From assembly GCA_964477935.1 (NCBI GenBank), contig CAYZFX010000007.1, positions 21,553 through 85,552 on the forward strand: a DNA stretch of 64,000 nt, given 5' to 3'. The DNA comes from an uncultured Syntrophorhabdus sp. Its GTDB lineage: Bacteria; Desulfobacterota; BSN033; UBA1163. The position numbers and the translations under genes are program-made. Shown here in pieces: positions 1 through 64,000 of the stretch; the first letter of the stretch is position 1; each line of letters begins with the position of its first letter. The notes beneath the pieces were generated by a model. That model did not search any database. It was not told the DNA's origin and worked only from the letters and a program-made list of their open reading frames with translations.

Positions 1-204
1 CTTGAGATTCAACTAACTTTCCCCTAAATTGAGCGATTCATCCTATCTCACAAGGGGACAGAGATGCCTCCCGCCAATGGCCAGAGGTGATCCACCTCCG
101 GCGGCAAACCCTCTTAGAAGGCGATACGTTGAACCTTCTCCCCGCCCCCCTTTTGAGGGATGAAAAATCGCCCAATTTAGATTTCCATTAAGGAGAAGAG
201 GGTA

Positions 205-363
205 TGGCTATCGAATTGGAATGTCCTATCTGCAGTGCGGATATCCCTCTGGAGGGGGATGAGAGGACAGGGGACTTCGTCCTCTGTTCCTATTGCAAGG
301 TCAGCTTCAAACTGGTCAAAAAGATAGATAAGTGGATCCTCTATGAGGAGGACGAGGGTTAAT
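205..363 (+). CDS. Small zinc-ribbon protein, LysW/ArgW-like (53 aa; not in ORF track)
   Basis: ATG at 205 and TAA at 361-363, read manually as MAIELECPICSADIPLEGDERTGDFVLCSYCKVSFKLVKKIDKWILYEEDEG. It has two CxxC pairs and an acidic C-terminal tail, as in amino-group carrier protein LysW. RBS-like AGGAGAAGAGGG lies upstream. Confidence 0.5.
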
Positions 364-1236
364 GTGAACGTCTTATACGCTTCTGACCTTCACGGCGAGA
401 TCCATCTCTACCAGGAGCTTTCAGAACTGGCCCGATCCTCCTCTGCAGAGGTCGTCGTACTGGGCGGAGATCTCCTCCCTTCTTTCCCTCCGACGAGACG
501 CTATGAGGATCTGATCCCGATTCAGAAGACCTTCATTGATCATTTCCTCCGCCCATACTTTAAAAGGGTACTCGAAGGAAGTGAGGTGAGAAGTTTCCTT
601 CTCATTCCAGGAAACTGGGACCTGGCTTTCTCTCACCTTTTTCACCCCCCCCAAGAAGGATGGATTGATCTGGACCGAAAAACGTATCGATTAAATAACG
701 GGTACGAATTTATCGGATACCCGTTTGTCCCTCCCACCCCCTTCCGGCCTAAAGATTACGAAAAGAGGGATGACGAAGGCTCGCCCTGGCCTCCGCAGAA
801 ACATCCCTCTTATATTCGATCCTCCCCTCAGAGGGACGAATTGGAGGCCATCGACCCTCATCTTTACCTGAAAAGTCGAGGGACTATCGAGGAGGATTTG
901 GAAGTCCTCCCCAAACCTCAACTTCCAGAGAAGGCCGTCTATTTGATGCATTCCCCGCCTTATGGAACGCACCTCGATCGGATCCAGGGAGGAAGATCCG
1001 CTGGGAGCCGTCCTATTCGGGACTTCATCGAGAGGCATCAGCCCTATCTCACTCTTCATGGCCACATCCACGAATCCCCTCTCCTTTCCGGTGCGTATCT
1101 GGATCGGATTGGCCAGACGATATCGATCAATCCGGGTCAGTTCCTCTCGAAAAAACTCCAGGCCATCACCTTCGAAATCGAGAACATAAAGAAAACGTTG
1201 AAACATACCTTGCTCGGCCCAAATTTTCCCCCTTGA
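343..1236 (+). CDS. Metallophosphoesterase (calcineurin-like phosphoesterase)
   Basis: Motifs DLHG, GGDLL, GNWD and GHIH. The annotated ATG overlaps the end of the upstream mini-ORF in another frame, so the true start may be the GTG near 364. Confidence 0.75.
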   Translation: MRRTRVNVNVLYASDLHGEIHLYQELSELARSSSAEVVVLGGDLLPSFPPTRRYEDLIPIQKTFIDHFLRPYFKRVLEGSEVRSFLLIPGNWDLAFSHLFHPPQEGWIDLDRKTYRLNNGYEFIGYPFVPPTPFRPKDYEKRDDEGSPWPPQKHPSYIRSSPQRDELEAIDPHLYLKSRGTIEEDLEVLPKPQLPEKAVYLMHSPPYGTHLDRIQGGRSAGSRPIRDFIERHQPYLTLHGHIHESPLLSGAYLDRIGQTISINPGQFLSKKLQAITFEIENIKKTLKHTLLGPNFPP

Positions 1237-1304
1237 CTTTCGCCCTCCCATATGTCAAGATGGTCATGTAGGTTGTAAGAAGTATCTGTTTGGGTCTGGA
1301 AAAA

Positions 1305-1346
1305 GGTCACAAAAGTACTTCTGAAAACTTTTGTGGCCTTTTTTGT
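1305..1346 (+). terminator. Intrinsic-terminator-like hairpin (12-bp stem GGTCACAAAAGT/ACTTTTGTGGCC) followed by TTTTTTGTT, located in the cspA leader
   Basis: Near-perfect inverted repeat with one G-U wobble, 10-nt loop and a T-run; seen in sequence. Confidence 0.6.
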
Positions 1347-1406
1347 TGGAAGGCCGGAGGCTATTACAACTTACTACAGTCAAACGGAGAAAGGAGGTGA
1401 GTTGTA

Positions 1407-1610
1407 ATGGCCAAAGGTCGTGTCAAATGGTTCAATGAGAAGAAGGGCTTTGGATTCATTTCCAGAGACGATGGAAAGGATGTCTTCGTTCACTTCTCCG
1501 CCATCAAGAGGGACGGGTTCAAGTCCCTCTACGAAGGTGATGAGGTCGAATTCGACGTCTCTCAGGGCCCCAAAGGGCTTCAGGCCACCAACGTGGTGGT
1601 GATCAGCTAA
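1407..1610 (+). CDS. cspA: Cold-shock protein (CspA family)
   Basis: 67 aa [18 protein letters not shown]...VHFSAI with RNP motifs. Strong SD AAAGGAGGTGA 7 nt upstream. Confidence 0.95.
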
Positions 1611-1625
1611 AAAGGAGCAACCACG

Positions 1626-1661
1626 GAAGAAGGCCCCAGGAAGGATCGAGGGGCCTTCTTC
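1626..1661 (+). terminator. Stem-loop after cspA (12-bp perfect stem GAAGAAGGCCCC/GGGGCCTTCTTC) with no clear U-tract
   Basis: Perfect inverted repeat directly after the cspA stop codon. Confidence 0.45.
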
Positions 1662-1696
1662 TCATGCCTCACCTCCCCCTCCTTTCCTTCCATCCC

Positions 1697-1725
1697 TTGA
1701 CATCGAAGCGAAGCTATTCTATCTT
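1697..1725 (+). promoter_or_regulatory. Sigma70-like promoter (TTGACA, 17 nt, TATCTT) upstream of the TPP riboswitch
   Basis: Perfect -35, 17-nt spacer and a 4/6 -10. The predicted TSS is about 15 nt before the aptamer. Confidence 0.4.
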
Positions 1726-1744
1726 TTTAGTGTTATAAAAATTC

Positions 1745-1845
1745 TTGTCGCGGGGAGTTGGGATGTGCCCGGCTGAGAGGGTGGCCGACCAGTCACCGAC
1801 CCGCTGAACCTGACCTGGATAATGCCAGCGGAGGGATCGACAATA
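1745..1845 (+). ncRNA. TPP (thiamine pyrophosphate) riboswitch aptamer
   Basis: Hallmark THI-box elements GGGATGTGCCCGGCTGAGAGGG and ACCTGACCTGGATAATGCCAGCGGAGGGA. Thiamine-salvage genes lie downstream. Confidence 0.9.
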
Positions 1846-1862
1846 GAGAGTAAATATTGAGC

Positions 1863-1888
1863 CGTCCCTTCGGGGCGGTTTTTTTGTT
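1863..1888 (+). terminator. Riboswitch expression-platform intrinsic terminator (CCGTCCC-TTCG-GGGGCGG then TTTTTTTGTTT)
   Basis: Hairpin plus U-tract lies between the aptamer and the thiM start; classic transcriptional OFF-switch layout. Confidence 0.7.
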
Positions 1889-1905
1889 TCCATTGGGGGA
1901 AGGCG

Positions 1906-2709
1906 ATGGTCTTCGAAACCGAAAACCTGATTGGGATCCTTTCCATGGTCCGGAGGCAGAGGCCAGTGGTCCATGCGATCACCAACTGGGTAACAGCCAA
2001 TGAAGTGGCCGATTGTCTCCATGCCATCGGTGCCAGGCCCATCCTGGCTTGGGCCCTTGAAGAGGTCGAAGAGATCACGGCCAGATCGGATGCCCTGGTC
2101 CTCAACTTAGGGACCCCTTCTCCGGAACGGATCGAGGCCATGCTCCGGTCCGGCAAACGAGCCAACCAGGAGGGTCGGCCGGTCGTCTTCGACCCCGTGG
2201 GAGCGGGGGGATCGACGTTCCGGAAGGACTCCTCAAAGAGAATTCTCGCCGAGCTCCAGATAGCTGTCATCCGGGGAAATCAGGCAGAAATCGGAGCCTT
2301 GGCCGGTAGAGAGGGTCGGTGGGGGGGTGTCGATGCGATTTCAGGTCCCGATGACCTGGAACAACTCTCTTATAACCTGGCCCTTGAAACGAAAGCGATT
2401 GTGGTGGCCACAGGGCCCTGGGATCTGATCCTCTCCTCTCATAAAAGGAGAATCGTCGAGAATGGTCACCCGATGATGGGCCAGATCACCGGTATGGGAT
2501 GTATGCTGTCAGCGGTCATCGCCGCTTTCAACGCGGTGGCCAACGACCCCATGATGGCCACGGTCAGTGCCGTGGGCTTCTTCGGGTGTGCGGGCGAACA
2601 AGCGGGACTCCATTCGATGGGCCCGGGATCTTTTAAAAATGCCTTTTTTGATGCCCTCTTCTCTTTGACACCCGATCAGATGCGACGAGGGCTAAAAGTC
2701 AGATCTTGA
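1906..2709 (+). CDS. thiM: Hydroxyethylthiazole kinase
   Basis: 267 aa ThiM-like (HAITNWVTANEVADCLHAIGARP). Immediately downstream of the TPP riboswitch. Confidence 0.85.
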   Translation: MVFETENLIGILSMVRRQRPVVHAITNWVTANEVADCLHAIGARPILAWALEEVEEITARSDALVLNLGTPSPERIEAMLRSGKRANQEGRPVVFDPVGAGGSTFRKDSSKRILAELQIAVIRGNQAEIGALAGREGRWGGVDAISGPDDLEQLSYNLALETKAIVVATGPWDLILSSHKRRIVENGHPMMGQITGMGCMLSAVIAAFNAVANDPMMATVSAVGFFGCAGEQAGLHSMGPGSFKNAFFDALFSLTPDQMRRGLKVRS

Positions 2710-3227
2710 TTCAGAGGAGGAAGACGATGGAGACACGAACCGTTGCACGGGCCGTCATCCTCGTGGCGATCGGCGTAGCCCTCTCCCCTTTCACCAGCAT
2801 CCCGATCGGCATAGCGAAAATCAATCCCGCTCAGCATTTTGTCAACGTCCTCTCCGCTGTCCTTCTCGGCCCCTGGTGGGCCACTGGAATCGCTTTGATC
2901 ATCGGGGTCCTCCGAAACGCCCTCGGCACTGGGACCCTGCTTGCCTTTCCCGGGGGGATGATCGGCGCCTTCCTTGCGGGCATGGCCTACCGTTACAGTC
3001 GAAAGATCTATATCGGGGCCTTGGGAGAGATCATCGGCACAGGTCTGTTGGGGGCGATGGTGAGTGCCCTGATCGTCGCCCCGGTATTCATGGGAAAGGC
3101 CATGGCCCTCGGATCCCTTATCCTCGCCTTCTCCGGAAGTGCCATCGTCGGAGCAATCATCGGGGTCCTCGGATTGAAACTCCTTGAAAAGGCAGGGGTG
3201 GCCAGGGTCACATCAAAAAGGGATTGA
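2706..3227 (+). CDS. thiW: ECF-transporter S component ThiW (thiazole precursor transporter)
   Basis: About 165 aa polytopic membrane protein with glycine-rich TM helices. Likely start is METRTV at 2727. Sits in the thi riboswitch operon. Confidence 0.7.
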   Translation: MIQRRKTMETRTVARAVILVAIGVALSPFTSIPIGIAKINPAQHFVNVLSAVLLGPWWATGIALIIGVLRNALGTGTLLAFPGGMIGAFLAGMAYRYSRKIYIGALGEIIGTGLLGAMVSALIVAPVFMGKAMALGSLILAFSGSAIVGAIIGVLGLKLLEKAGVARVTSKRD

Positions 3228-3234
3228 CCCGAAG

Positions 3235-4878
3235 ATGATCCTTAGATTCGAGAAGGTGACCTACGCCTATCCAGGCATGAAAAAGCCCGCCCTCGAGGAA
3301 TTCGACCTGGAAATCCGCCCTGGAGAGAGCGTCCTCGTTTCAGGAGCCAGCGGAAGTGGGAAATCGACCTTCTGCAGGGCCACAATCGGGCTGGTTCCCC
3401 ATTTCTACGGTGGAACCTTCACCGGGATCGTCCAAGTGGACGGACTTCAAACGATCCATCATCCGGTCCATGAACTCTTTCGACATGCCGGACTGGTCTT
3501 TCAGAATCCCGATGCCCAGCTCTTCAATCGAACCGTTGAGGCGGAGCTGGCCTATGGCCTGGAGAGCCTCGGCGTGGGGGCCTCGGAGATCGGAAAGAGG
3601 CTCGCATGGGCGAGCCAGTTGGTGGGCCTCGACCATCTGATGGATCGCCCCCCGTGGACACTCTCGGGAGGTGAGAAGCAGAGGGTGGCCCTCGGATCTA
3701 TCCTCACCCTTCGACCCCGTCTCCTCCTTCTCGACGAACCCTTCACCCATCTCGACCCCGAGGCCGCGGAAGGCCTCAGAGAGACCCTCCGGGCTATGAC
3801 ATCCGAGGGGATCACCACGATCATCGTCGAACACCGGCTCCAGGAAATCATTGAAGATGTGAACCGGATCATCGTCCTCTGTGAAGGAAGGGTCGCCCTC
3901 GATGGTCCGCCCCGTCAGGTTGTATCGGATGATCTCGTCTCCTATGGCCTCAATCTTCCCCCTTCGGTCAAGCTCTTTAAGGAATTCGGGATCAGCGCAC
4001 CCCTCTTCGATGTCGAGGAGGGATGGGAAGCATTAAGGAGGGAGAATCTCATCGGGCCCTTTACCCGTTATCTTGCCGAGCGTCTCCCTCGCCCCTCCTC
4101 AAAACCCAACCGTTCGGCTCCTCCTGTCGTCGAGATGGAAGACGTCTGGTTCAGCCCCAATGGCCTTCCCCTCCTTCAAGGGATCGATCTGACCCTTCGA
4201 AAGGGGGAGTGCGTTGCCCTCCTCGGTCGGAACGGAGCGGGTAAGACCACTCTGATCAAACATCTCAATGGCCTGATCAAACCCCAAAAGGGTGCGGTCA
4301 GAATCCTCGGGAAGGACAGCCGGAAATGCCCGGTCTCAGAACTTGCCCGCCATGTGGGGCTGGTCTGGCAAAATCCCAATGATCAGATCTTCAGGCCCAC
4401 CGTTCGAGAGGAGGTTTTAACAGGGTCAAAGATGTTTCAGATCGATGACCCGCTCTGGATCGATCAACTCTTCGAGCGATTCGGCCTCATCCCCTTGCTC
4501 GATCGGTCCCCCTTCGGGTTAAGCGAGGGTGAAAAGAAGAGGGTCTCCATGGCTGCTGCCCTGTCAACCCGACCCGCCCTCCTCGTCCTTGATGAACCCA
4601 CGGCGGGACAGGACGACCCTTCCAGACGACAACTGACCTCCCTTCTCAGGGAGCTTCAGGAAGAGGGTCAGACCCTCCTCTTCGCGACCCATGATCTTGA
4701 GTTCGCCGCGGAACATGCGGAACGCTGGATCATTCTCTCGGAAGGAAAGATCGTGGCCGATGGAGGACCCCGAGAGGTGATGGCCGATTCCCGGAGGCTA
4801 GAACGTGCAGGGCTCCGGGCCACGAGGTGGTTTCGGTTGATTCAGGCGACTCCACCCCGCAGGGAGGATCACCTTTGA
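3235..4878 (+). CDS. ECF transporter ATPase with duplicated ABC domains (EcfA-EcfA' fusion)
   Basis: Two Walker A motifs (GASGSGKST, GRNGAGKTT) and two LSGGEK/LSEGEK signatures. The ORF track starts at 3184; ATG 3235 (MILRFEKV) follows the thiW stop directly. Confidence 0.85.
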   Translation: MILRFEKVTYAYPGMKKPALEEFDLEIRPGESVLVSGASGSGKSTFCRATIGLVPHFYGGTFTGIVQVDGLQTIHHPVHELFRHAGLVFQNPDAQLFNRTVEAELAYGLESLGVGASEIGKRLAWASQLVGLDHLMDRPPWTLSGGEKQRVALGSILTLRPRLLLLDEPFTHLDPEAAEGLRETLRAMTSEGITTIIVEHRLQEIIEDVNRIIVLCEGRVALDGPPRQVVSDDLVSYGLNLPPSVKLFKEFGISAPLFDVEEGWEALRRENLIGPFTRYLAERLPRPSSKPNRSAPPVVEMEDVWFSPNGLPLLQGIDLTLRKGECVALLGRNGAGKTTLIKHLNGLIKPQKGAVRILGKDSRKCPVSELARHVGLVWQNPNDQIFRPTVREEVLTGSKMFQIDDPLWIDQLFERFGLIPLLDRSPFGLSEGEKKRVSMAAALSTRPALLVLDEPTAGQDDPSRRQLTSLLRELQEEGQTLLFATHDLEFAAEHAERWIILSEGKIVADGGPREVMADSRRLERAGLRATRWFRLIQATPPRREDHL

Positions 4879-5561
4879 AACGCCCCCCTCTCGATCCGCG
4901 GACGCATCTCGTCCTTGCCCTGGTCCTGATGGCCATGATGGTGGCCTTCAACCACTGGCTCTTCTTGCTCGGAGGGCTGGGCCTGTTGGTGGTCCTCGTC
5001 CTCTCCCTCCGTCTGTTCCGTTCCTGGAGAAATTTCCTGAAACATCTGGGGATCGCTCTTCTCACGTTCTTCTTCATCGCCTGGGTCGCCTTCGATCTGG
5101 AGACAGGGATCGTCTCCGGCCTTCGACTCCTCACCATTGGAACAGTCTCCTTTCTCTTTTTTCAGACGACCCCCCCGGAGATCATTGCCAACGGCCTGAT
5201 AAAGTTAGGTTGCCCGTATGCGGTCGCCTTCGTGCTCAACGCAAGCCTCCAATTCGTTCCGATCCTCGCCCGTCGAGCCCGAACTATTCGAGATGCCCAG
5301 CGATCTCGAGGTATCCCTGTCGAAGGTGGAGTTCGAAGTCTCTTCCACCTCCCTGCTCTTGCAGGCCCCCTCCTCATCCAATCCTTCAAGTTCGCCGACG
5401 AACTGGCAGAGGCGATGGAGGCCCGGGGGTTCGGTCTTCAAGGTCGCACGTTCCGCTATGCGCTTAAAATGAGATGGCTCGATTGGGTATTGATCACCTT
5501 TAGCCTGTTGGTGCTGGGCCTCGTTTTCCTGATAAGATTTCGGATGCTCCCTGCCTTCTGA
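4827..5561 (+). CDS. ECF transporter transmembrane T component (EcfT/CbiQ family)
   Basis: LDPRTHLVLALVL N-terminal motif and multi-TM profile. A probable TTG start at 4875 overlaps the ecfA TGA stop (cTTTGAaa), suggesting translational coupling. Confidence 0.8.
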   Translation: MVSVDSGDSTPQGGSPLKRPPLDPRTHLVLALVLMAMMVAFNHWLFLLGGLGLLVVLVLSLRLFRSWRNFLKHLGIALLTFFFIAWVAFDLETGIVSGLRLLTIGTVSFLFFQTTPPEIIANGLIKLGCPYAVAFVLNASLQFVPILARRARTIRDAQRSRGIPVEGGVRSLFHLPALAGPLLIQSFKFADELAEAMEARGFGLQGRTFRYALKMRWLDWVLITFSLLVLGLVFLIRFRMLPAF

Positions 5562-5563
5562 AC

Positions 5564-5593
5564 TTGACATAACCCTCTCCTCCAGTCTATATT
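5564..5593 (+). promoter_or_regulatory. Sigma70-like promoter for carB (TTGACA, 18 nt, TATATT)
   Basis: Good -35 and -10, about 55 nt upstream of the carB ATG. Confidence 0.5.
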
Positions 5594-5648
5594 CATCTCC
5601 ACTCATTGAGTTCCCAGAATCCCCATCCCCACACCTTTAAAGGAGACC

Positions 5649-8600
5649 TTGCCCATGCCAAGGCGAAACGACATCAGGAAGGTGATGATCATCGGATCGG
5701 GCCCTATCGTCATCGGACAGGCCTGTGAATTTGACTACTCCGGAACTCAGGCCTGTAAAGCCCTGCGCGAATTGGGTTACGAGATCGTCCTGGTCAATTC
5801 CAACCCGGCCACCATCATGACCGACCCAGGGATGGCAGATGCCACCTATATCGAACCCCTCAATCTCCAGCGGATGAAGGAGATCATCGAGAAGGAGAGG
5901 CCTGATGCGTTGCTTCCCAATCTCGGTGGCCAGACTGGACTGAACCTGGCGTCAGAATTAAAACGGGAAGGCATCCTCGATCAATACGGTGTCAAGGTGA
6001 TTGGAGTTGACATCGAAGCAATCAAACGGGGGGAAGACCGCCTCGCCTTCAAAGAGACGATGAAGCAGCTCGGCATTGAAATGCCGAGGAGTCAGATCGC
6101 CTTCTCCGTGGAAGAGGCAGAGGCAATCGCTGCCGAGCTCGGCTATCCGGTCGTGATCCGACCTGCCTACACCCTCGGAGGAACAGGCGGAGGGCTGGTC
6201 TATAACGTGGAGGAGCTCCGGGTCGTGGCCAGCCGGGGAATTTCAGCAAGCCTGGTCGGACAGGTATTGGTGGAAGAGTCAGTTCTCGGCTGGGAAGAAC
6301 TGGAGCTCGAAGTGGTCCGGGATTCCAAAAACCAGTTGATCACGGTCTGCTTCATCGAGAATGTGGATGCGATGGGGGTTCACACAGGAGACTCCTTCTG
6401 CACGGCCCCTATGCTCACCATCTCCCCTGAATTGCAGAAGCGACTTCAGAAATATGCCTATGACATCGTGGAGGCCATTCAGGTCATCGGTGGCACCAAT
6501 ATCCAGTTTGCCCACAACCCTGCCACCGGACGCCTCGTCGTCATCGAGATCAATCCCCGGACGTCCCGTTCCTCGGCCCTGGCTTCAAAAGCCACAGGTT
6601 TCCCCATTGCCCTCGTCTCTGCCAAACTGGCAGCGGGCCTGACGCTGGATGAGATCCCCTACTGGAGGGAGGGGACGCTCGAGAAATATACCCCCTCGGG
6701 CGATTATGTGGTCGTGAAGTTTGCCCGTTGGGCTTTTGAAAAGTTCAAGAATGCCCAAGACAAGTTAGGCACTCAGATGCGCGCGGTGGGCGAGGTGATG
6801 AGCATTGGAAAGACCTATAAAGAAGCCTTTCAGAAGGCAATCCGGTCCCTCGAGATCGGCCGCTACGGGCTCGGCTTCGCCAAAGACTTTCATCAGAAGA
6901 GCCTTGAGGAACTGATGGAACTTCTGACCGAGCCCTCGAGCGAGCGCCAGTTCATCATGTATGAGGCCCTCCGTAAGGGGGCAACGGTCGAAGACCTCTC
7001 CAAAAAGACCTACATCAAGCCCTGGTTTATCGAGCAGATGAAAGAGTTGGTGGAGTTGGAAGAAGAGATCCTCAAATATCAGGGCCAGACCTTGCCCGAT
7101 GAACTCCTGATCCGGGCGAAGAGGGATGGTTTTTCCGACCGCTACCTCTCCCAGCTCCTCGGGATCCCCGAGAAGAAGATTCGGGAGAGGCGGATCGCCC
7201 TTGGGGTCGTCCAGGGCTGGCAGGCGGTGCCGGTTAGCGGTGTGGAAAACGCTGCTTACTACTACTCCACTTACAACGGGCCCGATCAGGTGGCCGTCAG
7301 CACCCGTCCAAAGGTGATGGTCCTTGGGGGAGGCCCGAATCGCATCGGACAGGGGATCGAATTCGATTATTGCTGCGTCCACGCTGCCTTCTCTCTGCGA
7401 GACGAAGGGTTTGAAACGATCATGGTCAACTGCAACCCCGAGACGGTCTCCACCGATTATGACACCTCTGACAAGCTCTATTTCGAACCCCTCACGGTCG
7501 AGGATGTCCTGGGCATTTATGAGAAAGAGAAACCCCTCGGCGTCATCGTTCAATTCGGGGGGCAGACCCCGCTCAACATCGCCAACGAACTTGCCCAGGC
7601 AGGGGTGAAGATCCTCGGCACCTCGCCCAAGGCAATTGACCTCGCCGAGGATCGAGATCGTTTCCGGAAGATGATGGCGAAATTGAAGATCCCGATGCCC
7701 GAATCGGGGATGGCGAGCAACCTAAAGGAGGCCCTCAAGGTGGCCGAGAAGATTGGCTATCCCCTGATGGTGAGACCCTCCTATGTCCTCGGGGGCAGAG
7801 GGATGGAGGTGATCCACGACGAGGAGATGCTCAAAGAGTATGTGGAGGCTGCGGTGGGGGTGACGCCGCAGCGACCCATCCTGATCGACAAGTTCCTGGA
7901 GAACGCCATTGAGAGCGAAGCAGATGCCCTCTCGGATGGGGCTGATGCCTTTGTTCCAGCGGTCATGGAGCATATTGAACTGGCGGGGATCCACTCGGGC
8001 GATTCCGCCTGTGTGATCCCTCCCATCAGCATCCCCCCCAGACATCTCGATACCATCTACGAATATACGAAAAGGATCGCCATCGAGCTAAAGGTCGTCG
8101 GTTTGATGAACATCCAGTATGCTATCGCCAAGGATCGGGTCTATGTCCTCGAGGCCAATCCCCGTGCCTCCCGCACGGTCCCCATCGTCTCAAAGGTCTG
8201 TAACCTCCCGATGGCCCGGCTGGCCACCCAGATCCTGATGGGTAAAAGATTGAGTGCCTTCAACCTCAAGCCGAAATTCATCCGACATTTCGGGGTCAAG
8301 GAGTCGGTCTTCCCCTTCAACATGTTTCCCGAGGTCGATCCCGTTTTAGGACCGGAGATGCGCTCCACTGGAGAGGTCCTGGGCCTGGCGAACACCTTCG
8401 GTCTCGCCTTCTATAAGGCCCAAGAGGCCGCTCAACAATTTCTTCCCTCGGAGGGGACGGTCCTCATCACGGTCTCCGAGAGGGATCGACCGGCGGTCCT
8501 CGAAGTCGCCCAGGAAATGGTCAGGCTGGGCTTTAAGATTAAGGCAACCCATGGGACCCACCGGTTTTTAGCTGACCACGGGATCGAGTCTGAGAAGATC

Positions 8601-8855
8601 TTAAAGATGCACGAAGGGCGGCCCAATATCGTGGATGCGATCAAAAACCGGGAGATTCAGCTCGTCATCAATACGCCCAGCGGGAAGCTGAGCAAGGAGG
8701 ACGATTCTTACATCCGGAAGGCAGCGATCCGATATAAGATCCCATATATCACCACCCTGGCTGCGGCCATGGCAGGGGCCAAGGGCATCGCTGCTGCCCT
8801 GCAGGGAAAGGGAGGCGTCCGCTCCCTGCAGGATTACCACAGTGAGATTCGTTAG
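5649..8855 (+). CDS. carB: Carbamoyl-phosphate synthase large subunit
   Basis: 1068 aa with two ATP-grasp repeats and an MGS-like C-terminus; unmistakable CarB sequence. Confidence 0.97.
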   Translation: MPMPRRNDIRKVMIIGSGPIVIGQACEFDYSGTQACKALRELGYEIVLVNSNPATIMTDPGMADATYIEPLNLQRMKEIIEKERPDALLPNLGGQTGLNLASELKREGILDQYGVKVIGVDIEAIKRGEDRLAFKETMKQLGIEMPRSQIAFSVEEAEAIAAELGYPVVIRPAYTLGGTGGGLVYNVEELRVVASRGISASLVGQVLVEESVLGWEELELEVVRDSKNQLITVCFIENVDAMGVHTGDSFCTAPMLTISPELQKRLQKYAYDIVEAIQVIGGTNIQFAHNPATGRLVVIEINPRTSRSSALASKATGFPIALVSAKLAAGLTLDEIPYWREGTLEKYTPSGDYVVVKFARWAFEKFKNAQDKLGTQMRAVGEVMSIGKTYKEAFQKAIRSLEIGRYGLGFAKDFHQKSLEELMELLTEPSSERQFIMYEALRKGATVEDLSKKTYIKPWFIEQMKELVELEEEILKYQGQTLPDELLIRAKRDGFSDRYLSQLLGIPEKKIRERRIALGVVQGWQAVPVSGVENAAYYYSTYNGPDQVAVSTRPKVMVLGGGPNRIGQGIEFDYCCVHAAFSLRDEGFETIMVNCNPETVSTDYDTSDKLYFEPLTVEDVLGIYEKEKPLGVIVQFGGQTPLNIANELAQAGVKILGTSPKAIDLAEDRDRFRKMMAKLKIPMPESGMASNLKEALKVAEKIGYPLMVRPSYVLGGRGMEVIHDEEMLKEYVEAAVGVTPQRPILIDKFLENAIESEADALSDGADAFVPAVMEHIELAGIHSGDSACVIPPISIPPRHLDTIYEYTKRIAIELKVVGLMNIQYAIAKDRVYVLEANPRASRTVPIVSKVCNLPMARLATQILMGKRLSAFNLKPKFIRHFGVKESVFPFNMFPEVDPVLGPEMRSTGEVLGLANTFGLAFYKAQEAAQQFLPSEGTVLITVSERDRPAVLEVAQEMVRLGFKIKATHGTHRFLADHGIESEKILKMHEGRPNIVDAIKNREIQLVINTPSGKLSKEDDSYIRKAAIRYKIPYITTLAAAMAGAKGIAAALQGKGGVRSLQDYHSEIR

Positions 8856-8888
8856 ACTCCAGGCTCAGGCGTCTTTGGGCTCTTGAGA

Positions 8889-9893
8889 TCAGGGAGGAAG
8901 ATACCCTGCCTCTCTCAACCAGTTTTCGGTCAGCCTCATCCCCTCCTCGAGGGAGACGCGCGGCTCAAAATTCAGTTCGCGCTTCGCTTTTTCGATGCAG
9001 AAACGCGACTGCCGGGTGAGATACCGGATGGCCTCCCTTGAGATCTTGGGCGTCTGGCCTGTAAATCTGGCCCTGAGCTCCATCCCGAGGGCAATGGCCT
9101 TTCCGAGCCAGGCAGGAACGGATCGAAGGACTGGTCTCCCAGCCATCCGGCCGTAATATCCAAAGAATTCCTTCCACGTCACAGGATGCCCATCGCTGAT
9201 CAGATAGGCCTGCCCCACAGCGGCCTCGTTCTTCGTTGCCGCGAGGACCCCATCGATGAGATTATCAATATAGACATAGTTGCAGAAACCCTTTCCCCCG
9301 TCGATGAGGATCATCTGGCCAGACTGGATCAGTTTGATGGGTCGGATGGTCCATGGATTGGAAAGCGGTCCATAGACATTGGCGGGCTGAATCACAATCA
9401 CAGGGATCTTGAACTCTCGATGGGCAGCCCAGACAGCCTTTTCCGCGTCAATCTTGGTATCGCAGTAGGGGTTTCCGCAGGGTTGAAAGGGGGTCGTCTC
9501 ATCCACGTGGTTCGGGGGGGTCATGCCATAGACCGCCACGCTGCTGAAGTGGATGAACTTTTTAACACCTGCCTCGGCTGAAGCTTTGAGGATATTCTCC
9601 GTTCCAGCCACATTGGTTTGATAGAAGACCTCCCGGTCTCCGGTTTCACGAACCATGGCCGCGCAGTGGAAGACGAGGTCGCAGCCATGGGTCGCCCTCC
9701 TTAACGAATCCATATCGAGGAGATCGGCGTGGACGATCTCAAGGGGAAGGTTCTTTAACCGTTCGGCCTTCCTCAGATTTCGGACCATGGCACGGATGCG
9801 GACACCCTCTTCCGTGGCCAACCGCTCAGCCAGACGGCCTCCGATGAACCCCGATGCCCCGGTCACCAACGCGGTCCGTCCCTGAATCTCCAT
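8889..9893 (-). CDS. NAD-dependent epimerase/dehydratase (extended SDR)
   Basis: TGASGFIGGRL Rossmann motif and YCDTK catalytic motif. Lies downstream of nifS on the same strand. Confidence 0.8.
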   Translation of the reverse strand: MEIQGRTALVTGASGFIGGRLAERLATEEGVRIRAMVRNLRKAERLKNLPLEIVHADLLDMDSLRRATHGCDLVFHCAAMVRETGDREVFYQTNVAGTENILKASAEAGVKKFIHFSSVAVYGMTPPNHVDETTPFQPCGNPYCDTKIDAEKAVWAAHREFKIPVIVIQPANVYGPLSNPWTIRPIKLIQSGQMILIDGGKGFCNYVYIDNLIDGVLAATKNEAAVGQAYLISDGHPVTWKEFFGYYGRMAGRPVLRSVPAWLGKAIALGMELRARFTGQTPKISREAIRYLTRQSRFCIEKAKRELNFEPRVSLEEGMRLTENWLREAGYLPP

Positions 9894-9917
9894 GGTTCCT
9901 CCTGATAGACGTGGCGG

Positions 9918-11099
9918 TTAGATCTTCCCCTGGGACTTCAGGTAGTCTTTCCAGAAGGGAGAGATGTCCCGCAACTTCTCGATGATGGGCGGGAGGTGCT
10001 CGATGATATAATCCATCTCCTCCTTGGTGTTGTAGATAGAGAGGCTGAAACGGATGGAACCGTGGGCCGCTGTAAAGGGCACGCCCATCGCCCGGAGCAC
10101 ATGGGAAGGTTCGAGGGAGCCTGAGGTGCAGGCCGATCCCGAGGAGGCGCAGATGCCTAAATCGGAAAGGAGAAGGAGAATCGATTCTCCCTCCACATAC
10201 TCAAAACTGACGCTCAACGTATTGGGGAGGCGGTTGTTCCGGTCCCCATTGACCAGGGTATTGGGAATCTTCTCAAGGATTTTCGATTCGAGGTAATCCC
10301 TCAGGGCTTTGACCCTCGTGTTCTCCTCTTCGAGATGCTTCTTCGCCAGTTCACAGGCTTTTCCGAGACCGATGATATAGGGGACATTCTCCGTGCCCCC
10401 CCTTCGGCCTTTCTCCTGATGCCCTCCGATAATGAAAGGAGAAAACTTGGTGCCCTTCCGGATATAAAGGACCCCGATTCCTTTGGGTGCGTGGAGTTTA
10501 TGGCCAGAGAGGGAGAGGAGATCGACGGTCGATTTTTTCATGTTCAGAGGGATCTTTCCCGCGGCCTGAACCGCATCGGTGTGGAAAGGAATGCCCCTCG
10601 CCTTGACGATCTGGCCGATCTCTTCGATCGGAAAGATCACACCGGTTTCGTTGTTGGCATACATGATGGAGACAAGGGCGGTGTCATCGGTGATCGATTC
10701 CTTCAACTCATCGAGATCGAGTCGCCCTTCTCGGTCAACGCGGATCTCGGTGGTCCGATACCCTTTCCGATGGAGATGGGTAGCGACATTCTTGACGGCC
10801 GGGTGCTCCACGCGGGAGGTGATGAAGTGGCGCTTTTCGGGATAGGAGTCCAGTGTGCCGAAGATGGCGGCATTGTCGCTCTCTGTTCCGCAACTTGTGA
10901 AGACGATTTCCGAGGGGTCGGCCCCCAAAAAGTCAGCCACCTGCTCCCTGGCCTCGTTCACCTTCTTCTGGACCTGCCCTCCGAAGAAGTGCATGCTCGA
11001 AGGATTTCCATACCATTCTGAAAAATAAGGCTGCATCGCCTCCACCACTTCAGGGGCTACCCGGGTGGTCGCATTATTATCCACATAGACAGTCTTCAC
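9918..11099 (-). CDS. nifS: Cysteine desulfurase NifS/IscS
   Basis: 393 aa class-V aminotransferase (SGHKLHAPKGIG, catalytic-Cys loop SSGSACTS). Overlaps nifU by 4 nt. Confidence 0.9.
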   Translation of the reverse strand: MKTVYVDNNATTRVAPEVVEAMQPYFSEWYGNPSSMHFFGGQVQKKVNEAREQVADFLGADPSEIVFTSCGTESDNAAIFGTLDSYPEKRHFITSRVEHPAVKNVATHLHRKGYRTTEIRVDREGRLDLDELKESITDDTALVSIMYANNETGVIFPIEEIGQIVKARGIPFHTDAVQAAGKIPLNMKKSTVDLLSLSGHKLHAPKGIGVLYIRKGTKFSPFIIGGHQEKGRRGGTENVPYIIGLGKACELAKKHLEEENTRVKALRDYLESKILEKIPNTLVNGDRNNRLPNTLSVSFEYVEGESILLLLSDLGICASSGSACTSGSLEPSHVLRAMGVPFTAAHGSIRFSLSIYNTKEEMDYIIEHLPPIIEKLRDISPFWKDYLKSQGKI

Positions 11100-11938
11100 G
11101 GCCTGACCTCCTCCACGACGATCTCATCGCTGACGAACTCCCGGAGTTTGGATTCGACATACTGTTTCAGGGTTAATTCGGAGCTGGGACAGAAGGAGCA
11201 CTTTCCTCTCAGGGCGACATAGACCTTGTTTCCCTCCACATCGATCAACTCCAGGTCTCCCCCGTCGGCCTTCAAGGCTGGGAGGATCTCCCTTCCCAGG
11301 GTCTCCTCGATCAATTTGATCTTCTGAATGTTGGTCAATTTCTTCTTCTCCGGCTTCGGGGTGACCCCCTCCTTCTCCATCTCTCTTCTCACGTTATCAA
11401 TGATGGCCTCGATCTTCGGGTGGCATTGGGCACATCCCCCACCTGCTTTCGTATAATAGGTGACCTGCTCAACGGTTCTCAGATCGTTTTCCCGGATGGC
11501 CCTCGTAATCTCCCGATCGGTCACACCAAAACATCTGCAGACGATCTCGAACTCCTCTTTGGCAACCTTCTGCCCGCGATAATTGGCGATGGCCAGTTCG
11601 AGGGCCTCCCGACCCATGACCGAGCAGTGCATCTTCTCTTCCGGAAGTCCTCCGAGGTAGTTGGCGATGTCCTGATTGGTCACTTTCTCGGCCTCTTCAA
11701 GGGTCATTCCCTTGACCATCTCGGTGAGGGCAGACGAGGAGGCGATAGCGCTGGCACAGCCGAACGTCTTGAATTTCACCTCCTTAATTCTCTTATGCTC
11801 GTCCAATTTGAAACTGAGTCTCAGGGCATCCCCGCAGGCCAGGGAACCCACCTCACCGACTCCGTCAGGGTCTTCCACCTCACCAACGTTCCTCGGGTTG
11901 AGAAAATGATCTTTGACCTTTTCCGTATAGTCCCACAT
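11096..11938 (-). CDS. nifU: Fe-S cluster assembly scaffold NifU (three-domain)
   Basis: 280 aa with an IscU-like N-terminus (LACGDALRL, HCSVMG), a central ferredoxin-like Cys cluster and a C-terminal NifU CxxC domain. Confidence 0.9.
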   Translation of the reverse strand: MWDYTEKVKDHFLNPRNVGEVEDPDGVGEVGSLACGDALRLSFKLDEHKRIKEVKFKTFGCASAIASSSALTEMVKGMTLEEAEKVTNQDIANYLGGLPEEKMHCSVMGREALELAIANYRGQKVAKEEFEIVCRCFGVTDREITRAIRENDLRTVEQVTYYTKAGGGCAQCHPKIEAIIDNVRREMEKEGVTPKPEKKKLTNIQKIKLIEETLGREILPALKADGGDLELIDVEGNKVYVALRGKCSFCPSSELTLKQYVESKLREFVSDEIVVEEVRP

Positions 11939-12336
11939 AGAAAACCCCCTCTTATTAAATCATTATAAATTCATTCCCTTCATATCGTCAACTCTTTCAA
12001 AAAGTTAGAAATAAGTTCTCCGGAAATTATCCGCCCGTCAAAACCCTATGTCCCGATCGAAGTTTGACGGAATTATCTCACGTCTCTTCTAACGAAAAGA
12101 ATTCCATTTCATCCAATCTGCACGGTGTATATTTCTAATTTTCACATGAATAATTTTTTTATTCCCATGGACCACAATAATATCGAATAGTTATAAAACT
12201 TACCCGAGAAGATGGGGCAAATCTATGTATAATAATTTAATACATAATGGGGTAAACGGTTATCTTTTTAAAAGGAAGTTGATAAAAAACATAATAAAAT
12301 CATTGAATTGTAAAAAGTGACCATAAAATATTAAGT

Positions 12337-12352
12337 TGGCATTCTTGATGCA
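12337..12352 (+). promoter_or_regulatory. Candidate sigma54 (-24/-12) promoter TTGGCAT-N5-ATGCA
   Basis: GG and GC dinucleotides at the canonical 11-nt spacing, about 50 nt upstream of the 12400 ORF; sits in a 460-bp AT-rich intergenic region. Confidence 0.35.
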
Positions 12353-12399
12353 TCAATAAGGGCGAAGACGTTAAAAATTGAGAAAAGGAGGACAAAAAG

Positions 12400-12681
12400 A
12401 TGAGAGCAAAAGAGATCTTCAAAGCAGGGATGATGGGAGCGGTGATGGCCCTTATGGCGACTCCGGCCTTTGCAAGAACCATTGAATTGAAAGAGGCGGG
12501 ACCTACCCTCTGGATCTTCGTGGCGATCGGAGCAGTGATCGTTCTCATGCAGCTGATTCCGGCCCTCGTCCTCTTCTTCAGCTTCATCGGCACCACCGCC
12601 ACGATGGCTTTAAAGAGAAAGGCGGCTGAGGTAGAGGGAGTAACGGTCCCCGGACTCGAACCGGTTGCGGTGAAGAAGTAA
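12400..12681 (+). CDS. Small exported/membrane protein (93 aa), unknown function
   Basis: Signal peptide ending AFA-RT, then one hydrophobic helix. Strong SD AAAGGAGGA 8 nt upstream. Confidence 0.5.
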   Translation: MRAKEIFKAGMMGAVMALMATPAFARTIELKEAGPTLWIFVAIGAVIVLMQLIPALVLFFSFIGTTATMALKRKAAEVEGVTVPGLEPVAVKK

Positions 12682-12755
12682 GGGCAGGAACATCAGCTTG
12701 GGGCTCGGCCGAACGATCCTGCGGCACCCCCGGGGATGCCGCAGGATAGGAAACT

Positions 12756-14537
12756 TTAAAAGGGATACCTTCCCAACTTGATCGTATAATCGGCTATCTC
12801 CCTCCGTAAGGCGATGGTATTGACAGGGGTGAAACGGGTGAGTTTTTTGAGGGCCGACAACTGAGTCCGAAGGGTATCCCCTTCTGCAATCGCCGACAGG
12901 GCCTGTTTGGCATAATCTTCGACCCGGTTGAATCCGTCATTAACATAGACCTGAACCATGGCCTTTTGAACCTTGGCCCGTTCGTCATTCGACCTCTCTG
13001 AGGTCTTTAAGGCCCTCAGCAGAGCGCTCTCCATCGCGAAGACCTCGATGACGATATCGCTGATCAGCCCGAGGATCTCCTGCTCATCCGCCAGCTTGGA
13101 CATATACTTCTGAACTGCTGCCCCAGCCACCAGCAGGCCAATCTTCTTGGCCATCTCGACCATCTCTTTCTGCATGGTCAGTCTTCCATCGTCCGTCTCG
13201 ATCTTGGGACGGAGCGTAAGGAGTTCTCCCGCTACCTTCTGAGCGGCTGCCAGAACAGGTAACCGGTTTTTCAATGCCCGCTTCGTCAGCATATCGACGA
13301 TCACCAGCCGATTGATCTCGTTCGTCCCCTCCCAGATCCGGTTGATCCGGTTATCCCGGTAGCCCCTCTCGATCTCATAATCGTGAATATAACCGTATCC
13401 GCCGTGGATCTGAAGGGCCTCGTCCACGATATAATCGGCCATCTCAGAGGAATAAACCTTGTTGATCGAGTCTTCGATGGCATACTCTTCTATTCCATTG
13501 GCCATCTGAATGCCCGCATCCTCGGCATTGTGATCGATCTTCTGGAGGATCCGGTCGATCAGCGCCGCAGTGCGGTAGACCATGCTCTCCGTGGTGAAGG
13601 TCCGGATCGCCATCTCCGCAATCTTATGTTTGATCATCCCGAATTCGGCGATGGGCTTGCCGAATTGGACCCTCTGCTTCGCATAGGTGACCGCACCCTG
13701 GAGGGCATATTTGGAGGCGCCCAGACACCCCCCTCCCAATTTAAACCGGCCAATATTGAGGGTATTGAAGGCAACCACATGGCCTCGCCCGATCTCCCCC
13801 AGGACATTCTCCACGGGCACCTTGGCATCCGTGAAGATGACGCTGCGGGTGGAGGACCCTTTCATCCCCATCTTATTCTCCTCCTCGTCAAGGGAGACGC
13901 CTTCAAATGTTCTTTCGACGATGAAGGAAGTGAATTTCGTTCCGTCCACCTTGGCGTAGGTCACAAAGAGGTCGGCGAATCCGGCATTGGAGATGAACTG
14001 TTTCTGTCCATTGAGGATGTAATATTTCCCGTCGGGGCTGAGCACGGCCGTCGTCTTGGCATTGAGGGCATCCGAACCAGCCTCCGGCTCGGTGAGGGCA
14101 TAGGCCGTGATCATTTCGCCTGTAGCGATCTTAGGAAGGTAACGTCTCTTCTGATCTCGGTTTCCGAAGAAGATGATCGGAAGAGAACCGATACCGGTAT
14201 GGACCGCATAGGCGGTCATAAATGAACCTCCTCCCTGAGCCAGCTTCTCCATCAGGAGGATGATGCTGACCTTATCGAGGGCCTGACCCTCAAACTCTTC
14301 CGGAATATCCCCGGAGAGGAATCCTAACTCCCCGGCCTTCTTGAGCAGACCGGGCAGCAATCCCTCCTTCTGGGTCTCGATCTCCTCCTTGACGGGCTCC
14401 AGCTCGCCCACGACAAACTCCATGGCCGCTTTCGCGATCAGGCGCTGCTCCTCGCTGAACTCCTCAGGGGTGAAAACGTCTTGAGGCGATATCGGCTCCA
14501 ACAGAAACGATCCACCTTTTACGAAACCTTCTTCCAT
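12756..14537 (-). CDS. fadE: Acyl-CoA dehydrogenase, long form (B. subtilis FadE-like)
   Basis: 593 aa. ACAD N-terminal, middle and C-terminal domains plus an extra C-terminal domain. Last gene of the beta-oxidation operon. Confidence 0.85.
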   Translation of the reverse strand: MEEGFVKGGSFLLEPISPQDVFTPEEFSEEQRLIAKAAMEFVVGELEPVKEEIETQKEGLLPGLLKKAGELGFLSGDIPEEFEGQALDKVSIILLMEKLAQGGGSFMTAYAVHTGIGSLPIIFFGNRDQKRRYLPKIATGEMITAYALTEPEAGSDALNAKTTAVLSPDGKYYILNGQKQFISNAGFADLFVTYAKVDGTKFTSFIVERTFEGVSLDEEENKMGMKGSSTRSVIFTDAKVPVENVLGEIGRGHVVAFNTLNIGRFKLGGGCLGASKYALQGAVTYAKQRVQFGKPIAEFGMIKHKIAEMAIRTFTTESMVYRTAALIDRILQKIDHNAEDAGIQMANGIEEYAIEDSINKVYSSEMADYIVDEALQIHGGYGYIHDYEIERGYRDNRINRIWEGTNEINRLVIVDMLTKRALKNRLPVLAAAQKVAGELLTLRPKIETDDGRLTMQKEMVEMAKKIGLLVAGAAVQKYMSKLADEQEILGLISDIVIEVFAMESALLRALKTSERSNDERAKVQKAMVQVYVNDGFNRVEDYAKQALSAIAEGDTLRTQLSALKKLTRFTPVNTIALRREIADYTIKLGRYPF

Positions 14538-14626
14538 AAGAACCTCCTCTGGTATAATGATCCATCGATAAAAGGAAAAGGTTGAAGGGATTTCTTAAAA
14601 ACGATGAAGAAATGCCCTTGGACCGA

Positions 14627-15814
14627 TCAGGTCGCGTCCGGGTTCTCAAAGAGGCCTGCCGCTCCCATCCCTCCGCCGATGCACATGGAGACCAGGCCGT
14701 AACGCACCTTTCGGCGTTTCATCTCGTAGAGAAGGGTGGTGGTGAGTTTGGCCCCTGTACATCCAAGGGGGTGGCCCATCGCAATGGCACCGCCGTTCAC
14801 ATTGACGATATCGAGATTGAGCCCCAGTTCCCTCACCACATAGTAGGCTTGTGAGGCAAAGGCTTCATTCAGCTCGATCAGGCCGATCTCCTCGAGCCTG
14901 AGGCCGGCCTTTCTGAGCACCTTTGGAATGGCGTAAGCAGGCCCGATCCCCATCACCTCCGGAGGAACCCCCGCCACGGCAAACGCCCGAAAGAAGGCCA
15001 TAGGTTTAAGCCCAAGGGCATCCGCCCTCTCCTTCGACATCAGGACTAAAGCGGCCGCACCATCGCTCGTCTGGGAGGAATTCCCTGCGGTGACCGTCCC
15101 TTTGGCTTTGAAGACTGGCTTCAACGCAGCCAGGGCCTCCAGAGAAGCATCATATCGAACGCCTTCATCCGTGTCGAAGATCACCTCTTTAACGATCACT
15201 GTTCCGTCCTCCCTGACCTCCTTCACCTTTGCCGGAACAGGCAGGATCTCCTCCTTGAACTTCCCCTCTTGGATAGCCCTGGCCGCCTTCTGGTGGCTCA
15301 GGAGGGCAAAACGATCCTGCTCTTCCCGGCTGATGCCGAACCGTTCGGCCACGTTCTCCGCGGTCAATCCCATGGAGGTGTAAACCTGGGGATTGTGATC
15401 CACGAGATAGGGATTGGGGGAAGGGGTTAAGCCCATGATGGGTACCTGGCTCATGAACTCCACGCCACCCGCAAGCATCACCTCCGTCGCCCCCACCATG
15501 ATCTCATAGGCCGCCGTGGCAATCGCCTGGAGACCGGAGGAGCAGAATCGGTTCACCGTCTGCCCAGGAACCGTGTAAGGAAAACCCGCCCTCATAGCCA
15601 GGACCCTGGCGAGATTGAGCCCCTGATCCGATTCTGGAAAGGCACACCCGATGACGACATCGTCCACGTCTTCCATCTTCAGGCCGGGAACCCGGGCAAC
15701 CGCCTCCCGGATGACGAGGGCGCCCACGTCATCAGGTCGCGTATCTTTCAAGGTCCCCCGGGGAGCCTTCCCTACCGCTGTCCTTACCGCCGAAACCACC
15801 ACTGCTTCTCTCAT
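14627..15814 (-). CDS. fadA: Acetyl-CoA C-acyltransferase (3-ketoacyl-CoA thiolase)
   Basis: 395 aa thiolase with active-site Cys motifs ([28 protein letters not shown]). Confidence 0.9.
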
Positions 15815-15875
15815 AGAATCCTCCTCTCCCCACCCAACCCTTCCCTCAAGAGGAAAAGGGTAAGGTTGGCCTGGG

Positions 15876-18281
15876 TTAATTTCTGAGCGGTTTCCCTTTC
15901 TTCAACATATATTCGATGCGCTCCTGCGTCTTCGCTTCACCGCAAAGGCTCAGAAAAGCCTCTCGCTCGAGATCGAGGAGATACTGTTCCGTGACCTCGG
16001 TCCCATCCGGCAGATTGCCTCCCGACATGATATGGGCCACCTTCCTGGCCACATGCTCATCATATTCGCTGATGTATCCACCTTCTCTCATATAGAAGAG
16101 CCCCATCTTCATCAAGGCCAGTCCCCTTTCACCCATGACCTTGATCTTTTTGGGTCTGGGAGGACGGTAATTCTCCTTCACCATCTGGAGCACGGTCTCT
16201 TTCGCCTCATGGATCAGGTAATCGCGATTGATCGAGATCCGATCGGTGGCCCTCATATATCCCAACTTCTGGGCCTCCTTGGCGCTGGTCGATACCTTGG
16301 CCATGGCCACCGTCTCAAAGGCCCTTCGGACAAAGGGAAGGTAGTCTGCCTCCACGTCGGGTGGGATGTGCTCGATCGACCGCATGAGCATCTCCTTCGT
16401 CCCTCCGCCCGCGGGGATCAACCCCACCCCCACTTCGACGAGCCCCATGTAGGTCTCCGCGGCTGCCCGCACCCTGGAACAGGCAAGACAGATCTCGCAT
16501 CCTCCAGCCAGGGTCATCCCGAAGGGCGCAGCAACCACCGGTTTCGCAAAATACTTTACCGCCATCAGGGCATCCTGAAAGGCCTTGACGATCATGTCGA
16601 TGTCATCCCAGTTCTCATCCTGAATCTCGAAGAGAAGGAGCATCAGGTTCGCCCCCACCGAGAAGTTCTCGGCCTGATTCCCAATGACGAGGCCATCGAA
16701 TTTCTCCTCCACCACTTTCAGGGAATCCCGGATCATCTGGACCGTATCCGCTCCGATGGTGTTCATCTTCGAATGGAATTCGAGACAGGCCACCCCATCG
16801 CCCAGATCGATGAGGCTCGCCCCGGGGTTGGAGATCACGGTTCTGCCCCTCTCCTTCAGGCTGGGCAGAAGGATGATCTCGGGTTTCTCCTCGATCGCCT
16901 GATACTGCCCGCTTCCGAAGTCGAAGTAAGAGACACGGCCCTCCCTCTTTTCATAAAAAGAGGTGTATCCTTGGCTGAGTAGCCTTTCGACAAGCGGTGG
17001 GATCGTCTCCCCCTCCTTGGCCATGCGTTCGACGGAAGGCTTCACCCCGATGGCATCCCATTGTTCGAAGGGTCCCAGTTCCCAGTTATATCCCCATCGC
17101 ATGGCCCGATCGATATTGACAATGTCATCGGAAATCTCAGGGACCCTCTCCGCCGCATAGAGAAAGGTCTTCTTCAAAATCTTCCAGGCAAGCTGACCAC
17201 CCCGATCCGGGCTATTGACCATCGTTCTCAGCCGCTCCCGGACATCGTCGATATTTTTACATGTCTCCACCGAAGGGAAAGTGATTTTCTTGGGTGGCCG
17301 GTATTCCATCTTTTCATAATCGAGCACCAGGGTTTCGTCCTTTCCTTCCCCCTTGACCCTTTTGTAAAAACCCTGTTTCGTCTTTTGGCCCAACCACTGG
17401 TTCTTGATCATCTGTTCGATGATCGGGGAAGGTTTGAAATACTCTCTTTCTTTCCCTTCGGGAAGGTTCTCATAGAGATTCTTAGAGACGTGAGACATGA
17501 CATCGAGCCCGACCAGATCGGCGAGCTTGAAGGTGGCCAGCTTCGTCCTCGCGATGGCAGGGCCAGTGATTTGATCGATCTCCTCAATAAGGTAGCCTTC
17601 CTCTATCGCAGTCCTCATCGTCACGGCTCCGGCAAACGCCCCGATTCGATTGCCGATGAAATTGGGCGTATCCTTCGCGAAAACCACCCCCTTCCCCAGA
17701 ATCTTCTCGCCTACCTCGGCCATCAGGACCACAACCTCCCTGGAGGTCGATCGAGCGGGTATGATCTCGAGAAGTTTCATATAACGGGGCGGATTGAAGA
17801 AGTGGGTTCCTAAAAACCGCTCCTCGAAATCTGGCGGAAACCCGTCGCACATCTTCTGGATGGAGATGCCGGAGGTGTTGGAGCTGATCACGGTCCCTTC
17901 CCTTAAGAAGGGAAGCACCTTTTTGAAGAGCTCCCGTTTCAAACTTAAATTTTCTACCACCGCTTCGATCACCCAGTCGACCTCCGAGACCCACGAGAGA
18001 TGATCCTCGAAATTTCCCACCGTGATCAGCTCCGCATCTTCTTTCAGGTAAAGAGGAGCGGGTTTGGCCTCTTGGATATTCTTCTTCCCTTGGAGAGAAA
18101 ACCGGTTTCTGAACTCCCAACTGTCGGGAGTCAAACCCCTTTTCTTCTCGGCCTCGCTGAGTTCCGAGGGTACAATATCGAGTAAAAAAGAAGGAATCCC
18201 CACATTGGCCAGGTGGGCTGCAATGGCACTTCCCATCACGCCTGCTCCCAATACCGCTGCCTTTCTGATTCTCTTTTTCAT
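15876..18281 (-). CDS. fadN: Bifunctional 3-hydroxyacyl-CoA dehydrogenase / enoyl-CoA hydratase (HCDH N-terminal, crotonase C-terminal; FadN-type)
   Basis: 801 aa. N-terminal NAD fold [16 protein letters not shown] and a C-terminal crotonase fold. Domain order matches B. subtilis FadN rather than E. coli FadB. Confidence 0.9.
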
Positions 18282-19105
18282 CGTTCCACCCCTTTTCTTT
18301 TTAGAAATGCCTGAATCGTATTCTTCTTAGAAATTTGCCCTGCCGTGACGAAACGGAATCGATCTCCCGGCCCGAGGAGTCTCCTTTGGATCTCCTGTGG
18401 AGAAAGCCCCTGTTTCACCCCCTCTTCAACTCCCTCCCGGATCCCCTCGAGAAAGTCGATCTTCTCCTGGAGGGCCTCTCTGGGTTTTTTGATGAGGCCG
18501 CTAAACGAACAATACATCCTACGGGGGGCGAGGGTGGCCACCTTCCTGAGGGAGGCAAGAAGCTCTTCAAGATTTTCATCCTCCCTCGCATACCTCACCT
18601 CGGCGTCAAGAAAGAGGTCGCCGGAAAACAACCAACCCTCGTTCGGTTCGTAAAGGCAGAGGTGATCGTCTGAATGTCCGGGTGTTGGGATCACCCTGAA
18701 ACAAAAATGCTTGGTCTCAATCTCCGAACCCACTATGCTCATATTGGATGGGGGAGGAACTCCCCAGACCCTCCGGCGATAAAACTTGATCCACCTTGAA
18801 GGCGATCTTAGGTAAGCGCTCGCCCTTGGGTGGGCCATCGGGATAATGCCATATCTCTTTGTGATCCAGAAATTATTCCCCGTATGGTCCTCATGGTGAT
18901 GGGTGTTGACCAGTGTCTGGATTCCAGGAAGGGCATCACAAACTTTTAAGAATCCCTCCCGGCATCTGACAAACCCCGTGTCGATGAGAAGGCCATCCAC
19001 ATAAAAGGCATGGACCTTGAAGACCGGAATGCCCATGATCCGACTCGTCATTTGAATCGAAAAGACCGGACCGTGTGACTCTGGTCGAAGGGAATACCGG
19101 ATCAT
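18278..19105 (-). CDS. MBL-fold metallo-hydrolase
   Basis: HHHEDHTGN metallo-beta-lactamase motif. 4-nt overlaps with the neighbouring genes on both sides. Confidence 0.75.
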   Translation of the reverse strand: MIRYSLRPESHGPVFSIQMTSRIMGIPVFKVHAFYVDGLLIDTGFVRCREGFLKVCDALPGIQTLVNTHHHEDHTGNNFWITKRYGIIPMAHPRASAYLRSPSRWIKFYRRRVWGVPPPSNMSIVGSEIETKHFCFRVIPTPGHSDDHLCLYEPNEGWLFSGDLFLDAEVRYAREDENLEELLASLRKVATLAPRRMYCSFSGLIKKPREALQEKIDFLEGIREGVEEGVKQGLSPQEIQRRLLGPGDRFRFVTAGQISKKNTIQAFLKRKGVER

Positions 19106-19737
19106 GGTTCATTCGACGACTTCGCGCCCACCCCGTTCAGAATGAACTGGATGAATTCATTGAGCTGGCTCGCACCGACGGGCTGGTCCGCATTCTGCCG
19201 GCCATAGGTGAACCCTTTGAATAACAGAAAGAGACAATGGCCGACGACCTTCTCATCCATCTTACGGAAGATTCCTTTCGCCATGCCCTCCGTTAATATC
19301 GAGATAAAGATCTCTTCGATCCCGGTTTCGATGATATGGGGCTTCTCTTTGAGAAAAGGGGCATAAAATCCAGAAGCATCGTTCAGGACATTGACGATGA
19401 AAGGATTCTGCTCGAGGTATTTATTGGACAATCGAATGTAGGTCTGAAGTTTCTCGGCGGGGTTGGGAATCTTGCCGATCTGGTTCAAAATCGCTTTTCG
19501 AACGGATAGGGCTTCAAACATCAGGAGTTCCTCAAGAATCTTCTCCTTGCTTTCGAACTCCTGATAGAGGGTCCGCTTTGAGATGCCGGCGTCCCTGGCG
19601 ATTTCATCCACGGTCGTCTTATTGAAGCCGAACCGCTCAAAGCGCTTCTTGGCGAGACTTAAAATCTGAGCCCTCTTTTCAGATTCCATAAGCCAGAAAC
19701 AATAGAAACCTAAAACAGTTTTACAGTTTTCTACCAT
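19102..19737 (-). CDS. TetR/AcrR-family transcriptional regulator (FadR-like, first gene of the fad operon)
   Basis: N-terminal HTH TTVDEIARDAGISKRTLYQEF. The likely true start is MESEKR at 19689, which places the promoter and operator at 19711-19756. Confidence 0.8.
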   Translation of the reverse strand: MVENCKTVLGFYCFWLMESEKRAQILSLAKKRFERFGFNKTTVDEIARDAGISKRTLYQEFESKEKILEELLMFEALSVRKAILNQIGKIPNPAEKLQTYIRLSNKYLEQNPFIVNVLNDASGFYAPFLKEKPHIIETGIEEIFISILTEGMAKGIFRKMDEKVVGHCLFLLFKGFTYGRQNADQPVGASQLNEFIQFILNGVGAKSSNEP

Positions 19738-19756
19738 GACCGAAATTTTTTGTCAA
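19711..19756 (-). promoter_or_regulatory. Sigma70-like promoter (TTGACA, 17 nt, TAGAAA) with a 13-bp perfect palindrome TAAAACAGTTTTA (19711-19723) at the TSS; candidate TetR operator
   Basis: Seen in sequence on the minus strand. The palindrome lies between the -10 and the probable MESEKR start. Confidence 0.4.
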
Positions 19757-20358
19757 GTTTTTTAAAGGTCCTTGATGAGATGGGTTAATTCTTGATCACC
19801 AGATAATTTTTAAAGAGAAAAATCTAAATTTTTAATGATATTTTGGGTATAACCAAAAAGGGCGAAGGTGGGTTTGAACCAGTGTGAAAAGAAAACCAAG
19901 GAAACTCAAATACTTAATCGGTTTTTAGGTTCTTAACTGGTCGAGGTAAAAAGGCTTTGATTTGGCGAACTTCGGATCCTAAGGATATTTGGGCTCCTTT
20001 TGGAGGGCACATGGGCATGCAAATCCAGACCCCCCCTGAAGAAGTCCCCCAAACCACCGCGATATCTTCTCAGTATCGTTCGATGGTCATAAGAAAGCCT
20101 CCCAATCCGTCCGGATCTGGCCCTGAAGGGCAAATTCCCCATTTTGGTTTGGGATTCAGAGGCAGATGGATTTTTCATGGAAATCGGTACTTCAGGAGAA
20201 TTTGGAACGCCTGGTATAAAAATTCATAAGGACCTCCTTGATCAGATTTTTGGTGTTGTCAACCCTCTCCCTCTACGGTATGATTGAGTAGATCTTGATG
20301 AGTATCCCTTCACTTAAGCAAAGGGCTTCCAGCCCAGAGTGGTTTCCATTCTGAAGGG

Positions 20359-20838
20359 ATGTGGAAAATCACCTTACTTCTTTTTCTGACGGTTTTCGGT
20401 TCTCCGACCCTTAGCGGAGCGGTGTCCCTCGGGCAGGCAACGGCAAAGGAATTAATCACCGCACCCGAAACTATAACCATCGGTGGAAAGAGCCTTTTGA
20501 TCGAAGCCCACCTGTGGCGCGATTTTATGCCCCTCTTCCCACCTGGGGGAAGACCCTTAATAGCCTCGATTACGCTCAAAACGACCGATGGAACCCACCT
20601 TCCAAAGGGCATCGAGGTAGGAAGCGTGTGGGTTATCAACGGTGAGGCGGTGTGGTTCTCACCCCAAAAGAAATTCACGACGCAGAGAGATGACCCAACC
20701 GCTATCAACCTTGTGATACGGGATGGACCGAAGTGGGGGCCAGGGATCGATGTTGATGTAATCGTCGAACTGAAGGATGCTGAGAACCGATCGTTTCTCC
20801 TCAGGGCTTCAAGGCAGCCGATCCTCCGAACCGATTGA
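20359..20838 (+). CDS. Secreted hypothetical protein (159 aa)
   Basis: N-terminal signal peptide MWKITLLLFLTVFGSPTLSGA. Preferred over the overlapping antisense ORF 20310..21086, which has no features. Confidence 0.45.
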   Translation: MWKITLLLFLTVFGSPTLSGAVSLGQATAKELITAPETITIGGKSLLIEAHLWRDFMPLFPPGGRPLIASITLKTTDGTHLPKGIEVGSVWVINGEAVWFSPQKKFTTQRDDPTAINLVIRDGPKWGPGIDVDVIVELKDAENRSFLLRASRQPILRTD

Positions 20839-21364
20839 TCCCCAAAAGATGGTCGAAGGAAGGGCCTTATCCGTAAGCAACGGTCCCCGTTAAGCCGAAA
20901 GAGATCGAAAACCGAAAAGCTTCTGGGTAACAATGGCCAATTTACATGGAAACAGATAAAAGGAGGGACAGTTTCCAGGAATGCAGGGTGCAGGGGTAAA
21001 AAGGAGATGACGACCAGGGTCGGGGAAATTCCTCTCAGAGGAAACCCTTCGAAGGATTCCTCACCACCGATTGGGTGAACATTCAAGATCCATTACCAAA
21101 TGTTCAACGTATCGCATTCTAAAAGGGTTTGCCGCCGGAGGCGGATCGCCTCTGGCGATTGGGGGGAGGCCTCTCGGTCTCCCTTGTGGGATAGGAGGAA
21201 TCGCTCAATTTTGGCAAAAAATTGATGAAAATTTTTCCTTCTCTCCCCAAAGAGATGACCCCGGAGAAAACAAGGGCCCCCCTCTCCTGAAGAAGGTGAC
21301 GAATTCCTCACGGCCGAAGTGCCCCGTCCTGGGATGCAGGAAAAATTCATAAGGAGGGAAGAAG

Positions 21365-21775
21365 ATGATCAAAAAGATCGGTTGGGTATGGATGATAGGT
21401 TGTGCGGTTCTTTTGTTGAGCGACGAAGGGATTGCCCAGAACATGAAGGAAGGACTCTGGGAGATCACGATAACGATGGAGATCCCGGGGATGCCCATGA
21501 AGATGCCTCCCCAGACCAGCACAAATTGTCTGACTAAAAAGGACATGGTGCCCCAGAAGGCAGAACCCGGCCAAGACTGCAAAATGGTCAAAAATGAGGT
21601 GAAAGGGGATACGGTCATTTGGGTGATGGAATGTAAAACAAAGGAAGGGCCTGCCACCTTCAATGGCAAGGTCACTTATAGGGGAGAATCCTTTGAAGGT
21701 GTGGTGAAAATGAAACAAGGGGGGACGGAGATGACCCAGAACCTAAAAGGAAAATGGGTCGGTAAATGTCCGTAA
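21365..21775 (+). CDS. DUF3617-like exported/lipoprotein (136 aa)
   Basis: Signal peptide followed by a GLWEI motif typical of the DUF3617 family. SD GGAGGGAAGAAG upstream. Confidence 0.5.
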   Translation: MIKKIGWVWMIGCAVLLLSDEGIAQNMKEGLWEITITMEIPGMPMKMPPQTSTNCLTKKDMVPQKAEPGQDCKMVKNEVKGDTVIWVMECKTKEGPATFNGKVTYRGESFEGVVKMKQGGTEMTQNLKGKWVGKCP

Positions 21776-21803
21776 TTCCATAATCAATCAACTTCGGAAA
21801 GGT

Positions 21804-22940
21804 TCATCTTCTTCTCGGCCTTTCGCCAAGGATGACCTTTACGTCTTCGAACTTTCCTTTTCGGAGCACCTTGAGGGTAATCGTTTCGTTTGGTTTCTTC
21901 TCCCGAATGAAACGGATGAGGTCGTCATGGGTTTTGACCTCTTGTTGGTCTGCCCTGACCACGATGTCTCCCCCGATCACCACGATCATGTTTCCGACCT
22001 GAACCCTCTGGTTTCCTCCTTTTAATCCTGCCCTGTCTGCCGGCCCTCCCTTGATCACCTCTGCGATCATCGCTCCCCGTTCGACATTCAACTTTAAGTA
22101 CCTGGCCACTTCCGGGAGGAGGGGCTGGATCGTTGCCCCGATCCAGGGATAAGAAACATAACCTTTGGCGATCAGTTCAGGGATCACCTTCTTGGCCGTG
22201 TTGACCGGGATGGCAAATCCGATCCCCACGCTTCCACCGGAGGGGCTGATGATGGCCGTATTGATCCCGATGATCTCCCCGTCCGAATTGAGGAGGGGAC
22301 CTCCGGAGTTCCCTGGATTGATAGCAGCATCGGTCTGGATCACATCTTCGATCATCGTCCCGACTTCAGATCGGATCGTTCGGCCCAGCGAACTGATCAC
22401 CCCCGTGGTCAATGTCCTCTCGAAACCAAAGGGGTTTCCGATGGCAAGGACCTTCTGCCCGATTCTCAAATTCTTCGAATCGCCCATGGGAATGACCCTC
22501 AACTTCTCCCTGGGAGCCTCGATCTTGATCACGGCGAGGTCATTGTCCGGATCGGATCCGATCAACTTGGCAGGCCATTTTGACCCGTCCGCCAGGGTGA
22601 CCTCCAGTTTCTGGGCATTGGCAACGACATGATGGTTTGTCAGGATATGGCCCCTCGAATCGATGATCGTCCCCGATCCCGAGCCCTGCGCCGGAAATGG
22701 ATTGAAGAAGAAATCGAACTGGACCGCGATGCTGGTGATGTTGACCACACCATCCGCTGCCTTCTCATAGACGGCGATATTGTTCTTCTCATCTTCGGTG
22801 ATGGGATAGGCTGGCTTCCCGTGGAGAAGGCAGATGAGGATCAGAATGGCGACAGGTAGGATCGATCTTTCCGATCTTTTAGACCTCATGGGGAATCCTC
22901 CTTTCCATTCCTTCAGGCTGAATATCCCTTCCATTGGCAA
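21804..22940 (-). CDS. HtrA/DegP-family periplasmic serine protease (trypsin domain plus one PDZ)
   Basis: Catalytic triad motifs HILTNHHVV, DLAVIKI and GNSGGPL, then a C-terminal PDZ. Probable start is MRSKRSE with a signal peptide. Confidence 0.9.
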   Translation of the reverse strand: MPMEGIFSLKEWKGGFPMRSKRSERSILPVAILILICLLHGKPAYPITEDEKNNIAVYEKAADGVVNITSIAVQFDFFFNPFPAQGSGSGTIIDSRGHILTNHHVVANAQKLEVTLADGSKWPAKLIGSDPDNDLAVIKIEAPREKLRVIPMGDSKNLRIGQKVLAIGNPFGFERTLTTGVISSLGRTIRSEVGTMIEDVIQTDAAINPGNSGGPLLNSDGEIIGINTAIISPSGGSVGIGFAIPVNTAKKVIPELIAKGYVSYPWIGATIQPLLPEVARYLKLNVERGAMIAEVIKGGPADRAGLKGGNQRVQVGNMIVVIGGDIVVRADQQEVKTHDDLIRFIREKKPNETITLKVLRKGKFEDVKVILGERPRRR

Positions 22941-22962
22941 GACACTCCTCGATTCCCTTTTT

Positions 22963-25542
22963 TTAACTCAACGGCGGTTTGAACCTCCTTAACCGCAGGG
23001 CATTTGAGACAACCGTCACGGAAGAGAAGGCCATTGCCCCCGCTGCCCAGATGGGGTTGAGGAGGATACCGAAGAAGGGAAAGAGCGCGCCCGCAGCCAC
23101 AGGGATGAGGATCGTATTGTAGGCAAAGGCCCAGAAAAGGTTCTGTTTGATGTTGCGAACCGTGGCTTTGCTGAGAGCAATGGCTGTCACGACTCCCTTC
23201 AGATCCCCGCCGATGAGGGTGAGGTCAGAGGCCTCGATGGCGACATCCGTACCTGTACCAATGGCTATCCCCACATCGGCCTGGGCCAGAGCAGGGGCAT
23301 CGTTGATGCCATCGCCCACCATCCCTACCCTCTTCCCTTCCGACTGAAGCCGTCTCACCTCTTCAGCCTTCTTCTCGGGAACGACCTCGGCAAGGACCCG
23401 ATCGATCCCCACTTGATGGGCGATGGCCTGGGCCGCCCGAACATTATCGCCCGTCAACATCACGACCTCCAGGCCCATCCGGCGCAAATAACCGACGGCC
23501 TCCTTTGAGCCCATTTTTAAGGTGTCAGAAATCCCGATCAGTCCCGCCACCCTGCCCTCCACCGCCAGGAACATCACTGTCTTTCCACAACCGGAAAGTT
23601 CCTCTGCCCTTTCCCGCCATCGGTCCAGACCGATTCTCCTCTCCTCCATCAGCCTTCGATTTCCAAGGAGGACCTCCTTCGAGCTAACCTTTGCCTCGAT
23701 GCCATGGCCGGCTATGGCCCGAAATTCGGCTGGGTCGATGAGGTTCAAATTCTCCTCTTTCGCCTTCCTGACGATGGCCTCTCCCAGAGGATGTTCGGAC
23801 CTCTTTTCCATGGTTGCAGCCAGGCTCAGGACCTCCTGTTCTGTGAAGGGGGGGGAGGCGAAAATATCCGTAACCGTTGGGACCCCCTGGGTCAGGGTTC
23901 CGGTCTTGTCCAGAACGATGGTATCGAGCTTGTGGGCGGATTCAAGGGCCTCAGCCCCCCGAATCAATATCCCATGTTCCGCTCCCTTACCCGTTCCGAC
24001 CATGATCGAAGTCGGTGTGGCCAGACCGAGTGCGCATGGGCAGGCGATGATCAGGACAGCAATGGCGTTGAGAAAGGCATAGGTGAAGCTGGGAGGGGGA
24101 CCGAAGAGCGACCAGAGAATAAAGGTAAGGATGGCGATTGCCATGACAATCGGAACAAAATAACTGGCCATGACATCGACCATCCGGGCAATCGGGGGCT
24201 TCGATCCCTGAGCCTCCTGAACCAGACAGATGATCTGAGCCAAGACGGTCTCCTTTCCGATGCGCATCGCTTCAAAGGTGAAGGTTCCTGTCCTGTTGAG
24301 TGTTGCCCCGATGACTCGGTCTCCGATCTTCTTTTCCACGGGCAATGATTCCCCGGTGACCATCGATTCGTCCACAGTGGAGAACCCTTCGACGACCACC
24401 CCATCCACCGGGATCTTCTCGCCGGGCCGAACGACGACTCGATCTCCAACGAGCACCTCGCTGACCGGGAGATCTCTTTCTATCCCATCCCGGATCACCC
24501 GGGCGGTCTTGGGCTGAAGGCCGATCAGTTTTTTAATGGCCTCTGAGGCCTTTCCCTTTGCCCTTGCCTCGAAGAAGCGTCCGAGAAGGATGAGGACGAT
24601 GATGGCCGCCGAGGTGTCGAAATAGACATCGAGACTCAGGCCTTCGACTATCATCCAGTGGGGGGTAAACGTCACAAGGAGGCTATAGAGATAGGCAGCC
24701 GAAGTCCCGATGGCAATCAAGGTGTTCATATCGCTCGTCTTATTCCGGAGCGCCTTCCAGAACCCGACATAAAACTGCCCTCCTGCCCAGAACTGAACAG
24801 GGGTGGCTAACAAGAACTGGAAAAAGAAATTCGCCTCCCTTCCCAAACCCAGCCACTTCTCAAGGAATCCTGCACCGTACATGAGAACCATAATGGGAAT
24901 AAAGAGGAGGGCTCCTGCCGTCAACCTCAATTTCAACCTGGACAGCTCGGTTTCCCTCGCGAGCCTCTCCCTCTCGACGAGGTCTGCCTCCTGAAGTTCC
25001 AGCGATCCGATGTCGGTCTCCAGCACATGATATCCGAGGGCAGTGATGGCCTCTTTCAGGTCCCGGATCGACACGGTTCCTGGGATATATTCCAGCGCTG
25101 CCCTCTGGGTGGCAAGGTTCACATTGACCGAAAGAACCCCATGAATCGACCGGAGCCCCTTTTCCACCCGGCTCACACAGGAGGCACAGGTCATCCCCTG
25201 AATGGGAAGGGTGATCTTTTCCACCTTCGGTCTGTATCCAAGCTCCTTCACCCTCTCGATCAGGTGCGAAATCTCCATTTTCCCCGGATGAAAGAGGACG
25301 GTCGCCCTCTCGGCCGCAAAGTTGACCGTGGCCTGATGAACCCCTTCGATCTCGGACAGCCCTCTTTCTATCCGTGCCGCACAGCTGGCACAGGACATGC
25401 CGTCGATGGGAATCTCGATTCGCTCCATTCCTCGATAATGATCCTCAATTTTTATAGATAAACCTACTGGCCCGTGGCCTCTTAGAGGAGGAATCAACCC
25501 TTCTTTATTCTCTTTTTTAACGCATTTTGACCATATTGCCAA
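22963..25542 (-). CDS. copA: Copper-translocating P1B-type ATPase with two N-terminal HMA domains
   Basis: Two GMSCASC/GMTCASC metal-binding motifs, CPC transport motif ([10 protein letters not shown]), [15 protein letters not shown]. The likely start is MERIEIP near 25428. Confidence 0.95.
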
Positions 25543-25564
25543 CTGTATCCAAATTTATTATAAT
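25536..25564 (+). promoter_or_regulatory. Sigma70 promoter (TTGCCA, 17 nt, TATAAT) ending 7 nt before the ATG at 25571; implies a leaderless mRNA
   Basis: Perfect -10, 5/6 -35 and 17-nt spacer. No SD before the ATG. Confidence 0.5.
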
Positions 25565-25570
25565 TTTTTT

Positions 25571-25774
25571 ATGAGGCGATCCAGTTTTGAAGAGCTCGAG
25601 GCCACCTCCCTCTACTGCCCTCAGTGCAGGAAAGCCGTTCCCGTAAGGAAGAAATTGCTTCTCGTCCTGCCAGAAGGGGATGAGTTTGAATATCTCTGTG
25701 CCTACTGTTCCTCTTCGGTTGGAACGAAAATCGACAAGAACGCACCCCCCATCCAGCTGATCTTTAAGCCTTAA
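25571..25774 (+). CDS. Small zinc-ribbon protein with two CxxC motifs (67 aa)
   Basis: CPQC ... CAYC arrangement. A leaderless-type promoter lies directly upstream. Divergent from copA. Confidence 0.45.
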   Translation: MRRSSFEELEATSLYCPQCRKAVPVRKKLLLVLPEGDEFEYLCAYCSSSVGTKIDKNAPPIQLIFKP

Positions 25775-25798
25775 ACCTCTTGGGTTTAAATTAAGGCT

Positions 25799-25817
25799 GG
25801 ATAACTTTAAGTTATCC
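25799..25817. promoter_or_regulatory. Perfect 9-1-9 palindrome GGATAACTT-T-AAGTTATCC (candidate operator or terminator hairpin)
   Basis: Seen in sequence. It lies 18 bp upstream of the -35 of the 25835 promoter and just after the zinc-ribbon ORF. Confidence 0.35.
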
Positions 25818-25834
25818 GGCCATAACAAAAAATC

Positions 25835-25863
25835 TGTTGACAAACCCCTCTCTCTAAAAGATA
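25835..25863 (+). promoter_or_regulatory. Strong sigma70 promoter TTGACA, 17 nt, GATAAT
   Basis: 6/6 -35 and 5/6 -10 with optimal spacing. About 230 nt upstream of the ppsA-like start. Confidence 0.55.
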
Positions 25864-26095
25864 ATGGGTCAATAGCTCTGATAAGGGATCATCCCAACCC
25901 ATTCCTTCCAAAAAGTTGTGAATCCTCCTTGGTGCGATGGTGGGAGAAAAATGGGGATACCTCTTTGTAACCCTATGAACCCGTTGGAGGAGAACCTTTT
26001 CGAAGAAAGGAGGTGAAGAAATAGCTTTTTCAAACCCGAAGGCTTTCCTGTTGATCACAATTTCTTTTAATCCAACTTGACAAGGAGGGGTTCTT

Positions 26096-27943
26096 ATGGC
26101 TGAAAAAAAAGGTTTCCCGATGCCCTTAGAGGTTGAATTGCCAAAGGAGCTGGAAGGTTGGGAGGAGATGTATCCCCCTTACTACTTATTCAGCAAGGAA
26201 AGGAAGGAATGGGAGGAAAGCCATTTCTGGTTTCATGACAAGATTCATGCCCCTGAAGCGATGTACCCACTTGATCTTATTTTTCATGAGGCCTGGCAGA
26301 TTTCATTATCTCAGTATACCACACGAGTTTTTTGCATTCCGCCTGCTCAGGGCATCGCCCAGAGGATGGTCGGTTGCTATATGTATATCACGCCTGTGGC
26401 CCCCCCACCCCAGGAGATCATCGGTGAGAAAGCCGCTCTCTTTCAAAAAAGGGTCTTTTATGTATTTGATCATTACGATGCCCTCTGGGGGTTGTGGCTG
26501 AAGAAATTCAGGGCCCTCGGAGAGGAGATGGCCAGCATTAAGGTCCCTTCAGAGTTTCCGAAGTTCGAAGACGATGACACTGTCTTTCCTGAACCCCGGG
26601 GATATTACACCTCCTATGATCTGATCGAGGGCTGGGATCGGCTGGTCAACCTGATGATCAAGGGCTGGCAATTCCACTTTCAGTATCTAAATCTCGCCTA
26701 TCTCGCCTATCTCTTGTTCGCAGACACCTGTCGGAAACTTTTCCCAGGGATCTCCGAGAGCACCATCGGCAAACTCGTCGCCGGTGCCTATGTCCAGATG
26801 TTCCGTCCTGAAGAAGAGCTGGGTAGGTTGGCCCGGATTGCGGCGGCCATTCCCGAGCTGGCAAAGGTGCTCAAAAGTGACCTCCCGGTTTCCGAGAAGA
26901 TATCCACCCTCAGACAATCCGCAGAAGGAAGGGATTGGCTGGTCGAGTATGAAAAGTCCAAGGATCCCTGGTTCTATGTCTCCTGCGGGAGCGGATGGTT
27001 CCATTATGAGGGGAGCTGGATCTCCAAGCCTGAGATTCCCTTTGGCTATTTGAAAAGTTATATTGAGCGAATCGAGAGGGGCGAGAGGATCGAAAGGGAT
27101 CTTCCAGGAATTGACAAAGAGAGGGCGGAGCTTGCCGATCAGTATCGCAAACTGATCAAAACCGATGAGGATAGAAAATCTTTTGACGACACGTATAAAG
27201 CGGTCCGCACCATCTATAAATATGCAGAGGATCACCTCTTCTGGGTGGAGCACTGGCTCCATACGATATGGTTCGAAAAGGTGAGGGAGTTCGGAAATGT
27301 CCTTGTCAAGTATGGGCTTCTGAAGGAACCGGATGACATCTATCTGTTTAACCGTTTCGAAGTGCCTTACCTCATGGAAGACCTGGCCACCACCTGGGCC
27401 CTTGGAGTGGGGGTGCCCTCCGGAGGGGCTTACTGGCAGGCTAAGGCTGAGAAGAGGAAGAAGATTCTGGAGGCAGCCAAGAAATGGACGCCGATCCCGG
27501 CTCTTGGGAAACCTCCGGAGGAGGTCGCCGAACCCTTCACCATCATGCTCTGGGGAATCACCACTGAAAAAGTTCAGGAGTGGCTCAAAGGAGTGGCGGT
27601 TGTCCCGTCAGAGGTGACCGAGCTGAAAGGATTTGCCTCGTCGGCAGGTGTGGTGGAGGGAACGGTGAGAGTGGTGAAACGTCTGGAAGAGATCACACAG
27701 GTCGAACAGGGCGAGATCCTCGTCTGCCCGACGACAAACCCTGCCTGGGCTCCGGTCTTCACCAAGATCAAGGCATCGGTAACTGACATCGGTGGTATCA
27801 CCAGCCATGCCGCAATCGTCTGCAGAGAGTACGGTGTTCCATCGGTGACGGGAACCGGGATTGCCACCTCTATACTTAAGACCGGCGATACGGTAAGGGT
27901 GGATGGAAATACCGGGATCGTGAAGATCTTGAAACGGGGCTGA
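26096..27943 (+). CDS. PEP-utilizing-enzyme phosphohistidine (mobile-domain) subunit with a large N-terminal substrate domain; phenylphosphate synthase PpsA-like
   Basis: 615 aa. The C-terminal swivel domain GGITSHAAIVCREYGVPSVTG...VDGNTGIV carries the conserved His. The N-terminal roughly 500 aa are unassigned. Size and layout match the roughly 70 kDa PpsA subunit. Confidence 0.7.
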   Translation: MAEKKGFPMPLEVELPKELEGWEEMYPPYYLFSKERKEWEESHFWFHDKIHAPEAMYPLDLIFHEAWQISLSQYTTRVFCIPPAQGIAQRMVGCYMYITPVAPPPQEIIGEKAALFQKRVFYVFDHYDALWGLWLKKFRALGEEMASIKVPSEFPKFEDDDTVFPEPRGYYTSYDLIEGWDRLVNLMIKGWQFHFQYLNLAYLAYLLFADTCRKLFPGISESTIGKLVAGAYVQMFRPEEELGRLARIAAAIPELAKVLKSDLPVSEKISTLRQSAEGRDWLVEYEKSKDPWFYVSCGSGWFHYEGSWISKPEIPFGYLKSYIERIERGERIERDLPGIDKERAELADQYRKLIKTDEDRKSFDDTYKAVRTIYKYAEDHLFWVEHWLHTIWFEKVREFGNVLVKYGLLKEPDDIYLFNRFEVPYLMEDLATTWALGVGVPSGGAYWQAKAEKRKKILEAAKKWTPIPALGKPPEEVAEPFTIMLWGITTEKVQEWLKGVAVVPSEVTELKGFASSAGVVEGTVRVVKRLEEITQVEQGEILVCPTTNPAWAPVFTKIKASVTDIGGITSHAAIVCREYGVPSVTGTGIATSILKTGDTVRVDGNTGIVKILKRG

Positions 27944-28028
27944 GAGACCTTACGTTTAAATTTAGGGGGTTGGAGGTTAAACGCTCCTCTCGGGGATTGA
28001 GCGGTCACCTCCAACCTCAGATTTTCAA

Positions 28029-29123
28029 TTGAGTATTTTTCATCAATGGGAGTTTGCTATGGCCTACACCTTATGGTTTGACAAAGCAGGAAAAGAAGCC
28101 CTCGCCCTGGTCGGTGGAAAAAATGCCAGCCTGGGCGAGTTGATCAAGGCCGACATTCCAGTCCCCCCTGGATTTTCAGTGACCACAGAGGCGTATCTTG
28201 AATTTATCACCGGTAGCCTTAAGGAAGAGATCAGGCGGGTCCTCTCCCGTATCGACCTTCAGGATGTGGCCTCACTGGAAGGGGCCAGCCAGACCATCCG
28301 GGAACTCATCTCTCAAACCCCTTTCCCTCAAAAGATGGCCGACGAGATCGCCTCTAACTACGAAGCCCTCTCAAACGTCTTCGGCACGCCCGAGCTTCCT
28401 GTGGCTGTCCGGTCGAGTGCGACCGCCGAGGATCTTCCGGGAGCAAGCTTTGCTGGTCAGCAGGACACCTTCCTCTGGGTGCGCGGAATCGAAGAGGTTC
28501 TGAAAAAGATCAAACAATGTATGTCGAGCCTCTTCACACCGAGGGCCATCTCCTACAGGGTGAAGATGGGGTTTCCTCACGAGAAGGTATTGATCAGTGT
28601 GGGGATCCAGAAGATGGTCGACGCCCGGGCGGCGGGTGTCATGTTTACCCTCAACCCCCTCAATGGCGATCCCTCGAAGGTCGTCATCGAAGGAAACTGG
28701 GGGCTGGGAGAGACGGTCGTCGCGGGAGTCTGCAACCCTGACAAATTTGTTGTGGATAAGGTGACTAAGGACCTCGTAAAGGAGATCTCATTAAAGGAGA
28801 CGGAGTGCGTCTTCGACCCTCGAAGCGGTGAGGTGATCCATAGAGACATCGCCCCTGACCTGAGAGAAGTCCCATGCCTCGATGACGAGGAGGTCCTCGA
28901 ACTGGCACGATACGCAATCAAGATAGAGGATTATTATGGATGCCCTCAGGATATCGAATGGGCCATCGACAGGCAGAATCCCTTCCCCTTCAATATCTAT
29001 ATGGTCCAGAGTCGTCCGGAGACGATCTGGAGTCAGAAGAAGAAAGAGCCCGTCCTCGGAAAGAAGAGTGCCTACGAACTCTTGATGGAAAAGGCCTTGT
29101 CCACGATTAAGATCAACATCTAA
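28029..29123 (+). CDS. PEP synthase/PPDK N-terminal ATP-binding domain protein; phenylphosphate synthase PpsB-like
   Basis: PPDK_N family signature LALVGGKNASLGELIKADIPVPPGFSVTTEAY. Likely start is MAYTLWF at 28059 with a GGGAG SD. About 40 kDa, like PpsB. Confidence 0.75.
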   Translation: MSIFHQWEFAMAYTLWFDKAGKEALALVGGKNASLGELIKADIPVPPGFSVTTEAYLEFITGSLKEEIRRVLSRIDLQDVASLEGASQTIRELISQTPFPQKMADEIASNYEALSNVFGTPELPVAVRSSATAEDLPGASFAGQQDTFLWVRGIEEVLKKIKQCMSSLFTPRAISYRVKMGFPHEKVLISVGIQKMVDARAAGVMFTLNPLNGDPSKVVIEGNWGLGETVVAGVCNPDKFVVDKVTKDLVKEISLKETECVFDPRSGEVIHRDIAPDLREVPCLDDEEVLELARYAIKIEDYYGCPQDIEWAIDRQNPFPFNIYMVQSRPETIWSQKKKEPVLGKKSAYELLMEKALSTIKINI

Positions 29124-29244
29124 CATCCCCCCTTCGAATCGGAGAGTGGGAGAAGGCCTGAGTCACCCATTCAGGGTCTCTCCCCCTCCTCCGGATCTTC
29201 TACCCGCTGCGATCCCTTGAACTCTTTTCCCGATCTGTTTTAAT

Positions 29245-30288
29245 GTGTTCCCAGTACTCAAGGAGGAAGGCCTTTTCATGGAAACCGGAAAGCTTCCTAT
29301 TGACCTTCTTGAAAAGGCGTTAAAAAGATATTCTCTTCTTGATCCTACCGTCGTTCTTGGCCCAAAAATCGGGGAGGATGCCGCTGTAATCGATCCCGGA
29401 AAAGAATCAAAGCATTATTGGGTGGTCACTTCGGATCCCATCACGTTCACGACAGAAGAGATCGGATATTACGGTGTCGTCGTCAATCTAAACGACCTCG
29501 CCACCCGGGGAGCCACTCCGAAATATTTTCTGGCCACCCTCCTCTTTCCGGAACAGGGCTCAACCCCGAAGACCGTTGAAAAGACGTTCCGTCAGATCCA
29601 TGAGGCCTGCCGACGCTTTGGCCTCTCTTTTATCGGAGGCCATACCGAGATCACCCCTGGCCTTGATAGGGTTATTCTCTCCGGTCACATGATCGGAACC
29701 GTCAAAAAAGGAGGTCTGGTCCAAACCAGCGGCGCAAGAGCAGGAGATCTCTTGCTCATGGCCAAAGGCGTCTGCATTGAGGGAACGTCGATCATTGCCA
29801 GAGAAAGGGAAAAAGCCTTGCTGAGCAGAGGATTTTCCCCTTCCTTCCTGAACAGGGCGAAAGATTTCATCTTCGACCCTGGAATCGATGTCCTTCAGGT
29901 AGCCCGAATCGCCTGCCGAACCGCCAACATCCATTCGATGCACGATCCTACTGAGGGAGGTCTCATCAACGGGGTCGTTGAGATGGCCATGGCCTCGGGA
30001 AGAGAGATCGAGGTCAATCTTGGAGAGGTTTTCGTATACGACGAAGCGAAACTCCTCTGTGCGGAGTTCGGGCTCGATCCTCTGAGGACGATCGCCTCGG
30101 GATCGCTCCTCTTGACGATCTCCCCGGCAGACCTCCCTGCCCTCCAAAAAGCCTTTCGAAGGGCTTCGATCCCCCTCCGTGTCATCGGAAGAGTGGGGCG
30201 AGCCCCAGGCCGGGCCTTCGCATGGGAGGGAAAAAGGAGGCGAATATTACACCCCGTATCCAGGGATGAAATTTTAAAAATATTCTGA
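29245..30288 (+). CDS. AIR-synthase-related protein (PurM superfamily; ThiL/HypE-like ATP-dependent kinase fold)
   Basis: IGEDAAVID and VVVNLNDLATRGATP motifs shared with ThiL/PurM. Likely start is METGKL at 29278 with an AAGGAGGA SD. Lacks the SelD N-terminal Sec/Cys-Lys motif. Confidence 0.7.
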   Translation: MFPVLKEEGLFMETGKLPIDLLEKALKRYSLLDPTVVLGPKIGEDAAVIDPGKESKHYWVVTSDPITFTTEEIGYYGVVVNLNDLATRGATPKYFLATLLFPEQGSTPKTVEKTFRQIHEACRRFGLSFIGGHTEITPGLDRVILSGHMIGTVKKGGLVQTSGARAGDLLLMAKGVCIEGTSIIAREREKALLSRGFSPSFLNRAKDFIFDPGIDVLQVARIACRTANIHSMHDPTEGGLINGVVEMAMASGREIEVNLGEVFVYDEAKLLCAEFGLDPLRTIASGSLLLTISPADLPALQKAFRRASIPLRVIGRVGRAPGRAFAWEGKRRRILHPVSRDEILKIF

Positions 30289-30303
30289 TGAAAGGACGAA
30301 AGA

Positions 30304-31503
30304 ATGGCAAAGCCCTTTCTCGGTCTTTCAAAAAATGTGAGGAGCCTCGGCTGGGTCAGCCTCTTCAACGACATCGCCAGCGAGATGATCTATCCCCTTC
30401 TACCCCTCTTCTTAAACACAGTGCTTGGAGCAGGGGTCGTCTTTATCGGTTTGATCGAGGGAATTGCGGAGAGCGTCTCCAGTTTTCTCAAACTCTTTTC
30501 CGGCTGGGTCTCGGACCGTTTCCGAAAGAGGAAAGGGCTCATCTTCTTTGGATACGCCCTCGCCTCCCTCACCCGTCCCTTCATCGGACTGGCGACCTCT
30601 GCTTTCCAGGTCCTCTTTCTCCGTTTCTTCGATCGGATCGGCAAAGGCGTCAGGTCCTCACCCAGGGATGCCCTCCTCTCCCAATCCTGCGGAGAAGAGG
30701 AACGGGGGAAGGCCTTCGGTTTCCAGAGGGCCATGGACCATGCCGGAGCCATGATTGGCCCCCTCGTTGCCTCCTTTTTGATGGCGGTCTTGACGAAGGA
30801 TCTCCGGACCCTCTTCCTCCTCGCCTTCATCCCTTCCCTCTTCTGCCTCTATATTCTCTGGCGAGGCGTCACTGACCTCCCCCCCGTACAACCTTCCCAC
30901 ACGGATCAATCGAAATCTCTTTCGGCTCCGAAACTCAACTGGAAGCAATGGGACAGGCGATTCAAATACTTTCTGGTCATCATCACCCTTTTTACGCTCG
31001 GCAATTCGAGTGACGCGTTTCTCCTCCTCCGTGCTCAGGACCTGGGGCTGAATGTCGTCACCATCCCGATTCTCTGGTTTGTTTTTCACCTTTCGAAAAC
31101 CATCTCCTCCATTCCCGGGGGAACTCTATCCGACCGGATCGGCCGAAAAAGAGTGATGGTCCTCGCCTGGAGCCTCTACGGACTGGTTTATCTCGGGTTT
31201 GCCTTCGCCTCAACCCCCTACCATCTCTGGATGCTCTTCATCGCCTACGGACTCTTCTATGGGCTCTCTGAGGGGACGGAAAAGGCATGGGTGGCCGACC
31301 TGGTGGAGGAATCAAAACGGGGAACGGCTTATGGCGCCTATCACTTCTGTATCGGCATCGCCGCTCTTCCGGCAAGCCTCCTGATGGGCCTGATCTGGAA
31401 AGCGATCGGCGTCCAGTGGGCCTTTACTTTCGGCGCTGCCATGGCCCTCATTGCCGCCTTCTTAACAATCGCTCTGATGGGAGACGACCGGAAAGCGACA
31501 TAG
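30304..31503 (+). CDS. MFS transporter
   Basis: 399 aa with about 12 predicted TM helices and an MFS-like loop motif. Confidence 0.8.
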   Translation: MAKPFLGLSKNVRSLGWVSLFNDIASEMIYPLLPLFLNTVLGAGVVFIGLIEGIAESVSSFLKLFSGWVSDRFRKRKGLIFFGYALASLTRPFIGLATSAFQVLFLRFFDRIGKGVRSSPRDALLSQSCGEEERGKAFGFQRAMDHAGAMIGPLVASFLMAVLTKDLRTLFLLAFIPSLFCLYILWRGVTDLPPVQPSHTDQSKSLSAPKLNWKQWDRRFKYFLVIITLFTLGNSSDAFLLLRAQDLGLNVVTIPILWFVFHLSKTISSIPGGTLSDRIGRKRVMVLAWSLYGLVYLGFAFASTPYHLWMLFIAYGLFYGLSEGTEKAWVADLVEESKRGTAYGAYHFCIGIAALPASLLMGLIWKAIGVQWAFTFGAAMALIAAFLTIALMGDDRKAT

Positions 31504-31533
31504 CAAATTCGAATCTGTTTTTTTGACAAAACC

Positions 31534-32724
31534 ATGGAAACCGTTCCAGCAGGTGAAATCGAATCTCGAATCAAAAACTTCCAGAAGGTCCTTACGGAAA
31601 GAGGGCTTGATGGGGCCTTCATCCTTCAGAATGTTGACCGCTATTACTTCTCTGGAACGATTCAATCCTCCGTGCTCTTCATTCCACGGGTCGATGAACC
31701 CATCCTTATGGTTCAAAAGGGCCTGGAGAGGGCACGCAGGGAATCTTCTTTAAAGAACATCCTCCCGGTGGTGGGAAGAGGCCAGATCAAGAAAGTTCTG
31801 AAAGAGAGAGGTTTCCTGAGATTTAAAACGATTGGCCTCGAGATGGACATCCTTCCTGTGAACCTCTATCTCCGATACCAGCAGACCTTTCCGGAATACG
31901 AATGGGCCGATATCTCCGAAACGATTTTAAGGCTTCGTATGAGGAAGACTCCCTATGAAGTCGAACAGATTCGAAGGGCCGCCGCAATCCTGCATAAAGG
32001 ATACATGGAAATCAGAGAGATCATCCGTGAAGGAATGACCGAGCTTGAAGTGGATGGCTATCTGGCCTTAATCGCCCGAAGGGAAGGCCATATGGGTGTC
32101 ATGAGGATGCGGGGATGGAACCAGGAGATGACCATTGCCCATGTCCTTTCGGGAGAGAGTGGAGCGGCCATCTCCTTCCTCGATAGCCCCCATGGGGGAA
32201 AGGGAAATACGCCGGCCATGGCACAGGGAGCAAGTTTCCGGAGAATTGGAAGAGACGAACCCATCGGGATCGATTATGGGGTCGGGGTCAACGGCTATAT
32301 CGCCGATCAGTTCCGCACCCTGGTCATTGGCAATCTGCCGGATGATCTGATCAGGGCTCATGATCTATCCCTTGAGATCCATTCCCTCTTCGTCGAAGAA
32401 GCAAAACCCGGCATCGCCTGCTCCGATCTGTATCGCCTACTCATGGAGCGGGTGAGACAGAACCACTACTTTTTTAAATACTTCAATGGCTACGGGGAAG
32501 GAAAGGTGAGGTTTATCGGTCATGGATTGGGCCTGGAGATCGATGAATATCCAATCCTCTCTCCCCGTTTCGACCAGAAACTCGAGCCCGGTATGGTCAT
32601 CGCCCTCGAGCCGATGTTCGTCTTTCCCGACAGAGGGATTGTCGGGTTGGAGGATGACTATCTGGTCACCTCCAGCGGGGTTCAACGCCTCACCCTCACC
32701 GACCAGACCATCCTCACCATTTAA
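31534..32724 (+). CDS. M24-family metallopeptidase (Xaa-Pro aminopeptidase / creatinase fold)
   Basis: 396 aa. Creatinase-like N-terminus and a pita-bread C-terminus with metal-ligand residues (HGLGLEIDE, DYGVGVNGYIAD). Confidence 0.8.
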   Translation: METVPAGEIESRIKNFQKVLTERGLDGAFILQNVDRYYFSGTIQSSVLFIPRVDEPILMVQKGLERARRESSLKNILPVVGRGQIKKVLKERGFLRFKTIGLEMDILPVNLYLRYQQTFPEYEWADISETILRLRMRKTPYEVEQIRRAAAILHKGYMEIREIIREGMTELEVDGYLALIARREGHMGVMRMRGWNQEMTIAHVLSGESGAAISFLDSPHGGKGNTPAMAQGASFRRIGRDEPIGIDYGVGVNGYIADQFRTLVIGNLPDDLIRAHDLSLEIHSLFVEEAKPGIACSDLYRLLMERVRQNHYFFKYFNGYGEGKVRFIGHGLGLEIDEYPILSPRFDQKLEPGMVIALEPMFVFPDRGIVGLEDDYLVTSSGVQRLTLTDQTILTI

Positions 32725-33294
32725 AGAGTCTCCTCACAACCCGATCGGTATCGAGGGTCGGGGAGCCCGCTTTTCACTTTTAATCCCCCTTAAGCTCAGA
32801 AACTCCGTTCGAATATTACCCCGATGGATGGAGGGGGGATGGGTATCACGCCATCGCCGAAGAAGGGTTTTGCTTCCGGAAAAAAAGGGGGGGCAGGGAA
32901 ACCGCTTAAGGTTTGATCCCAACCCTATAACAGCGCCTGAGGGCCTTCTCCCAGGATCAAGTTCTGTCAGAAGGTTTCCGAGGATGCCACCGGAAAGGGA
33001 TTTTTTCGAACCATCCCTCCTTTCGATGGCTTTCGATCCGCCCGTCGAAATTGAGCCTCCATCTCGGCGGAGGTCAGGAGAGGCTTTCCACGGTCTTTTG
33101 GCCCTTCAATGAAAACCATCGGGGTCTCTTCAGGAAAAAATCGTGGGATTTCTTGAGAAAGGTAGTACATGATATTTTCGAAATCCCTTTAAATGGTCAC
33201 AACCATCTCATGTTGGCCAAATCGCTTTTATCGCAATATGGATTGTCCGGAGTTCGCCCTTTGATTATAATGGAGACGGAGGGGATGTTTTCAG

Positions 33295-33831
33295 ATGGAG
33301 GATTTTAAAAAAATTCTGGTCACCGGGACCCCCGGCGTGGGTAAGACCACGCTCATCAAAGAGTTGTCAGCAGGGTTGAAAGAACTTCATCCCGTAGGAT
33401 TTTATACCGAGGAGATTCGGGAGGGGGCTGAGAGAAAGGGGTTCGAACTTATCGGCCTTAATGGAAGAAAGGGGTGTCTCGCCCATAAAGACTTCAAAAG
33501 CCCTTACCGGGTTGGGAAATATGGGGTCGATCTCAAAGGCTTTGAAGATTTCCTCGATTCCATCCCCTGGACCGATCCTTCGGCCCGACTGATCATCATC
33601 GACGAGATCGGAAAGATGGAGTGCTTTTCCTGGAAATTCCAGAAGATTTTGAACGGGATATTCAACTCTGAAAAGGGGCTTATTGCAACGATTGCAAAGA
33701 AAGGGGGTGGCCTGATCGCCCAGATAAAAGCGAGAGAGGACGTCGGGATTTTCGATGTCACGTTGAAGAATCGAAACTCCCTTCTTATGGAAATCCTGAA
33801 AGAAATCGGGGAAACGAGAGAGATACGATGA
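33295..33831 (+). CDS. THEP1-type nucleoside-triphosphatase (archaeal-type P-loop NTPase)
   Basis: 178 aa with Walker A GTPGVGKTT and Walker B IIIDEIG. Size and motifs fit the THEP1/MJ1559 family. Confidence 0.6.
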   Translation: MEDFKKILVTGTPGVGKTTLIKELSAGLKELHPVGFYTEEIREGAERKGFELIGLNGRKGCLAHKDFKSPYRVGKYGVDLKGFEDFLDSIPWTDPSARLIIIDEIGKMECFSWKFQKILNGIFNSEKGLIATIAKKGGGLIAQIKAREDVGIFDVTLKNRNSLLMEILKEIGETREIR

Positions 33832-34370
33832 GAGGCATCCTTCTGGTCCCGATCGGAGAGGTGAGTGGAGTGGTCCTCATTAAGCTGAAGACTGAATTGG
33901 CGAAGAGGTGTCTTCGACCCGTCGCCATCGGCAATGAGATGCCCGTACCCCGCCATGCTTATGATAACAAGAGAGATCAGTATCTGGCTAACTTTATCCT
34001 GGAGGCCGTTAGAAAAGAGGAAGAACCTCTAAACTACGAAAGGGCCCTTGCCATTGTGGATCATGACCTCTACGTCCCGGAACTCAATTTCGTCTTCGGT
34101 CTGGCCGGGCAGAGGGTTGCCGTCATCTCTCTTACTCGACTGAGGCAGGAATTCTATGGGCTTCCAAAAGACCCGGACCTCTTTGACCGACGGGTTCTCA
34201 CGGAGGCCATCCATGAGCTGGGCCATACTTATGGATTAGGACACTGTAAGAATCCCGGGTGTGTGATGTTCTTCTCCAATAGCCTGATCGACACCGACCG
34301 AAAAGGCCCTGACTTCTGCATGAAGTGCAAAATTCGCCTCTTTAATGGCCTGCCCGAACCAGGAGCTTAA
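33828..34370 (+). CDS. Archaemetzincin (AmzA-family zinc metalloprotease)
   Basis: Diagnostic HELGHTYGLGHCKNPGCVM motif (HExxHxxGxxH followed by CxxxxC). Its start overlaps the THEP1 stop by 4 nt. Confidence 0.8.
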   Translation: MRGILLVPIGEVSGVVLIKLKTELAKRCLRPVAIGNEMPVPRHAYDNKRDQYLANFILEAVRKEEEPLNYERALAIVDHDLYVPELNFVFGLAGQRVAVISLTRLRQEFYGLPKDPDLFDRRVLTEAIHELGHTYGLGHCKNPGCVMFFSNSLIDTDRKGPDFCMKCKIRLFNGLPEPGA

Positions 34371-35559
34371 TGACCCTCCCCGATCGCCCTACCCAAGATA
34401 CCGGAAAAAGGACACTACCTGGGAGATGTTTCGAAAAAGATTGGGGATTTGAGATTAGTGGGTGAGTCCATGATCTTTCATGCGGTTCTTGGGATGGCTT
34501 ACATGTAGCAACTTCCTTTGCCCCTGTCAATGATAGAGAACCTTTCCCCTTATCTTTTTTCTTTTCGTCGCTTGCCCCTATCCCGAGTCTTGCTGCAAAA
34601 AAGATATGTCCTACCTTTCCTGTTACCTCTCGATGACCCTTTGCTGCTCGCGCCTCATTGAGTAACTTCAAGGCAAGATAATCTATTGCCACAAGGTCTT
34701 TTCCAATAATCAAACGATTCCCTGCCCATTGAGGGATTCCCGTCGGCCCTTTATTTAAAATGCATAATAAACAGTCGCCGACAATCAACCTGGTTTTCTC
34801 CCTAAGGAGTGGATGGGCATTTAATTCAGCTATTTGTATAGGGCCGTCTCTGTTGTGCATCGCCCAGGTCAAGGAGCGGTCCTCTATGCGCGTCCCCCAG
34901 AAAAGGGGAATATATCCATAAGCATTTTTTAATGAGAAAGGGATACCAGAAACGACCTGGTCCTTAAGGACTGGAAGGTTAATAATATATTTACCCTTTT
35001 GGGTAACGATTGTAGTCAAGGGAACCTTTTTCCGCTGGCTTTCCATCGTGACTTTCACCTTATCATCGAAATCCCACTGGTCTGTAGAGGTAAATCTCAC
35101 ATCATATTTTACGTGTTCCCAATATTTTCGTTTCTTCATATTGTTATCTCGATGATCAAAAACGATAATGTTGTTCTCTCTTAGGCCTGGCTCAATTAAT
35201 CCTTCTATAATCCAGGAGACGAGTTCAGGTCGGGTTGGACAATACCCTGTCGTGTTGACCTTGATTCCGAGGATATCGTTGGAGAGCAGTTGAGGAAGAC
35301 ATTTACTCCAAGCATCGTTAATGGTTTTTTGGCCGGTAAACTCAATCAACGCCCTTTCCAACATCGTTTTGACGACCTTCCGATCAACTTCTGAAAGGCC
35401 GCTGGTCGCCTGGGGATGATGCACCATAATGATTGAACTTTTTTCTTCCTCCCCATAAAGTGGTCGTGGAGACGTTGCTAAAGGAATGGCTAATGTGCCC
35501 ACTGCAAGTTTGGATGAGGCATGTAGAAATTCCCTTCTTGTGATTTCTAACCCTCCCAC
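34342..35559 (-). CDS. DUF362-like protein with twin-arginine (Tat) signal
   Basis: N-terminal TRREFLHASSKLAVGTLA Tat motif and a GIKVNT region typical of DUF362. The region has markedly lower GC than its flanks. The lysine-rich C-terminal tail overlaps the amzA 3' end. Confidence 0.5.
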   Translation of the reverse strand: MGGLEITRREFLHASSKLAVGTLAIPLATSPRPLYGEEEKSSIIMVHHPQATSGLSEVDRKVVKTMLERALIEFTGQKTINDAWSKCLPQLLSNDILGIKVNTTGYCPTRPELVSWIIEGLIEPGLRENNIIVFDHRDNNMKKRKYWEHVKYDVRFTSTDQWDFDDKVKVTMESQRKKVPLTTIVTQKGKYIINLPVLKDQVVSGIPFSLKNAYGYIPLFWGTRIEDRSLTWAMHNRDGPIQIAELNAHPLLREKTRLIVGDCLLCILNKGPTGIPQWAGNRLIIGKDLVAIDYLALKLLNEARAAKGHREVTGKVGHIFFAARLGIGASDEKKKDKGKGSLSLTGAKEVATCKPSQEPHERSWTHPLISNPQSFSKHLPGSVLFPVSWVGRSGRVIKLLVRAGH

Positions 35560-35980
35560 CTCCTTGGGTCATTGAAGGTATTTAACTCCGCACTCTATTT
35601 ATGCCACCGAATCGAAATCGAAAGAATCTCCCGGGATTGCATCAAGGCTACCCCCTTTCTCATAACCTATGGACAGGGCGTTTTCATAAGTGACCCTTGT
35701 GAAGTGGACACACTAAGGTTGTCGAGTTAGAACCCAGGGAAGGGGTGAATACTTTATCACCGGAGGGGTGAGAGATATGGCGACCCTGGGGATTGAGCAG
35801 GCCTTTTCCGCCTCGGGCGGATCCGACTCAGCCCCCCGCTTACGGTCTTTCCAAAAACCTCTCGAACTGTAACGGATCCCCCGTGAAGAGATTCTCCGCT
35901 TTGGTTGAAATGGCCGTTAACAGCAGGGAAACGAAACTTTCTTCAGAAGGCTATTCGGTAAATATTTAGAATCTTATTCT

Positions 35981-37450
35981 TCAGAACTGAAGATTGATCG
36001 TAATGCTTTTTCGCTGGGTGAAGCTCTCGAGCATCCCCTCCAGGGAGTACTCCCGGCCGAAACCACTTTGTTTGAACCCACCGTAGGATTGTCCTGGAAC
36101 GATGCCCACCCCCTGATTGACCTGAACCCATCCCGATTCGATGCGATGGGCCGTCCGGAGGGCTTTGCCGAGGTCATGGGTCCAGATGAAGGCAGCCAGC
36201 CCGTAATGGCTGTCGTTGGCCATGCGGATCGCCTCTTCTTCCTCCTTCCATGGAATGGCAACGAGGACCGGCCCGAAGATCTCTTCCCGGGCGATCCGCC
36301 ACTCGTTCCGAACATTTCCGATCACCGTGGGCTCCATGAAGTAACCCTGACTGAGCGGACCCGCCTTGGGGGGAAGACCACCTGTTAAAAGACGCGCCCC
36401 CTCCTGTCGCAAGCCGTCCTCCACATAGGCACAGACCTTCTCAAACTGAGTCCGGTTGATCAAGGCACCAACATCCGTTGTCTCGTCGAGGGGATCTCCG
36501 ATCTTGAGACCTCTTAATTTTTGAACGAGTTTATTCAAGAAGGATTCATATATCGATTCGTGAAGGAAGAGCCGCGACCCTGCGGTGCAGGATTGCCCCT
36601 GACGTGTAAACCGCATGGCTAAAAAGACGCCCTCCACGGTCTGCGGCTCATCTGCATCGGGAAAAACGATCTGTGGACTCTTTCCCCCCAGCTCAAGGGT
36701 GATGGGAACGATCCGTTCTGCCGCGGCCTCCATGACTGTCCTGCCGATCTCATGCGACCCGGTAAACGTCAGCTTCCTGACCAGTGGATGTCTGGCCAGG
36801 GGAAGGCCACACTCCGATCCCGTTCCGGTCACCACATTGAGGACACCCGGGGGAAGCCTTTCGGAACAGATCTCTGCCAATTTCAAAACGGCCAAGGGGG
36901 CTTCTGAAGAAGGCTTTAGGACGAGGGTATTGCCGGCAGTGATCGACATGGCCATTTTCAGGGCGGCAAGGCCCACCGGTGAGTTCCAAGGAACGATGCC
37001 CCCCACAACCCCGAGGGGCTCCCTCCGGGAATAGCTGAGGAGATTCTCCCCCAGGGGAACGACCTCTCCCTTGATCTCGCTGGCCACCCCACCGAAGTAA
37101 CGAAAGATGTCGGCCGTGAGCAGGGCCTCTGGCCGGGATTGGGTCCGTATGGCATTGCCCGTCTCGAGGGCAGTGATGCGGGCGATCTCATCGGCCTTTG
37201 CCTCGATCGCCTCACCGATCCTGATCATCACCTTCCCTCGCTCTCTCGGGGGGACCTTTCTCCAATCTTCGAAGGCCCGGCTGGCTGCCAGGACCGCCCG
37301 CTCCACGTCGGTTGATCCTCCCCTGGGAACCTCACCGACGATCGTTCCCTTCAAGGCCGGATTTTCAACCGGAAGGAATTGGCCTGTCGATGCCTCGACC
37401 CATCGTCCATCGATCAACATCCCTTTTCGTCCGACCTCCATGATCTTCAA
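35981..37450 (-). CDS. NAD(P)-dependent aldehyde dehydrogenase
   Basis: ALDH catalytic motifs ELGGKSP and QGQSCTAGSR. The likely start is MEV at 37441 with a GAAGGAGG SD. Confidence 0.9.
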   Translation of the reverse strand: MKIMEVGRKGMLIDGRWVEASTGQFLPVENPALKGTIVGEVPRGGSTDVERAVLAASRAFEDWRKVPPRERGKVMIRIGEAIEAKADEIARITALETGNAIRTQSRPEALLTADIFRYFGGVASEIKGEVVPLGENLLSYSRREPLGVVGGIVPWNSPVGLAALKMAMSITAGNTLVLKPSSEAPLAVLKLAEICSERLPPGVLNVVTGTGSECGLPLARHPLVRKLTFTGSHEIGRTVMEAAAERIVPITLELGGKSPQIVFPDADEPQTVEGVFLAMRFTRQGQSCTAGSRLFLHESIYESFLNKLVQKLRGLKIGDPLDETTDVGALINRTQFEKVCAYVEDGLRQEGARLLTGGLPPKAGPLSQGYFMEPTVIGNVRNEWRIAREEIFGPVLVAIPWKEEEEAIRMANDSHYGLAAFIWTHDLGKALRTAHRIESGWVQVNQGVGIVPGQSYGGFKQSGFGREYSLEGMLESFTQRKSITINLQF

Positions 37451-37509
37451 CCTCCTTCTTCTTCCGAAAGGATCTTGGACTCTCTTGGAAAGAATAGATT
37501 CGGTTGGGG

Positions 37510-38433
37510 TCAGGTGATGGTGTGATTGGCCAGTTTCTCGAGGACCGTCACGATGGAGGAATGGTCGAGTTCACTGCCACCGGAAGCGGCGAGGGCATTG
37601 AAAAGCTCCTGGGCGATGGCCGTGCCGGGAAGGCTCAAGCCCATGCTCCGAGCCGACTGAAGGGCGATGTTCAAATCTTTCTGATGGAGTCTCACGCGGA
37701 ATCCCGGGTTGAACGTCCGTTTGATCATCCTCTCACCATGAATCTCGAGTATCCGGCTCTGGGCGAAGCCACCGAGAAGGGCGGCCCGTACCTTCATCGG
37801 GTCTGCGCCAGCCTTGGAGGCGAAGAGGAGGGCCTCTGCTACGGCCTCCAGCGTCAAGGCCACGACGATTTGATTGGCCACCTTGCAGGTCTGACCATCG
37901 CCGTTACCGCCGATGTGGACGACATTCTTCCCCATCAGCTCAAAGAAGGGCTTCACACGGTTGAAGACCTCCTCCTTGCCTCCGACCATGATCGAGAGCG
38001 TGGCATTCTCCGCCCCGACCTGACCGCCTGACACCGGGGCATCGAGCATCTCGACACCCATCGAGGCCAGTCGCCTGGCAAATTCCTTCGTTGCGATGGG
38101 AGAGATCGAACTCATATCGACAACGATCTGGCCGGGCCTCAGGCCCTCGGCTAACCCATCGGGTCCGAAGAGAACTGCCTCCACATCGGGCGTGTCCGGA
38201 ACGATGATGAAGATGATCTCCGATCTCTGGGCCACCTCCCGGCAGCAGGTGCATCCCTTTGCGCCCAGGCTGCAGAGAAACTTCACGGGCTCCTCCACCA
38301 CATCACAGACATGGACGGTGTGGCCGGCCCTGACGAGATGGCTCGCCATCGGTTTTCCCATGATCCCCAGACCAACGAATCCAAGTTCTGCCATAGGTTC
38401 CTCCTTTAGGTTCGAAGATAAGGTTCGATCCAC
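37510..38433 (-). CDS. garR: 2-hydroxy-3-oxopropionate (tartronate semialdehyde) reductase / HIBADH family
   Basis: N-terminal GFVGLGIMGKPMA NAD fold and a 6PGDH-like C-terminus. The likely start is MAELG at 38394 with an AAAGGAGGA SD. Confidence 0.8.
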   Translation of the reverse strand: MDRTLSSNLKEEPMAELGFVGLGIMGKPMASHLVRAGHTVHVCDVVEEPVKFLCSLGAKGCTCCREVAQRSEIIFIIVPDTPDVEAVLFGPDGLAEGLRPGQIVVDMSSISPIATKEFARRLASMGVEMLDAPVSGGQVGAENATLSIMVGGKEEVFNRVKPFFELMGKNVVHIGGNGDGQTCKVANQIVVALTLEAVAEALLFASKAGADPMKVRAALLGGFAQSRILEIHGERMIKRTFNPGFRVRLHQKDLNIALQSARSMGLSLPGTAIAQELFNALAASGGSELDHSSIVTVLEKLANHTIT

Positions 38434-39188
38434 TTCAGGCCCTCTTCGGTCCTTCCGGCGGGGGTATATTCACAGCCCATCCAGCCCTCGTAGCCCGCCT
38501 CGTCGATGAACCGGAAGAGGTTGTTGAAATTAATCTCTCCGGTTCCGGGTTCGTGTCGACCGGGGACATCGGCCAGTTGAATGTGGCCGATCCTCGAGAG
38601 GTGGCTCGTAATGGTCTTGGAGAGATTTCCCTCCATGATTTGCATATGGTAGATATCATACTGGAGGAAGAGGTTGGGGTGTTGGACCTCCTCCATGAGT
38701 TGGAAGGCATCTCTCGTCCGAACGAGATAGAAGCCGGGCAGATCCTGATCATTGAGGGGTTCGATCAGCAATCGAATCCCCTCCTGATCAAGGGCCTTTG
38801 CGGCAAACCGGAGGTTTTCGATCAGGGTCTGCCTCACCTTCTCCGGGGCCACTCCCGGAGGCGTCTTCCCCACCAGGCAGTTTAGACGGGGGCATCCTAA
38901 GGTCTTGGCATACTCGAGAGCCTTTCCCACCCCATCCTGAAACTCTCCCTCCCTTCCCGGCAGACAGGCGATCCCACGCTCTCCTGCCTGCCAGTCCCCT
39001 GCGGGAAGGTTATGCAGGACCTGGATGAGTCCGAATCGGTCCAATCGTTCTCTCAACTCCTCTTTCTTCCATCCATAAGGGAAGAGGTATTCGACCCCTT
39101 TGAATCCGGCCTTTGCTGCTTTTTCGAAACGCTCCAAGAAGTCGACCTCGTTGAAGAGCATGGTCAGGTTGGCGCTGAATTTGGGCAT
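38406..39188 (-). CDS. hyi: Hydroxypyruvate isomerase (xylose-isomerase-like TIM barrel)
   Basis: 260 aa MPKFSANLTMLFNEV...FKGVE, a typical Hyi N-terminus. Confidence 0.8.
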   Translation of the reverse strand: MPKFSANLTMLFNEVDFLERFEKAAKAGFKGVEYLFPYGWKKEELRERLDRFGLIQVLHNLPAGDWQAGERGIACLPGREGEFQDGVGKALEYAKTLGCPRLNCLVGKTPPGVAPEKVRQTLIENLRFAAKALDQEGIRLLIEPLNDQDLPGFYLVRTRDAFQLMEEVQHPNLFLQYDIYHMQIMEGNLSKTITSHLSRIGHIQLADVPGRHEPGTGEINFNNLFRFIDEAGYEGWMGCEYTPAGRTEEGLKWIEPYLRT

Positions 39189-39230
39189 GGCGTTCCTCCC
39201 TCGATGAGATCGGGTTTAGTGCGCGCCCCA

Positions 39231-40595
39231 TCAACCCGATCTCTTGGTCGCTATATTTTTGAAGATCTCCCAGCTTTTCAGAAGTTCGAGGGCGCGCTCG
39301 AGCTGGGGGTCGGGGGGTCTTTTCTCTCTCTCCCTCGTTTCGGTTTTCGGTTTTTCCTTCTCCAACCTCTCCTTTTCCTTCACGTCGATCAGGTGACGCT
39401 CCAGGTCTTTCTCTGTGGGCATCCTCGGAGGGGGGACCCCCTTCTCTTCCTCGGGAAGAGAGGGTTTGACGATGATGTCGGGGACGATCCCTTTGGCTTG
39501 AATCGATCGACCGTTGGGCGTGTAGTAGCGCGCGGTGGTCAGCCTCAACCCCGAACCGTCCTTCAAGGAGAAGATCGTCTGGACCGAACCCTTCCCGAAA
39601 GTCTGGGTGCCGAGGATGATCCCCCGACCGTGATCCTGAATGGCGCCGGCCACGATCTCCGCCCCGCTGGCACTCCCACCATTGACCAGGACGACGAGGG
39701 GATAACGGGCCAGTGATTCGTCCTGGGGCTGTGCATGAAACCTCATCTTCTGCTCTTCCCGTCTTCCTTCGATCGAGACGATGAGCCCCGACTCGAGGAA
39801 CCGATCCGCCACCTTCACCGCCTGATCTAACAACCCCCCAGGGTTGTTTCGCAGATCGAGGATCAACCCCTTCAGGTTCCCCTTGGTCTCCTCCTCGATG
39901 GCTTTGATCGCCCTCTGAAATTCGCTTTCGGTCTTCTCCTGAAACTGGGAGAGACGGATATAACCGTACTGTTTTTCGAGGACCTCGTAACGAACGCTTC
40001 GGATCGGGATCACATCGCGGATCAATGAAAATTCCCGGGGTTTGGTAAATCCCTCTCTCATGATGGTGAGGGTGACCTTCGTCCCCTTTGGCCCCCTCAT
40101 CCGTTTGACCGCATCCATCAGGGTGAGATTCTTGGTGGGTTCTCCATCGATCCTCAGGATCTGGTCTCCTGCCTGGATGCCTGCCCGGTAGGCCGGTGTA
40201 TCCTCGATCGGAGAAACGACGGTGAGCACACCATCGCGGATGGTGATCTCGATCCCCAACCCCTCAAACCGGCCTTTGGTCTCCTCCTGCATCTCCTTAA
40301 ACATCTGGGGAGGGAGAAAAGCGGAATGAGGATCCAGGGTCTCCAGCATCCCCTTGATGGCGCCGTAGATGAGATCCTTCGATTTGGTCTCTTCCACATA
40401 CTCCTTCTGAAGAAGGCTCAGGACATCGGCGAAGACCCTCAGATCTTCGTAGGTCGGATTGGAAAGGGCCGAGACCTTGTGAGAACGGCCCAATCCAACC
40501 GTCACGCCCAGGATAAAGAATAGGCAGACTACAATGATGATCTTGGCTTGTTTCATTCCTCTCCTCTCCATCATATCTTCCTCCCTGTCGCTCAT
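39231..40595 (-). CDS. ctpA: Carboxyl-terminal processing (S41) protease with PDZ
   Basis: GLILDLRNNPGGLLDQAV S41 active-site region, with a PDZ domain upstream of it. Confidence 0.85.
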   Translation of the reverse strand: MSDREEDMMERRGMKQAKIIIVVCLFFILGVTVGLGRSHKVSALSNPTYEDLRVFADVLSLLQKEYVEETKSKDLIYGAIKGMLETLDPHSAFLPPQMFKEMQEETKGRFEGLGIEITIRDGVLTVVSPIEDTPAYRAGIQAGDQILRIDGEPTKNLTLMDAVKRMRGPKGTKVTLTIMREGFTKPREFSLIRDVIPIRSVRYEVLEKQYGYIRLSQFQEKTESEFQRAIKAIEEETKGNLKGLILDLRNNPGGLLDQAVKVADRFLESGLIVSIEGRREEQKMRFHAQPQDESLARYPLVVLVNGGSASGAEIVAGAIQDHGRGIILGTQTFGKGSVQTIFSLKDGSGLRLTTARYYTPNGRSIQAKGIVPDIIVKPSLPEEEKGVPPPRMPTEKDLERHLIDVKEKERLEKEKPKTETREREKRPPDPQLERALELLKSWEIFKNIATKRSG

Positions 40596-41794
40596 CGCCT
40601 TCTCGGCTCCTCTCCTTCACCCGTAAAGGCCAGCCTCTCGGGCTGGGAGATCCAGTCCATCGGATCCTGGGCCCTCCCCTGGTGGCGGATTTCGAAATAG
40701 AGGGAGGGTCCTTTGAGGGCCCCTGCGCTTCCTACCAGGGCGATGGCCTCGCCCTGGGCCACGACCTCCCCGGCCTTCTTCATCAGGTGTGAACAGTATC
40801 CGGAAACGGTGAAGAGGTGATCGCCGTGGTCGATGATTACGATGTTTCCGAACCCTTTGAACCAGTCCGCAAAGACGACCTTCCCTGGCAGGATCGCCTT
40901 GATCTCCGTTCCCATTTCGGCCTGTATCTCGATGCCGTTCTGCCCCCTCTCCCGGAACAGGCTGATCACCTTCCCGTGAACCGGAGGGGGGAGCCTTCCT
41001 TTGAACTGTTCGGGTCTCATCTTGCCATAGGAGAGAAGGCTCTTCTCCCGCTCCAGCCTTTGAACGAGGGCCTGAAGGTTCTTGGCCCTCTCCTCAAGCT
41101 CTTCGATCAGCTGTTGGTAGACCTTCTTCTGGTCCTGAATCGATTTGAGAAGAGCCTGCTTCTCTTGCCGGATGGCCTCGATCTCGACCTTCTTCCTCTC
41201 CACCTCCAGGATGCTTCTCTCCCACTGGCGCTGATTCTCGGTCAGCTCCTCCTGAGAGCGCTCTTTCAATCCCAACTGGTATTGATAGGTTCCCACCAGA
41301 CGGGCATCCGATTGAAGGAGGGCTTTCATATACTGATCCACCTTCAGGAGATCGGAGAAGGAGGGAGAGGTCAGGACGATCGTCTCTGGAGGCGTCCGTC
41401 CCATCTTATAAAGGGCTATCAACCTCGAGAAGAATTCGCTCCGGATCCGTTCCAGCCCCCGATTGAGGATTGAAATCTGCTCACGGGTCTGCTTCAACCT
41501 CTCCCGGGTGCGGTGCAGCTCCCGTTCCATCTCCCTCAACTCTCTTTTCCTTTTGAAGAGCTCGGTCTCAAGCCGGTTGAGGGTATCGAGGATGGAGGTC
41601 TCTCTTCCCCGGATCTCCTTCTCCTTCTTCCGGGTTACCGAGATCTCTTTCCTGAGATTGCTCAGACTCTTCTTCTTCTCGGTGATGTCCTTCTCAAGCT
41701 GATCCTTTCGGCTCCCCTCCACCGAAGAAAGGGTCATCAGAAGAATCGCTCCGGCCACCATCGTGAAGACCGAAAGCTTCCCTCCCCGTCTCAT
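40592..41794 (-). CDS. envC: Coiled-coil M23 (LytM) peptidase; murein hydrolase activator EnvC-like
   Basis: Long N-terminal coiled coil and a C-terminal M23 domain (IDHGDHLFTVSGY...). Synteny with ftsEX. Confidence 0.75.
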   Translation of the reverse strand: MRRGGKLSVFTMVAGAILLMTLSSVEGSRKDQLEKDITEKKKSLSNLRKEISVTRKKEKEIRGRETSILDTLNRLETELFKRKRELREMERELHRTRERLKQTREQISILNRGLERIRSEFFSRLIALYKMGRTPPETIVLTSPSFSDLLKVDQYMKALLQSDARLVGTYQYQLGLKERSQEELTENQRQWERSILEVERKKVEIEAIRQEKQALLKSIQDQKKVYQQLIEELEERAKNLQALVQRLEREKSLLSYGKMRPEQFKGRLPPPVHGKVISLFRERGQNGIEIQAEMGTEIKAILPGKVVFADWFKGFGNIVIIDHGDHLFTVSGYCSHLMKKAGEVVAQGEAIALVGSAGALKGPSLYFEIRHQGRAQDPMDWISQPERLAFTGEGEEPRRR

Positions 41795-41797
41795 CCT

Positions 41798-42703
41798 TCA
41801 GAGCTGCCTGTACCTCAAAAATTTCATCGCCGCCACCCAGCTTCCAAAAAGCCCCAGGAGCCCCCCTCCGGTAAGAATCCAAGCTACGGTCTCTCCCGGA
41901 AGAAAATGGAGCGGAAGGTCGGCCATCCATCCCTTCATTAAAGGGGTGAGGGCCACCCGGACGACCTTATATAAGAGAAGAAGAAGCCCCAGGGCCATCC
42001 CTGCTCCGAGGAGCCCCTGGATCACCCCTTCGAGATAGAACGGGATCTGGATGTAAACCGGGCTCGCCCCTGCCATCTGCATCGCCTCGATCTCCTCTTT
42101 CCGAGAGGAGATGCTCAGCTGGAGGGTATTAGAGACGATGAAGATGATCGCCACCAGCAGGAGGCCTCCCAAGATCCACTGGGTGAGCCGAACGATGTTG
42201 ACCAGGACCGAGAAGGTCTCCATCCACTCCTGGCCGTAACGGATCTCCTCGATCGCCGAAATCCGTTTCAGATGGCCCACCACCTCTTCCATCTTCGTCC
42301 TCCCCCAGTAGTCCTTCTTCAGTCGAATCTCGATGGAGGCGGGAAAGATGGAGGGCTGAACGCCCTCAAGGAGGTTCTTCTGGGGACCGAGTTTCGCCTC
42401 CATAAACGCCATGGCGTCGAAGGGTGAAAGGTAATTGACCGTCTCCACCCCATCCACCTCGCGGATCCTTTTCAACAGGGCCTCCACCTCCGCGAGCGAT
42501 GTCTCGCGCTTGAGGTAGGCGATCACCTCGAACCTTTCCCCCCATCTCTCGAGGAGTAAGGTGAGGTTGAGGCCGATCAGGGAAAAGGAGAGGAGGATGA
42601 GAAGGGAGATGCCGATGACCGCGATGATCGCCAGGTTGGGGAAGAGATTGCCCTTCATGTTTCGGAGGGCTCTCCGTATCGCATCTCCCCAGAAAGAGAT
42701 CAT
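41798..42703 (-). CDS. ftsX: Cell-division ABC transporter permease FtsX
   Basis: 301 aa, four TM helices with a large periplasmic loop. Overlaps ftsE by 4 nt. Confidence 0.8.
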   Translation of the reverse strand: MISFWGDAIRRALRNMKGNLFPNLAIIAVIGISLLILLSFSLIGLNLTLLLERWGERFEVIAYLKRETSLAEVEALLKRIREVDGVETVNYLSPFDAMAFMEAKLGPQKNLLEGVQPSIFPASIEIRLKKDYWGRTKMEEVVGHLKRISAIEEIRYGQEWMETFSVLVNIVRLTQWILGGLLLVAIIFIVSNTLQLSISSRKEEIEAMQMAGASPVYIQIPFYLEGVIQGLLGAGMALGLLLLLYKVVRVALTPLMKGWMADLPLHFLPGETVAWILTGGGLLGLFGSWVAAMKFLRYRQL

Positions 42704-43422
42704 CCCTCGGCGATCACCCCTTCTTCGTTTTCCCCATCCCCGCCCCTTCCTGTCCTCAGGCTGAAGACCCGGTAGGGATGGCGTTGAATCAGATGAGCGT
42801 CTTGGGTGGCCAGAAGGACGGTTGTCCCTTCCAGGTGTAGTTCGGAAAAGATCGCCATCACCCTTTCCGTCATCTCCTCATCGAGGGGGCCTGTGGGTTC
42901 GTCGGCCAGGATCAAAGCCGGTTTTCGAACCACTGCCCTTGCAATGGCTACTCGCTGCTGCTCCCCTGCGGAAAGGGAGAGGATGGGGTCGTCGGCTCTC
43001 TCCAGGAGCCCGATCTGGCTCAATCTCTCAAAAACCCGTCTCTGGATCTCTCGATGGGAATATCCGGCGACCTCAAGGGTGAGGGCAACATTCTCTTTCA
43101 CGTTCCGGTCGGTCAAAAGCCTGAAATCCGGAGAGACGATCCCCATCCTCTTTCTCAGCTGATCCACCTTCTTGAAACCGGGCTGAGTGAGGCGAAGGCC
43201 ATCGACGATCACTTCTCCGGCGGTGGCTTTTTCCGCACCGTAAAGAATGCGGAGGAGGCTGCTCTTCCCCGATCCGCTCGGCCCCTCAATGAAGACAAAT
43301 TCTCCTGGCTCAACTTCGAGATATAAATTCGAAAAGGCAGTGATCTGGTTCGGAAAGGTCTTCGAAACCGAAAAAAGTTGAATCATCAAATCCAAACTAA
43401 CATGATCCCCCTTTTTTTTCAA
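42700..43422 (-). CDS. ftsE: Cell-division ATP-binding protein FtsE
   Basis: Walker [10 protein letters not shown] and signature [14 protein letters not shown]. The ORF track begins at an upstream TTG; the true start is probably the MIQLF ATG. Confidence 0.9.
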
Positions 43423-43463
43423 GAAAACCCATGGGAAGGCTTTTGGGCTGTGCTCCTACTTTT

Positions 43464-44252
43464 TTATTCGCCTTTGAAGACCGGCCTCCGCTTCTCCACA
43501 AAGGCCCTGGCCGCCTCCTGGTGATCCCGGGTCTCGGAGAGGAGGGCTAACTGGGAGGAGATGTAATCGAGGTGGGATCTCAACGTGGAGGACTGGGCTT
43601 GATATACGGCCCGCTTCATCATCCGGACGGCAAGGGGGGGTCTGGAGGCAATCTTTTCTGCCAATTTCTTCGCCTCTTCCATCAAACGGTCATGGGGTAC
43701 AACCTGATTGACCAGGCCGATCCTTAAGGCCTCTTCGGGCGAGATCACATCTCCGGTGAGCAAAAGCTCCAAGGCCTTTCCCAGTCCCACCAGTTTCGGC
43801 AGAAGATAAGCCCCACCGTCTCCCGGAACAAGTCCTAATAGAATGTAGGACTCAGAGAGTTTCGCCCGCTCCGAGCAGATCCTCAGATCGCACATCATCG
43901 CCATGTCCAGCCCCGCTCCCATGGCAGCCCCGTTGATGGCCGCGATCACGGGCTTGTCGAGGTCCTCAAGGGCCAGGGCGATGCGATGAACACCCTCCCA
44001 TAAAAACCGCTTCATCTCCCAGAGCCGGAGTTTCCCCCCGGCCATGTCGCGGATATCCCCGCCGGAACAGAAGGCCTCGCCCTTTCCGGTGACGACGACA
44101 ACCCGAACCTGCTCGTCCGTCCTCGCTCTTTCGAGACATTCCCTCCAGAGCGTGATCATCTCCTCGCTGAAGGTGTTCTTCACTTCCGGCCGGTTCAGGA
44201 GGATCCAGGCAATAGGCCCTTCGACCTGATACAACACATGGGGTTCCCTCAT
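43464..44252 (-). CDS. Enoyl-CoA hydratase/isomerase (crotonase family)
   Basis: AAINGAAMGAGLDMAMMCDLRI crotonase signature. Confidence 0.85.
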   Translation of the reverse strand: MREPHVLYQVEGPIAWILLNRPEVKNTFSEEMITLWRECLERARTDEQVRVVVVTGKGEAFCSGGDIRDMAGGKLRLWEMKRFLWEGVHRIALALEDLDKPVIAAINGAAMGAGLDMAMMCDLRICSERAKLSESYILLGLVPGDGGAYLLPKLVGLGKALELLLTGDVISPEEALRIGLVNQVVPHDRLMEEAKKLAEKIASRPPLAVRMMKRAVYQAQSSTLRSHLDYISSQLALLSETRDHQEAARAFVEKRRPVFKGE

Positions 44253-44265
44253 CGTTGAGCTCCTC

Positions 44266-45747
44266 TCACGAATCCTCCCGATCTCCCTTGAGCCTCCATC
44301 TCAGATCTTTCAATAAATCCCCAAGGGTCCCCAGCGATCCGCCCTGCTCGGTCTCCTTCATATATCGATCGAACACCGCTCGATCCTCCCTCTCCTCCAA
44401 GGCCTTCTGAGAGAGCCTGATCTTTCCATCCTCCTCGACCGAGAGGACGACCACATCGGTTTCGGTCCCCCTGGGAAACCTCTTCTTCACCTCCCCTTTC
44501 TCAGTGGATCTCAGTTCTTCCAGGGGCAGAAGTCCCTTCACCTTCGCCCCGATCTGCGGAAGTCGAATAAAGAGGCCATAGGGTTTGATCTCTTCCACGA
44601 TACCCTTCAAAACCTGCCCGGGTTCGAGACGCACTTTTTCGGAACCCCCTGCCCTCTCCATCCTTCTCCTCAGCTCGGCTTCCTTGATCGAGAGGGAGAT
44701 CCGCCTCGTCTCAGGGTCGACACCGAGTACGAGAACCTCCACCTCCTCCCCTACCTTCAAGACCTGTTTGGGATGGGCCACCCGTTCATAACGGATCTCG
44801 GAGATGTGAACCAGACCATCCACACCGGGCGCCACCTCGACGAAAACACCGAAATCGGTCAGCCGGGCCACCTTTCCGCGAATGATCTCTCCCTCCTCGA
44901 AACCGAGCCCCTTCTCCCAGGCGTCGGGTTCGAGGGCCTTGATGGAGAGAGAGATTTTGGGCCTCCCCTCTCTGTCCGGTTCCACCCTCAACACCTTTAC
45001 CCGAACGGCCTGGCCCACCTGGAGCACTTCAGAGGGATGTTCAATCCTTCCGTGAGCGACCTCCGAGATGTGGACCATTCCTTCAACGCCTCCCAGATCC
45101 ACGAATGCACCGAAGCTCGTCAACTTCGTCACCCTCCCATCACATTCAAGGTCGGGCTTCAATCTCTCAAGGGTCGCCTTGGCTAACTTCTCCTGTTCCT
45201 CCTCCAGGATCACCCGGCGTGAAACAATGATGTTCCTTCCTTTCTCCTTAATCTCCATGATGCGGAACGGGTATCTCGCTCCCAGATGGACCTCGGGCTT
45301 TTCTGTGAAGATCAGATCGATCTGACTCAGCGGACAGAAGGCCCGAACCCCTGAAAGGTCGATCTCAAAACCTCCTTTGACGACGCCTGAGACTCTTCCT
45401 TCAACGGGGAGGAGATTCTCCTTGGCCTCGCGCAAGAGCTCAAGGGTATCCGCACCCTGTATCCTCATTCCCCGGGTGAGATAGATGCCGTCTTTGACAG
45501 AGGCCACCCGCATCTCAACGCGATCTCCCGGCTTGATGGTCAGGTTCCCCTTCCCATCTATAAACTCGCCGATATCGGCAATCCCCTCGCTCTTTCCGCC
45601 GAGATCGATGAAGACCGCTTCCTTACCGACCTTTGCGACGATTCCGGAAACCCTCTCGCCCGGCCGAACCCTCTGGCTCGGCCTCTCATAGCTGGCTTTT
45701 AAAAGCTCTTCAAAACTGGTCTCTTCCTTCAACTCTCTTTTTACCAT
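44266..45747 (-). CDS. S1 RNA-binding multi-domain protein (ribosomal protein S1-like)
   Basis: 493 aa with about five to six tandem S1 domains. Confidence 0.75.
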   Translation of the reverse strand: MVKRELKEETSFEELLKASYERPSQRVRPGERVSGIVAKVGKEAVFIDLGGKSEGIADIGEFIDGKGNLTIKPGDRVEMRVASVKDGIYLTRGMRIQGADTLELLREAKENLLPVEGRVSGVVKGGFEIDLSGVRAFCPLSQIDLIFTEKPEVHLGARYPFRIMEIKEKGRNIIVSRRVILEEEQEKLAKATLERLKPDLECDGRVTKLTSFGAFVDLGGVEGMVHISEVAHGRIEHPSEVLQVGQAVRVKVLRVEPDREGRPKISLSIKALEPDAWEKGLGFEEGEIIRGKVARLTDFGVFVEVAPGVDGLVHISEIRYERVAHPKQVLKVGEEVEVLVLGVDPETRRISLSIKEAELRRRMERAGGSEKVRLEPGQVLKGIVEEIKPYGLFIRLPQIGAKVKGLLPLEELRSTEKGEVKKRFPRGTETDVVVLSVEEDGKIRLSQKALEEREDRAVFDRYMKETEQGGSLGTLGDLLKDLRWRLKGDREDS

Positions 45748-45807
45748 CCTTTTTCTTTTCTTTTGCCTTCAACCCTGGGGCACCCCAAATTTCGGGGGAA
45801 GCGGGTT

Positions 45808-46305
45808 TCACATCTTCCCCTCCTCATGAAATCGTTTAAATCGCTCCTGAGATTCCCTGATGATCCGGAGAGCAGAGTCGCGATCCTCCCAGCCTTCCAC
45901 ACCCGTTTTTTTCTTCTCCAGTTCCTTATAGATGGAGAAAAAATGCTCGATCTCTTTCAGCAGGTGGGGAGGAATATCGGAGAGCGATTCGATAGGGTTC
46001 CAGAGAGGGTCGTGAAGAGGTACACAGAGAATCTTTTCATCCGGCCCTTTCTCATCCCTCATCTTGAACAACCCCACGGGTTTTGCCTCAATGATACAGC
46101 CCGGGAAGGTGGGTTCCCAGAACAGCACCAGGGCATCGAGGGCATCTCCGTCCAAGGCCAGGGTCTCCTGGATGAAGCCATAATCGCTTGGGTAATGGAC
46201 CGACGAAAAGAGCATCCGGTCGAACTTCAGCCTCTTATGGACCTTATCATATTCGTATTTATTCCGGCTCCCCTTGGGAATTTCAATCATAACGCTGACA
46301 ATCAT
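45808..46305 (-). CDS. ppa: Inorganic pyrophosphatase (family I)
   Basis: VMIEIPKGSRNKYEYD and DGDALDALV metal-binding motifs. Confidence 0.95.
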   Translation of the reverse strand: MIVSVMIEIPKGSRNKYEYDKVHKRLKFDRMLFSSVHYPSDYGFIQETLALDGDALDALVLFWEPTFPGCIIEAKPVGLFKMRDEKGPDEKILCVPLHDPLWNPIESLSDIPPHLLKEIEHFFSIYKELEKKKTGVEGWEDRDSALRIIRESQERFKRFHEEGKM

Positions 46306-46336
46306 CTTCTGTCCTTTGAGATTAAGCCGATGGCTC

Positions 46337-47092
46337 TCACTTCTTCTCCTGAATGGAGATCAGTTCCACTTCGAAGATCAGGGTCGCATGGGGCCCGATC
46401 TGGGGGCCGGCTCCCCTCTCTCCATAGGCCAGCTGGGGCGGAATGAAGAGCTGCCATTTGGCACCCTCCTCCATCAACTGGAGGGCCTCGGTCCAGCCCG
46501 CGATCACCCCGTTGACAGGGAAGGTGGCAGGTTGGTTGCGGCGGTACGAACTGTCAAATTCGGTCCCGTCGATCAGGGTGCCTCTGTAATGGGTGGTGAC
46601 GGTATCGGTCAGTTTCGGTTTCCTGCCGCTCCCCTTTTTTAAGACCTTATACTGGAGGCCGCTGGGCAGGGTGACCACCCCTTCCTTCTTCCGGTTTTCT
46701 GCGAGAAAAGTCTCTCCCTCCTTCTTGTTCTTCTCCCCCATCTTTTTGGCCACCTCCTCCTGTTTCGTCTGCATCTCCTTCTGAAAAGCGGCGATCGTCT
46801 CCTTCATCTCCTGATCGGTCATCAGGGGTTTACTCCCCGAGAGACCGTCCCGGAGACCTCGGAGGAGGGCCTCCGGGTTGATCTCGATCGATTGTCGTTT
46901 CAGGTTCGTCCCGATATCGATCCCGATCACGTAACTGATTCGATCCTTCTGATCCTTCAAGGGTACGGCCGTCTGCCCCACTGTCTGGCTGCTAAAGAGA
47001 AGAAGTCCGATGATGACGAGCCCAAAATATTTCATAGGGTGCCCCCTTTCTCCAAACGTTCTGATTGAACCCCGCTTAAAAGGAATTAACAA
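46337..47092 (-). CDS. fkpA: FKBP-type peptidyl-prolyl isomerase (periplasmic, FkpA-like)
   Basis: C-terminal FKBP domain LQYKVLKKGSG...YRGTLIDGTEFDSS...GW. The likely start is MKYFGLV (signal peptide) near 47035. Confidence 0.9.
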   Translation of the reverse strand: MLIPFKRGSIRTFGERGHPMKYFGLVIIGLLLFSSQTVGQTAVPLKDQKDRISYVIGIDIGTNLKRQSIEINPEALLRGLRDGLSGSKPLMTDQEMKETIAAFQKEMQTKQEEVAKKMGEKNKKEGETFLAENRKKEGVVTLPSGLQYKVLKKGSGRKPKLTDTVTTHYRGTLIDGTEFDSSYRRNQPATFPVNGVIAGWTEALQLMEEGAKWQLFIPPQLAYGERGAGPQIGPHATLIFEVELISIQEKK

Positions 47093-47123
47093 TTCATTTT
47101 AAAAGGATATCCTCTGAAATGCA

Positions 47124-47148
47124 AAGAAAAAAAGGGCGTTCAGCCCTC
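47124..47148 (-). terminator. Rho-independent terminator after nuoN (GGGC-TGAAC-GCCC then UUUUUUU on the minus strand)
   Basis: GC hairpin followed by a 7-T run in minus-strand sense, about 50 nt past the nuoN stop. Confidence 0.6.
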
Positions 47149-47194
47149 TAAGGCGACGCTCCCTCTTCCCAAATTCCAAGAACTCCGATGCCTC

Positions 47195-48646
47195 TTACAT
47201 CAACCCTGCGATCGATTTCTGTGCGAATGAGAGGACATTGGCAGGAAAGATCCCCATGTAGAACGTCCCGATCAAGGCTAAAATCAGGGCGATCACCGGA
47301 GCCGGTGAAAACTGGAGACCGCTAATCTCCCGCTCCGGTTCCCTGAAATACATGAGCACCGTGACCCGGAGGTAGTAGTAGACGGAGATGGCGCTGTTGA
47401 GCACTCCGAGAATGGCCAGCCAGTAATACTTGGCCTCCACGGCTGCACTGAAGATATAGAATTTGGCCATGAATCCGCCCAGGGGAGGAATCCCTGCCAG
47501 GGAGAGGAGAAAGACGGTCATCGAGGCGGACAGGAGGGGATACTTGAAACCCACCCCAGCATAATCGGTGATCAGGGTGTTCTCCTCACCTTTCTTGCCG
47601 AGGAGGATGACGCAGGTGAAGGCGCCCAGATTCATAAAGGCATACGCCATGAGATAGAAGAGGATGGAGGAGGTCCCCAGTTTATTCCCGGCGACAAAGG
47701 CTACGAGGATATATCCTGCATGGGCAATGCTCGAGTAGGCCAGCATCCTTTTGATGTTGTTCTGGGAGATGGCGATGATGTTCCCCACCGTCATCGTCAA
47801 TACCGCAATGAGCCACATGATCGCAGTCCAGTCCGGTTGAAATGATGGAAGGGCGGTGAAGAAGACTCGGATCAGGGCTGAAAACCCGGCAGATTTGACG
47901 CCGGTGGCCATGAAGGCGGTCACCGACGTCGGCGCCCCCTCATAGACATCGGGCGTCCACATATGAAAGGGGACAGAAGCAATCTTGAAGCCGAAACCGA
48001 TGGTAAGAAAAGCAAGACTCATGAGGAGCATCGGATGATCGAGAAGTTTTTTCTCGGCAATGTAAGAGGCGATATCCTTGAGGTAAAGGGAGCCGGTGGC
48101 GCCATAGAGAAAAGCAATCCCGTAGAGCAAAAACCCTGTGGCAAATGCCCCAAGGAGGAAGTATTTGAAGGCCGACTCCACCGACTTCCGATTCTCTCTC
48201 ATCATTCCAGCCAGGATGTAGATGGAGAGGGACATCGTCTCCAGGCCGAGGAAGATGACGATCAAATGGGTTCCTGCGGCCATCAACATCATCCCGAGCG
48301 TAGCGAAGAGCAGGAGGCTGTAATATTCGCCGAACCCGATCCCCTCCCTCGTCACATAGCCCATCGAGATCAGGATGGTCAGAAACGCGATCAGGAGGAT
48401 CATGATCTTGAAGAAGAGGGCAAATCCATCGGAGGTGAACATCCCTTCAAACCCCATCTCTCCGGATCCCACAAGGGGAAGGGAATAGAAAAAGGCGAGG
48501 ACTACGCCGATCAGGCTGAGGATTCCGAGATATCCCTTCTTCTCCCCTCTGGGTCCAAAGACATCTACCAGAAGGACCAGAAATCCAAAGGCCGCGATGA
48601 TGATTTCCGGCGCTATGAGGTCAAGATCAATCTCTGGTAATTTCAT
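47195..48646 (-). CDS. nuoN: NADH-quinone oxidoreductase subunit N
   Basis: 483 aa antiporter-like subunit; NuoN-type N-terminus and TM profile. Confidence 0.9.
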   Translation of the reverse strand: MKLPEIDLDLIAPEIIIAAFGFLVLLVDVFGPRGEKKGYLGILSLIGVVLAFFYSLPLVGSGEMGFEGMFTSDGFALFFKIMILLIAFLTILISMGYVTREGIGFGEYYSLLLFATLGMMLMAAGTHLIVIFLGLETMSLSIYILAGMMRENRKSVESAFKYFLLGAFATGFLLYGIAFLYGATGSLYLKDIASYIAEKKLLDHPMLLMSLAFLTIGFGFKIASVPFHMWTPDVYEGAPTSVTAFMATGVKSAGFSALIRVFFTALPSFQPDWTAIMWLIAVLTMTVGNIIAISQNNIKRMLAYSSIAHAGYILVAFVAGNKLGTSSILFYLMAYAFMNLGAFTCVILLGKKGEENTLITDYAGVGFKYPLLSASMTVFLLSLAGIPPLGGFMAKFYIFSAAVEAKYYWLAILGVLNSAISVYYYLRVTVLMYFREPEREISGLQFSPAPVIALILALIGTFYMGIFPANVLSFAQKSIAGLM

Positions 48647-48769
48647 GAACTAAATCCTCCAATGAAGGGGGTCAAGGTTTTCAGGGTTCTTGGGCTCAAG
48701 TTCGAATCTCTCAAATGATCTTACTTTTTCAATCCCCTCGGTCACTCGAATCCTTTGACCCCTTGAACC

Positions 48770-50314
48770 CTACTCTCTAACCTCTGCAACGACCTTTGGG
48801 GCAGGCGCTTCCACTTTCCTTTCGATCTTCGTCTTCACGTCATTCAGGAACTTCTCCACGCTCGCATCCATCTTGGTGAAGAAGAGCTTGGGATAGATCC
48901 CCATGAGAAAGATGAGGGCAATCATGGGAAGGAGCGTGATGACCTCCCGCCCATGGAGGTCTTTCAACTTTTCGTTTTCGGGATGGGTGATCCTGCCGAA
49001 CATCACCCGCTGAAACATCCAGAGCATATAGGCCGCACCCAGGATCACTCCTGAGGCCGCTAAAACACCATAGACCGTATTGGTCTGAAAGGCACCGAGG
49101 AGGATGAGAAACTCTCCCACAAACCCATTCGTCCCGGGCAGCCCGATGGACGAAAGGGTGACGATCATAAAACAGGCAGCCAAAACCGGCATCACCTTCG
49201 AAATCCCCCCAAAGTCCGCGATCATCCGGGTATGCCTTCGCTCATAGAGCATCCCGACGATCAGGAAGAGGGAACCGGTGCTGATCCCGTGATTGAGCAT
49301 CTGATAGATCGACCCCTGCACACCCTGGGGATTGAAGGCGAACATACCGAGCATCACGTAGCCCAGGTGGCTGACGCTCGAGAAGGCCACCAGCCTCTTG
49401 AGGTCGGGCTGCATCATCGAGACCAGCGCCCCGTAGATGATCCCGATGAGGGCCAGAACCGAGATCAGAGGCATCAGATCAAAGGCCGCATTCGGAAACA
49501 GGGGAATGGCAAACCGGATAAATCCATAGGTCCCCATCTTGAGGAGGACGCCCGCCAGAATGACGCTCCCCGCCGTTGGCGCTTCGGTGTGCGCATCGGG
49601 CAACCACGTATGGAAAGGAAACATCGGCACCTTGATGGCAAAAGCCAGGGCAAAGGCTCCAAAGAGCCAGTACTGGGTGGAGACGGGAAGGCCCAACTGG
49701 TAGAGTTCGAGCACATCGAAGGTCCCCTTGCCGGTGGCGCTCCCATGGAGAAAATAGAGGGCCAGAATGGCCACCAGCATCAGCACGCTTCCGGCCATGG
49801 TGAAGAGGAAGAATTTAACGGCCGCATAGATCCGCCTTGCCGGATTGCCCCAGACGCCGATCAGGAGATACATGGGAATGAGCATCGCCTCCCAGAAGAC
49901 ATAGAAGAGGATGAGGTCGAGGGCGACCAAGGCACCGACCATCCCCGTCTCGAGAATAAGAAAGGAGATCATATACTCCTTGACCCGAAAGGTGATGGCC
50001 GTCCAGGAGCAGAGAACGCAGAGGACCGTCAGGAAGGTCGTCAGAAGCACGAGGAGAAGGCTGATGCCATCGATCCCGACCTTATAACTGATGCCATAGG
50101 CCTCCACCCACCACCAATCCTCCACGAACTGCATGGCCCCCGTGGTGGAATCGAATTTAAAGAAGAGAGGAAGGGAGGCCAGAAATTCGATCAGGGTAAT
50201 AATCAGGGTCGTCCCCCGGAGGGTTTCCTCCTTCTTCCAAAAGAGGAGCAGGATGGCCCCTCCAAGGGGAAAGAAAATCAGAAAGGATAGAATGGGGATA
50301 CCCAAGATGTCCAT
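48770..50314 (-). CDS. nuoM: NADH-quinone oxidoreductase subunit M
   Basis: 514 aa antiporter-like subunit. Confidence 0.9.
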
Positions 50315-50358
50315 GAACGGTACTCCTTCCCGCCAACAGGTCTTGCCTCATGGGGAGA

Positions 50359-52335
50359 TCATTTAAAGAAAATCCCTCGCAAGATGTAGTATCCTGCCAG
50401 GATCCCTCCGCCGACGACCATCGAAAAGGCATAGTGCTGAACCAAACCGGTCTGTACCCGTCTCATCACGCTGGAGATCCAGCCGATGAGGTAGGCCAGA
50501 CCGTTGACCGTCCCATCAATGATGAAATCATCAACCCCTTTCCAGAGTCCCCGCCCTAAGCCCTTGACGGAGTTGACAAAGAGGATCTGGTAGAGCTCAT
50601 CGACATAATATTTATTCGAGACCAATCTATACAGGCCTTTCCACCTCTCGGTCAGGACCTTCGGAAGGTGAGGGTGTTTCAGATAGAGAAAGTAGGCGAT
50701 CCCGATCCCGGTGAAGGCGATCGCAACGGAGAGGGCCATGAGGAAGATCTCGAGCGCGGCGGAATGGCCCCCTGCTCCTCCTGCGGCCCAGGCCTGGGAG
50801 ATGAGGGGGAATCCAGCAAGGGCTTTTGCGGGTTCAGCACCTCCCCCCACCACAGGCGCCAGGAATTCGTGGATATGGTTGGCCCCTCCTAAGACATGCG
50901 GCACTCCCACATATCCTCCCACGATCGAGAGCAGGGCGAGGAGGATCAGGGGAACGGTCATGATCTTTGGAGATTCGTGAATGTGATGTTCGAGGTGAGG
51001 ATCCACCCTCGAGGCACCGAAGAAGGTCATGAAAAGGGCCCTGAACATATAGAAGGCAGTCATCCCTGCCGCCACGGCCGCCACCAGCCAGAGCAGGAAG
51101 TGGCCCCGTTCACTGGAGAAGGCCATCCAGAGGATCTCGTCCTTGCTGAAGAATCCCGAAAGGCCGGGGACGCCCGAAATCGCCAGCGTGGCGATGAAGA
51201 ACGTCCAGAAGGTGACGGGAATCTTCCTCCTCAACCCGCCCATCCTCCGGATATCGAGCTCACCGCTTAGGGCATGCATCACACTCCCCGCACCGAGGAA
51301 GAGGAGTCCTTTGAAGAAGGCATGGGTCATCAGATGAAAGATTCCCGCGGCATAGGCCCCCACGCCCACCGCGACGAACATATATCCGAGCTGGCTGATC
51401 GTCGAATAGGCCAGGATCTTCTTCAGGTCGTACTGACAGAAGCCGATCGAGGCCGTGAAGATGGCCGTGGCCACGCCCACCGTTGCCACAACCGCCATCG
51501 CCACAGGGGCCAGGTTGTAAATCACGCTGCACCGGGCCACCATATAGACGCCCGCCGTAACCATCGTGGCGGCATGGATCAGGGAGCTGACCGGAGTGGG
51601 GCCCTCCATCGCATCGGGAAGCCAGACGTAGAGGGGGATCTGGGCGGACTTTCCACAGGCGCCGAGGAAGAGGAGGAGGGCGATCGCGGTGGCGGTCGCC
51701 GGATCGAGGTTGTTTGCCTTGGCGAAGGCCTCGGTAAAATCGAGCGTCCCCAGGTGGACGAAGATCAGAAACATGCCCAAGATAAAACCAAAGTCCCCCA
51801 CGCGATTGACGACGAAGGCCTTCTTTCCCGCATTGGCCGCCGAATCCCTCTCATACCAGAAGCCGATCAGCAGATAGGAGCAGAGGCCGACCCCTTCCCA
51901 TCCCACGAACATGAGAAGGAAGTTGTTGGCCAGGACGAGATTGAGCATCATGAAGACGAAGAGGTTGAGATAGGTGAAGTAGCGGGCATATCCCGGATCG
52001 TCATGCATGTATCCCACGGAGTAGATATGGATGAGAAAGCTCACGCCGGTCACGATCAGGGCCATGAGGATGGAGAGGGGATCGATCTGGTAGCCGATCA
52101 CCGTCTGAAACGGTCCCGAGACGACCCAATCGAAGATCACCTTCTCGAACAGTCGTTCTGCCGGAGGCCGTTGGATCAGTTCGAAAAAGATGAGGAGGGA
52201 GACGAGGAAGGAAAGGCCGACCGCCGAAGGCCCCACCCAGCTGACCGTGCCCTTTCCAAGCCCCTTCCCCAGGAGGCCGTTGATCAGAAATCCAACAAAC
52301 GGGAAGAGAGGGATGAGCCACACATAGTCAAGCAT
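50359..52335 (-). CDS. nuoL: NADH-quinone oxidoreductase subunit L
   Basis: 658 aa antiporter-like subunit with a C-terminal long-helix extension. Confidence 0.9.
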   Translation of the reverse strand: MLDYVWLIPLFPFVGFLINGLLGKGLGKGTVSWVGPSAVGLSFLVSLLIFFELIQRPPAERLFEKVIFDWVVSGPFQTVIGYQIDPLSILMALIVTGVSFLIHIYSVGYMHDDPGYARYFTYLNLFVFMMLNLVLANNFLLMFVGWEGVGLCSYLLIGFWYERDSAANAGKKAFVVNRVGDFGFILGMFLIFVHLGTLDFTEAFAKANNLDPATATAIALLLFLGACGKSAQIPLYVWLPDAMEGPTPVSSLIHAATMVTAGVYMVARCSVIYNLAPVAMAVVATVGVATAIFTASIGFCQYDLKKILAYSTISQLGYMFVAVGVGAYAAGIFHLMTHAFFKGLLFLGAGSVMHALSGELDIRRMGGLRRKIPVTFWTFFIATLAISGVPGLSGFFSKDEILWMAFSSERGHFLLWLVAAVAAGMTAFYMFRALFMTFFGASRVDPHLEHHIHESPKIMTVPLILLALLSIVGGYVGVPHVLGGANHIHEFLAPVVGGGAEPAKALAGFPLISQAWAAGGAGGHSAALEIFLMALSVAIAFTGIGIAYFLYLKHPHLPKVLTERWKGLYRLVSNKYYVDELYQILFVNSVKGLGRGLWKGVDDFIIDGTVNGLAYLIGWISSVMRRVQTGLVQHYAFSMVVGGGILAGYYILRGIFFK

Positions 52336-52427
52336 GAAACACTCCTTTTACACGTTCGGCGCCCAGGGGAGGGGTTCGGAGGTAGAGGAACATCACCGAA
52401 CCACGAACCAAACCTGCCGAACGGTCA

Positions 52428-52745
52428 TCACCACTTCAAGAGATTCACCTCGTCGACGTTGATCGTCCCTTTGGAACGATAGAGCATAACGAAGATGGCC
52501 AGTCCCACCGCTGCCTCGGCCGCAGCCACCGCCATCACGAAGAAGGCGAAGATCACGCCGTCCACAGATTGAAGAAAACGGGAAAAGGTGACGAAGGTCA
52601 GATTGACCGCATTGAGCATCAGCTCGATAGAGATGAAGACGATGATGGCGTTCCGTCGGGTCAGCGCACCGATCACGCCGAGGGTGAAGAGCACGCCGCT
52701 CAGGACGAGGTAGAGGGCAGGCGGGATGCTGGGGATAGGCCACAT
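52428..52745 (-). CDS. nuoK: NADH-quinone oxidoreductase subunit K
   Basis: 105 aa with three TM helices and the conserved Glu in TM2. Confidence 0.9.
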
Positions 52746-52757
52746 GGTCGGTTCTCC

Positions 52758-53285
52758 TTATCTCCTTTGCTTGCTCAAGACGACCGCTCCGATCATGGCC
52801 GCCACGAGGAGGACGGAAACGATCTCGAAGGGGAAGAGGTAGGTGGTAAAGATCGCCTCTCCCACGGCCTCCACATTCGATCCCATCTTCTCCAATGAAT
52901 AGGTGCCCGTCTGGCCGCTGGGAGACCGAGCGAGGACCGTAACCACAATCCCGATGAGAAAGAGCAGGGCGAAGAGTCCTCCGAAGACCTTGGGATAGGT
53001 GATCTTGAGCCTCGAACGGAGTTCGGTCTCCAGGTCCAGGAGCATGATGACGAAGACGATGAGCATCACGATGGCTCCCGCATAGACGATGACCTGGATG
53101 ATGGCGATGAAAGGGCTGTGGAGGAGGAGGTAGAGGACGGCCACGCAGAGGAGGGTCAGAGCCATGAAGAGGGCGCTGTGAATCGGGTTTTTCCGTGTGA
53201 TGACCATCAGGGAGGCGAAGATCGAGATCCCTGCCATCCCTAAAAAGATCAACCATTGAAAGAGGACTCCGAGATGTTCCGGCAT
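52758..53285 (-). CDS. nuoJ: NADH-quinone oxidoreductase subunit J
   Basis: 175 aa NuoJ-like membrane subunit. Confidence 0.85.
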   Translation of the reverse strand: MPEHLGVLFQWLIFLGMAGISIFASLMVITRKNPIHSALFMALTLLCVAVLYLLLHSPFIAIIQVIVYAGAIVMLIVFVIMLLDLETELRSRLKITYPKVFGGLFALLFLIGIVVTVLARSPSGQTGTYSLEKMGSNVEAVGEAIFTTYLFPFEIVSVLLVAAMIGAVVLSKQRR

Positions 53286-53366
53286 AGCTTCACTCCTGAC
53301 CTAACCAAAAGAATCCCGACATGGGTTTTCGTCTTTGACAAATCGGAAGATCGACCCTCCAATAGG

Positions 53367-53393
53367 GTTTCGAATTTCGAAATGCGTGCCTCG
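53367..53393. repeat. Intergenic motif copy 2 (nuoI-nuoJ spacer): GTTTCGAATTTCGAAAT-GC-GTGCCTCG
   Basis: Shares a 15-nt core TTCGAATTTCGAAAT plus GTGCCTCG with the copy at 56862-56902. Both lie inside the nuo operon just upstream of a start codon. Confidence 0.4.
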
Positions 53394-53396
53394 ATT

Positions 53397-53825
53397 TTAG
53401 ATCGAGCTCGATGATGGATTCTTCTTCTTCTCTTCCAAAAGCTTCTCCGTGTTCAACAAAAAGGGGGCCCTCGATGGCTCCACCCATTCGTAATTCTTGC
53501 CGAGAAAGAGGGCATTGACCGGACAGGCCTCCTCACAGTAACCGCAGTAGATACATCGCAGGGCATCCAGCTCGTAGGTGAGGGGATAACGCCTTCCGTC
53601 CTGGCCCTCGGCGGTCACGATCGAGATGCACTGGGAGGGGCAGATGGCCATGCAGAGACCGCAGGCCACACATTTCAGCCTCCCATTTTCATCCTTCTCA
53701 AAATAATGAATGCCCCTCCACCGTTTCGCCGGGGGCACTTTCTCTTCCGGATACTGAAGGGTGATCGGTCTGGAGAAGAACTGCCTCAGGGTGAAAGCCA
53801 AACCTTTAAGTAGTGGGATGATCAT
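53397..53825 (-). CDS. nuoI: NADH-quinone oxidoreductase subunit I (2x[4Fe-4S] ferredoxin)
   Basis: Two CxxCxxCxxxCP motifs (CVACGLCMAICP, CIYCGYCEEACP). Confidence 0.9.
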   Translation of the reverse strand: MIIPLLKGLAFTLRQFFSRPITLQYPEEKVPPAKRWRGIHYFEKDENGRLKCVACGLCMAICPSQCISIVTAEGQDGRRYPLTYELDALRCIYCGYCEEACPVNALFLGKNYEWVEPSRAPFLLNTEKLLEEKKKNPSSSSI

Positions 53826-53841
53826 CGTCCTCCCTCTCCTC

Positions 53842-54861
53842 TCATCCTTTCAAAGAAACGACCAGCGCCGTGATCAAGAGATTGGCAAGGGCCAGCGGAA
53901 AGAGGACCTTCCATCCAAATTTCATGATCTGGTCGTAACGGAGCCTCGGGAATGTCCCTCTCTGCCAGATGAAGAAGAAGAGGAAGACAAAGAGCTTCGT
54001 GCAGAACCAGACAATTCCCGGGATGAAATCGAGCTGGGGCAGTGGCGCCTGCCACCCTCCCCAGAAGAGGGTGACCGCCAGGCTGCCCATCGCGATCATA
54101 TGGGCGTACTCGGCCATGAAGAAGAGCGCAAATTTCATGCTGCTATATTCGATGTTAAATCCGCAGGCCAGCTCCGATTCGGACTCCGGCATATCGAAGG
54201 GGGTGCGGTTGATCTCCGCCAGGCCGCAGACGAGATAGAGGAGGAAGGCGAGGGGCTGATACCAGACATTCCAGTTCCAGAACCCTCCGGCTTGGTGGTG
54301 GACGATCTCCGTTAGCCTCAAACTTCCGGAGAGGAGGATTACGCCGACGACCGAAAGGCCGAGGGCCACCTCGTAGCTGATCATTTGAGCTGCGGCCCGG
54401 AGCGAACCGGTCAGCCCGTACTTGTTCCCTGAGGACCAGCCCCCGAGGACGATCCCGAACTCTCCCAGGGAGGCCACACCGAAGAGGTAGAGGAGGGCGA
54501 TGTCGATGTCTGCAATCCTCAATTGGACAACCCAGTCCGTCCAGGGTACCCTGAACTCATTCCCGAAAGGGATGACCGCAAAGAGGGCGATCGCCGAAAC
54601 GATCGAGATCATGGGCGCCAGCACAAAGACGGGTTTATCCGCGCCTGCGGGGATGAGATCCTCTTTGAAAAAGGCCTTGATGCCATCCGAAATGGGCTGG
54701 AGGAGTCCGAAGGGGCCACAGCGGTTCGGACCGTAACGGACCTGGATGTGGCCCAGAACCTTCCGCTCCAGCCAGGTGAGATAGGCCACCGAGAGCATCA
54801 GGCAGGCGAAGACCACGACACATTTCACAATCGTCTCAATGAGAAAATAGAGCACCTCCAT
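53842..54861 (-). CDS. nuoH: NADH-quinone oxidoreductase subunit H
   Basis: 339 aa, NuoH/ND1-like. Confidence 0.9.
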   Translation of the reverse strand: MEVLYFLIETIVKCVVVFACLMLSVAYLTWLERKVLGHIQVRYGPNRCGPFGLLQPISDGIKAFFKEDLIPAGADKPVFVLAPMISIVSAIALFAVIPFGNEFRVPWTDWVVQLRIADIDIALLYLFGVASLGEFGIVLGGWSSGNKYGLTGSLRAAAQMISYEVALGLSVVGVILLSGSLRLTEIVHHQAGGFWNWNVWYQPLAFLLYLVCGLAEINRTPFDMPESESELACGFNIEYSSMKFALFFMAEYAHMIAMGSLAVTLFWGGWQAPLPQLDFIPGIVWFCTKLFVFLFFFIWQRGTFPRLRYDQIMKFGWKVLFPLALANLLITALVVSLKG

Positions 54862-54886
54862 CCTGCTTCTCCTCTAAGGTTCCCGT

Positions 54887-56839
54887 TCACACCGCGAACA
54901 ATCCGATTCGCACGCATCGGAGGCAGCGTTCGGCCTCCCTCCGGGCGACCGGGATGGAGAACCCCTTCTCCACCTCATCGAAGGACCATTTTCTCGTCTC
55001 AGGGGGGAGCTTCTCGGGCATGGCCCGCCTCTGCCGGCCCGGATGTTCGATCCCTTCCTCCGGGTTGTACACCTTGATTTTTTCGAGAAGGGCCTCCAGA
55101 CGCTCGGCCTTCGGTTCCTTCAACTCCCTTCCCTGAAGGTAGGCATCGATTCGATCAGCCGCTTTTCTTCCATGGCCTGCGGCCCGGACAAGGACATCTG
55201 GACCGACCACACAATCTCCCCCTGCGAAGACCCCTGGCCGGCTCGTCTGGAAGGTACCTTCGTCGATCGCAAGGGTGGACCGTTTCGTCGTCTTCACCCC
55301 ATCCTTCTCATCGAGAAAGGAGAGGTCGATCGTCTGACCGATCGCGGGAATCACGATATCGGCTTCGAGGAAAAATTCCGAACCCTTGATGGGTATAGGT
55401 CTTCGCCTGCCGCTCTCATCCGGTTCGCCCAACTCCATACGGATGCACTCCATGCCGATGACCCTGCCCTCCTTGGCCACGATCCGGACCGGATTGCAGA
55501 GGTAATGAAACTTCACCCCTTCCTCTTCGGCCTCGTGGATCTCCACCCGGTCCGCGGGCATCTCCCTCTTCGTCCGCCGGTAGACGAGATGGACGTCCGA
55601 TTTTCCGATCCGGAAGGAAGAGCGAACACAATCGATCGCCACATTGCCTCCGCCGACCACGACGACCCGCTTCCCTTCCGGGTAGGGATCTCTTCCCAGG
55701 TTGATCTCCTGAAGGTAATAGACCCCGGGGATGAACCCCTTATATCCCCTGTCCTCTCCTTCCACGCCCATGGGTATGTTGGTCTGTGCGCCGACCGCTA
55801 TATAGATGGCCTGGTATCCCTGGTCAAAGATCTGGGAGATCGTGATCTCCTTTCCCACCTGGACCGGATACTGGAACTCCACCCCCAACCGTTCGAGCAG
55901 ACCGGTCTCATAGAGGACGATCTCCCTCGGAAGCCTGTAGTCCGGAATTCCAAACGTGGCCATGCCCCCTAACTCTCCCATGCGCTCGAAGACCGTCACC
56001 CGATAGCCCTTGAGGGCAAGATAGTAGGCACAGCTCAAGCCCGAAGGCCCGGCCCCGATAATAGCCACCTTCTGGGGCCGGAGAGGGGCCTGGATCATCT
56101 CTGGTTTCATCCCCTTTTCCCGCTCGTAATCGGCCACAAATCGTTTGAGCCATTTGATCGAAAGGCACTCATCGACGTTCTGGCGTCGACAATGGTCTTC
56201 ACAGGGCCGGATGCAGACCCTCCCCAGAATCCCCGCCAAACAGGTCGCCTCCCGGATGGCGGTGAGCGATTCTCTGAACCGGCCCTCTTTGATCAATTCG
56301 ATATACCTGGTGATGGGAAGGCGGGCAGGACAGGCGGTCTCGCACGGAGCGGTCGCCTTCACCTGATAAGTCTGTCTGGGAATCCTCCTCCTCGACCGGA
56401 TCACCTCGGAAAAATGGTCCTGAAAGTGATTGAGTCCGTCGAGCAGGGGCTTGGGTCCGGTTTGTCCCAGGTTACATTTTGAACTCTGGATGATCATCTC
56501 CGCCAGTGGTCTCATCCGATCGAGGTCTTCCGGCCTTCCCTCGCCCTCGGCGATGCGGTTCATCATCGTCAGGAGGATGCGCGTGCCTACCCGGCAGGGG
56601 TTGCACTTCCCACAGGATTCCTTCTGAACCGCCTCGATGTAAGCCCGGAGGAGATCAATGGGATCGACATCCCGGTCCCGGATCACGATTCCGTCCCAGC
56701 CGATAAAGGCCTTGATCGGCCTTCCCCGATCATAGTCAACCGGAAGGGTGAGATTCGGGATGGGCACCCATTCCGAATCCGGTTTTCCCCGGTTATCCAC
56801 AACCACACCGCCCCAACTGCTGAACAGGATGCCGGTCAT
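54887..56839 (-). CDS. Fusion protein: NuoF C-terminal SLBB/[4Fe-4S] module joined to a GltD-like FeS/FAD/NAD(P)H oxidoreductase
   Basis: N-terminal ESCGKCNPCRVG...KCNLGQTGP matches the NuoF 51-kDa C-terminal FeS region. Then CETACPA...CIRPCEDHC (GltD N-terminal clusters) and two Rossmann motifs VAIIGAGPSGLSCA and VVVVGGGNVAIDC. Located exactly where nuoEFG would be. Confidence 0.8.
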   Translation of the reverse strand: MTGILFSSWGGVVVDNRGKPDSEWVPIPNLTLPVDYDRGRPIKAFIGWDGIVIRDRDVDPIDLLRAYIEAVQKESCGKCNPCRVGTRILLTMMNRIAEGEGRPEDLDRMRPLAEMIIQSSKCNLGQTGPKPLLDGLNHFQDHFSEVIRSRRRIPRQTYQVKATAPCETACPARLPITRYIELIKEGRFRESLTAIREATCLAGILGRVCIRPCEDHCRRQNVDECLSIKWLKRFVADYEREKGMKPEMIQAPLRPQKVAIIGAGPSGLSCAYYLALKGYRVTVFERMGELGGMATFGIPDYRLPREIVLYETGLLERLGVEFQYPVQVGKEITISQIFDQGYQAIYIAVGAQTNIPMGVEGEDRGYKGFIPGVYYLQEINLGRDPYPEGKRVVVVGGGNVAIDCVRSSFRIGKSDVHLVYRRTKREMPADRVEIHEAEEEGVKFHYLCNPVRIVAKEGRVIGMECIRMELGEPDESGRRRPIPIKGSEFFLEADIVIPAIGQTIDLSFLDEKDGVKTTKRSTLAIDEGTFQTSRPGVFAGGDCVVGPDVLVRAAGHGRKAADRIDAYLQGRELKEPKAERLEALLEKIKVYNPEEGIEHPGRQRRAMPEKLPPETRKWSFDEVEKGFSIPVARREAERCLRCVRIGLFAV

Positions 56840-56861
56840 AGGTCACCCCTCTTGGAAAAAC

Positions 56862-56902
56862 ATCCGAAGTTCGAATTTCGAAATCCCGATCTGGTGCCTC
56901 GG
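56862..56902. repeat. Intergenic motif copy 1 (nuoD to fusion-gene spacer): ATCCGAAG-TTCGAATTTCGAAAT-CCCGATCTG-GTGCCTCGGAT
   Basis: Same core as the copy at 53367-53393. Flanking ATCCGAAG / CCTCGGAT form an inverted repeat; in mRNA sense the hairpin is followed by GUUUUUCC. Confidence 0.4.
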
Positions 56903-56912
56903 ATCATCAATG

Positions 56913-58115
56913 TTACCGATCGATCTCTCCCAGGACGATGTCGATGCTTCCGATGGTAGCGATCACATCTGCGATCAGGCTCCCCTCGATCATCTTGGGA
57001 AGGGCGCTCAGGTTGAGGAAGGAGGGGGGACGAATCCTCACCCTCAAGGGTCGGTTCGATCCATCGCTCACCACATAAAAGCCCAGTTCCCCTTTGGCCG
57101 CTTCCACGCTTGCATAGGCCTCGCCTCTGGGGACGTTGAACCCTTCGGAGGCGATCTTGAACTGGTGGATCAGAGCGGCGATATCGGTGAGAACCTTCTC
57201 CTTGGGAGGCAGGACTACCCTCGGATCGTTTGCGAGGATGGGCCCCTTCGGCAGTCTTTCAAGGGCCTGTCTCACGATGGCATTCGACCACTCCATCTCT
57301 CTCAGCCGGACATAGTATCGATCATAGACGTCGCCTGCCGAACCGATGGGGATTTCAAACTCAAAGTCTTCATAGCTCGAATAGGGGAAGGCCTTCCGGA
57401 CATCCCATTTCACACCCGATCCCCGCAGGGTGGGGCCTGTGACCCCCCAGTTGATGGCATCCTCCTTGCTCAGGACACCCACGCCCCTGGTCCGTTTTAA
57501 CCAGATCACATTCTTGGTCAGGAGCGTCTCGTACTCCTTGATCCGTTTCGGAAAGCTCTCCACAAAGGCTTTGATCTTCGCCTCGATCCCATCGGGAAGG
57601 TCCTTGGCCACCCCGCCGATCCTCAGATAGGTGGGCGTCAATCTTCCACCCGCGACTTCTTCGAAGATTTTCAGGACCTCTTCCCTCTCCCTGAAATTGT
57701 AAAAGAGCAGGGTCATGGCACCGATGTCGAGGGCATGGGTGCCGAGCCAGATGAGGTGGGCCGCTATTCTCTGGAGCTCGGCCATCATTACCCTCAAATA
57801 CTTCGCCCTCTTCGGCACCTCGATGCCCAGCAGCTTCTCCACCGCCAAGACATAGGCCAGATTATTTCCCATGGCATTGGTATAATCGAGCCGGTCGGTC
57901 AGGGGGATGATCTGATGGTAGGTCCTTGCCTCAGCCAGCTTTTCAACCCCGCGGTGAAGGTGGCCGATATGGGGGGTGGCTTTGACGACCACCTCGCCAT
58001 CCAGTTCAAGCACGAGCCTCAGCACGCCATGGGTGGCTGGATGTTGAGGGCCCATATTGATGGTCATCAATCGTCGCTCTGCCATTTCAGACCTCGGGGA
58101 CAAAAGGTTTGCCAA
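56913..58115 (-). CDS. nuoD: NADH-quinone oxidoreductase subunit D
   Basis: 400 aa, MTINMGPQHPATHGVLRL 49-kDa signature. Confidence 0.95.
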   Translation of the reverse strand: MANLLSPRSEMAERRLMTINMGPQHPATHGVLRLVLELDGEVVVKATPHIGHLHRGVEKLAEARTYHQIIPLTDRLDYTNAMGNNLAYVLAVEKLLGIEVPKRAKYLRVMMAELQRIAAHLIWLGTHALDIGAMTLLFYNFREREEVLKIFEEVAGGRLTPTYLRIGGVAKDLPDGIEAKIKAFVESFPKRIKEYETLLTKNVIWLKRTRGVGVLSKEDAINWGVTGPTLRGSGVKWDVRKAFPYSSYEDFEFEIPIGSAGDVYDRYYVRLREMEWSNAIVRQALERLPKGPILANDPRVVLPPKEKVLTDIAALIHQFKIASEGFNVPRGEAYASVEAAKGELGFYVVSDGSNRPLRVRIRPPSFLNLSALPKMIEGSLIADVIATIGSIDIVLGEIDR

Positions 58116-58578
58116 AGTCCGGTCCTAAGAGCGGAAAGTCCTTTCTTAAAGGGTGGCCTTCGTACCCCTCCCAGAGGAGGATCCTCCTCAGATCCGGATG
58201 GTTTTCGAAGGAGATGCCGAAAAGGTCATAAACTTCCCTTTCGAGCCAGTTGGCCGCCTTCCAGATCGATTCGACACTGGTCACCGATTCCCCCTCTCCA
58301 ACCTTCGTCTTCACTCTTAACCGATCGTTATTCCTGAAGGAGTGGAGAAAATAGACGATCTCGAATCTCGGAACGGAGGGAAAGTAATCGACCCCGCAGA
58401 GGTCGACGAGCATGTCGTACTGGAGCTCGGGGTCGGAATAGAGAAACCGGCATATCTCGAAGAGGTCGTCCTTCGGCACGGTGACGCTTACCTCTCCCCG
58501 AAAGCTCGCCTCTTCGATGGCTGAAGTGGAAAATCTGGCCCGCAGTTTTCGGACAGCAGGGTGGCTCTCGCCCATCAC
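58087..58578 (-). CDS. nuoC: NADH-quinone oxidoreductase subunit C
   Basis: 163 aa 30-kDa subunit (EREVYDLFGI). Separate from nuoD, not fused. Confidence 0.9.
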   Translation of the reverse strand: MMGESHPAVRKLRARFSTSAIEEASFRGEVSVTVPKDDLFEICRFLYSDPELQYDMLVDLCGVDYFPSVPRFEIVYFLHSFRNNDRLRVKTKVGEGESVTSVESIWKAANWLEREVYDLFGISFENHPDLRRILLWEGYEGHPLRKDFPLLGPDFGKPFVPEV

Positions 58579-58597
58579 GCCCTCCTTCTTCTTCGCC

Positions 58598-59107
58598 TTA
58601 ACCTTTCATTTCAAGGGTGCTCTTTACGTCCTTCCGTGCAGCCAGGGTCTCCTTCTCGATCTTCTTCTGAAGCTCGATGATCGCCGTCAGGAGCGACTCC
58701 GGTCTTGGAGGACAACCTGGGACATAGAGATCGACCGGAATCATCTGGTCAACGCCCTGAACTACATTATAGGTCTTAAAAATTCCTCCCGAGCAGGCAC
58801 AGGCCCCGTAGGCGATCACCCACTTCGGCTCAGGCATCTGTTCGTAGATCCGTTTGACCATCGGGGCCATCTTCTTCGTCAGGGTCCCGGCCACGATCAT
58901 CAGGTCTGCCTGCCGGGGCGAAGGTCTGAAGACCTCCGAACCGAACCTCGAGATATCCCAGGTTCCGGAACTGGTGACCATCATCTCGAGGGCGCAACAG
59001 GCAAGGCCGAAGGTGACCGGCCAGATCGAATACTTCCTTCCCCAGTTGACCACTTTATCGAGGCTGGAGAGGTAGGGGGTCTTTTCCAGATAGGTTTCTA
59101 TTCCCAT
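58598..59107 (-). CDS. nuoB: NADH-quinone oxidoreductase subunit B
   Basis: CCALEMM ... GACACSGG N2-cluster motifs. The true start MGIETYL (ATG at 59107-59105) overlaps the nuoA stop. The ORF track extends it artificially to 59326. Confidence 0.9.
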
Positions 59108-59454
59108 TCGAGGGCTCCTTTTTTCCAGAGGTAGACATAGGCGATGATCAGGATCCCAAGGAAGACCGCCATGGAGACGAACCCAAATACCTTCAACTCC
59201 CGGAAGACGACGGCCCAGGGGTAGAGGAAGGCGATTTCGATGTCGAAGAGGAGGAAGAGCATGGCGATGATGTAGTACTTGACCGGGATCCTCCGAAAAG
59301 GGGAACCGTAGGTCGGCATCCCACATTCATAGGGAGCCTCCTTGATGGCGGTGGGCTTCCTCTGCCCGAGAAGATGGGAGGCGAGGACCGCAAAACAGGC
59401 AAAGAGGATCGCAATTCCCAAAAAGATGAGAATGGGAAGATAATCGATCAACAT
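59098..59454 (-). CDS. nuoA: NADH-quinone oxidoreductase subunit A
   Basis: 118 aa, three TM helices, NuoA-like. SD AGGAGG 6 nt upstream. Confidence 0.9.
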
Positions 59455-59520
59455 CGCAGCTCCTCCTCTTTCACCGGTTCGAAAGATTCATGCCTCTGTG
59501 AAGCCGACCGACGGTTTCGG

Positions 59521-62193
59521 TCAAGGATTGACCCGTTCGATTCGGACCGTGGAGTATTTTAAATCCGGGATCTTCGATTCTGGATCGAGCACGGTATTGG
59601 TCAGGCGATTGACCGGGGCCTCCGCAAAATGGAATTTGGCAAAGGCCACTCCCTTGGCCACCCTCTCCGTGATCTTCACCCTCGAGGTGAATTCCCCTCT
59701 CCGGCTCACCACTCTGACCTGATCCTCTTCCCTGATCCCGAGCCTTTCTGCATCTTGAGGATGGATCTCCACTAAACTCTCCGGGCACATCTCGTTAAGG
59801 AGTCTCACCTTCCGGGTCATACTTCCCGCGTGATAATGGTAATAATCCCTTCCCGTACTCAGAATGAATGGAAATTCCTGATCCGGGACTTCGGGGGGAG
59901 GACTATAGTCCACGGGCACGAATAATCCCTTCCCCCTTGCGATCTTGCCCCTATGGAGGATCGGCGTTCCCGGATGGCTCACATCCGGGCAGGGCCACTG
60001 AATCCCCTTGGACTCCAGGCGGGCATAGGTGATCCCTGCATACTGGGGGGTCACCTGGCGAATCTCTTCGAAGATGTCCTCAGGCCCTCGATAAGACATC
60101 GGATATCCGAACCGGGTGGAGATCTCCGAAATGATCTCCCAATCGGCCTTAGCCCCTTCCGGACCTTCGAGCGCCTTTCTCACCCGCTGAACCCTCCTCT
60201 CGGTGTTGACGAATGTCCCGTCCTTCTCGAGGAAGCTCAGGGTGGGAAAGACGACATGGGCCTGCTGGGCCGACTCCGTGAGAAAGAGGTCCTGAACCAC
60301 GAGGAGGTCCAATTTGGCATAAGCCTTCTGGAGATGGGATAGATCGGGGTCGGTCACCATGGGATTCTCCCCCATGATGTAAATCGCTTTAACCTCTCCC
60401 CTGTAGGCGGCCTCTCCAATCTCAACGACCGTAAGACCAGGTTTCTCTGAGAGGGATGTGTTCCAGAAATATTCAAACTTCTCCCTGTTCTCCCTGATCG
60501 CCACGGCCTGATACCCAGGATAGACATTCGGCAGACAACCCATGTCGCAGGCCCCCTGCACATTATTCTGCCCTCTCAAGGGGTTGACCCCGCTTCCGGG
60601 TTTTCCGAGCTGACCGCAGAGGAGGGCCAGATTGGAGATCGCCTTCACTCCGTCCGTACCCTTTGAGTGCTGGGTGATTCCCATGCAGTAGAGGATGGCC
60701 GCATTCTTTGCCGTGGCATACATCCGCGCTGCCTTGATGAGCTGGTCTTTCGGAATTCCGGTCAGCTCTTCCACATATTCAGGCGTGTATTGTGCAACCT
60801 TCTCCTTAAAGGCCTCGAACCCCTCTGTATGAGCTTCGATGAATCCCTTATTATAGAGATTCTCTTTGAGGATGATGTGTGCCAAACCGTTTAACCAGGC
60901 AATATCATCCCCGGGTTTGGGCTGGAGGAAGAGGTCGGCCTCCTCGGTGAGATCGATCCGTCTCGGATCGACAACGATGATCTTGGCCCCGTGGAATCGA
61001 GAGCGGTTCCTAAGGACCATTCCGATGACTGGATGGGTTTCGGTCGTATTGCTTCCGGTCACGAGAAAGAGATCTGCCTCTTTGAAATCGGCGATGGAGT
61101 TGGTCATCGCGCCGGAGCCTAAGGTCGTGGCCAGACCGACCACGGTGCTGGAGTGTCAGAGACGGGCACAGTGGTCCACATTGTTCGTCCCGATGGCAGC
61201 CCTGAGAAACTTCTGGAAGAGGTAGTTTTCTTCACAGGTGACCCGGGCAGAGGCGAGTCCGGCGATGCTGTTCGGGCCATAGGTCGCCTTGATCTCTCTC
61301 AGCCTCGTGGCTACGAACGTCAGGGCTTCCTCCCAGCTGGCTTCTCTCAACCGGCCATTTTCACGGATGAGTGGGGTTTTGAGCCTTTCAGGGCTGTGGA
61401 CGAATTCGAAGCCGAACCTCCCTTTGACACAGAGAACCCCGTGATTCGTGCCAAGCCCCTCACGGGTGGTTACCTTAATCACCCTGTTTTGGACCACGTT
61501 CACCTCGAGAGAACAGCCCACGCCGCAGTATCCACAGATCGTCGTCACCCTCTCCGCCTGCCATTTCCTTCCCTTGATTGGACTGACGTTCTCTGTCAGT
61601 GCGCCCACTGGGCAGGCGGCCAGACACTCCCCGCAGGAGATGCACCTTTCTGGCCGCACGGGCTCCACGCGGGCGTCGAAGCCAGTGCCGTGGAGATCGA
61701 GGACCTCCCGGCCGACGACCTCCCGGCAGGTTCGGATGCACCGGCTGCAGAGGATACAGCGGTTCGGGTGGTATCGGATGGCTGGAGTGGAATAGGTTCG
61801 GACTTCTTTCGCCGGCGCCTCCACCCGGTAGACCGTCTCGGTGATCCCATATTCGTAAACATAATCCTGGAGGTCACATTCCCCTCCCTTATCACAGACC
61901 GGACAATCAAGGGGGTGATTCACCAGCAGGAACTGAAGGACCTCTTTTCGGATCTCGCGGACCTTGTCGGTCTCTGTCTCCACGACCATCCCGTCCACAG
62001 CCACCGTGTTGCAGGCGGTCACAGGGTTTTTAAGTCCCTCGATCTCGACCACACACATCCTGCACATGCCAGTGGGTAGGAGACTCTCCATGTAGCAAAG
62101 CGTCGGGATACGGATACCATCCTTCTTGGCCATTTGAAGAATGGTCAGGCCCTCTTCTCCTTCGATGAGTCTGCCATTGATCGTGATCTTCAT
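59521..62193 (-). CDS. fdhA: Selenocysteine-containing molybdopterin formate dehydrogenase alpha subunit, NuoG-like N-terminus (FdsA/FdhA type); one gene spanning two track ORFs via an in-frame UGA at 61156-61158
   Basis: N-terminal 2Fe-2S, His-ligated HPLDCPVCDKGGEC and two ferredoxin-type 4Fe-4S motifs. Then the MopB domain, where NVDHCARL-[TGA][20 protein letters not shown] aligns with E. coli FdhF NVDCCARV-U-HGPSVAGL. Downstream MopB motifs include GVNPLRGQNNVQGACDMG. Confidence 0.8.
61120..61146 (-). promoter_or_regulatory. Candidate bacterial SECIS hairpin (7-bp stem CGUGGUC/GGCCACG, apical loop GGUCU) beginning 12 nt 3' of the UGA codon
   Basis: Seen in sequence in minus-strand sense. 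The position and G/U-containing apical loop are consistent with SelB-binding SECIS elements. Confidence 0.45.
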
Positions 62194-62477
62194 TCTGATC
62201 TCCTCCCGAGGAGGCTCCTTTGGTCAACTCCTAATGAACAACGGGCAGTTTAACAAAAATGGCTTGCCTTTTAAAGAGGGAGCCCAGGAATTTCGGAATC
62301 CATGGACCTCTGCCTGGGTAAACCTTCCCTTCTTGTGAAATATTTAATTAGCCCCTATTGAATAGAACAACCCGTCGAAATTGTCAAGTTAAAAAATGGG
62401 CCGAAAATCTTGACGTTTCCCTTCTTCTCTGATACGTTTCTCAAAAATCATGAGATGATGGAAGGGATGAAAATCCG

Positions 62478-63584
62478 TTGACGGAACAACTTTTTGAGAC
62501 GAACTGGATCAAGGGAGTGGAATTATCGAACCGGTTCGTTCGCTCCGCCACCTGGGAAGGCATGGCCACACCGGAGGGTACCGTCACCCCCAAATTGATC
62601 GAAACAATGGTTGGCCTGGCCAGAGGCGGGGTCGGGTTGATCATCACCGGCCATGCCTATGTCCAGCCGGAGGGACAGGCAAGCCCCTTCCAGCTCGCCA
62701 TCCACAACGATTACCTCCTCGAAGGACTTCAAGAATTGACCGGAGCCGTCCATCGCTGCGGTGGAAAGATCTTTCTCCAGATGGCTCATGCAGGGGCCTT
62801 TGCCATGAGGCAGCAGACGGGAAGACCTCCTCTTGCCGTCTCCTACATCGAAGGTCTCTTCCCCTTGCCGGTCGAGGAAATGACGTCAGTCACTATCCGG
62901 GAAGTCGTCCACGCCTTTGCTGAGGCTGCCTACAGGGCTAAATCCACTGGCTTCGATGGGATCCAGATCCACGCCGCCCATGGCTACCTTCTTAACCAGT
63001 TCCTCTCTCCAGCCTTTAACAGACGACAGGATGAATATGGGGGAAGCCTGCCCAATCGAGTTCGGATTCACCTCGAAATCCTCGAGGCCATCCGGAAGGT
63101 CGTGGGCGAAGACTATCCCATCTTGATCAAGTTGAATGGCAGGGATTTTATTGAAAATGGATTGACTCTCGAGGACTCCGTCCAGATCGGGAAGATCCTG
63201 GCCCAGGGAGGAATCGATGGCATCGAACTGAGCGGAGGGATGATCAGAGCCGGGAGACTCTCACCCAGCCGGCAGGGAATTGATTCGATCGAGAGAGAGG
63301 CCTATTTCCGGGAAGAGGCTGGGTTCATGAAAAAGGAGGTCGGGCTCCCCTTGATCTTGGTGGGTGGCATCCGATCCTTCGAAGTCGCTGAACGACTCCT
63401 CCTGGAAGGATATGCCGACTACATCTCCATGAGCCGGCCTTTCATCCGGGAACCGGAGCTGATCCGTCGCTGGCAGCATGGCGATCGTCGAAAATCCACC
63501 TGCCGTTCCGACAACCTCTGCTTCAAGCCAGGCAGGGAGGGCGAAGGGGTCTACTGTGTCGCGAAGTCGAAATCCGAGGCCTAA
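62478..63584 (+). CDS. NADH:flavin oxidoreductase (Old Yellow Enzyme family)
   Basis: 368 aa with OYE TIM-barrel motifs (GLIITGHAYV, QMAHAG, HAAHGYLLNQFLSP). Confidence 0.85.
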   Translation: MTEQLFETNWIKGVELSNRFVRSATWEGMATPEGTVTPKLIETMVGLARGGVGLIITGHAYVQPEGQASPFQLAIHNDYLLEGLQELTGAVHRCGGKIFLQMAHAGAFAMRQQTGRPPLAVSYIEGLFPLPVEEMTSVTIREVVHAFAEAAYRAKSTGFDGIQIHAAHGYLLNQFLSPAFNRRQDEYGGSLPNRVRIHLEILEAIRKVVGEDYPILIKLNGRDFIENGLTLEDSVQIGKILAQGGIDGIELSGGMIRAGRLSPSRQGIDSIEREAYFREEAGFMKKEVGLPLILVGGIRSFEVAERLLLEGYADYISMSRPFIREPELIRRWQHGDRRKSTCRSDNLCFKPGREGEGVYCVAKSKSEA

Positions 63585-64000
63585 CGAATCGAAGAAATAC
63601 CTCTTACAAAAACCTCTCCACCGGAAAGCTGAAGCCCGAGCTTCCCTCTTCCAAAATCCTCCCTTGGTAGGATGGAGACATGGGTTAGGTTGAAGCGGTC
63701 TTTTAATCTCCGAAAATTTTCGCCTCGCTGGCCCTTGAGGTTGGACTCATCCTTCGGATGGCAGAGGAAGACGGCAGTGGTTCCTTTGATATACCTCTTT
63801 AATAGATCCTCCGCCAAATCATAAAAGATGGCGGACTCGACGAGCTGGCGGAGGGCAGGGTGATAGGGGCCAGCCAGAAGATGCTCCTCCAGTTCTCTCG
63901 TCGATTGGAGGCCTATCCGTACGAGAGGGATTCCGGCCTTTTTAAGCCTTAAGAGTCCCTTCTTCAACCAATGAATCGCCTCCTCCAGCGAGAGGGGAAT
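63581..64000 (-). CDS. Partial CDS (C-terminal about 139 aa; 5' end beyond the window), unknown function
   Basis: Open frame running to the window edge. Its stop overlaps the OYE stop. No confident family assignment. Confidence 0.3.
   Translation of the reverse strand: MPLSLEEAIHWLKKGLLRLKKAGIPLVRIGLQSTRELEEHLLAGPYHPALRQLVESAIFYDLAEDLLKRYIKGTTAVFLCHPKDESNLKGQRGENFRRLKDRFNLTHVSILPREDFGRGKLGLQLSGGEVFVRGISSIR

Follow-up and report, generated by a model that had tools for sequence, protein, structure and literature searches.

A PpsA/PpsB-type dikinase pair, most likely acting on phenol, beside a separate zinc-ribbon/PurM-like gene module

Do five closely spaced genes on one strand of this DNA encode a single pathway, and on what does the two-subunit phosphotransferase at their head act? 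The preliminary description had suggested one series of uptake, ATP-dependent phosphorylation or activation, and hydrolysis. We analyzed the window (the whole 64-kb stretch of DNA) and compared gene neighborhoods at 80 genome loci. The region is probably a mosaic in which at least two units meet, a PpsAB dikinase of the phenylphosphate synthase type and an independent module formed by s67, g3 and g4.

Gene layout of the five-gene stretch

All five ORFs of the preliminary description (g1 to g5, + strand) are present where it had placed them, and the domains it assigned were borne out, with two starts corrected. The features are as follows.

25571..25774, + strand: s67, a zinc-ribbon-like 67-aa ORF with two CxxC pairs
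25791..25825, no strand assigned: near-perfect palindrome (GGATAACTTtAAGTTATCC core) just past the s67 stop; 17-nt arms, 88% complementary, 1 nt apart
25837..25865, + strand: promoter-like TTGACA-N17-GATAAT upstream of ppsA; 11/12 consensus match
26096..27943, + strand: g1, PpsA-like subunit, 615 aa (PF00391, NF006153)
27968..28017, + strand: predicted stem-loop GGTTGGAGGT ... ACCTCCAACC in the ppsA-ppsB gap, read from the sequence
28059..29123, + strand: g2, PpsB-like ATP-grasp subunit (PPDK_N; ORF open from 28029)
29217..29244, + strand: promoter-like TTGAAC-N16-TTTAAT, 34 nt upstream of g3 (conserved pattern)
29278..30288, + strand: g3, PurM-superfamily ATP-utilizing enzyme (AIRS + AIRS_C; ORF first noted from 29245)
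30304..31503, + strand: g4, MFS permease (MFS_1)
31534..32724, + strand: g5, M24B prolidase/aminopeptidase-P-like metallopeptidase (Creatinase_N + Peptidase_M24)

The start of g2 is most likely the ATG at 28059 (MAYTLWFD..., 354 aa), which matches all relatives, and g3 starts at the ATG at 29278, behind an AAGGAGG ribosome-binding site, yielding 336 aa as in its relatives. With these starts the gaps measure 115, 154, 15 and 30 nt. They are small, as had been described, but a conserved promoter-like element lies in the 154-nt gap between g2 and g3. Neither this gap nor the others contained a terminator-like site, and read-through co-transcription could therefore occur. The conserved 67-aa ORF s67, which belongs with g3, had been overlooked in the preliminary description.

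Distribution of the neighboring genes among relatives

s67 matched no Pfam or NCBIfam family. Its copies are 69 to 87% identical; in 24 loci that lack ppsAB (L087, L088, L090 and 21 more) they immediately precede the g3 homolog, and these s67-AIRS(-MFS) loci share the backbone of the window (S41, M23, FtsX and FtsE). In the clade of the window, the s67 copies stand upstream of ppsA instead. Homologs of g3 number in the hundreds (62 to 96% identical), and an MFS gene of the g4 type follows them with and without ppsAB, as a frequent but non-obligatory companion. The g4 product itself scored 175 bits against MFS_1 and exceeded the cutoff of no NCBIfam family. s67 and the PurM-like gene, often joined by the MFS gene, are a separate, uncharacterized module that occurs in many Thermodesulfobacteriota without ppsAB. 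The suggestion that the PurM-like protein replaces PpsC finds no support in these 24 loci. One distant g3 homolog (L149, 47% identical) follows the gene of an MTH1187-family thiamine-binding protein, a single case.

Like HypE and ThiL, g3 has AIRS and AIRS_C domains and conserved Asp-rich ATP/metal motifs (GEDAAVID, NDIATRG and GGHTE). Unlike both, it pairs with the zinc-ribbon ORF and scores far under the family cutoffs, with 93 bits against the hypE model (TIGR02124, cutoff 251.6) and 86.5 bits against the thiL model (TIGR01379, cutoff 184); a PDB profile search gave 68 bits for HypE and 51 bits for ThiL. HypE carries thiocyanate on its C-terminal Cys, a residue absent from g3, which ends in ...RDEILKIF. 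Its score and the missing Cys speak against g3 being HypE, and its score speaks against ThiL, the thiamine-phosphate kinase.

The M24 gene was seen only in the nearest relatives of the window (L003-L006, L008, L093 and L097), and g5 is a recent, lineage-specific neighbor. Its best solved relative is the P. furiosus prolidase 1pv9, whose metal ligands are two Asp, one His and two Glu; when the two are aligned, all five ligand columns prove to be conserved. By its domains and this alignment, g5 fits the M24B class of Xaa-Pro dipeptidases and aminopeptidases P, and it scored 125 against the archaeal PepQ equivalog (cutoff 630).

The two promoter-like motifs were assigned from consensus matches only, and both recur among relatives. 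TTGACA-N16-18-[GT]ATAAT precedes ppsA in 16/17 loci with s67 upstream, in 1/6 loci of the same clade without s67 and in 0/54 outgroup loci. Within 250 nt upstream of g3 homologs, TTGNNN-N8-14-[AT][CT]TGNT[TA][TA]AAT occurs in 19/20 loci with s67 directly upstream and in 17/21 ppsAB-linked loci versus 0.7% of random windows, this pattern having been derived after the fact from the same sequences in which it was then counted. The palindrome behind s67 could be a terminator or an operator.

How do these neighborhoods bear on a single pathway? If all five genes formed one, the MFS protein would serve uptake or efflux, PpsAB, with the PurM-like enzyme standing in for PpsC or acting as another kinase, would phosphorylate a hydroxyl or amide substrate, perhaps in detoxification, and the M24 enzyme would hydrolyze. 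We regard this as unlikely. It draws support from the common strand and the short, terminator-free gaps and, among relatives, from the position of ppsAB at exactly the s67-AIRS junction in about 28 loci over several AIRS lineages, none of which has a ppc gene within 10 kb. The inserted ppsAB is sometimes accompanied by a 370-aa membrane protein, and among ppsAB-linked loci, 16/17 without this protein have the MFS gene versus 3/7 with it (raw counts, kinship ignored), which also favors a link. Against one pathway stand the 24 loci with s67-AIRS(-MFS) and no ppsAB, the restriction of the M24 gene, the appearance of g5 as an ordinary peptidase with a full prolidase metal-ligand set, and the upstream element of g3, which is the same whether s67 or ppsB precedes it. 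Moreover, the PpsA proteins of L019, which has the s67/AIRS context of the window, and of L022, where ppsA lies in a ppc operon without AIRS, are 97.7% identical. The series proposed earlier was not sustained as a conserved pathway among the relatives: g3-g4 and ppsAB occur apart, near-identical ppsAB adjoins ppc operons that have no PurM-like gene, and the M24 gene is limited to one lineage.

In the mosaic that we favor, s67, g3 and g4 would constitute a conserved core-chromosome module of these Thermodesulfobacteriota, the ppsAB cassette would be a variable accessory insert between s67 and g3, and g3 to g5 would probably be driven by their own promoter. A divergent second ppsAB lineage (L121/L122), whose PpsA is 64% identical to g1 and has its nearest relatives in the UbiD-linked L030 and L068, also lies directly upstream of AIRS-MFS. 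Such a recurrence points to selection or to an insertion hotspot more than to accident, and it leaves room for some functional link. That ppsAB of two or more PpsA lineages repeatedly lies exactly between s67 and the PurM-like gene because of functional coupling is nevertheless doubtful in our judgment. If so, the s67/PurM-like/MFS module works with phenol phosphorylation in these syntrophic Thermodesulfobacteriota and could be a new dikinase accessory or, alternatively, part of a carboxylase-independent trapping or detoxification of phenol as phenylphosphate, plus transport. Separately from any coupling to ppsAB, s67 would form, together with the PurM-like enzyme, a two-protein system new to the PurM superfamily.

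The PpsA/PpsB-type pair and its substrate

Together, g1 and g2 encode a two-component small-molecule dikinase of the PpsA/PpsB type, the family that includes phenylphosphate synthase, HpeHI and CreHI. A subunit of ~70 kDa with the substrate and His-swivel domains adjoins a separate ATP-grasp subunit of ~40 kDa, the split recognized in the preliminary description, and in 68/69 related loci ppsA is followed by ppsB. The sole domain in g2 is PPDK_N (381 bits), and the protein aligns with the first ~340 residues of PEP synthase and of rifampin phosphotransferase (RPH). In g1, the Pfam match is PF00391 (PEP-utilizers mobile domain) alone, at residues 537-607, and the protein scored 889 bits against NF006153 (cutoff 578). 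Its catalytic His571 sits in the swivel-domain motif GGITSHAAIVCR, in agreement with the consensus GGxT[S/C]HAA[IV] (PMC12167813); T569 and H571 are invariant in 12 sequences. The N-terminal ~500 aa of g1 matched no Pfam family, the TIM-barrel family PF02896 included. When a g1 model was searched with Foldseek, whole-length matches were to RPH entries only (E 4e-11 to 6e-9; a weak model, pLDDT 60, TM 0.39), in line with the proposed kinship to RPH, and the RPH match at the sequence level is confined to the swivel domain. The modeled N-terminal domain resembles the rifampin-binding domain of RPH and may bind the substrate.

Phenylphosphate synthase is represented by PpsAB(C) of Thauera aromatica, Aromatoleum and Azoarcus and by Pps-alpha/beta of Desulfatiglans anilini, Geobacter metallireducens and Syntrophorhabdus. 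With it, g1 and g2 share subunit sizes, domain split, the Ser-His catalytic motif and the order ppsA then ppsB, and their close orthologs adjoin ppcABDG/UbiD/UbiX. The PpsA of the Azoarcus KH32C ppsABC-ppc cluster shares 40.6% identity with g1, and Azoarcus PpsB shares 49.4% with g2. Unlike the genes of phenylphosphate synthase, g1 and g2 are inserted between s67 and the PurM-like gene, and the window contains no homolog of the CBS-domain PpsC of Azoarcus and, as had been noted, no UbiD or ppc homolog anywhere in its 64 kb. Because PpsC has only a stimulating effect on the enzyme, and in D. anilini too is encoded away from it (PMC6114531), it does not strictly define phenylphosphate synthase. 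In the same phenol degrader, the ppc subunits are scattered away from pps, and its Pps-alpha is just 42% identical to the T. aromatica counterpart (PMC6114531). The ~41% identity of g1 to the betaproteobacterial PpsA is in keeping with this value.

Phenol is most likely the substrate of g1 and g2, because close PpsA relatives adjoin complete phenylphosphate carboxylase operons. The closest of these (85 to 87% identical; L014 and L021-L023) stand beside ppcA, B, D and G with UbiD and UbiX. L021 and L022, whose PpsA is 85.7% identical to g1, carry orthologs of all four Azoarcus subunits, ppcB, ppcD, ppcA and ppcG, plus UbiD and UbiX, at 61, 40, 62, 33, 37 and 60% identity. The gamma subunit was found as PF09662 at L002 and as homologs at L021 and L022, and a UbiD/ppcB-like gene was present in 35/35 informative outgroup loci. 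The earlier statement that the substrate is unknown was too cautious in view of these operons. Three observations count against phenol: no ppc or UbiD gene lies in the 64 kb of the window, g1 is no closer to Azoarcus PpsA than family members that differ in substrate are to one another (~45%; PMC12167813), and PpsA loci in the 84-95% clade are mostly AIRS-linked rather than ppc-linked (11 versus 4 loci in the clade of the window).

Could the pair act on another aromatic, e.g., cresol, catechol, hydroquinone, hydroxyacetophenones or aniline? HpeHI and CreHI do use different phenolics at about 45% identity, the D. anilini aniline enzyme accepts phenol too (PMC7500099), and no ppc gene lies near g1 and g2 in the window. 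We consider it improbable all the same, since orthologs 85 to 98% identical adjoin four-subunit phenylphosphate carboxylase operons, gamma subunit included, and the alpha subunits of the aniline and phenol enzymes of D. anilini share only 27% identity (PMC7500099), which suggests that enzymes that switch substrate have usually diverged much further. HpeHI, AcvAB and CreHI are two-component dikinases of aerobic aromatic catabolism (PMC12167813) with the same build, a large subunit of rifampin-binding-like and swivel domains and a small ATP-grasp subunit. Unlike theirs, the host of g1 and g2 belongs to an anaerobic Thermodesulfobacteriota lineage, and the ortholog neighbors indicate phenol and carboxylation, not hydroxyphenylethanones or cresol.

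With phenol as the substrate, and by analogy with PpsAB and HpeHI, PpsB would present ATP, and His571 on the PpsA swivel domain would accept the beta-phosphate, with AMP and Pi released. The swivel domain would then pass the phosphate to the phenolic hydroxyl held in the N-terminal RPH-like domain, and a phenylphosphate carboxylase, encoded in another part of the genome, would take up the phenylphosphate formed. The find is largely an ordinary one: two genes for a known kind of enzyme with which anaerobic bacteria phosphorylate phenol, followed by three from outside that system.

A split PEP synthase (pyruvate, water dikinase), the label that JGI gives to homologs and one favored by the 398 bits that g2 scores over the N-terminal portion of the PEP synthase model, has next to no chance of being correct: it is refuted by the missing third domain (PEP-utilizers_C/TIM-barrel, PF02896, absent from g1 and g2 even at E<=1), both PEP synthase models score far under their cutoffs (NF005057, 398 for g2 and 104 for g1, cutoff 598), g1 matches PEP synthase sequences of the PDB in the swivel domain only, and the fold of its N-terminal domain matches RPH, albeit with the weak model. 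To RPH (PDB 5hv1 / 5fbt), g1 and g2 appear homologous in all three domains and would share its His-swivel phosphotransfer mechanism; RPH is one polypeptide, running from ATP-grasp through the substrate domain to the swivel, unlike the two polypeptides of g1 and g2.

The PpsA/PpsB-like gene pair

The five plus-strand ORFs at 26096-32724 are as the preliminary description had them, and each domain call was confirmed by Pfam. Upon comparison of relatives and ribosome-binding sites, the start codons of the second and third genes were revised to ATG 28059 and ATG 29278, giving intergenic gaps of 115, 154, 15, and 30 nt from the first gene to the fifth.

Features of the locus (positions within the window)
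25571-25774 (+): s67, a 67-aa zinc-ribbon-like ORF with two CxxC pairs
25837-25865: promoter-like element of ppsA, TTGACA-N17-GATAAT, consensus match
26096-27943 (+): g1, PpsA-like, 615 aa; PEP-utilizers mobile domain (residues 537-607) as sole Pfam domain
28059-29123 (+): g2, PpsB-like; PPDK_N as sole Pfam domain
29217-29244: promoter-like element of g3, TTGAAC-N16-TTTAAT, 34 nt before g3, consensus match
29278-30288 (+): g3, PurM-like; AIRS and AIRS_C (Pfam)
30304-31503 (+): g4, transporter; MFS_1 (Pfam)
31534-32724 (+): g5, prolidase-like; Creatinase_N and Peptidase_M24 (Pfam)

The g1 product exceeds the NF006153 cutoff (NCBIfam); this subfamily so far bears only the title "hypothetical protein." Its sequence matches to PEP synthase, rifampin phosphotransferase (RPH), and enzyme I are confined to the swivel domain, whose motif is GGITSHAAIVCR, with T569 and H571 invariant across relatives; g2 aligns with the ATP-grasp region at the N-terminus of PEP synthase and of RPH. 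Since the PEP/pyruvate-binding TIM barrel (PF02896) was absent from both proteins in the Pfam search, a split PEP synthase was rejected, and the two-subunit PpsA/PpsB-like reading proposed earlier holds. An AlphaFold2 model of g1, built from 12 sequences, was poor (pLDDT 60); its sole significant PDB matches were six RPH entries, aligned across the whole length, which weakly supports a structural relationship to RPH. The same picture, with RPH-like domains over two proteins, has been published for the two-component dikinase HpeH/HpeI (PMC12167813). Together, g1 and g2 add a new member to the known phenylphosphate-synthase-type dikinases. A stem-loop (GGTTGGAGGT ... ACCTCCAACC) is present at 27968-28017, within the ppsA-ppsB gap.

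PpsA relatives and the substrate

Scanning one genome per species yielded 303 PpsA loci, and the best 80 were retained, all of them from MAGs and chiefly from Thermodesulfobacteriota. Among these best 80 of 303, ppsA is followed by ppsB in 68 of the 69 loci with enough room, and each of the 35 informative loci that fall outside the window's clade (66-73% identity) has a UbiD gene of the ppcB-like type, in most cases together with UbiX. Within that clade (84-95% identity), a cluster of phenylphosphate carboxylase (ppc) genes adjoins ppsAB in four of the retained loci. The ppc clusters of two related loci, L021 and L022, contain orthologs for every subunit of the annotated ppsABC-ppcBDAG-UbiD-UbiX cluster of Azoarcus KH32C, and a Phenyl_P_gamma Pfam domain is encoded in a further locus, L002.

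We found that g1 shares 85.7% identity with PpsA of L021 and L022, and that PpsA of L019, a locus with window-type context, shares 97.7% identity with that of the ppc-linked L022. These identities across contexts indicated that the enzyme is effectively the same in both, and the comparison of sequences makes phenol the best-supported and most likely substrate of g1 and g2. The 40.6% identity between g1 and Azoarcus PpsA neither favors nor opposes phenol, since in D. anilini the Pps-alpha induced by phenol shares just 42% identity with its T. aromatica counterpart (PMC6114531). Elsewhere in the 64-kb window there are no aromatic-catabolism or UbiD genes; in D. anilini, several ppc subunits are encoded at other loci (PMC6114531). 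The uncultured Thermodesulfobacteriota lineage, whose relatives are labelled Syntrophorhabdus or Syntrophaceae, is hereby marked as a likely anaerobic phenol activator, and such a marker helps to interpret metagenomes of phenolic wastewater and subsurface sites.

Besides its main ppsAB-UbiD cluster, L030, a locus from a MAG labelled Dehalococcoidia, carries another PpsA-like/PpsB-like set 3-6 kb upstream, at 3388-7378, which is very remotely related (24-27% and 38% identity). Its product may be a paralogous dikinase that acts on a different aromatic compound.

A probable composite of a ppsAB cassette and a separate module

Thermodesulfobacteriota have many g3 homologs, termed "AIR synthase family" proteins. 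Look-ups and a metagenome scan revealed 24 loci devoid of ppsAB in which an s67-type 67-aa ORF lies 60-300 nt before the g3 homolog, often with an MFS gene 3' of the latter. These loci have the backbone of the window, with Rrf2, AhpC, or other stress genes upstream and, downstream, S41 and M23 peptidase genes and ftsX/ftsE. Neither Pfam nor NCBIfam yielded a family for s67, copies of which are located at L087 (7737-7940), L090 (7736-7936), and about 20 other loci; its identity across lineages (69-87%) is above the conservation of the PurM-like gene that lies 3' of it. The two genes look like a widespread, unnamed module, a by-product of the analysis that could merit a separate look. In the window's clade, ppsA-ppsB sits between s67 and g3. 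Thus, s67/PurM-like/MFS is an independent, uncharacterised module, and the "operon" of the window is a composite of this module and a ppsAB cassette. The prolidase-like g5, in which all five prolidase metal ligands are kept, is confined to the nearest relatives and is a recently added neighbor.

Neighbor-joining trees interleaved g3 homologs with and without ppsAB, as well as PpsA sequences linked to AIRS (beside a g3 homolog) and to ppc. Furthermore, L121 (1-5450) and L122 carry a divergent ppsAB (64% identity to g1 and 59% to g2) directly upstream of a window-type AIRS-MFS pair, and the nearest relatives of their PpsA (72-73%) are in the UbiD-linked L030 and in L068 (too short for context), both labelled Dehalococcoidia. 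L121/L122 represent a second, independent association of ppsAB with AIRS-MFS. The interleaved trees and this divergent lineage indicated that ppsAB arrived at, or was kept in, the exact position more than once, which could reflect an insertion hotspot, recombination exchange in conserved flanks among relatives, or a functional link. A search for direct repeats or mobile-element scars around ppsAB gave short, low-identity matches only, none bracketing the cassette.

The preliminary description had assigned all five genes to one pathway. Its phenylphosphate-synthase-type g1 and g2 stand, but g3 and g4 belong with s67 to a separate module, as the 24 ppsAB-free loci attest, and g5 occurs in the nearest relatives only. 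A single linked pathway of all the genes is therefore improbable, albeit favored by the repeated occurrence of ppsAB, including its second lineage, at the same position. The comparison shows ppsAB as a small cassette moving between two settings, a ppc operon and a core locus unrelated to it, a caution against pathway inference from adjacency alone.

In several relatives, the insert between s67 and g3 consists of ppsA-ppsB and a gene for a 370-aa polytopic membrane protein (MGNEKPPEKIG...NWPWAPP...), which is absent from the window and is also found 3' of ppsB in ppc-linked loci. Copies are located at L021 12619-13731, L022 13147-14259, L014 10016-11128, and L020 3336-4448, with others in L010, L013, L017, L019, L025, L100, and L123. 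No Pfam or NCBIfam family matched the protein, a candidate phenol-related transporter.

The g3 product is a PurM-superfamily protein with the ATP/metal motifs typical of such enzymes. HypE and ThiL were rejected because the scores are well below the cutoffs and the C-terminal Cys is missing; the score is also well below the SelD cutoff. Around distant homologs (46-51% identity; L143-L170), s67, Pps, and MFS are all absent, and no consistent context clue emerged. Tentatively, g3 may be an ATP-dependent kinase or ligase partnering the small zinc-ribbon protein. At L149 6652-8005, a g3 homolog (47% identity) lies directly 3' of a gene for an MTH1187-family thiamine-binding protein (TIGR00106, 96.8 bits), a neighbor seen in 1 of 170 loci without recurrence.

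Transcription signals and surroundings

The TTGACA-type element before ppsA was detected in 16 of 17 loci with s67 upstream, in 1 of 6 same-clade loci lacking s67, and in none of 54 outgroup loci. The g3-element pattern, defined post hoc from data already seen, precedes the g3 homolog in 19 of 20 ppsAB-free loci and in 17 of 21 that carry ppsAB, versus 0.7% of random windows. Being kept in both kinds of loci, it indicates that g3 has its own upstream signal whatever gene precedes. This arrangement fits two putative transcription units, ppsAB and g3 onward; no terminator-like site was found between them. A near-perfect palindrome (25791-25825; core GGATAACTTtAAGTTATCC), weakly conserved in relatives, lies between the s67 stop and the ppsA promoter-like element and may serve as an operator or terminator.

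The remaining window is ordinary core chromosome, including thiM, carB, beta-oxidation genes, a copper ATPase, nuo, ftsEX, and M23 and S41 peptidase genes. Downstream of g5, an NTPase_1 (THEP1-like) gene (33295-33831, +) overlaps by 4 nt a Peptidase_M54 (archaemetzincin-like) gene (33828-34370, +), and this pair, here in a bacterial genome, is also kept in the related locus L003. An archaeal origin, hinted at by these two genes, was ruled out, as the close relatives are all Thermodesulfobacteriota MAGs. Two adjacent ORFs (59521-61143 and 61156-62193, -) encode a molybdopterin subunit of the NuoG-like or formate-dehydrogenase-like type, and the Molybdopterin domain is divided between them; the division (59521-62193) is either a frameshift/pseudogene or a genuine split. 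A TPP riboswitch (68 bits) at 1741-1854 (+) is followed by the ThiM (hydroxyethylthiazole kinase) gene at 1906-2709 (+).

Follow-up and report, generated by a model that had tools for sequence, protein, structure and literature searches.

Between nuoD and nuoH, where nuoEFG normally lie in a complex I operon, the present locus carries a flavoprotein gene of another kind, and the question that it raises is which electrons such a protein could bring to the complex. The gene (minus strand, positions 54887..56839 of the window, by which we mean the whole 64-kb stretch of DNA analysed) had been described in an earlier note as an unusual fusion of the C-terminal iron-sulphur (FeS) part of NuoF with a GltD-like FeS-FAD-NAD(P)H module. 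That composition was confirmed, as were the flanking genes nuoD (Complex1_49kDa, E 3e-120) and nuoH (NADHdh, E 1e-124). The fusion did not prove unusual, its architecture being widespread, and the account of the operon was incomplete in that it overlooked a selenocysteine FdhA partner encoded at the operon head. It is the operon that is the notable part: fdhA and the target gene within a complex I operon, at the place of nuoEFG, suggest a proton-pumping complex I that is fed by, or produces, formate and NADPH instead of NADH.

The target open reading frame encodes 650 amino acids from an ATG start, with a GAGGGG ribosome-binding site 7 nt 5' of it; the N-terminus MT(D/G)ILFSSWGG, common to every target homologue, supports this start. 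Its description as an FdhB/SfrB-type, NADP(H)-binding FeS flavoprotein draws on the translation, on Pfam and NCBIfam matches and on homologues of the same length (73-85% identity). Pfam recognized NADH_4Fe-4S (PF10589; aa 62-144, E 1.1e-25), Fer4_20 (aa 163-243, E 3e-20) and Pyr_redox_2 (aa 257-557, E 5e-33), in agreement with the domains proposed earlier, except that no SLBB match was obtained. There was likewise no Complex1_51K (FMN/NADH) match at E<=0.01, and the NCBIfam nuoF model aligned at its C-terminus only (model positions 293-409 of 410, over aa 30-146; 66 bits vs a cut-off of 559), confirming the absence of the NuoF FMN/NADH domain. An AlphaFold2 model based on a 24-sequence alignment (73-85% identity) was of poor quality (pLDDT 53, pTM 0.44) and was not used for a fold search; sequence matches to solved structures were used instead.

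What the target shares with NuoF is the C-terminal four-Cys [4Fe-4S] domain of the N3 type (56408..56656, minus strand). The NuoF-like alignment spans aa 17-156, C-terminal regions of HydB, StnB and NuoF in the PDB match this part of the protein (E 1e-27 to 1e-12), and the N3-type cysteines are C76, C79, C82 and C122. The GltD-type FeS domain follows (56111..56353, minus strand), with C166, C170, C209, C213, C217 and K232. This lysine, invariant in 24 target homologues, aligns with K170 of StnC, which ligates the FAD-proximal cluster of that non-bifurcating protein, whilst the same position is a Glu in NfnL. The FAD and NADPH Rossmann folds (55169..56071, minus strand) contain GAGPSG (aa 262-267, the GxGxxG motif for FAD), GGGNVA (aa 396-401, GxGxxA) and YRR (aa 420-422). 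The GxGxxA motif has been interpreted as being of the NADP(H) type (PMC7483475), and from these motifs the target is predicted to be specific for NADPH. All of the N3-type and GltD-type cysteines, together with the three nucleotide-binding motifs, are invariant across 35 nuo-linked and 23 soluble homologues. A C-terminal extension (aa 570-650; 54887..55132, minus strand) ends in C639-x2-C642 and aligns with the linker region of NfnA and StnC through the CxxC; both cysteines are invariant, distant relatives included, and are putative FeS ligands.

With Fer4_20, the FAD GxGxxG fold and the NADPH GxGxxA/YRR fold, the greater part of the protein is a module of the GltD/NfnB/StnC type, and PDB matches to NfnA, StnC, NfnB, GltD and DPD ranged from E 7e-116 to 2e-45. 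The nearest solved relatives of aa 145-647 were NfnA (9n5u, E 7e-116) and StnC (8oh5), within E 7e-116 to 3e-98. Identification as a strict GltD was rejected (TIGR01317, 207 vs a cut-off of 448; TIGR01318, 336 vs 483), and no gltB-like gene was present among the open reading frames scanned in the 64-kb window. The N-terminal module lies nearer to the soluble HydB/StnB type (E 1e-27) than to the NuoF of complex I (E 1e-14), and it therefore came in with a soluble enzyme and is not the remnant of the resident NuoF.

Approximately 8000 database proteins match the target at E<=1e-10, the best 120 of them all being at least 73% identical and of equal length, and the family is abundant in metagenomes. 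The combination of a NuoF C-terminal domain with a GltD-type module in about 650 aa, which defines the FdhB/SfrB-type architecture, recurs in many 50%-identity clusters; it is already known and widespread. We take Moorella FdhB and Geobacter SfrB to have the same architecture as the target. JGI names target homologues 'formate dehydrogenase (NADP+) beta subunit'. On this architecture and these names, the target is best read as a beta subunit that binds NADP(H) in an enzyme of the FdhAB/SfrAB type.

The predicted partner is encoded at the operon head by fdhA (59521..62193, minus strand), which comprises two in-frame open reading frames and specifies 890 aa when read through an in-frame TGA at 61156..61158. 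Its product scored 871 bits against the TIGR01591 Fdh-alpha model, above the cut-off of 666. The TGA is called as a selenocysteine codon because it is conserved in frame, lies within the motif HCARL-TGA-HSSTVVGL, and is read through in the orthologue of a close relative (L081), where the gene is called as one 890-aa product. It was kept in all eight type-1 loci (defined below) that were examined (L001, L005-L009, L021 and L035) and also in the soluble fdhA genes of L043, L051 and L052, with a Cys at this place in L059. Folding of the RNA after the TGA showed no stability beyond that of shuffles (z = 0.92), and no SECIS element is claimed from it. A candidate SelD gene at 29245-30288 was rejected, its NCBIfam score of 67 being far below the cut-off of 125. 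FdhA also contains the motif LRGQNNVQG, which we assume to hold the catalytic Arg. Its first 215 residues (61549..62193, minus strand) form a NuoG-like FeS domain (Fer2_4, NADH-G_4Fe-4S_3, Fer4_Nqo3) with one [2Fe-2S], one His-ligated [4Fe-4S] and two [4Fe-4S] clusters, all the ligands of which are invariant across the type-1, type-2 and soluble groups. The target thus shares its operon with an FdhA/SfrA-type partner that has a NuoG-like N-terminus, the two genes being separated by nuoABCD.

The operon in the window has the order fdhA-nuoABCD-target-nuoHIJKLMN, all on the minus strand. The gene nuoA (59098..59454) was assigned from gene order and from PF00507 in the L081 orthologue. The gene nuoB (58598..59107, Oxidored_q6) starts at the ATG at 59107 and encodes 169 aa, a start that agrees with L081, whilst a longer frame reaching 59326 would overlap nuoA; the translation contains the tandem-Cys N2 motif. 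These genes are followed by nuoC (58087..58578; Complex1_30kDa, E 5e-47) and by nuoD (56913..58085; start at the ATG at 58085, length 390 aa), in which the quinone-site His (PATHG) and Tyr (RLDY) are present and no NiFe cysteine motifs were found in the translation. On the other side of the target, which ends 25 nt 5' of nuoH, are nuoH (53842..54861), nuoI with two [4Fe-4S] clusters (53397..53825) and the nuoJ-nuoN block (47195..53285), consisting of nuoJ (52758-53285), nuoK (52428-52745), nuoL (50359-52335), nuoM (48770-50314) and nuoN (47195-48646). The target therefore fills the nuoEFG slot of a complete operon of the quinone-reducing type. A terminator-like hairpin at 47131..47149 (minus strand), with a 7-pair stem and a T-run immediately after it, is the strongest non-coding site of this strand from fdhA to nuoN and is likely the operon end; the nuoM-nuoN spacer contains one weaker site (48668-48656), with a 5-pair stem and no T-run. 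A beta-oxidation gene cluster is also encoded in the 64-kb window.

The spacer between nuoD and the target had been said to hold a conserved hairpin motif. A 15-nt motif, ATTTCGAAATTCGAA, is indeed present there (56870..56884, minus strand); a second exact copy (53369-53383) forms part of the nuoI-nuoJ spacer, and similar copies recur in the nuo spacers of relatives. The motif is real, but a stable hairpin is unsupported, as the 79-nt nuoD-target spacer folded no better than shuffled sequence (z = 0.06).

The explanation that we favour, at a probability of roughly 60%, is that a module of the FdhAB/SfrAB type has taken over from NuoEFG the input and output of electrons in a complex I that is otherwise canonical, with 11 subunits; it is predicted to dock on this complex and would link NADP(H) and formate/CO2 to quinone. 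The conservation of the locus bears directly on this reading. Target homologues were nuo-linked in 36 of 80 genome loci, and in a neighbour-joining tree all of these copies group together in a single clade that extends down to 56% identity. Two arrangements prevail: the order of the window (type 1) in nine related genomes, and nuoABCD-target-[non-catalytic FdhA/NuoG-like gene]-nuoH-N (type 2) in 22 others. The layout in L081, a close relative outside the 80 loci, equals that of the window, and synteny reaches the flanking OYE and FKBP genes. Many of the relatives are labelled Syntrophaceae, Syntrophales or Syntrophorhabdus. One locus labelled Syntrophus aciditrophicus (L033) has a type-2 operon; this metagenome-assembled genome (MAG) is probably a different organism, because the type strain is reported to lack membrane Nuo subunits (PMC8805022).

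In the type-2 operons the FdhA-like gene has lost both the Sec and the His (NGARLSS), and in deep branches its best score is to NuoG; the target and this gene in the type-2 slot mirror nuoEF and nuoG. The possibility that type-1 FdhA arose recently by fusion of the inner type-2 N-domain with the short Sec-FdhA encoded upstream in type 2 is disfavoured by the trees and by its identity of only about 50% to both, vs 74% for the B subunit.

The earlier note had held that its proposal would fail if the protein clustered robustly within a family of known soluble enzymes and the gene were usually found away from nuo genes, and here the outcome differs with the level considered: most of the wider family is of the soluble type and lies away from nuo, but the target's own clade (at least 56% identity, 36 loci) is always within nuo. 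In 25 of the 80 loci, an fdhA/sfrA-like gene comes immediately after the target homologue and there are no nuo genes nearby; among these are pairs with a Sec-FdhA, in Desulfacinum infernum (L051) and in a MAG of the Syntrophales (L043), and pairs with a non-catalytic SfrA-like partner (L039-L060). As soluble pairs exist, even non-catalytic ones, a membrane partner is not required; no indels were found that separate nuo-linked from soluble B subunits, or A subunits, and no docking surface is marked in the sequences. A shared operon alone could, moreover, reflect co-regulation. These points count against attachment, and the soluble pairs, the lack of nuo-specific indels and the JGI name would all suit a soluble NADP-dependent formate dehydrogenase that is merely co-transcribed with Nuo, that is, a free cytoplasmic FdhA-target heterodimer (formate + NADP+ <-> CO2 + NADPH) beside a Nuo core fed by another donor, such as ferredoxin. 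We consider such an arrangement unlikely, though the strongest of the alternatives, for it leaves unexplained the constant placement in the nuoEFG slot across the clade, the retention of a non-catalytic NuoG-like A subunit in the type-2 slot, and the separation of A and B by nuoABCD in type 1. As A directly follows B in 25 of 25 non-nuo pairs, this separation fits a single assembly, which is the reading that we prefer.

What the operon itself lacks weighs on two further alternatives. Neither a NuoE-like subunit nor a full-length, FMN-binding NuoF-like subunit was found in the operon or among the other scanned open reading frames of the window, and the operon contains no ferredoxin gene and no NfnA/PyrK-like subunit. 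For Nuo11 complexes that lack NuoEFG, other donors are widely assumed (PMC5736913, PMC11238625), and this assumption, like the non-catalytic partners of the soluble pairs, would accommodate a coupling that is functional and not physical, with an SfrAB-like NADPH(/formate):ferredoxin oxidoreductase passing electrons to the Nuo11 core through soluble ferredoxin. This is improbable, not only for want of a ferredoxin gene in the operon. NuoI scored 126 bits to complex I bearing NuoEFG vs 65 to the ferredoxin-dependent NDH-1 of cyanobacteria, and so lies much nearer to a NuoI on which NuoG docks than to the ferredoxin-binding NdhI (NuoD is likewise far nearer to NuoEFG-bearing complex I than to cyanobacterial NDH-1), and a proximal cluster ligated by Lys as in StnC suggests downhill transfer along a chain and not the generation of low-potential electrons. 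That same lysine makes flavin-based bifurcation very improbable. In such a scheme the GltD-type FAD would send part of the electrons of NADPH via Nuo to quinone and the rest to either CO2 or ferredoxin. Bifurcation by a module of the GltD type does occur in NfnAB, and the operon offers three redox partners, but K232 corresponds to the Lys of StnC, the FAD of which was shown to be non-bifurcating, and not to the Glu of bifurcating NfnL, and the operon has neither the NfnA/PyrK-like subunit nor the NuoE and FMN-bearing NuoF module.

The domains and ligands, the structure and conservation of the operon and the clade are observed; for the attached module that we favour, we infer the physical docking on Nuo, the direction in which electrons flow and the place at which their path branches, as follows. 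NADPH would transfer a hydride to the FAD of the target, from which single electrons would pass along the pair of GltD-type [4Fe-4S] clusters to the N3-type [4Fe-4S] cluster of the NuoF-like N-terminal domain; of the pair, the cluster nearer to FAD presumably has a Lys ligand, as it does in StnC, which does not bifurcate. The NuoF-like domain would act as an adaptor that docks on the NuoG-like N-terminus of FdhA. FdhA would be the branch point, with one arm leading through the cluster of the molybdopterin domain to the Sec/Mo(W)-bisPGD site (formate/CO2), and the other through the N5-like cluster with its His ligand to NuoI, then NuoB and finally quinone, a transfer to which NuoLMN would couple the pumping of protons. 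The whole enzyme would then be a reversible junction of formate/CO2, NADP+/NADPH and quinone/quinol. The idea of an NAD(P)H entry point into the FeS chain, put forward in the earlier note, gains support from the fact that the GltD part is nearest to StnC and NfnA of structurally solved transhydrogenases, in which just such a module passes electrons from NADPH to a NuoG-like chain.

The FdhB/SfrB-type proteins of NADP-dependent formate dehydrogenase and Geobacter SfrAB resemble the target in the NuoF C-terminal [4Fe-4S] domain, the GltD-type FeS domain and the FAD/NADPH folds, and in being paired with an FdhA/SfrA-type alpha subunit that has a NuoG-like N-terminus, whereas the target gene has nuoD and nuoH as its neighbours, with nuoABCD separating it from the gene of its alpha partner. 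StnC (8oh5) and NfnA (9n5u) share with it the Lys at the FAD-proximal cluster and the C-terminal CxxC, and for StnC the route from NADPH via FAD and two [4Fe-4S] clusters to NuoG-like clusters has been shown. In these proteins, however, the GltD module is inserted in a NuoG-like polypeptide and accompanied by full NuoE/NuoF-like bifurcating subunits, whilst in the target it is fused to the NuoF-like C-terminal domain only, there is no NuoE/FMN subunit and the neighbours are membrane Nuo subunits. Membership of the Bfu-type bifurcating enzymes (StnABC/NfnABC/HydABC) is disfavoured by the same absence of a NuoE-like and a full-length FMN NuoF-like subunit from the operon and from the open reading frames scanned elsewhere in the window. 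The likeness to NuoEFG extends from the operon slot to the logic, in which a hydride-accepting flavin feeds an N3-type cluster and then a NuoG-type [2Fe-2S]/[4Fe-4S] chain, and the N3 domain and NuoG-like N-domain of the module are homologous to the corresponding parts of NuoF and NuoG. The differences are an FMN/NADH fold in NuoEFG as against FAD/NADPH GltD folds in the target, and the lack of NuoE; at the NuoG position, the window has an intact Sec-FdhA and the type-2 relatives a decayed one.

Complex I relatives with an exchanged input include FpoF/FqoF (F420H2), the NuoE/F replacements of Campylobacter (flavodoxin) and formate hydrogenlyase, in which FdhF sits on a complex-I-like hydrogenase (PDB 7z0s), so that a formate dehydrogenase is joined to a complex-I-type membrane arm. 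The shared principle is a conserved membrane/Q-module core with a swappable peripheral input, though the input proteins are unrelated to those of the window. Formate hydrogenlyase differs further in reducing protons and not quinone, whereas the NuoD of the window is of the quinone type and remote from HycE (444 bits to complex I vs 130 bits to HycE). In the open-access papers and preprints searched, no case was found of an fdhB/sfrB-like gene described as lying between nuoD and nuoH.

Complex I cores without NuoEFG are common in anaerobes, mostly with no known donor, and this clade offers a defined candidate input module in the NuoEFG slot, which opens the matter of the donor to testing. If the module is attached, the redox partners of this complex I would be NADPH and formate in place of NADH. 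More tentatively, we envisage a single membrane complex, namely a proton-pumping complex I with an active selenocysteine formate dehydrogenase in the place of NuoG and a GltD-type NADPH flavoprotein in that of NuoEF; it might oxidise formate and NADPH, reduce quinone and pump protons in doing so and, in reverse, let the proton motive force drive quinol-dependent reduction of CO2 to formate (and of NADP+) in fatty-acid-oxidising, syntroph-like Desulfobacterota, and the stepwise decay of type-2 FdhA-like subunits towards a NuoG-like protein might replay the origin of NuoG from a formate dehydrogenase. Reverse electron transport in syntrophic fatty-acid oxidation has so far been explained by redox loops with periplasmic formate dehydrogenases (PMC8805022), a process on which a reversible link between quinone and formate/NADPH, powered by the proton motive force, would bear. 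The graded series from active FdhA to a NuoG-like subunit, for its part, provides material on the evolutionary origin of NuoG.

Translation of the open reading frame at 54887-56839 (-) yielded a 650-aa protein, in which Pfam searches detected the FeS end of NuoF (NADH_4Fe-4S, aa 62-144, E 1e-25), Fer4_20 (aa 163-243) and Pyr_redox_2 (aa 257-557), with no match to the NuoF FMN/NADH domain. The NCBIfam NuoF model aligned over its last ~117 positions alone (score 66 bits, cut-off 559), and the protein fell below the cut-off of every GltD-family model. Relative to solved structures, aa 17-156 resembled the C-terminal part of HydB/StnB/NuoF-type subunits, with soluble HydB-type chains (E 1e-27) matching more closely than complex I NuoF (about 1e-14). 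Residues 145-647 matched NfnA (9n5u), a StnC homologue (9bov) and StnC (8oh5) with E values of 7e-116 to 3e-98; next in rank came NfnB, GltD and DPD. Pfam, NCBIfam and structure matches thus agree with the earlier note that a C-terminal NuoF FeS module is joined to a GltD-like module, and Pfam likewise identified the nuoD and nuoH genes it had placed on either side.

About 8000 database proteins matched this protein at E<=1e-10, the best 120 of which shared 73-85% identity with it, were nearly all exactly 650 aa long and originated from Desulfobacterota metagenome-assembled genomes and metagenomes. Many homologues carry the JGI name 'formate dehydrogenase (NADP+) beta subunit'. When aa 1-160 were searched alone against 50%-identity representatives, in many clusters the domain was found N-terminally in ~650-aa proteins, and otherwise as the C-terminal part of HydB/NuoF-like proteins of ~600-780 aa. 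Since it heads ~650-aa proteins of the same architecture in so many clusters, the fusion is common and established rather than peculiar to the window, and the description of it as unusual could not be upheld. Farther relatives lack the NuoF-like N-terminus and have other modules fused instead. The protein family and each of its modules are already known.

The Nuo and FdhA proteins of the window were mapped onto 80 loci from species-representative genomes. Homologues were linked to nuo genes at 36 of these, had an fdhA/sfrA-like gene directly 3' and no nuo genes at 25, and at 19 had neither neighbour or lay on a short contig; at L038 the homologue stood alone amid housekeeping genes. One 3.8-kb contig, L004, is titled uncultured Gallionellaceae bacterium, though among the matches listed the identities and spacing of its homologue, nuoH and nuoI are those of the Syntrophorhabdus-labelled L003; this placement is probably a binning error.

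In the window, one long gene string on the minus strand comprises fdhA (two in-frame ORFs, 62193-61156 and 61143-59521), nuoA-B-C-D, the fusion gene and nuoH-I-J-K-L-M-N. A terminator scan revealed a clear terminator-like hairpin with a T-run 3' of nuoN and listed only a weak stem lacking a T-run in the nuoM-nuoN spacer and no site in the gap from fdhA to nuoA. Neither the operon nor the other ORFs scanned in the window yielded nuoE, nuoG or a full-length nuoF. The longest nuoB ORF (58598-59326 (-), 242 aa) overlaps nuoA, and the predicted start is the ATG at 59107 (169 aa), in agreement with the orthologue of the closest relative, L081; for nuoD, the most probable start is 58085 (390 aa), not the TTG at 58115. 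The NuoB and NuoD translations show the N2 and quinone-site residues and lack the NiFe cysteines. The closest kin of NuoD and NuoI belong to NuoEFG-bearing complex I, to which NuoI scored 126 bits versus 65 to cyanobacterial NdhI.

The near-palindromic motif ATTTCGAAATTCGAA occurs at 56870-56884 and 53369-53383 (-), both in nuo intergenic spacers, and at no other place along the 64 kb. Related genomes have similar copies in their nuo spacers, frequently in both orientations (L005 9841-9867 and 16645-16765; L006 12022-12131 and 16933; also L018, L020, L021 and L026). What had been called a conserved intergenic hairpin is hence a recurring motif, but its spacer folded as RNA no better than shuffled sequence, leaving a stable hairpin unsupported; a role for the motif as a regulator site or as a processing signal is conceivable.

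ORF callers split fdhA (59521-62193 (-)) into 345 aa and 540 aa. The TGA at 61156-61158 lies inside HCARL-TGA-HSSTVVGL, the formate dehydrogenase selenocysteine motif, and the two ORFs are a single gene with an in-frame TGA, encoding an 890-aa FdhA with a predicted selenocysteine. Read through the TGA, FdhA scored 871 bits on the Fdh-alpha model (cut-off 666); its N-terminus is NuoG-like (Fer2_4, NADH-G_4Fe-4S_3 and Fer4_Nqo3 in Pfam), and it contains the motif LRGQNNVQG, which we take to hold the catalytic Arg. The lack of a Tat-like signal places FdhA in the cytoplasm. Elsewhere in the window, two adjacent genes at 26096-29123 (+) encode a 615-aa protein with a C-terminal PEP-utilizers mobile domain and a 364-aa protein with a PPDK_N ATP-binding domain, which together look like a PEP synthase/PPDK-like enzyme split over two genes in an unusual order.

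Two operon layouts were distinguished. Type 1, fdhA(Sec)-nuoABCD-fusion gene-nuoH-N, comprises the window, L001, L005-L009, L021, L035 and the separately retrieved L081, with synteny reaching a divergent OYE gene upstream and FKBP, S1 and ECH genes downstream. Type 2, seen at 22 loci (17 are close relatives among L011-L029; the others, L030-L034, share 56-60% identity), has an FdhA-like gene between the fusion gene and nuoH in a nuoABCD to nuoH-N string (L011 11982-14666; L033 6548-8959; equivalents in L012-L034). The product of this inner gene reads NGARLSSGSS at the type-1 HCARL-U-HSS, Sec and the adjacent His having gone, and its Fdh-alpha score, 659 bits in close relatives, declines to 207 bits on deep branches, where NuoG is the best-scoring model. 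The series describes a stepwise decay of formate dehydrogenase into a NuoG-like subunit. Several type-2 loci also encode, just upstream of nuoA and after HdrA-like and FrhB-like genes, a separate short Sec-FdhA without the NuoG-like N-terminus (L011 491-6969; also L012, L019, L023, L025 and L028), a second, different formate dehydrogenase system beside the same nuo operon. A full type-2 operon is present in L033, a record titled Syntrophus aciditrophicus MAG; the type strain was reported without membrane Nuo subunits (PMC8805022), and the label is probably too narrow.

Neighbour-joining analysis of the fusion protein family placed all nuo-linked copies in one clade, with type 2 on deep branches, type 1 nested higher, and a non-nuo sister group composed of L043 (a Sec-fdhBA pair) and L036-L038. 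The FdhA/SfrA-type N-domains of type 1, type 2 and L043 likewise formed one group; both trees are distance-based, carry no support values and are provisional.

Conservation was assessed in 35 nuo-linked and 23 soluble homologues. The four N3-type Cys, the FAD and NADPH motifs, and C166, C170, C209, C213, C217, C465, C639 and C642 were invariant in both sets. Cluster ligands missing from the shortened N-terminal motif probably come from the C-terminal CxxC. C200, C225, C270, C448 and C543 were (nearly) invariant in the nuo-linked set, but in the soluble set Pro, Ala or Thr usually stood in their place; C200 and C225 sit inside the GltD-type FeS domain. In FdhA, all ligands of the [2Fe-2S], His-ligated [4Fe-4S], two ferredoxin-type [4Fe-4S] and molybdopterin-domain [4Fe-4S] clusters were kept in both operon types and in soluble partners. 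In complex I and NAD-linked formate dehydrogenases, NuoF/FdsB touches the NuoG/FdsA N-domain through its N3 domain, and retention of this domain alone would fit an adaptor that docks the GltD module. StnC, which has the same module, passes electrons from NADPH to FAD, two [4Fe-4S] clusters and a NuoG-like cluster chain. The second-motif form GxGxxA has been taken as NADP(H)-type (PMC7483475). K232 aligns with StnC K170, a lysine ligand of the FAD-proximal cluster in a protein whose FAD was shown to be non-bifurcating; the bifurcating NfnL carries Glu there instead (PMC10482914). Electron bifurcation, for which a bifurcating partner is also absent, is therefore the least likely explanation.

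The best-supported reading, as judged from sequence and gene order, is that, on a canonical complex I core, the peripheral module NuoEFG has given way to an FdhAB/SfrAB-type pair. It is favoured by the slot the pair occupies and the conservation of this slot over a deep clade, by the parallel of the type-2 layout with nuoEF plus nuoG, by the position of nuoABCD between the two subunit genes in type 1, when these genes are strictly adjacent elsewhere, and by a Nuo core of the NuoG-docking type. Counting against it, neither subunit carries clade-specific insertions or deletions, and soluble pairs, both catalytic and non-catalytic, occur. The rivals are a soluble NADP-dependent formate dehydrogenase merely co-transcribed with nuo, coupling of pair and Nuo through soluble ferredoxin, and electron bifurcation.

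The resulting enzyme would tie quinone to NADP(H) and, in type 1, to formate/CO2 as well. Standard potentials are about -430 mV for CO2/formate, -320 mV for NADP+/NADPH and about -74 mV for menaquinone, and thus allow either forward, proton-pumping or reverse, proton-motive-force-driven operation. A beta-oxidation cluster at 12756-19737 (-) encodes a FadE-type acyl-CoA dehydrogenase (843 bits), a thiolase and a 3-hydroxyacyl-CoA dehydrogenase fused to an enoyl-CoA hydratase; genes for a metallo-beta-lactamase-fold protein and a TetR regulator come next. The cluster points to a fatty-acid-oxidising organism. No description of the operon-level arrangement was found in full-text searches of open-access papers and preprints. 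The fusion protein by itself is ordinary; the interest lies in the operon, best interpreted as encoding a complex I whose input module has been exchanged, and the beta-oxidation cluster makes the reverse direction of the proposed enzyme worth testing.

Follow-up and report, generated by a model that had tools for sequence, protein, structure and literature searches.

An fdhA gene with UGA at the active-site selenocysteine position heads a complex I (nuo) operon in an uncultured Syntrophorhabdus sp.

One fdhA gene with a UGA codon at the active-site selenocysteine position

We analysed a 64-kb stretch of DNA from an uncultured Syntrophorhabdus sp. (64,000 nucleotides, hereafter the window), in which fdhA, encoding a formate dehydrogenase (FDH) catalytic subunit, lies on the minus strand upstream of a set of complex I (nuo) genes. 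At this locus, the minus-strand ORF 62193..61156 stops at a TGA (61158..61156), and the same frame runs on through the codons CAC TCC AGC ACC to an in-frame GTG at 61143, after which it stays open up to the stop at 59523..59521. When translated as a whole, 62193..59521 is a single frame of 890 codons plus stop, of which the UGA at codon 346 is the sole interruption. The gene and its main features are the following:

59521..62193, minus strand: fdhA, 890 codons plus stop with one internal UGA (predicted Sec346), from the translation, the NCBIfam profile TIGR01591 and the alignment with FdsA
62200..62207, minus strand: Shine-Dalgarno sequence GGGAGGAG, 6 nt ahead of the ATG at 62193, read from the sequence
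61543..62193, minus strand: N-terminal NuoG/HoxU-like iron-sulfur domain, residues 1-217, from matches to NCBIfam NuoG and HoxU and to complex I 75-kDa subunits
61156..61158, minus strand: UGA codon 346, predicted to be read as selenocysteine, in the column of Sec140 of E. coli FdhF and of the Cys of CARVCH in FdsA
61153..61155, minus strand: His347 codon, the catalytic His after Sec, aligned with His141 of FdhF and CAC or CAT in 48/48 loci
60574..60576, minus strand: Arg540 codon in GVNPLRGQNNVQG, the catalytic Arg, aligned with Arg333 in GVNPVRGQNNVQG of FdhF and with the equivalent Arg of FdsA

The joined translation, with U written as C, matched the NCBIfam Fdh-alpha profile TIGR01591 with 870.7 bits (cutoff 666.25). 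This match spans residues 218-885 and covers the profile from end to end (1-672/672). FdsA of Rhodobacter capsulatus (6tg9/6tga) was matched with 775-779 bits over residues 3-887. The catalytic domain starts with the proximal 4Fe-4S motif (C220, C223, C227 and C255; CGYCGVGC...LCVKG). Ahead of it, residues 1-217 harbour a 2Fe-2S site (C33, C44, C47 and C61, given as motif positions), a His-ligated 4Fe-4S site (H93, C97, C100 and C106) and two ferredoxin-type 4Fe-4S motifs (C146.. and C184..). FdhA scored 168 bits against NCBIfam HoxU and 230-258 bits against the 75-kDa subunits of complex I (NuoG/NDUFS1; residues 3-440), while the 431.4 bits obtained against NCBIfam NuoG (TIGR01973) are under the cutoff of 470.05. 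The degenerate, cofactor-less C-terminal domain of the NuoG type was not found in FdhA, which has the full FDH catalytic domain with the predicted Sec, His and Arg. It also retains the extra ferredoxin-type motif (C184..). In FdsA-type enzymes, the cluster at this position ties the Mo-proximal cluster to the main chain, whereas its NuoG equivalent, cluster N7, is isolated from the chain (PMC10068793).

The fdhF gene of E. coli (NC_000913) reads IGTNNVDCCARV-UGA-HGPSVAGL, and FdhA shares 44% identity with FdhF over 689 aa, with both UGAs in one column. A sequence-only reading of this DNA had proposed that the two ORFs are one gene, that the junction aligns with the Sec region of FdhF and that the product is an FdhA of approximately 890 aa. 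Our analysis bears this out. All coordinates and sequences were as described, the frame is continuous, and the joined translation is 890 aa long with the predicted Sec at residue 346. In the alignment of the concatenated translation with FdhF and FdsA, the UGA meets Sec140 and the Cys of CARVCH, which is the catalytic Sec/Cys column of solved formate dehydrogenases. The same reading had pointed to Cys codons in orthologues as a check. Indeed, among 80 related genomic loci, which come from different genomes, codon 346 is TGA in 79 and TGC in one, and TGC/TGT or Cys stands there in others. Cys occupies this column in 108/120 database homologues, and it is also what the more distant full-length homologues carry. 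The database proteins nearest to FdhA (85-98% identity) consist of the C-terminal half alone, truncated at the UGA.

If the TGA were a true stop, the locus would encode a split FdhA, made up of a 345-aa iron-sulfur protein and a separately initiated molybdopterin protein of 528-540 aa. Two ORFs are what mechanical ORF finding gives, a public contig that is 98% identical (L085) bears the identical split gene call (345 aa + 528 aa), and TGA is a normal stop in this genome. However, an independent ribosome-binding site and start for the second half, which the sequence-only reading had named as evidence for two genes, was looked for and not seen: no Shine-Dalgarno sequence precedes the GTG at 61143 or the ATG chosen by gene callers, and the GTG is a Val codon within the stem of the putative SECIS element described below. 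Moreover, the break falls on a catalytic residue, so that neither half could be active. The stop-type codon at this position is TGA in 79 loci and never TAA or TAG, with Cys codons as its alternative. Both Ser codons that lie between the ORFs are of the TCN family in some loci and of the AGY family in others and, judging from these swaps, the inter-ORF codons are under selection at the protein level. Together with the conserved SECIS hairpin that follows the UGA, this makes a split FdhA very unlikely.

The TGA could also mark a pseudogene, or a Cys-type fdhA (TGC/TGT) could have acquired it through an error of sequencing or assembly. TGA is one base away from either Cys codon, and Cys-type relatives exist, among them a TGT homologue (L082) that retains the hairpin. 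This explanation is nevertheless highly improbable, as the TGA is shared by 79 independently assembled genomes and by the 98%-identical contig, and the 890 codons show no frame disruption besides the UGA. The data show that 62193..59521 is one gene for a Mo- or W-dependent FdhA with UGA at the active-site selenocysteine position.

The hairpin downstream of the UGA and the decoding of codon 346

Downstream of the UGA lies the following element:

61126..61144, minus strand: putative SECIS hairpin CGUGGUC-GGUCU-GGCCACG, with the loop at 61137..61133 and a conserved 6-bp core at 61143..61127, from its fold and conservation

A 7-bp hairpin with the loop GGUCU, 12 nt past the UGA, had been predicted from the sequence as a bacterial SECIS element, and it is present at 61144..61126. 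The stem is uninterrupted, includes one G.U pair and begins at the 12th nt past the UGA, which leaves a spacer of 11 nt; as in hairpins of the fdhF type, G and U are exposed in the apical loop. Both here and in E. coli fdhF, GGUCUG starts 18 nt past the UGA, in the same codon register. In total, the window has 184 GGTCT pentamers on both strands, from which only the one in fdhA is closed by at least 6 bp. The 6-bp core is paired in 48/48 loci, and compensatory changes fall on synonymous third positions: pair 21-33 is GC in 31 loci, AU in 16 and GU in one, and pair 24-30 is AU in two loci and CG in the other 46. The covariation score of the hairpin was 0.279 compared to 0.178 for shuffles, a value that none of 500 shuffles reached, and every slid control was lower. 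Part of the conservation is due to the conserved peptide V-[AV]-G-L-A, and the TGT homologue, in which the codon stands for Cys, has the hairpin as well.

As a SECIS element, the hairpin thus held up in its 7-bp fold, its fdhF-like position and its covariation, but not in every respect. Only six of the seven pairs are conserved among relatives, and the folding energy of the 71-nt hairpin region was no better than that of shuffled sequence (z = +1.09). Folding energy was therefore dropped, and the support for the hairpin comes from position and conservation. In a permissive Rfam scan, SECIS_3 (RF01989) was the best family match (24 bits, E = 0.0032 in a 301-nt search); it missed its gathering threshold of 63 bits and was absent from the gathering-threshold scan of the window. 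The bulged U in the upper stem of the E. coli fdhF element is absent from the fdhA hairpin; to our knowledge, this U is not universal among bacterial SECIS elements. At the gathering threshold, the only Rfam match in the window was a TPP riboswitch.

We also searched for the genes of the decoding machinery. Pfam and NCBIfam scans found no selA, selB or selD among the approximately 45 ORFs of the 64-kb window, none of the three was present in the relatives' loci compared, and ARAGORN found no tRNA gene, and with that no tRNA-Sec, in the window or in 14 related loci; for the genome as a whole, stretches of this size say little. An AIR-synthase-family protein (29278..30288) was considered as SelD and rejected because its scores are below the cutoffs, which holds for SelD (67 bits, cutoff 125) as well as for HypE and ThiL.

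Could the UGA be read not as Sec but, through reassignment under genetic code 4 or 25, as Trp or Gly? Three database homologues (P0008, P0014 and P0009) have W or G deposited in the UGA column, entries that are best read as gene-caller artefacts. In contrast, no other ordinary stop codon is used as often in the window as TGA, which ends 28/47 confidently assigned genes, fdhA included; this argues that UGA is not reassigned. The column holds Cys in 108 homologues and a metal ligand in solved structures, the SECIS hairpin follows the codon, and within the window no in-frame TGAs were found at conserved Trp/Gly columns of other genes. We regard reassignment as exceedingly improbable. Other in-frame TGAs flanked by at least 80 codons were listed in the window as well (27); all but fdhA are gene boundaries or non-coding frames, and the fdhA UGA is the only plausible one that links two long coding segments.

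In the mechanism that we propose, a ribosome would arrive at the UGA, and SelB.GTP.Sec-tRNA(Sec) would be recruited by the hairpin 11 nt downstream through its loop GGUCU, in the manner of E. coli fdhF, so that Sec would be inserted at UGA 346 in place of termination. Sec346 would then ligate the Mo/W-bis-pyranopterin and act with His347 and Arg540 in the oxidation of formate or the reduction of CO2. Among bacterial selenoproteins, formate dehydrogenase is the most common. Since the UGA column, the catalytic residues, the Fdh-alpha score, the TGA/Cys alternation in orthologues and the conserved hairpin all agree, the protein is a predicted Sec-FdhA, a new member of a very well-known kind. The corrected annotation is one 890-aa gene with a transl_except for Sec, and it would serve as a predicted marker of selenium use by the lineage.

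fdhA and nuo genes in the window and in related loci

The call of a selenoprotein is in itself routine; its nuo setting is unexpected and the more interesting part. fdhA is the first gene in the order fdhA-nuoABCD-(NuoF-C-terminus/GltD-like flavoprotein)-nuoHIJKLMN:

59098..59454, minus strand: nuoA, 66 nt downstream of the fdhA stop (NCBIfam NuoA, E = 4e-36)
59107..58598, minus strand: nuoB (NCBIfam nuoB_fam, 233 bits, above cutoff)
58578..58087, minus strand: nuoC (NCBIfam NuoC_fam, 150 bits, above cutoff)
58115..56913, minus strand: nuoD (NCBIfam NuoD, TIGR01962, 579 bits, cutoff 459)
54887..56839, minus strand: 650-aa flavoprotein (NCBIfam PRK12814/PRK12771, approximately 460 bits; nuoF_fam at positions 293-409)
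47195..54861, minus strand: the nuoH-nuoN block, consisting of the seven genes below
54861..53842, minus strand: nuoH (NCBIfam NuoH)
53825..53397, minus strand: nuoI (NCBIfam NuoI)
53285..52758, minus strand: nuoJ (ORF translation; 175-aa gene with Pfam Oxidored_q3 in L085)
52745..52428, minus strand: nuoK (ORF translation; 105-aa gene with Pfam Oxidored_q2 in L085)
52335..50359, minus strand: nuoL (NCBIfam NuoL)
50314..48770, minus strand: nuoM (tblastn to syntenic genes of related loci with Pfam Proton_antipo_M)
48646..47195, minus strand: nuoN (tblastn to syntenic genes of related loci with Pfam Proton_antipo_M)

No terminator-like site was found on the minus strand in the 66-nt gap between fdhA and nuoA. 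The genes nuoB, nuoC and nuoD (56913..59107, minus strand) form the quinone-reducing module: NuoB has the GLACCALE motif with the tandem Cys of cluster N2, NuoD lacks NiFe-ligand cysteines, and the motifs of both are of the quinone type and not of the hydrogenase type. The window contains no nuoE, full nuoF or nuoG; of NuoF, only the C-terminal N3 domain is present, fused to the GltD-like flavoprotein. Over residues 17-156, this protein matches the C-terminal 4Fe-4S (N3) domain of NuoF, and over residues 145-647 an NAD(P)H-FAD domain of the GltD/NfnB-like kind that has two 4Fe-4S clusters. Against PDB entries, it scored 391 bits with NfnA (9n5u), 333 bits with StnC (8oh5_C) and 50-100 bits with the C-termini of NuoF/HydB. 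A beta-oxidation cluster is present in the same window.

Linkage of fdhA to nuo was found in 16 loci with three different arrangements, and in an NJ tree the FdhAs with this linkage group together as one clade. In seven loci (L007-L010, L013, L082 and L086), the fdhA orthologue occupies precisely the nuoEFG/NuoG slot that separates nuoD from nuoH. For instance, L082, a Thermodesulforhabdaceae-type locus, and L086 have the order nuoABCD-gltD-like-fdhA-nuoH..N with 3 nt from the fdhA stop to the nuoH start, and L013 has nuoABCD-fdhA-nuoH..N without any flavoprotein gene. The clade to which the window belongs has fdhA elsewhere than between nuoD and nuoH; in the window itself, the gene is upstream of nuoA. 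The NAD(P)H flavoprotein with its NuoF-type docking domain is encoded in most nuo-linked loci, but not in L013. In the full-text literature that we searched, the coverage of which was incomplete, we found no account of a nuo operon that includes a catalytic FdhA; these texts state only in general terms that NuoG resembles FDH and that no donor is known for 11-subunit Nuo complexes.

As fdhA heads a complex I operon, its likely role shifts from that of a soluble FdhA to that of a membrane-complex subunit. The NuoG-like domain of FdhA and the 650-aa flavoprotein would take the place of NuoE/F/G and feed electrons into the complex-I-like enzyme as its input module, a replacement which the gene order makes moderately probable. 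Formate (and NAD(P)H) would then donate electrons that travel via the clusters of FdhA to NuoI and NuoB and finally to menaquinone, and this transfer would be coupled to proton pumping. In the reverse mode, menaquinol would reduce CO2 at the expense of the proton motive force.

The Sec-FdhA and the GltD-like flavoprotein could instead form a soluble NADP(H)-dependent FDH that is only co-transcribed with an 11-subunit Nuo complex using another donor, e.g. ferredoxin. Such an enzyme is possible because the complex I role is drawn from synteny and because in other genomes (L040, L049 and L072) FdhA is paired with a GltD-like protein but not accompanied by nuo genes. The GltD-like protein also resembles the NADPH-binding part of soluble Nfn/Stn enzymes, and 11-subunit Nuo complexes without a known donor are common in anaerobes (PMC11238625, PMC5736913). 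On the other hand, the linkage to nuo is kept through three gene orders in the 16 loci, and the nuoEFG slot is occupied in seven of them, in L082 and L086 with the short distance to nuoH and in L013 in the absence of a flavoprotein gene. Moreover, the flavoprotein has the NuoF-type N3 domain, which docks on NuoG in complex I. We therefore consider a soluble enzyme possible but somewhat doubtful.

Taken as a whole, the data are very probably best explained by one Sec-FdhA gene with SECIS-guided decoding of its UGA and, by gene order, a function in complex I input. In the window and 15 related loci, the missing Nuo input module appears to be an FDH, active by sequence, at the usual place of NuoG. 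For a lineage within Thermodesulfobacteriota, and for some Nitrospirota-like MAGs, we see roughly even chances that complex I has a catalytic Sec/Cys FDH at the NuoG position in replacement of NuoEFG and acts as a proton-pumping formate(/NADPH):menaquinone oxidoreductase. If true, this would name a donor, or in reverse a product, for 11-subunit Nuo complexes and tie formate metabolism directly to proton pumping. Running backwards, the enzyme would be a CO2 reductase powered by the proton motive force that makes formate from menaquinol, and it would supply the reverse-electron-transport step that syntrophic fatty-acid oxidisers need. In addition, the FDH-like ancestor of NuoG would have a living counterpart in this enzyme, which would give an experimental handle on the evolution of NuoG from formate dehydrogenase.

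Comparison with known systems

FdhAB of Moorella thermoacetica is an NADP-dependent, tungsten- and selenium-containing soluble enzyme of the Wood-Ljungdahl pathway that is not known to be encoded in a nuo operon. It consists of a Sec-containing alpha subunit of approximately 96 kDa and an NADP(H)-using beta subunit of approximately 76 kDa. In size, the two subunits resemble the 98-kDa and 71-kDa proteins of the window.

In the large subunits of Stn/NfnABC (Bfu-type) transhydrogenases (8oh5 chain C, 9n5u chain A), a GltD-like NADPH/FAD module is fused to a NuoG/FdhA-like module. The first part matches the 650-aa flavoprotein (333-391 bits) and the second part FdhA (278 bits). In contrast to these enzymes, the modules are separate genes in the window, the FdhA part is catalytically intact by sequence, and an N3 domain is added to the flavoprotein. 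The bifurcating NuoE/F-like pair of Stn/NfnABC has no counterpart in the window operon.

E. coli FdhF agrees with the window's FdhA in the UGA column followed by His, in the catalytic Arg and in the proximal 4Fe-4S motif, but it lacks the 217-residue NuoG-like N-terminal iron-sulfur domain. In the hairpin of fdhF, the lower stem is longer and one U is bulged, whereas that of the window's fdhA is a plain stem of 6-7 bp. In the formate hydrogenlyase complex, FdhF also passes electrons to a membrane complex related to complex I (PMC7050243). That complex ends in a [NiFe] hydrogenase, while the window operon encodes a quinone site instead.

The best solved match is FdsA of the R. capsulatus FdsABG(D) complex (6tg9/6tga), together with its close homologue 9wxb. 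It is collinear with FdhA over residues 3-887, including the NuoG-like 2Fe-2S/4Fe-4S domain, the extra ferredoxin-type clusters and the catalytic domain. FdsA has Cys and not Sec, is soluble and NAD+-dependent, and its partners FdsG and FdsB are homologues of NuoE and NuoF. The neighbours of the window's FdhA, on the other hand, are the GltD-like flavoprotein and eleven membrane and Q-module nuo genes, without NuoE/F homologues.

Finally, NuoG, the 75-kDa subunit of complex I, shares its N-terminal cluster-binding domain with FdhA. In the C-terminal domain of NuoG, the catalytic site and the cofactor have been lost and N7 is disconnected from the chain (PMC3144371, PMC10068793). Unlike NuoG, the FdhA of the window is predicted to keep all of the FDH active site, even the costly Sec.

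Reading frame and family of fdhA

The sequence-only reading had joined two ORFs on the minus strand into one selenoprotein gene, fdhA, with an in-frame UGA and a SECIS-like hairpin. The coordinates and features it named were all found in place, and its interpretation was supported.

Features of the fdhA locus (window positions)
62193..61156, minus strand: upstream ORF, closed by the TGA at 61158..61156
CAC TCC AGC ACC GTG(61143)... to the stop at 59523..59521, minus strand: downstream ORF in the same frame, as read from the sequence
61144..61126, minus strand: hairpin CGUGGUC-GGUCU-GGCCACG, 7 bp with one G.U, beginning 11 nt after the UGA
47195..59454, minus strand: nuo operon, with fdhA (59521..62193) directly upstream of nuoA

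Translation gave a continuous frame and a joined product of 890 aa in which the UGA is codon 346, so that the two ORFs stand as one gene. A strong Shine-Dalgarno sequence (GGGAGGAG) lies ahead of the fdhA ATG at 62193; at the locus no comparable one was seen upstream of the second 'ORF', the GTG 'start' of which is a Val codon within the hairpin stem. In total, 27 in-frame TGAs in the window have at least 80 open codons on each flank, and only that of fdhA unites two segments of one protein family. A public contig of 98% identity (L085) carries exactly the mis-split annotation that had been suspected, an artefact in which the same locus is called as a 345-aa and a 528-aa gene.

For family scoring, the UGA of the joined protein was written as Cys. 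The protein scored 870.7 bits against the formate dehydrogenase alpha family (NCBIfam TIGR01591, cutoff 666) with the whole profile covered. Among solved structures, the best matches were to Rhodobacter capsulatus FdsA, from its NAD-dependent FDH (6tg9/6tga, 775 bits), and to a close homologue (9wxb, 779 bits); each is collinear with FdhA over residues 3-887. Further solved matches were HDCR FdhF and E. coli FdhF. When aligned directly with E. coli FdhF, taken from NC_000913 (44% identity over 689 aa), the UGA fell in the Sec active-site column as proposed, with Sec140, His141 and Arg333 of FdhF opposite U346, H347 and R540 of FdhA. The FDH active site is intact at the sequence level, as are the proximal 4Fe-4S motif (C220, C223, C227, C255) and the N-terminal 2Fe-2S and 4Fe-4S motifs. 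Against the NuoG family FdhA scored 431 bits, under the 470-bit cutoff, and its NuoG and HoxU matches cover the first ~217 residues. By the tests of the NuoG family itself, this score and the catalytically intact C-terminal domain place FdhA outside it. Judged from its sequence, fdhA fits the Sec-FDH family without complication: its architecture is most like that of FdsA, and its recoding signal most like that of E. coli fdhF. As a Sec-FdhA with a SECIS it is ordinary, and its value lies in the annotation fix.

Probable selenocysteine at the UGA and the hairpin downstream

Homologues were searched in a collection of 5.8 billion proteins, and loci were scanned in one genome per species. Every one of the closest database proteins (85-98% identity) is a C-terminal half of 528-540 aa that gene callers had cut off at the UGA. 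Among full-length homologues (at most 60% identity), 108 of 120 have Cys at the Sec column, two have W and one has G. The Trp and Gly residues, found in the homologues P0008, P0014 and P0009 with the motifs CARLWH and CARLGH, are most likely a public annotation artefact in which TGA was translated by a gene caller under code 4 or 25. At the aligned codon of the related loci we found TGA in 79 of 80 and TGC in one, so that the Cys codon that would confirm the alignment does occur. At the two Ser positions right after the UGA, loci differ in whether a TCN or an AGY codon is used, and therefore the supposed 'inter-ORF' stretch is under selection at the protein level. The best full-length database match, P0001 (60% identity; locus L083, 9497..12166), has Cys-Gln in place of Sec/Cys-His at the active site and is encoded downstream of etfB-etfA; it is unlikely to be a formate dehydrogenase of the usual type.

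We rejected a reassigned genetic code, since TGA is the commonest ordinary stop in the window, ending 28 of 47 genes including fdhA itself. No tRNA genes and no selA, selB or selD were found in the window or in the related loci fetched. An AIR-synthase-family protein (29278..30288, plus strand) was rejected as evidence for selenophosphate synthesis, as it scored 67 bits against the SelD cutoff of 125 and also stayed under the HypE and ThiL cutoffs. We infer that the Sec-decoding machinery exists and that Sec is inserted in FdhA. By analogy with E. coli fdhF, the hairpin would be bound by SelB.GTP.Sec-tRNA(Sec) and the UGA decoded as Sec; Sec346 would then be a ligand of Mo or W, with His347 and Arg540 completing the site.

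The 7-bp hairpin with loop GGUCU was present at the distance expected of a SECIS. GGTCT pentamers occur 184 times on both window strands, and only that of fdhA is closed by at least 6 bp. The stability of the 71-nt hairpin region is unremarkable (z = +1.09 versus shuffles), so the SECIS argument rests on position and conservation rather than energy. When 48 loci were aligned, the six core pairs (61143..61138 with 61132..61127) were paired in all 48, the seventh pair of the window's stem was unconserved and the loop was near-invariant. At one core pair, G-C (31 loci) alternates with A-U (16) and, once, with G-U; these changes are synonymous, as they fall in third positions of Val (GUG/GUA) and Ala (GCC/GCU) codons. 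Another pairs as C-G in 46 of the loci, with A-U in the remaining two. The covariation score was 0.279 versus 0.178 for shuffles; none of the 500 shuffles reached it, and slid controls were all lower. Part of the conservation is due to the conserved peptide V-[AV]-G-L-A. GGUCUG begins exactly 18 nt past the UGA in both fdhA and E. coli fdhF. The bulged U seen in the E. coli hairpin is absent from that of fdhA. Rfam SECIS_3 matched the region best of all families, but its 24 bits (E = 0.0032, searching 301 nt) fall far short of the gathering score, 63. In L082 (10001..12697; protein P0002), a nuo-linked locus with the Cys codon TGT in a Thermodesulforhabdaceae MAG, GGUGGCC-GGUCU-GGCCACC is retained at the same place, apparently as a fossil SECIS after a recent Sec-to-Cys change. 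At the TGC locus L059 the hairpin is gone, and the loop reads GGCCU.

The nuo operon and neighbouring genes

The gap between fdhA and nuoA is 66 nt, without a terminator-like site on the fdhA strand, and fdhA is followed by nuoABCD, a gene for a 650-aa flavoprotein and nuoHIJKLMN. nuoE, nuoF and nuoG are absent from the operon. Residues 17-156 of the 650-aa protein resemble the C-terminal 4Fe-4S (N3) domain of NuoF/HydB, and residues 145-647 the GltD-like NADPH/FAD part of NfnA (9n5u) and StnC (8oh5). The Q-module looks quinone-reducing rather than hydrogen-evolving, because NuoD exceeds the NuoD equivalog cutoff and lacks the NiFe-ligand cysteines, and NuoB has the tandem Cys of cluster N2. 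Divergent from fdhA lies a gene for an Old-Yellow-Enzyme-type NADH:flavin oxidoreductase (62478..63584, plus strand), a neighbour kept in the related loci L001 and L085.

Linkage was surveyed by tblastn of window proteins against the fetched loci and from gene tables of further contigs. The linkage of fdhA to nuo held in 16 loci, in three arrangements. The window's order recurs in L001, L003-L006, L012 and L085, and in L002 as far as the contig end. The second, nuoABCD-gltD-like-fdhA-nuoHIJKLMN, occurs in L007-L010 as well as in two Cys-type loci, L082 and L086, where nuoH starts only 3 nt past the fdhA stop. The third, nuoABCD-fdhA-nuoHIJKLMN without a flavoprotein gene, is that of L013 (6422..18949), where fdhA is Sec-type and the operon adjoins sat and hdrA/qmo-like genes; it is the simplest version, with formate as the only evident donor. 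In the second and third arrangements (seven loci), FdhA lies exactly in the NuoEFG/NuoG slot. The relatives are MAGs of uncultured Thermodesulfobacteriota and 'Deltaproteobacteria' from subsurface and lake samples, including the Thermodesulforhabdaceae MAG, where sat and qmo/hdrA-like genes are neighbours of the operon. In a neighbour-joining tree, nuo-linked FdhAs group together, apart from Desulfobacteraceae-type Sec-FdhAs without nuo neighbours.

Elsewhere in the window (1741..5561, plus strand), four genes stand behind a TPP riboswitch that passes the Rfam gathering score (RF00059, 68 bits). They encode hydroxyethylthiazole kinase, ThiW, a double ABC ATPase and a CbiQ-like transmembrane component, and look like a thiamine salvage and ECF-uptake operon. 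Genes for a 615-aa protein with a terminal PEP-utilizers mobile domain and a separate 364-aa PPDK N-terminal ATP-binding domain protein (26096..29123, plus strand) are a predicted PEP synthase/PPDK-like enzyme in two genes and permuted order. A beta-oxidation cluster (12756..19737, minus strand) encodes acyl-CoA dehydrogenase, thiolase, a fused 3-hydroxyacyl-CoA dehydrogenase/enoyl-CoA hydratase, a metallo-beta-lactamase-fold protein and a TetR regulator, and hints at a fatty-acid-degrading lifestyle.

A possible formate-driven complex I compared with NuoG

From synteny, FdhA and the flavoprotein probably form the input module of a complex-I-like enzyme. The main rival, a soluble NADP-dependent FdhAB merely co-transcribed with an 11-subunit Nuo, is favoured by pairs of FdhA and GltD-like genes without nuo genes in other genomes (L040, L049, L072), and we regard it as possible rather than probable. 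The flavoprotein has a NuoF-type N3 domain, which in complex I is the part docking on NuoG. In FdsA-type enzymes, a ferredoxin-type cluster wires the Mo-proximal cluster to the main chain, and an extra motif of this type (C184..) is retained in FdhA. Formate electrons could thus reach NuoI, NuoB and menaquinone, unlike in NuoG, where the equivalent cluster N7 is too distant from N4 for electron exchange (PMC10068793). The enzyme could work in either direction, oxidising formate or NADPH while pumping protons, or using the proton motive force to reduce CO2 with menaquinol. The beta-oxidation genes at 12756..18281 (minus strand) would fit the CO2-reduction option if the organism is a syntrophic fatty-acid oxidiser. 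We give a complex I driven by formate and NADPH, working as proposed, an even chance, and the operon context is the interesting part that merits follow-up.

In the full-text literature, of which coverage was incomplete, we met no account of a catalytic FdhA encoded within a nuo operon. According to published accounts, the FDH-like part of NuoG has lost sequence conservation and cofactor (PMC3144371), and mycobacterial complex I reportedly has no FDH activity (PMC10068793). In contrast, the FdhA of the window, whose orthologues sit where NuoG sits in the second and third arrangements, has a C-terminal domain that is catalytically intact.
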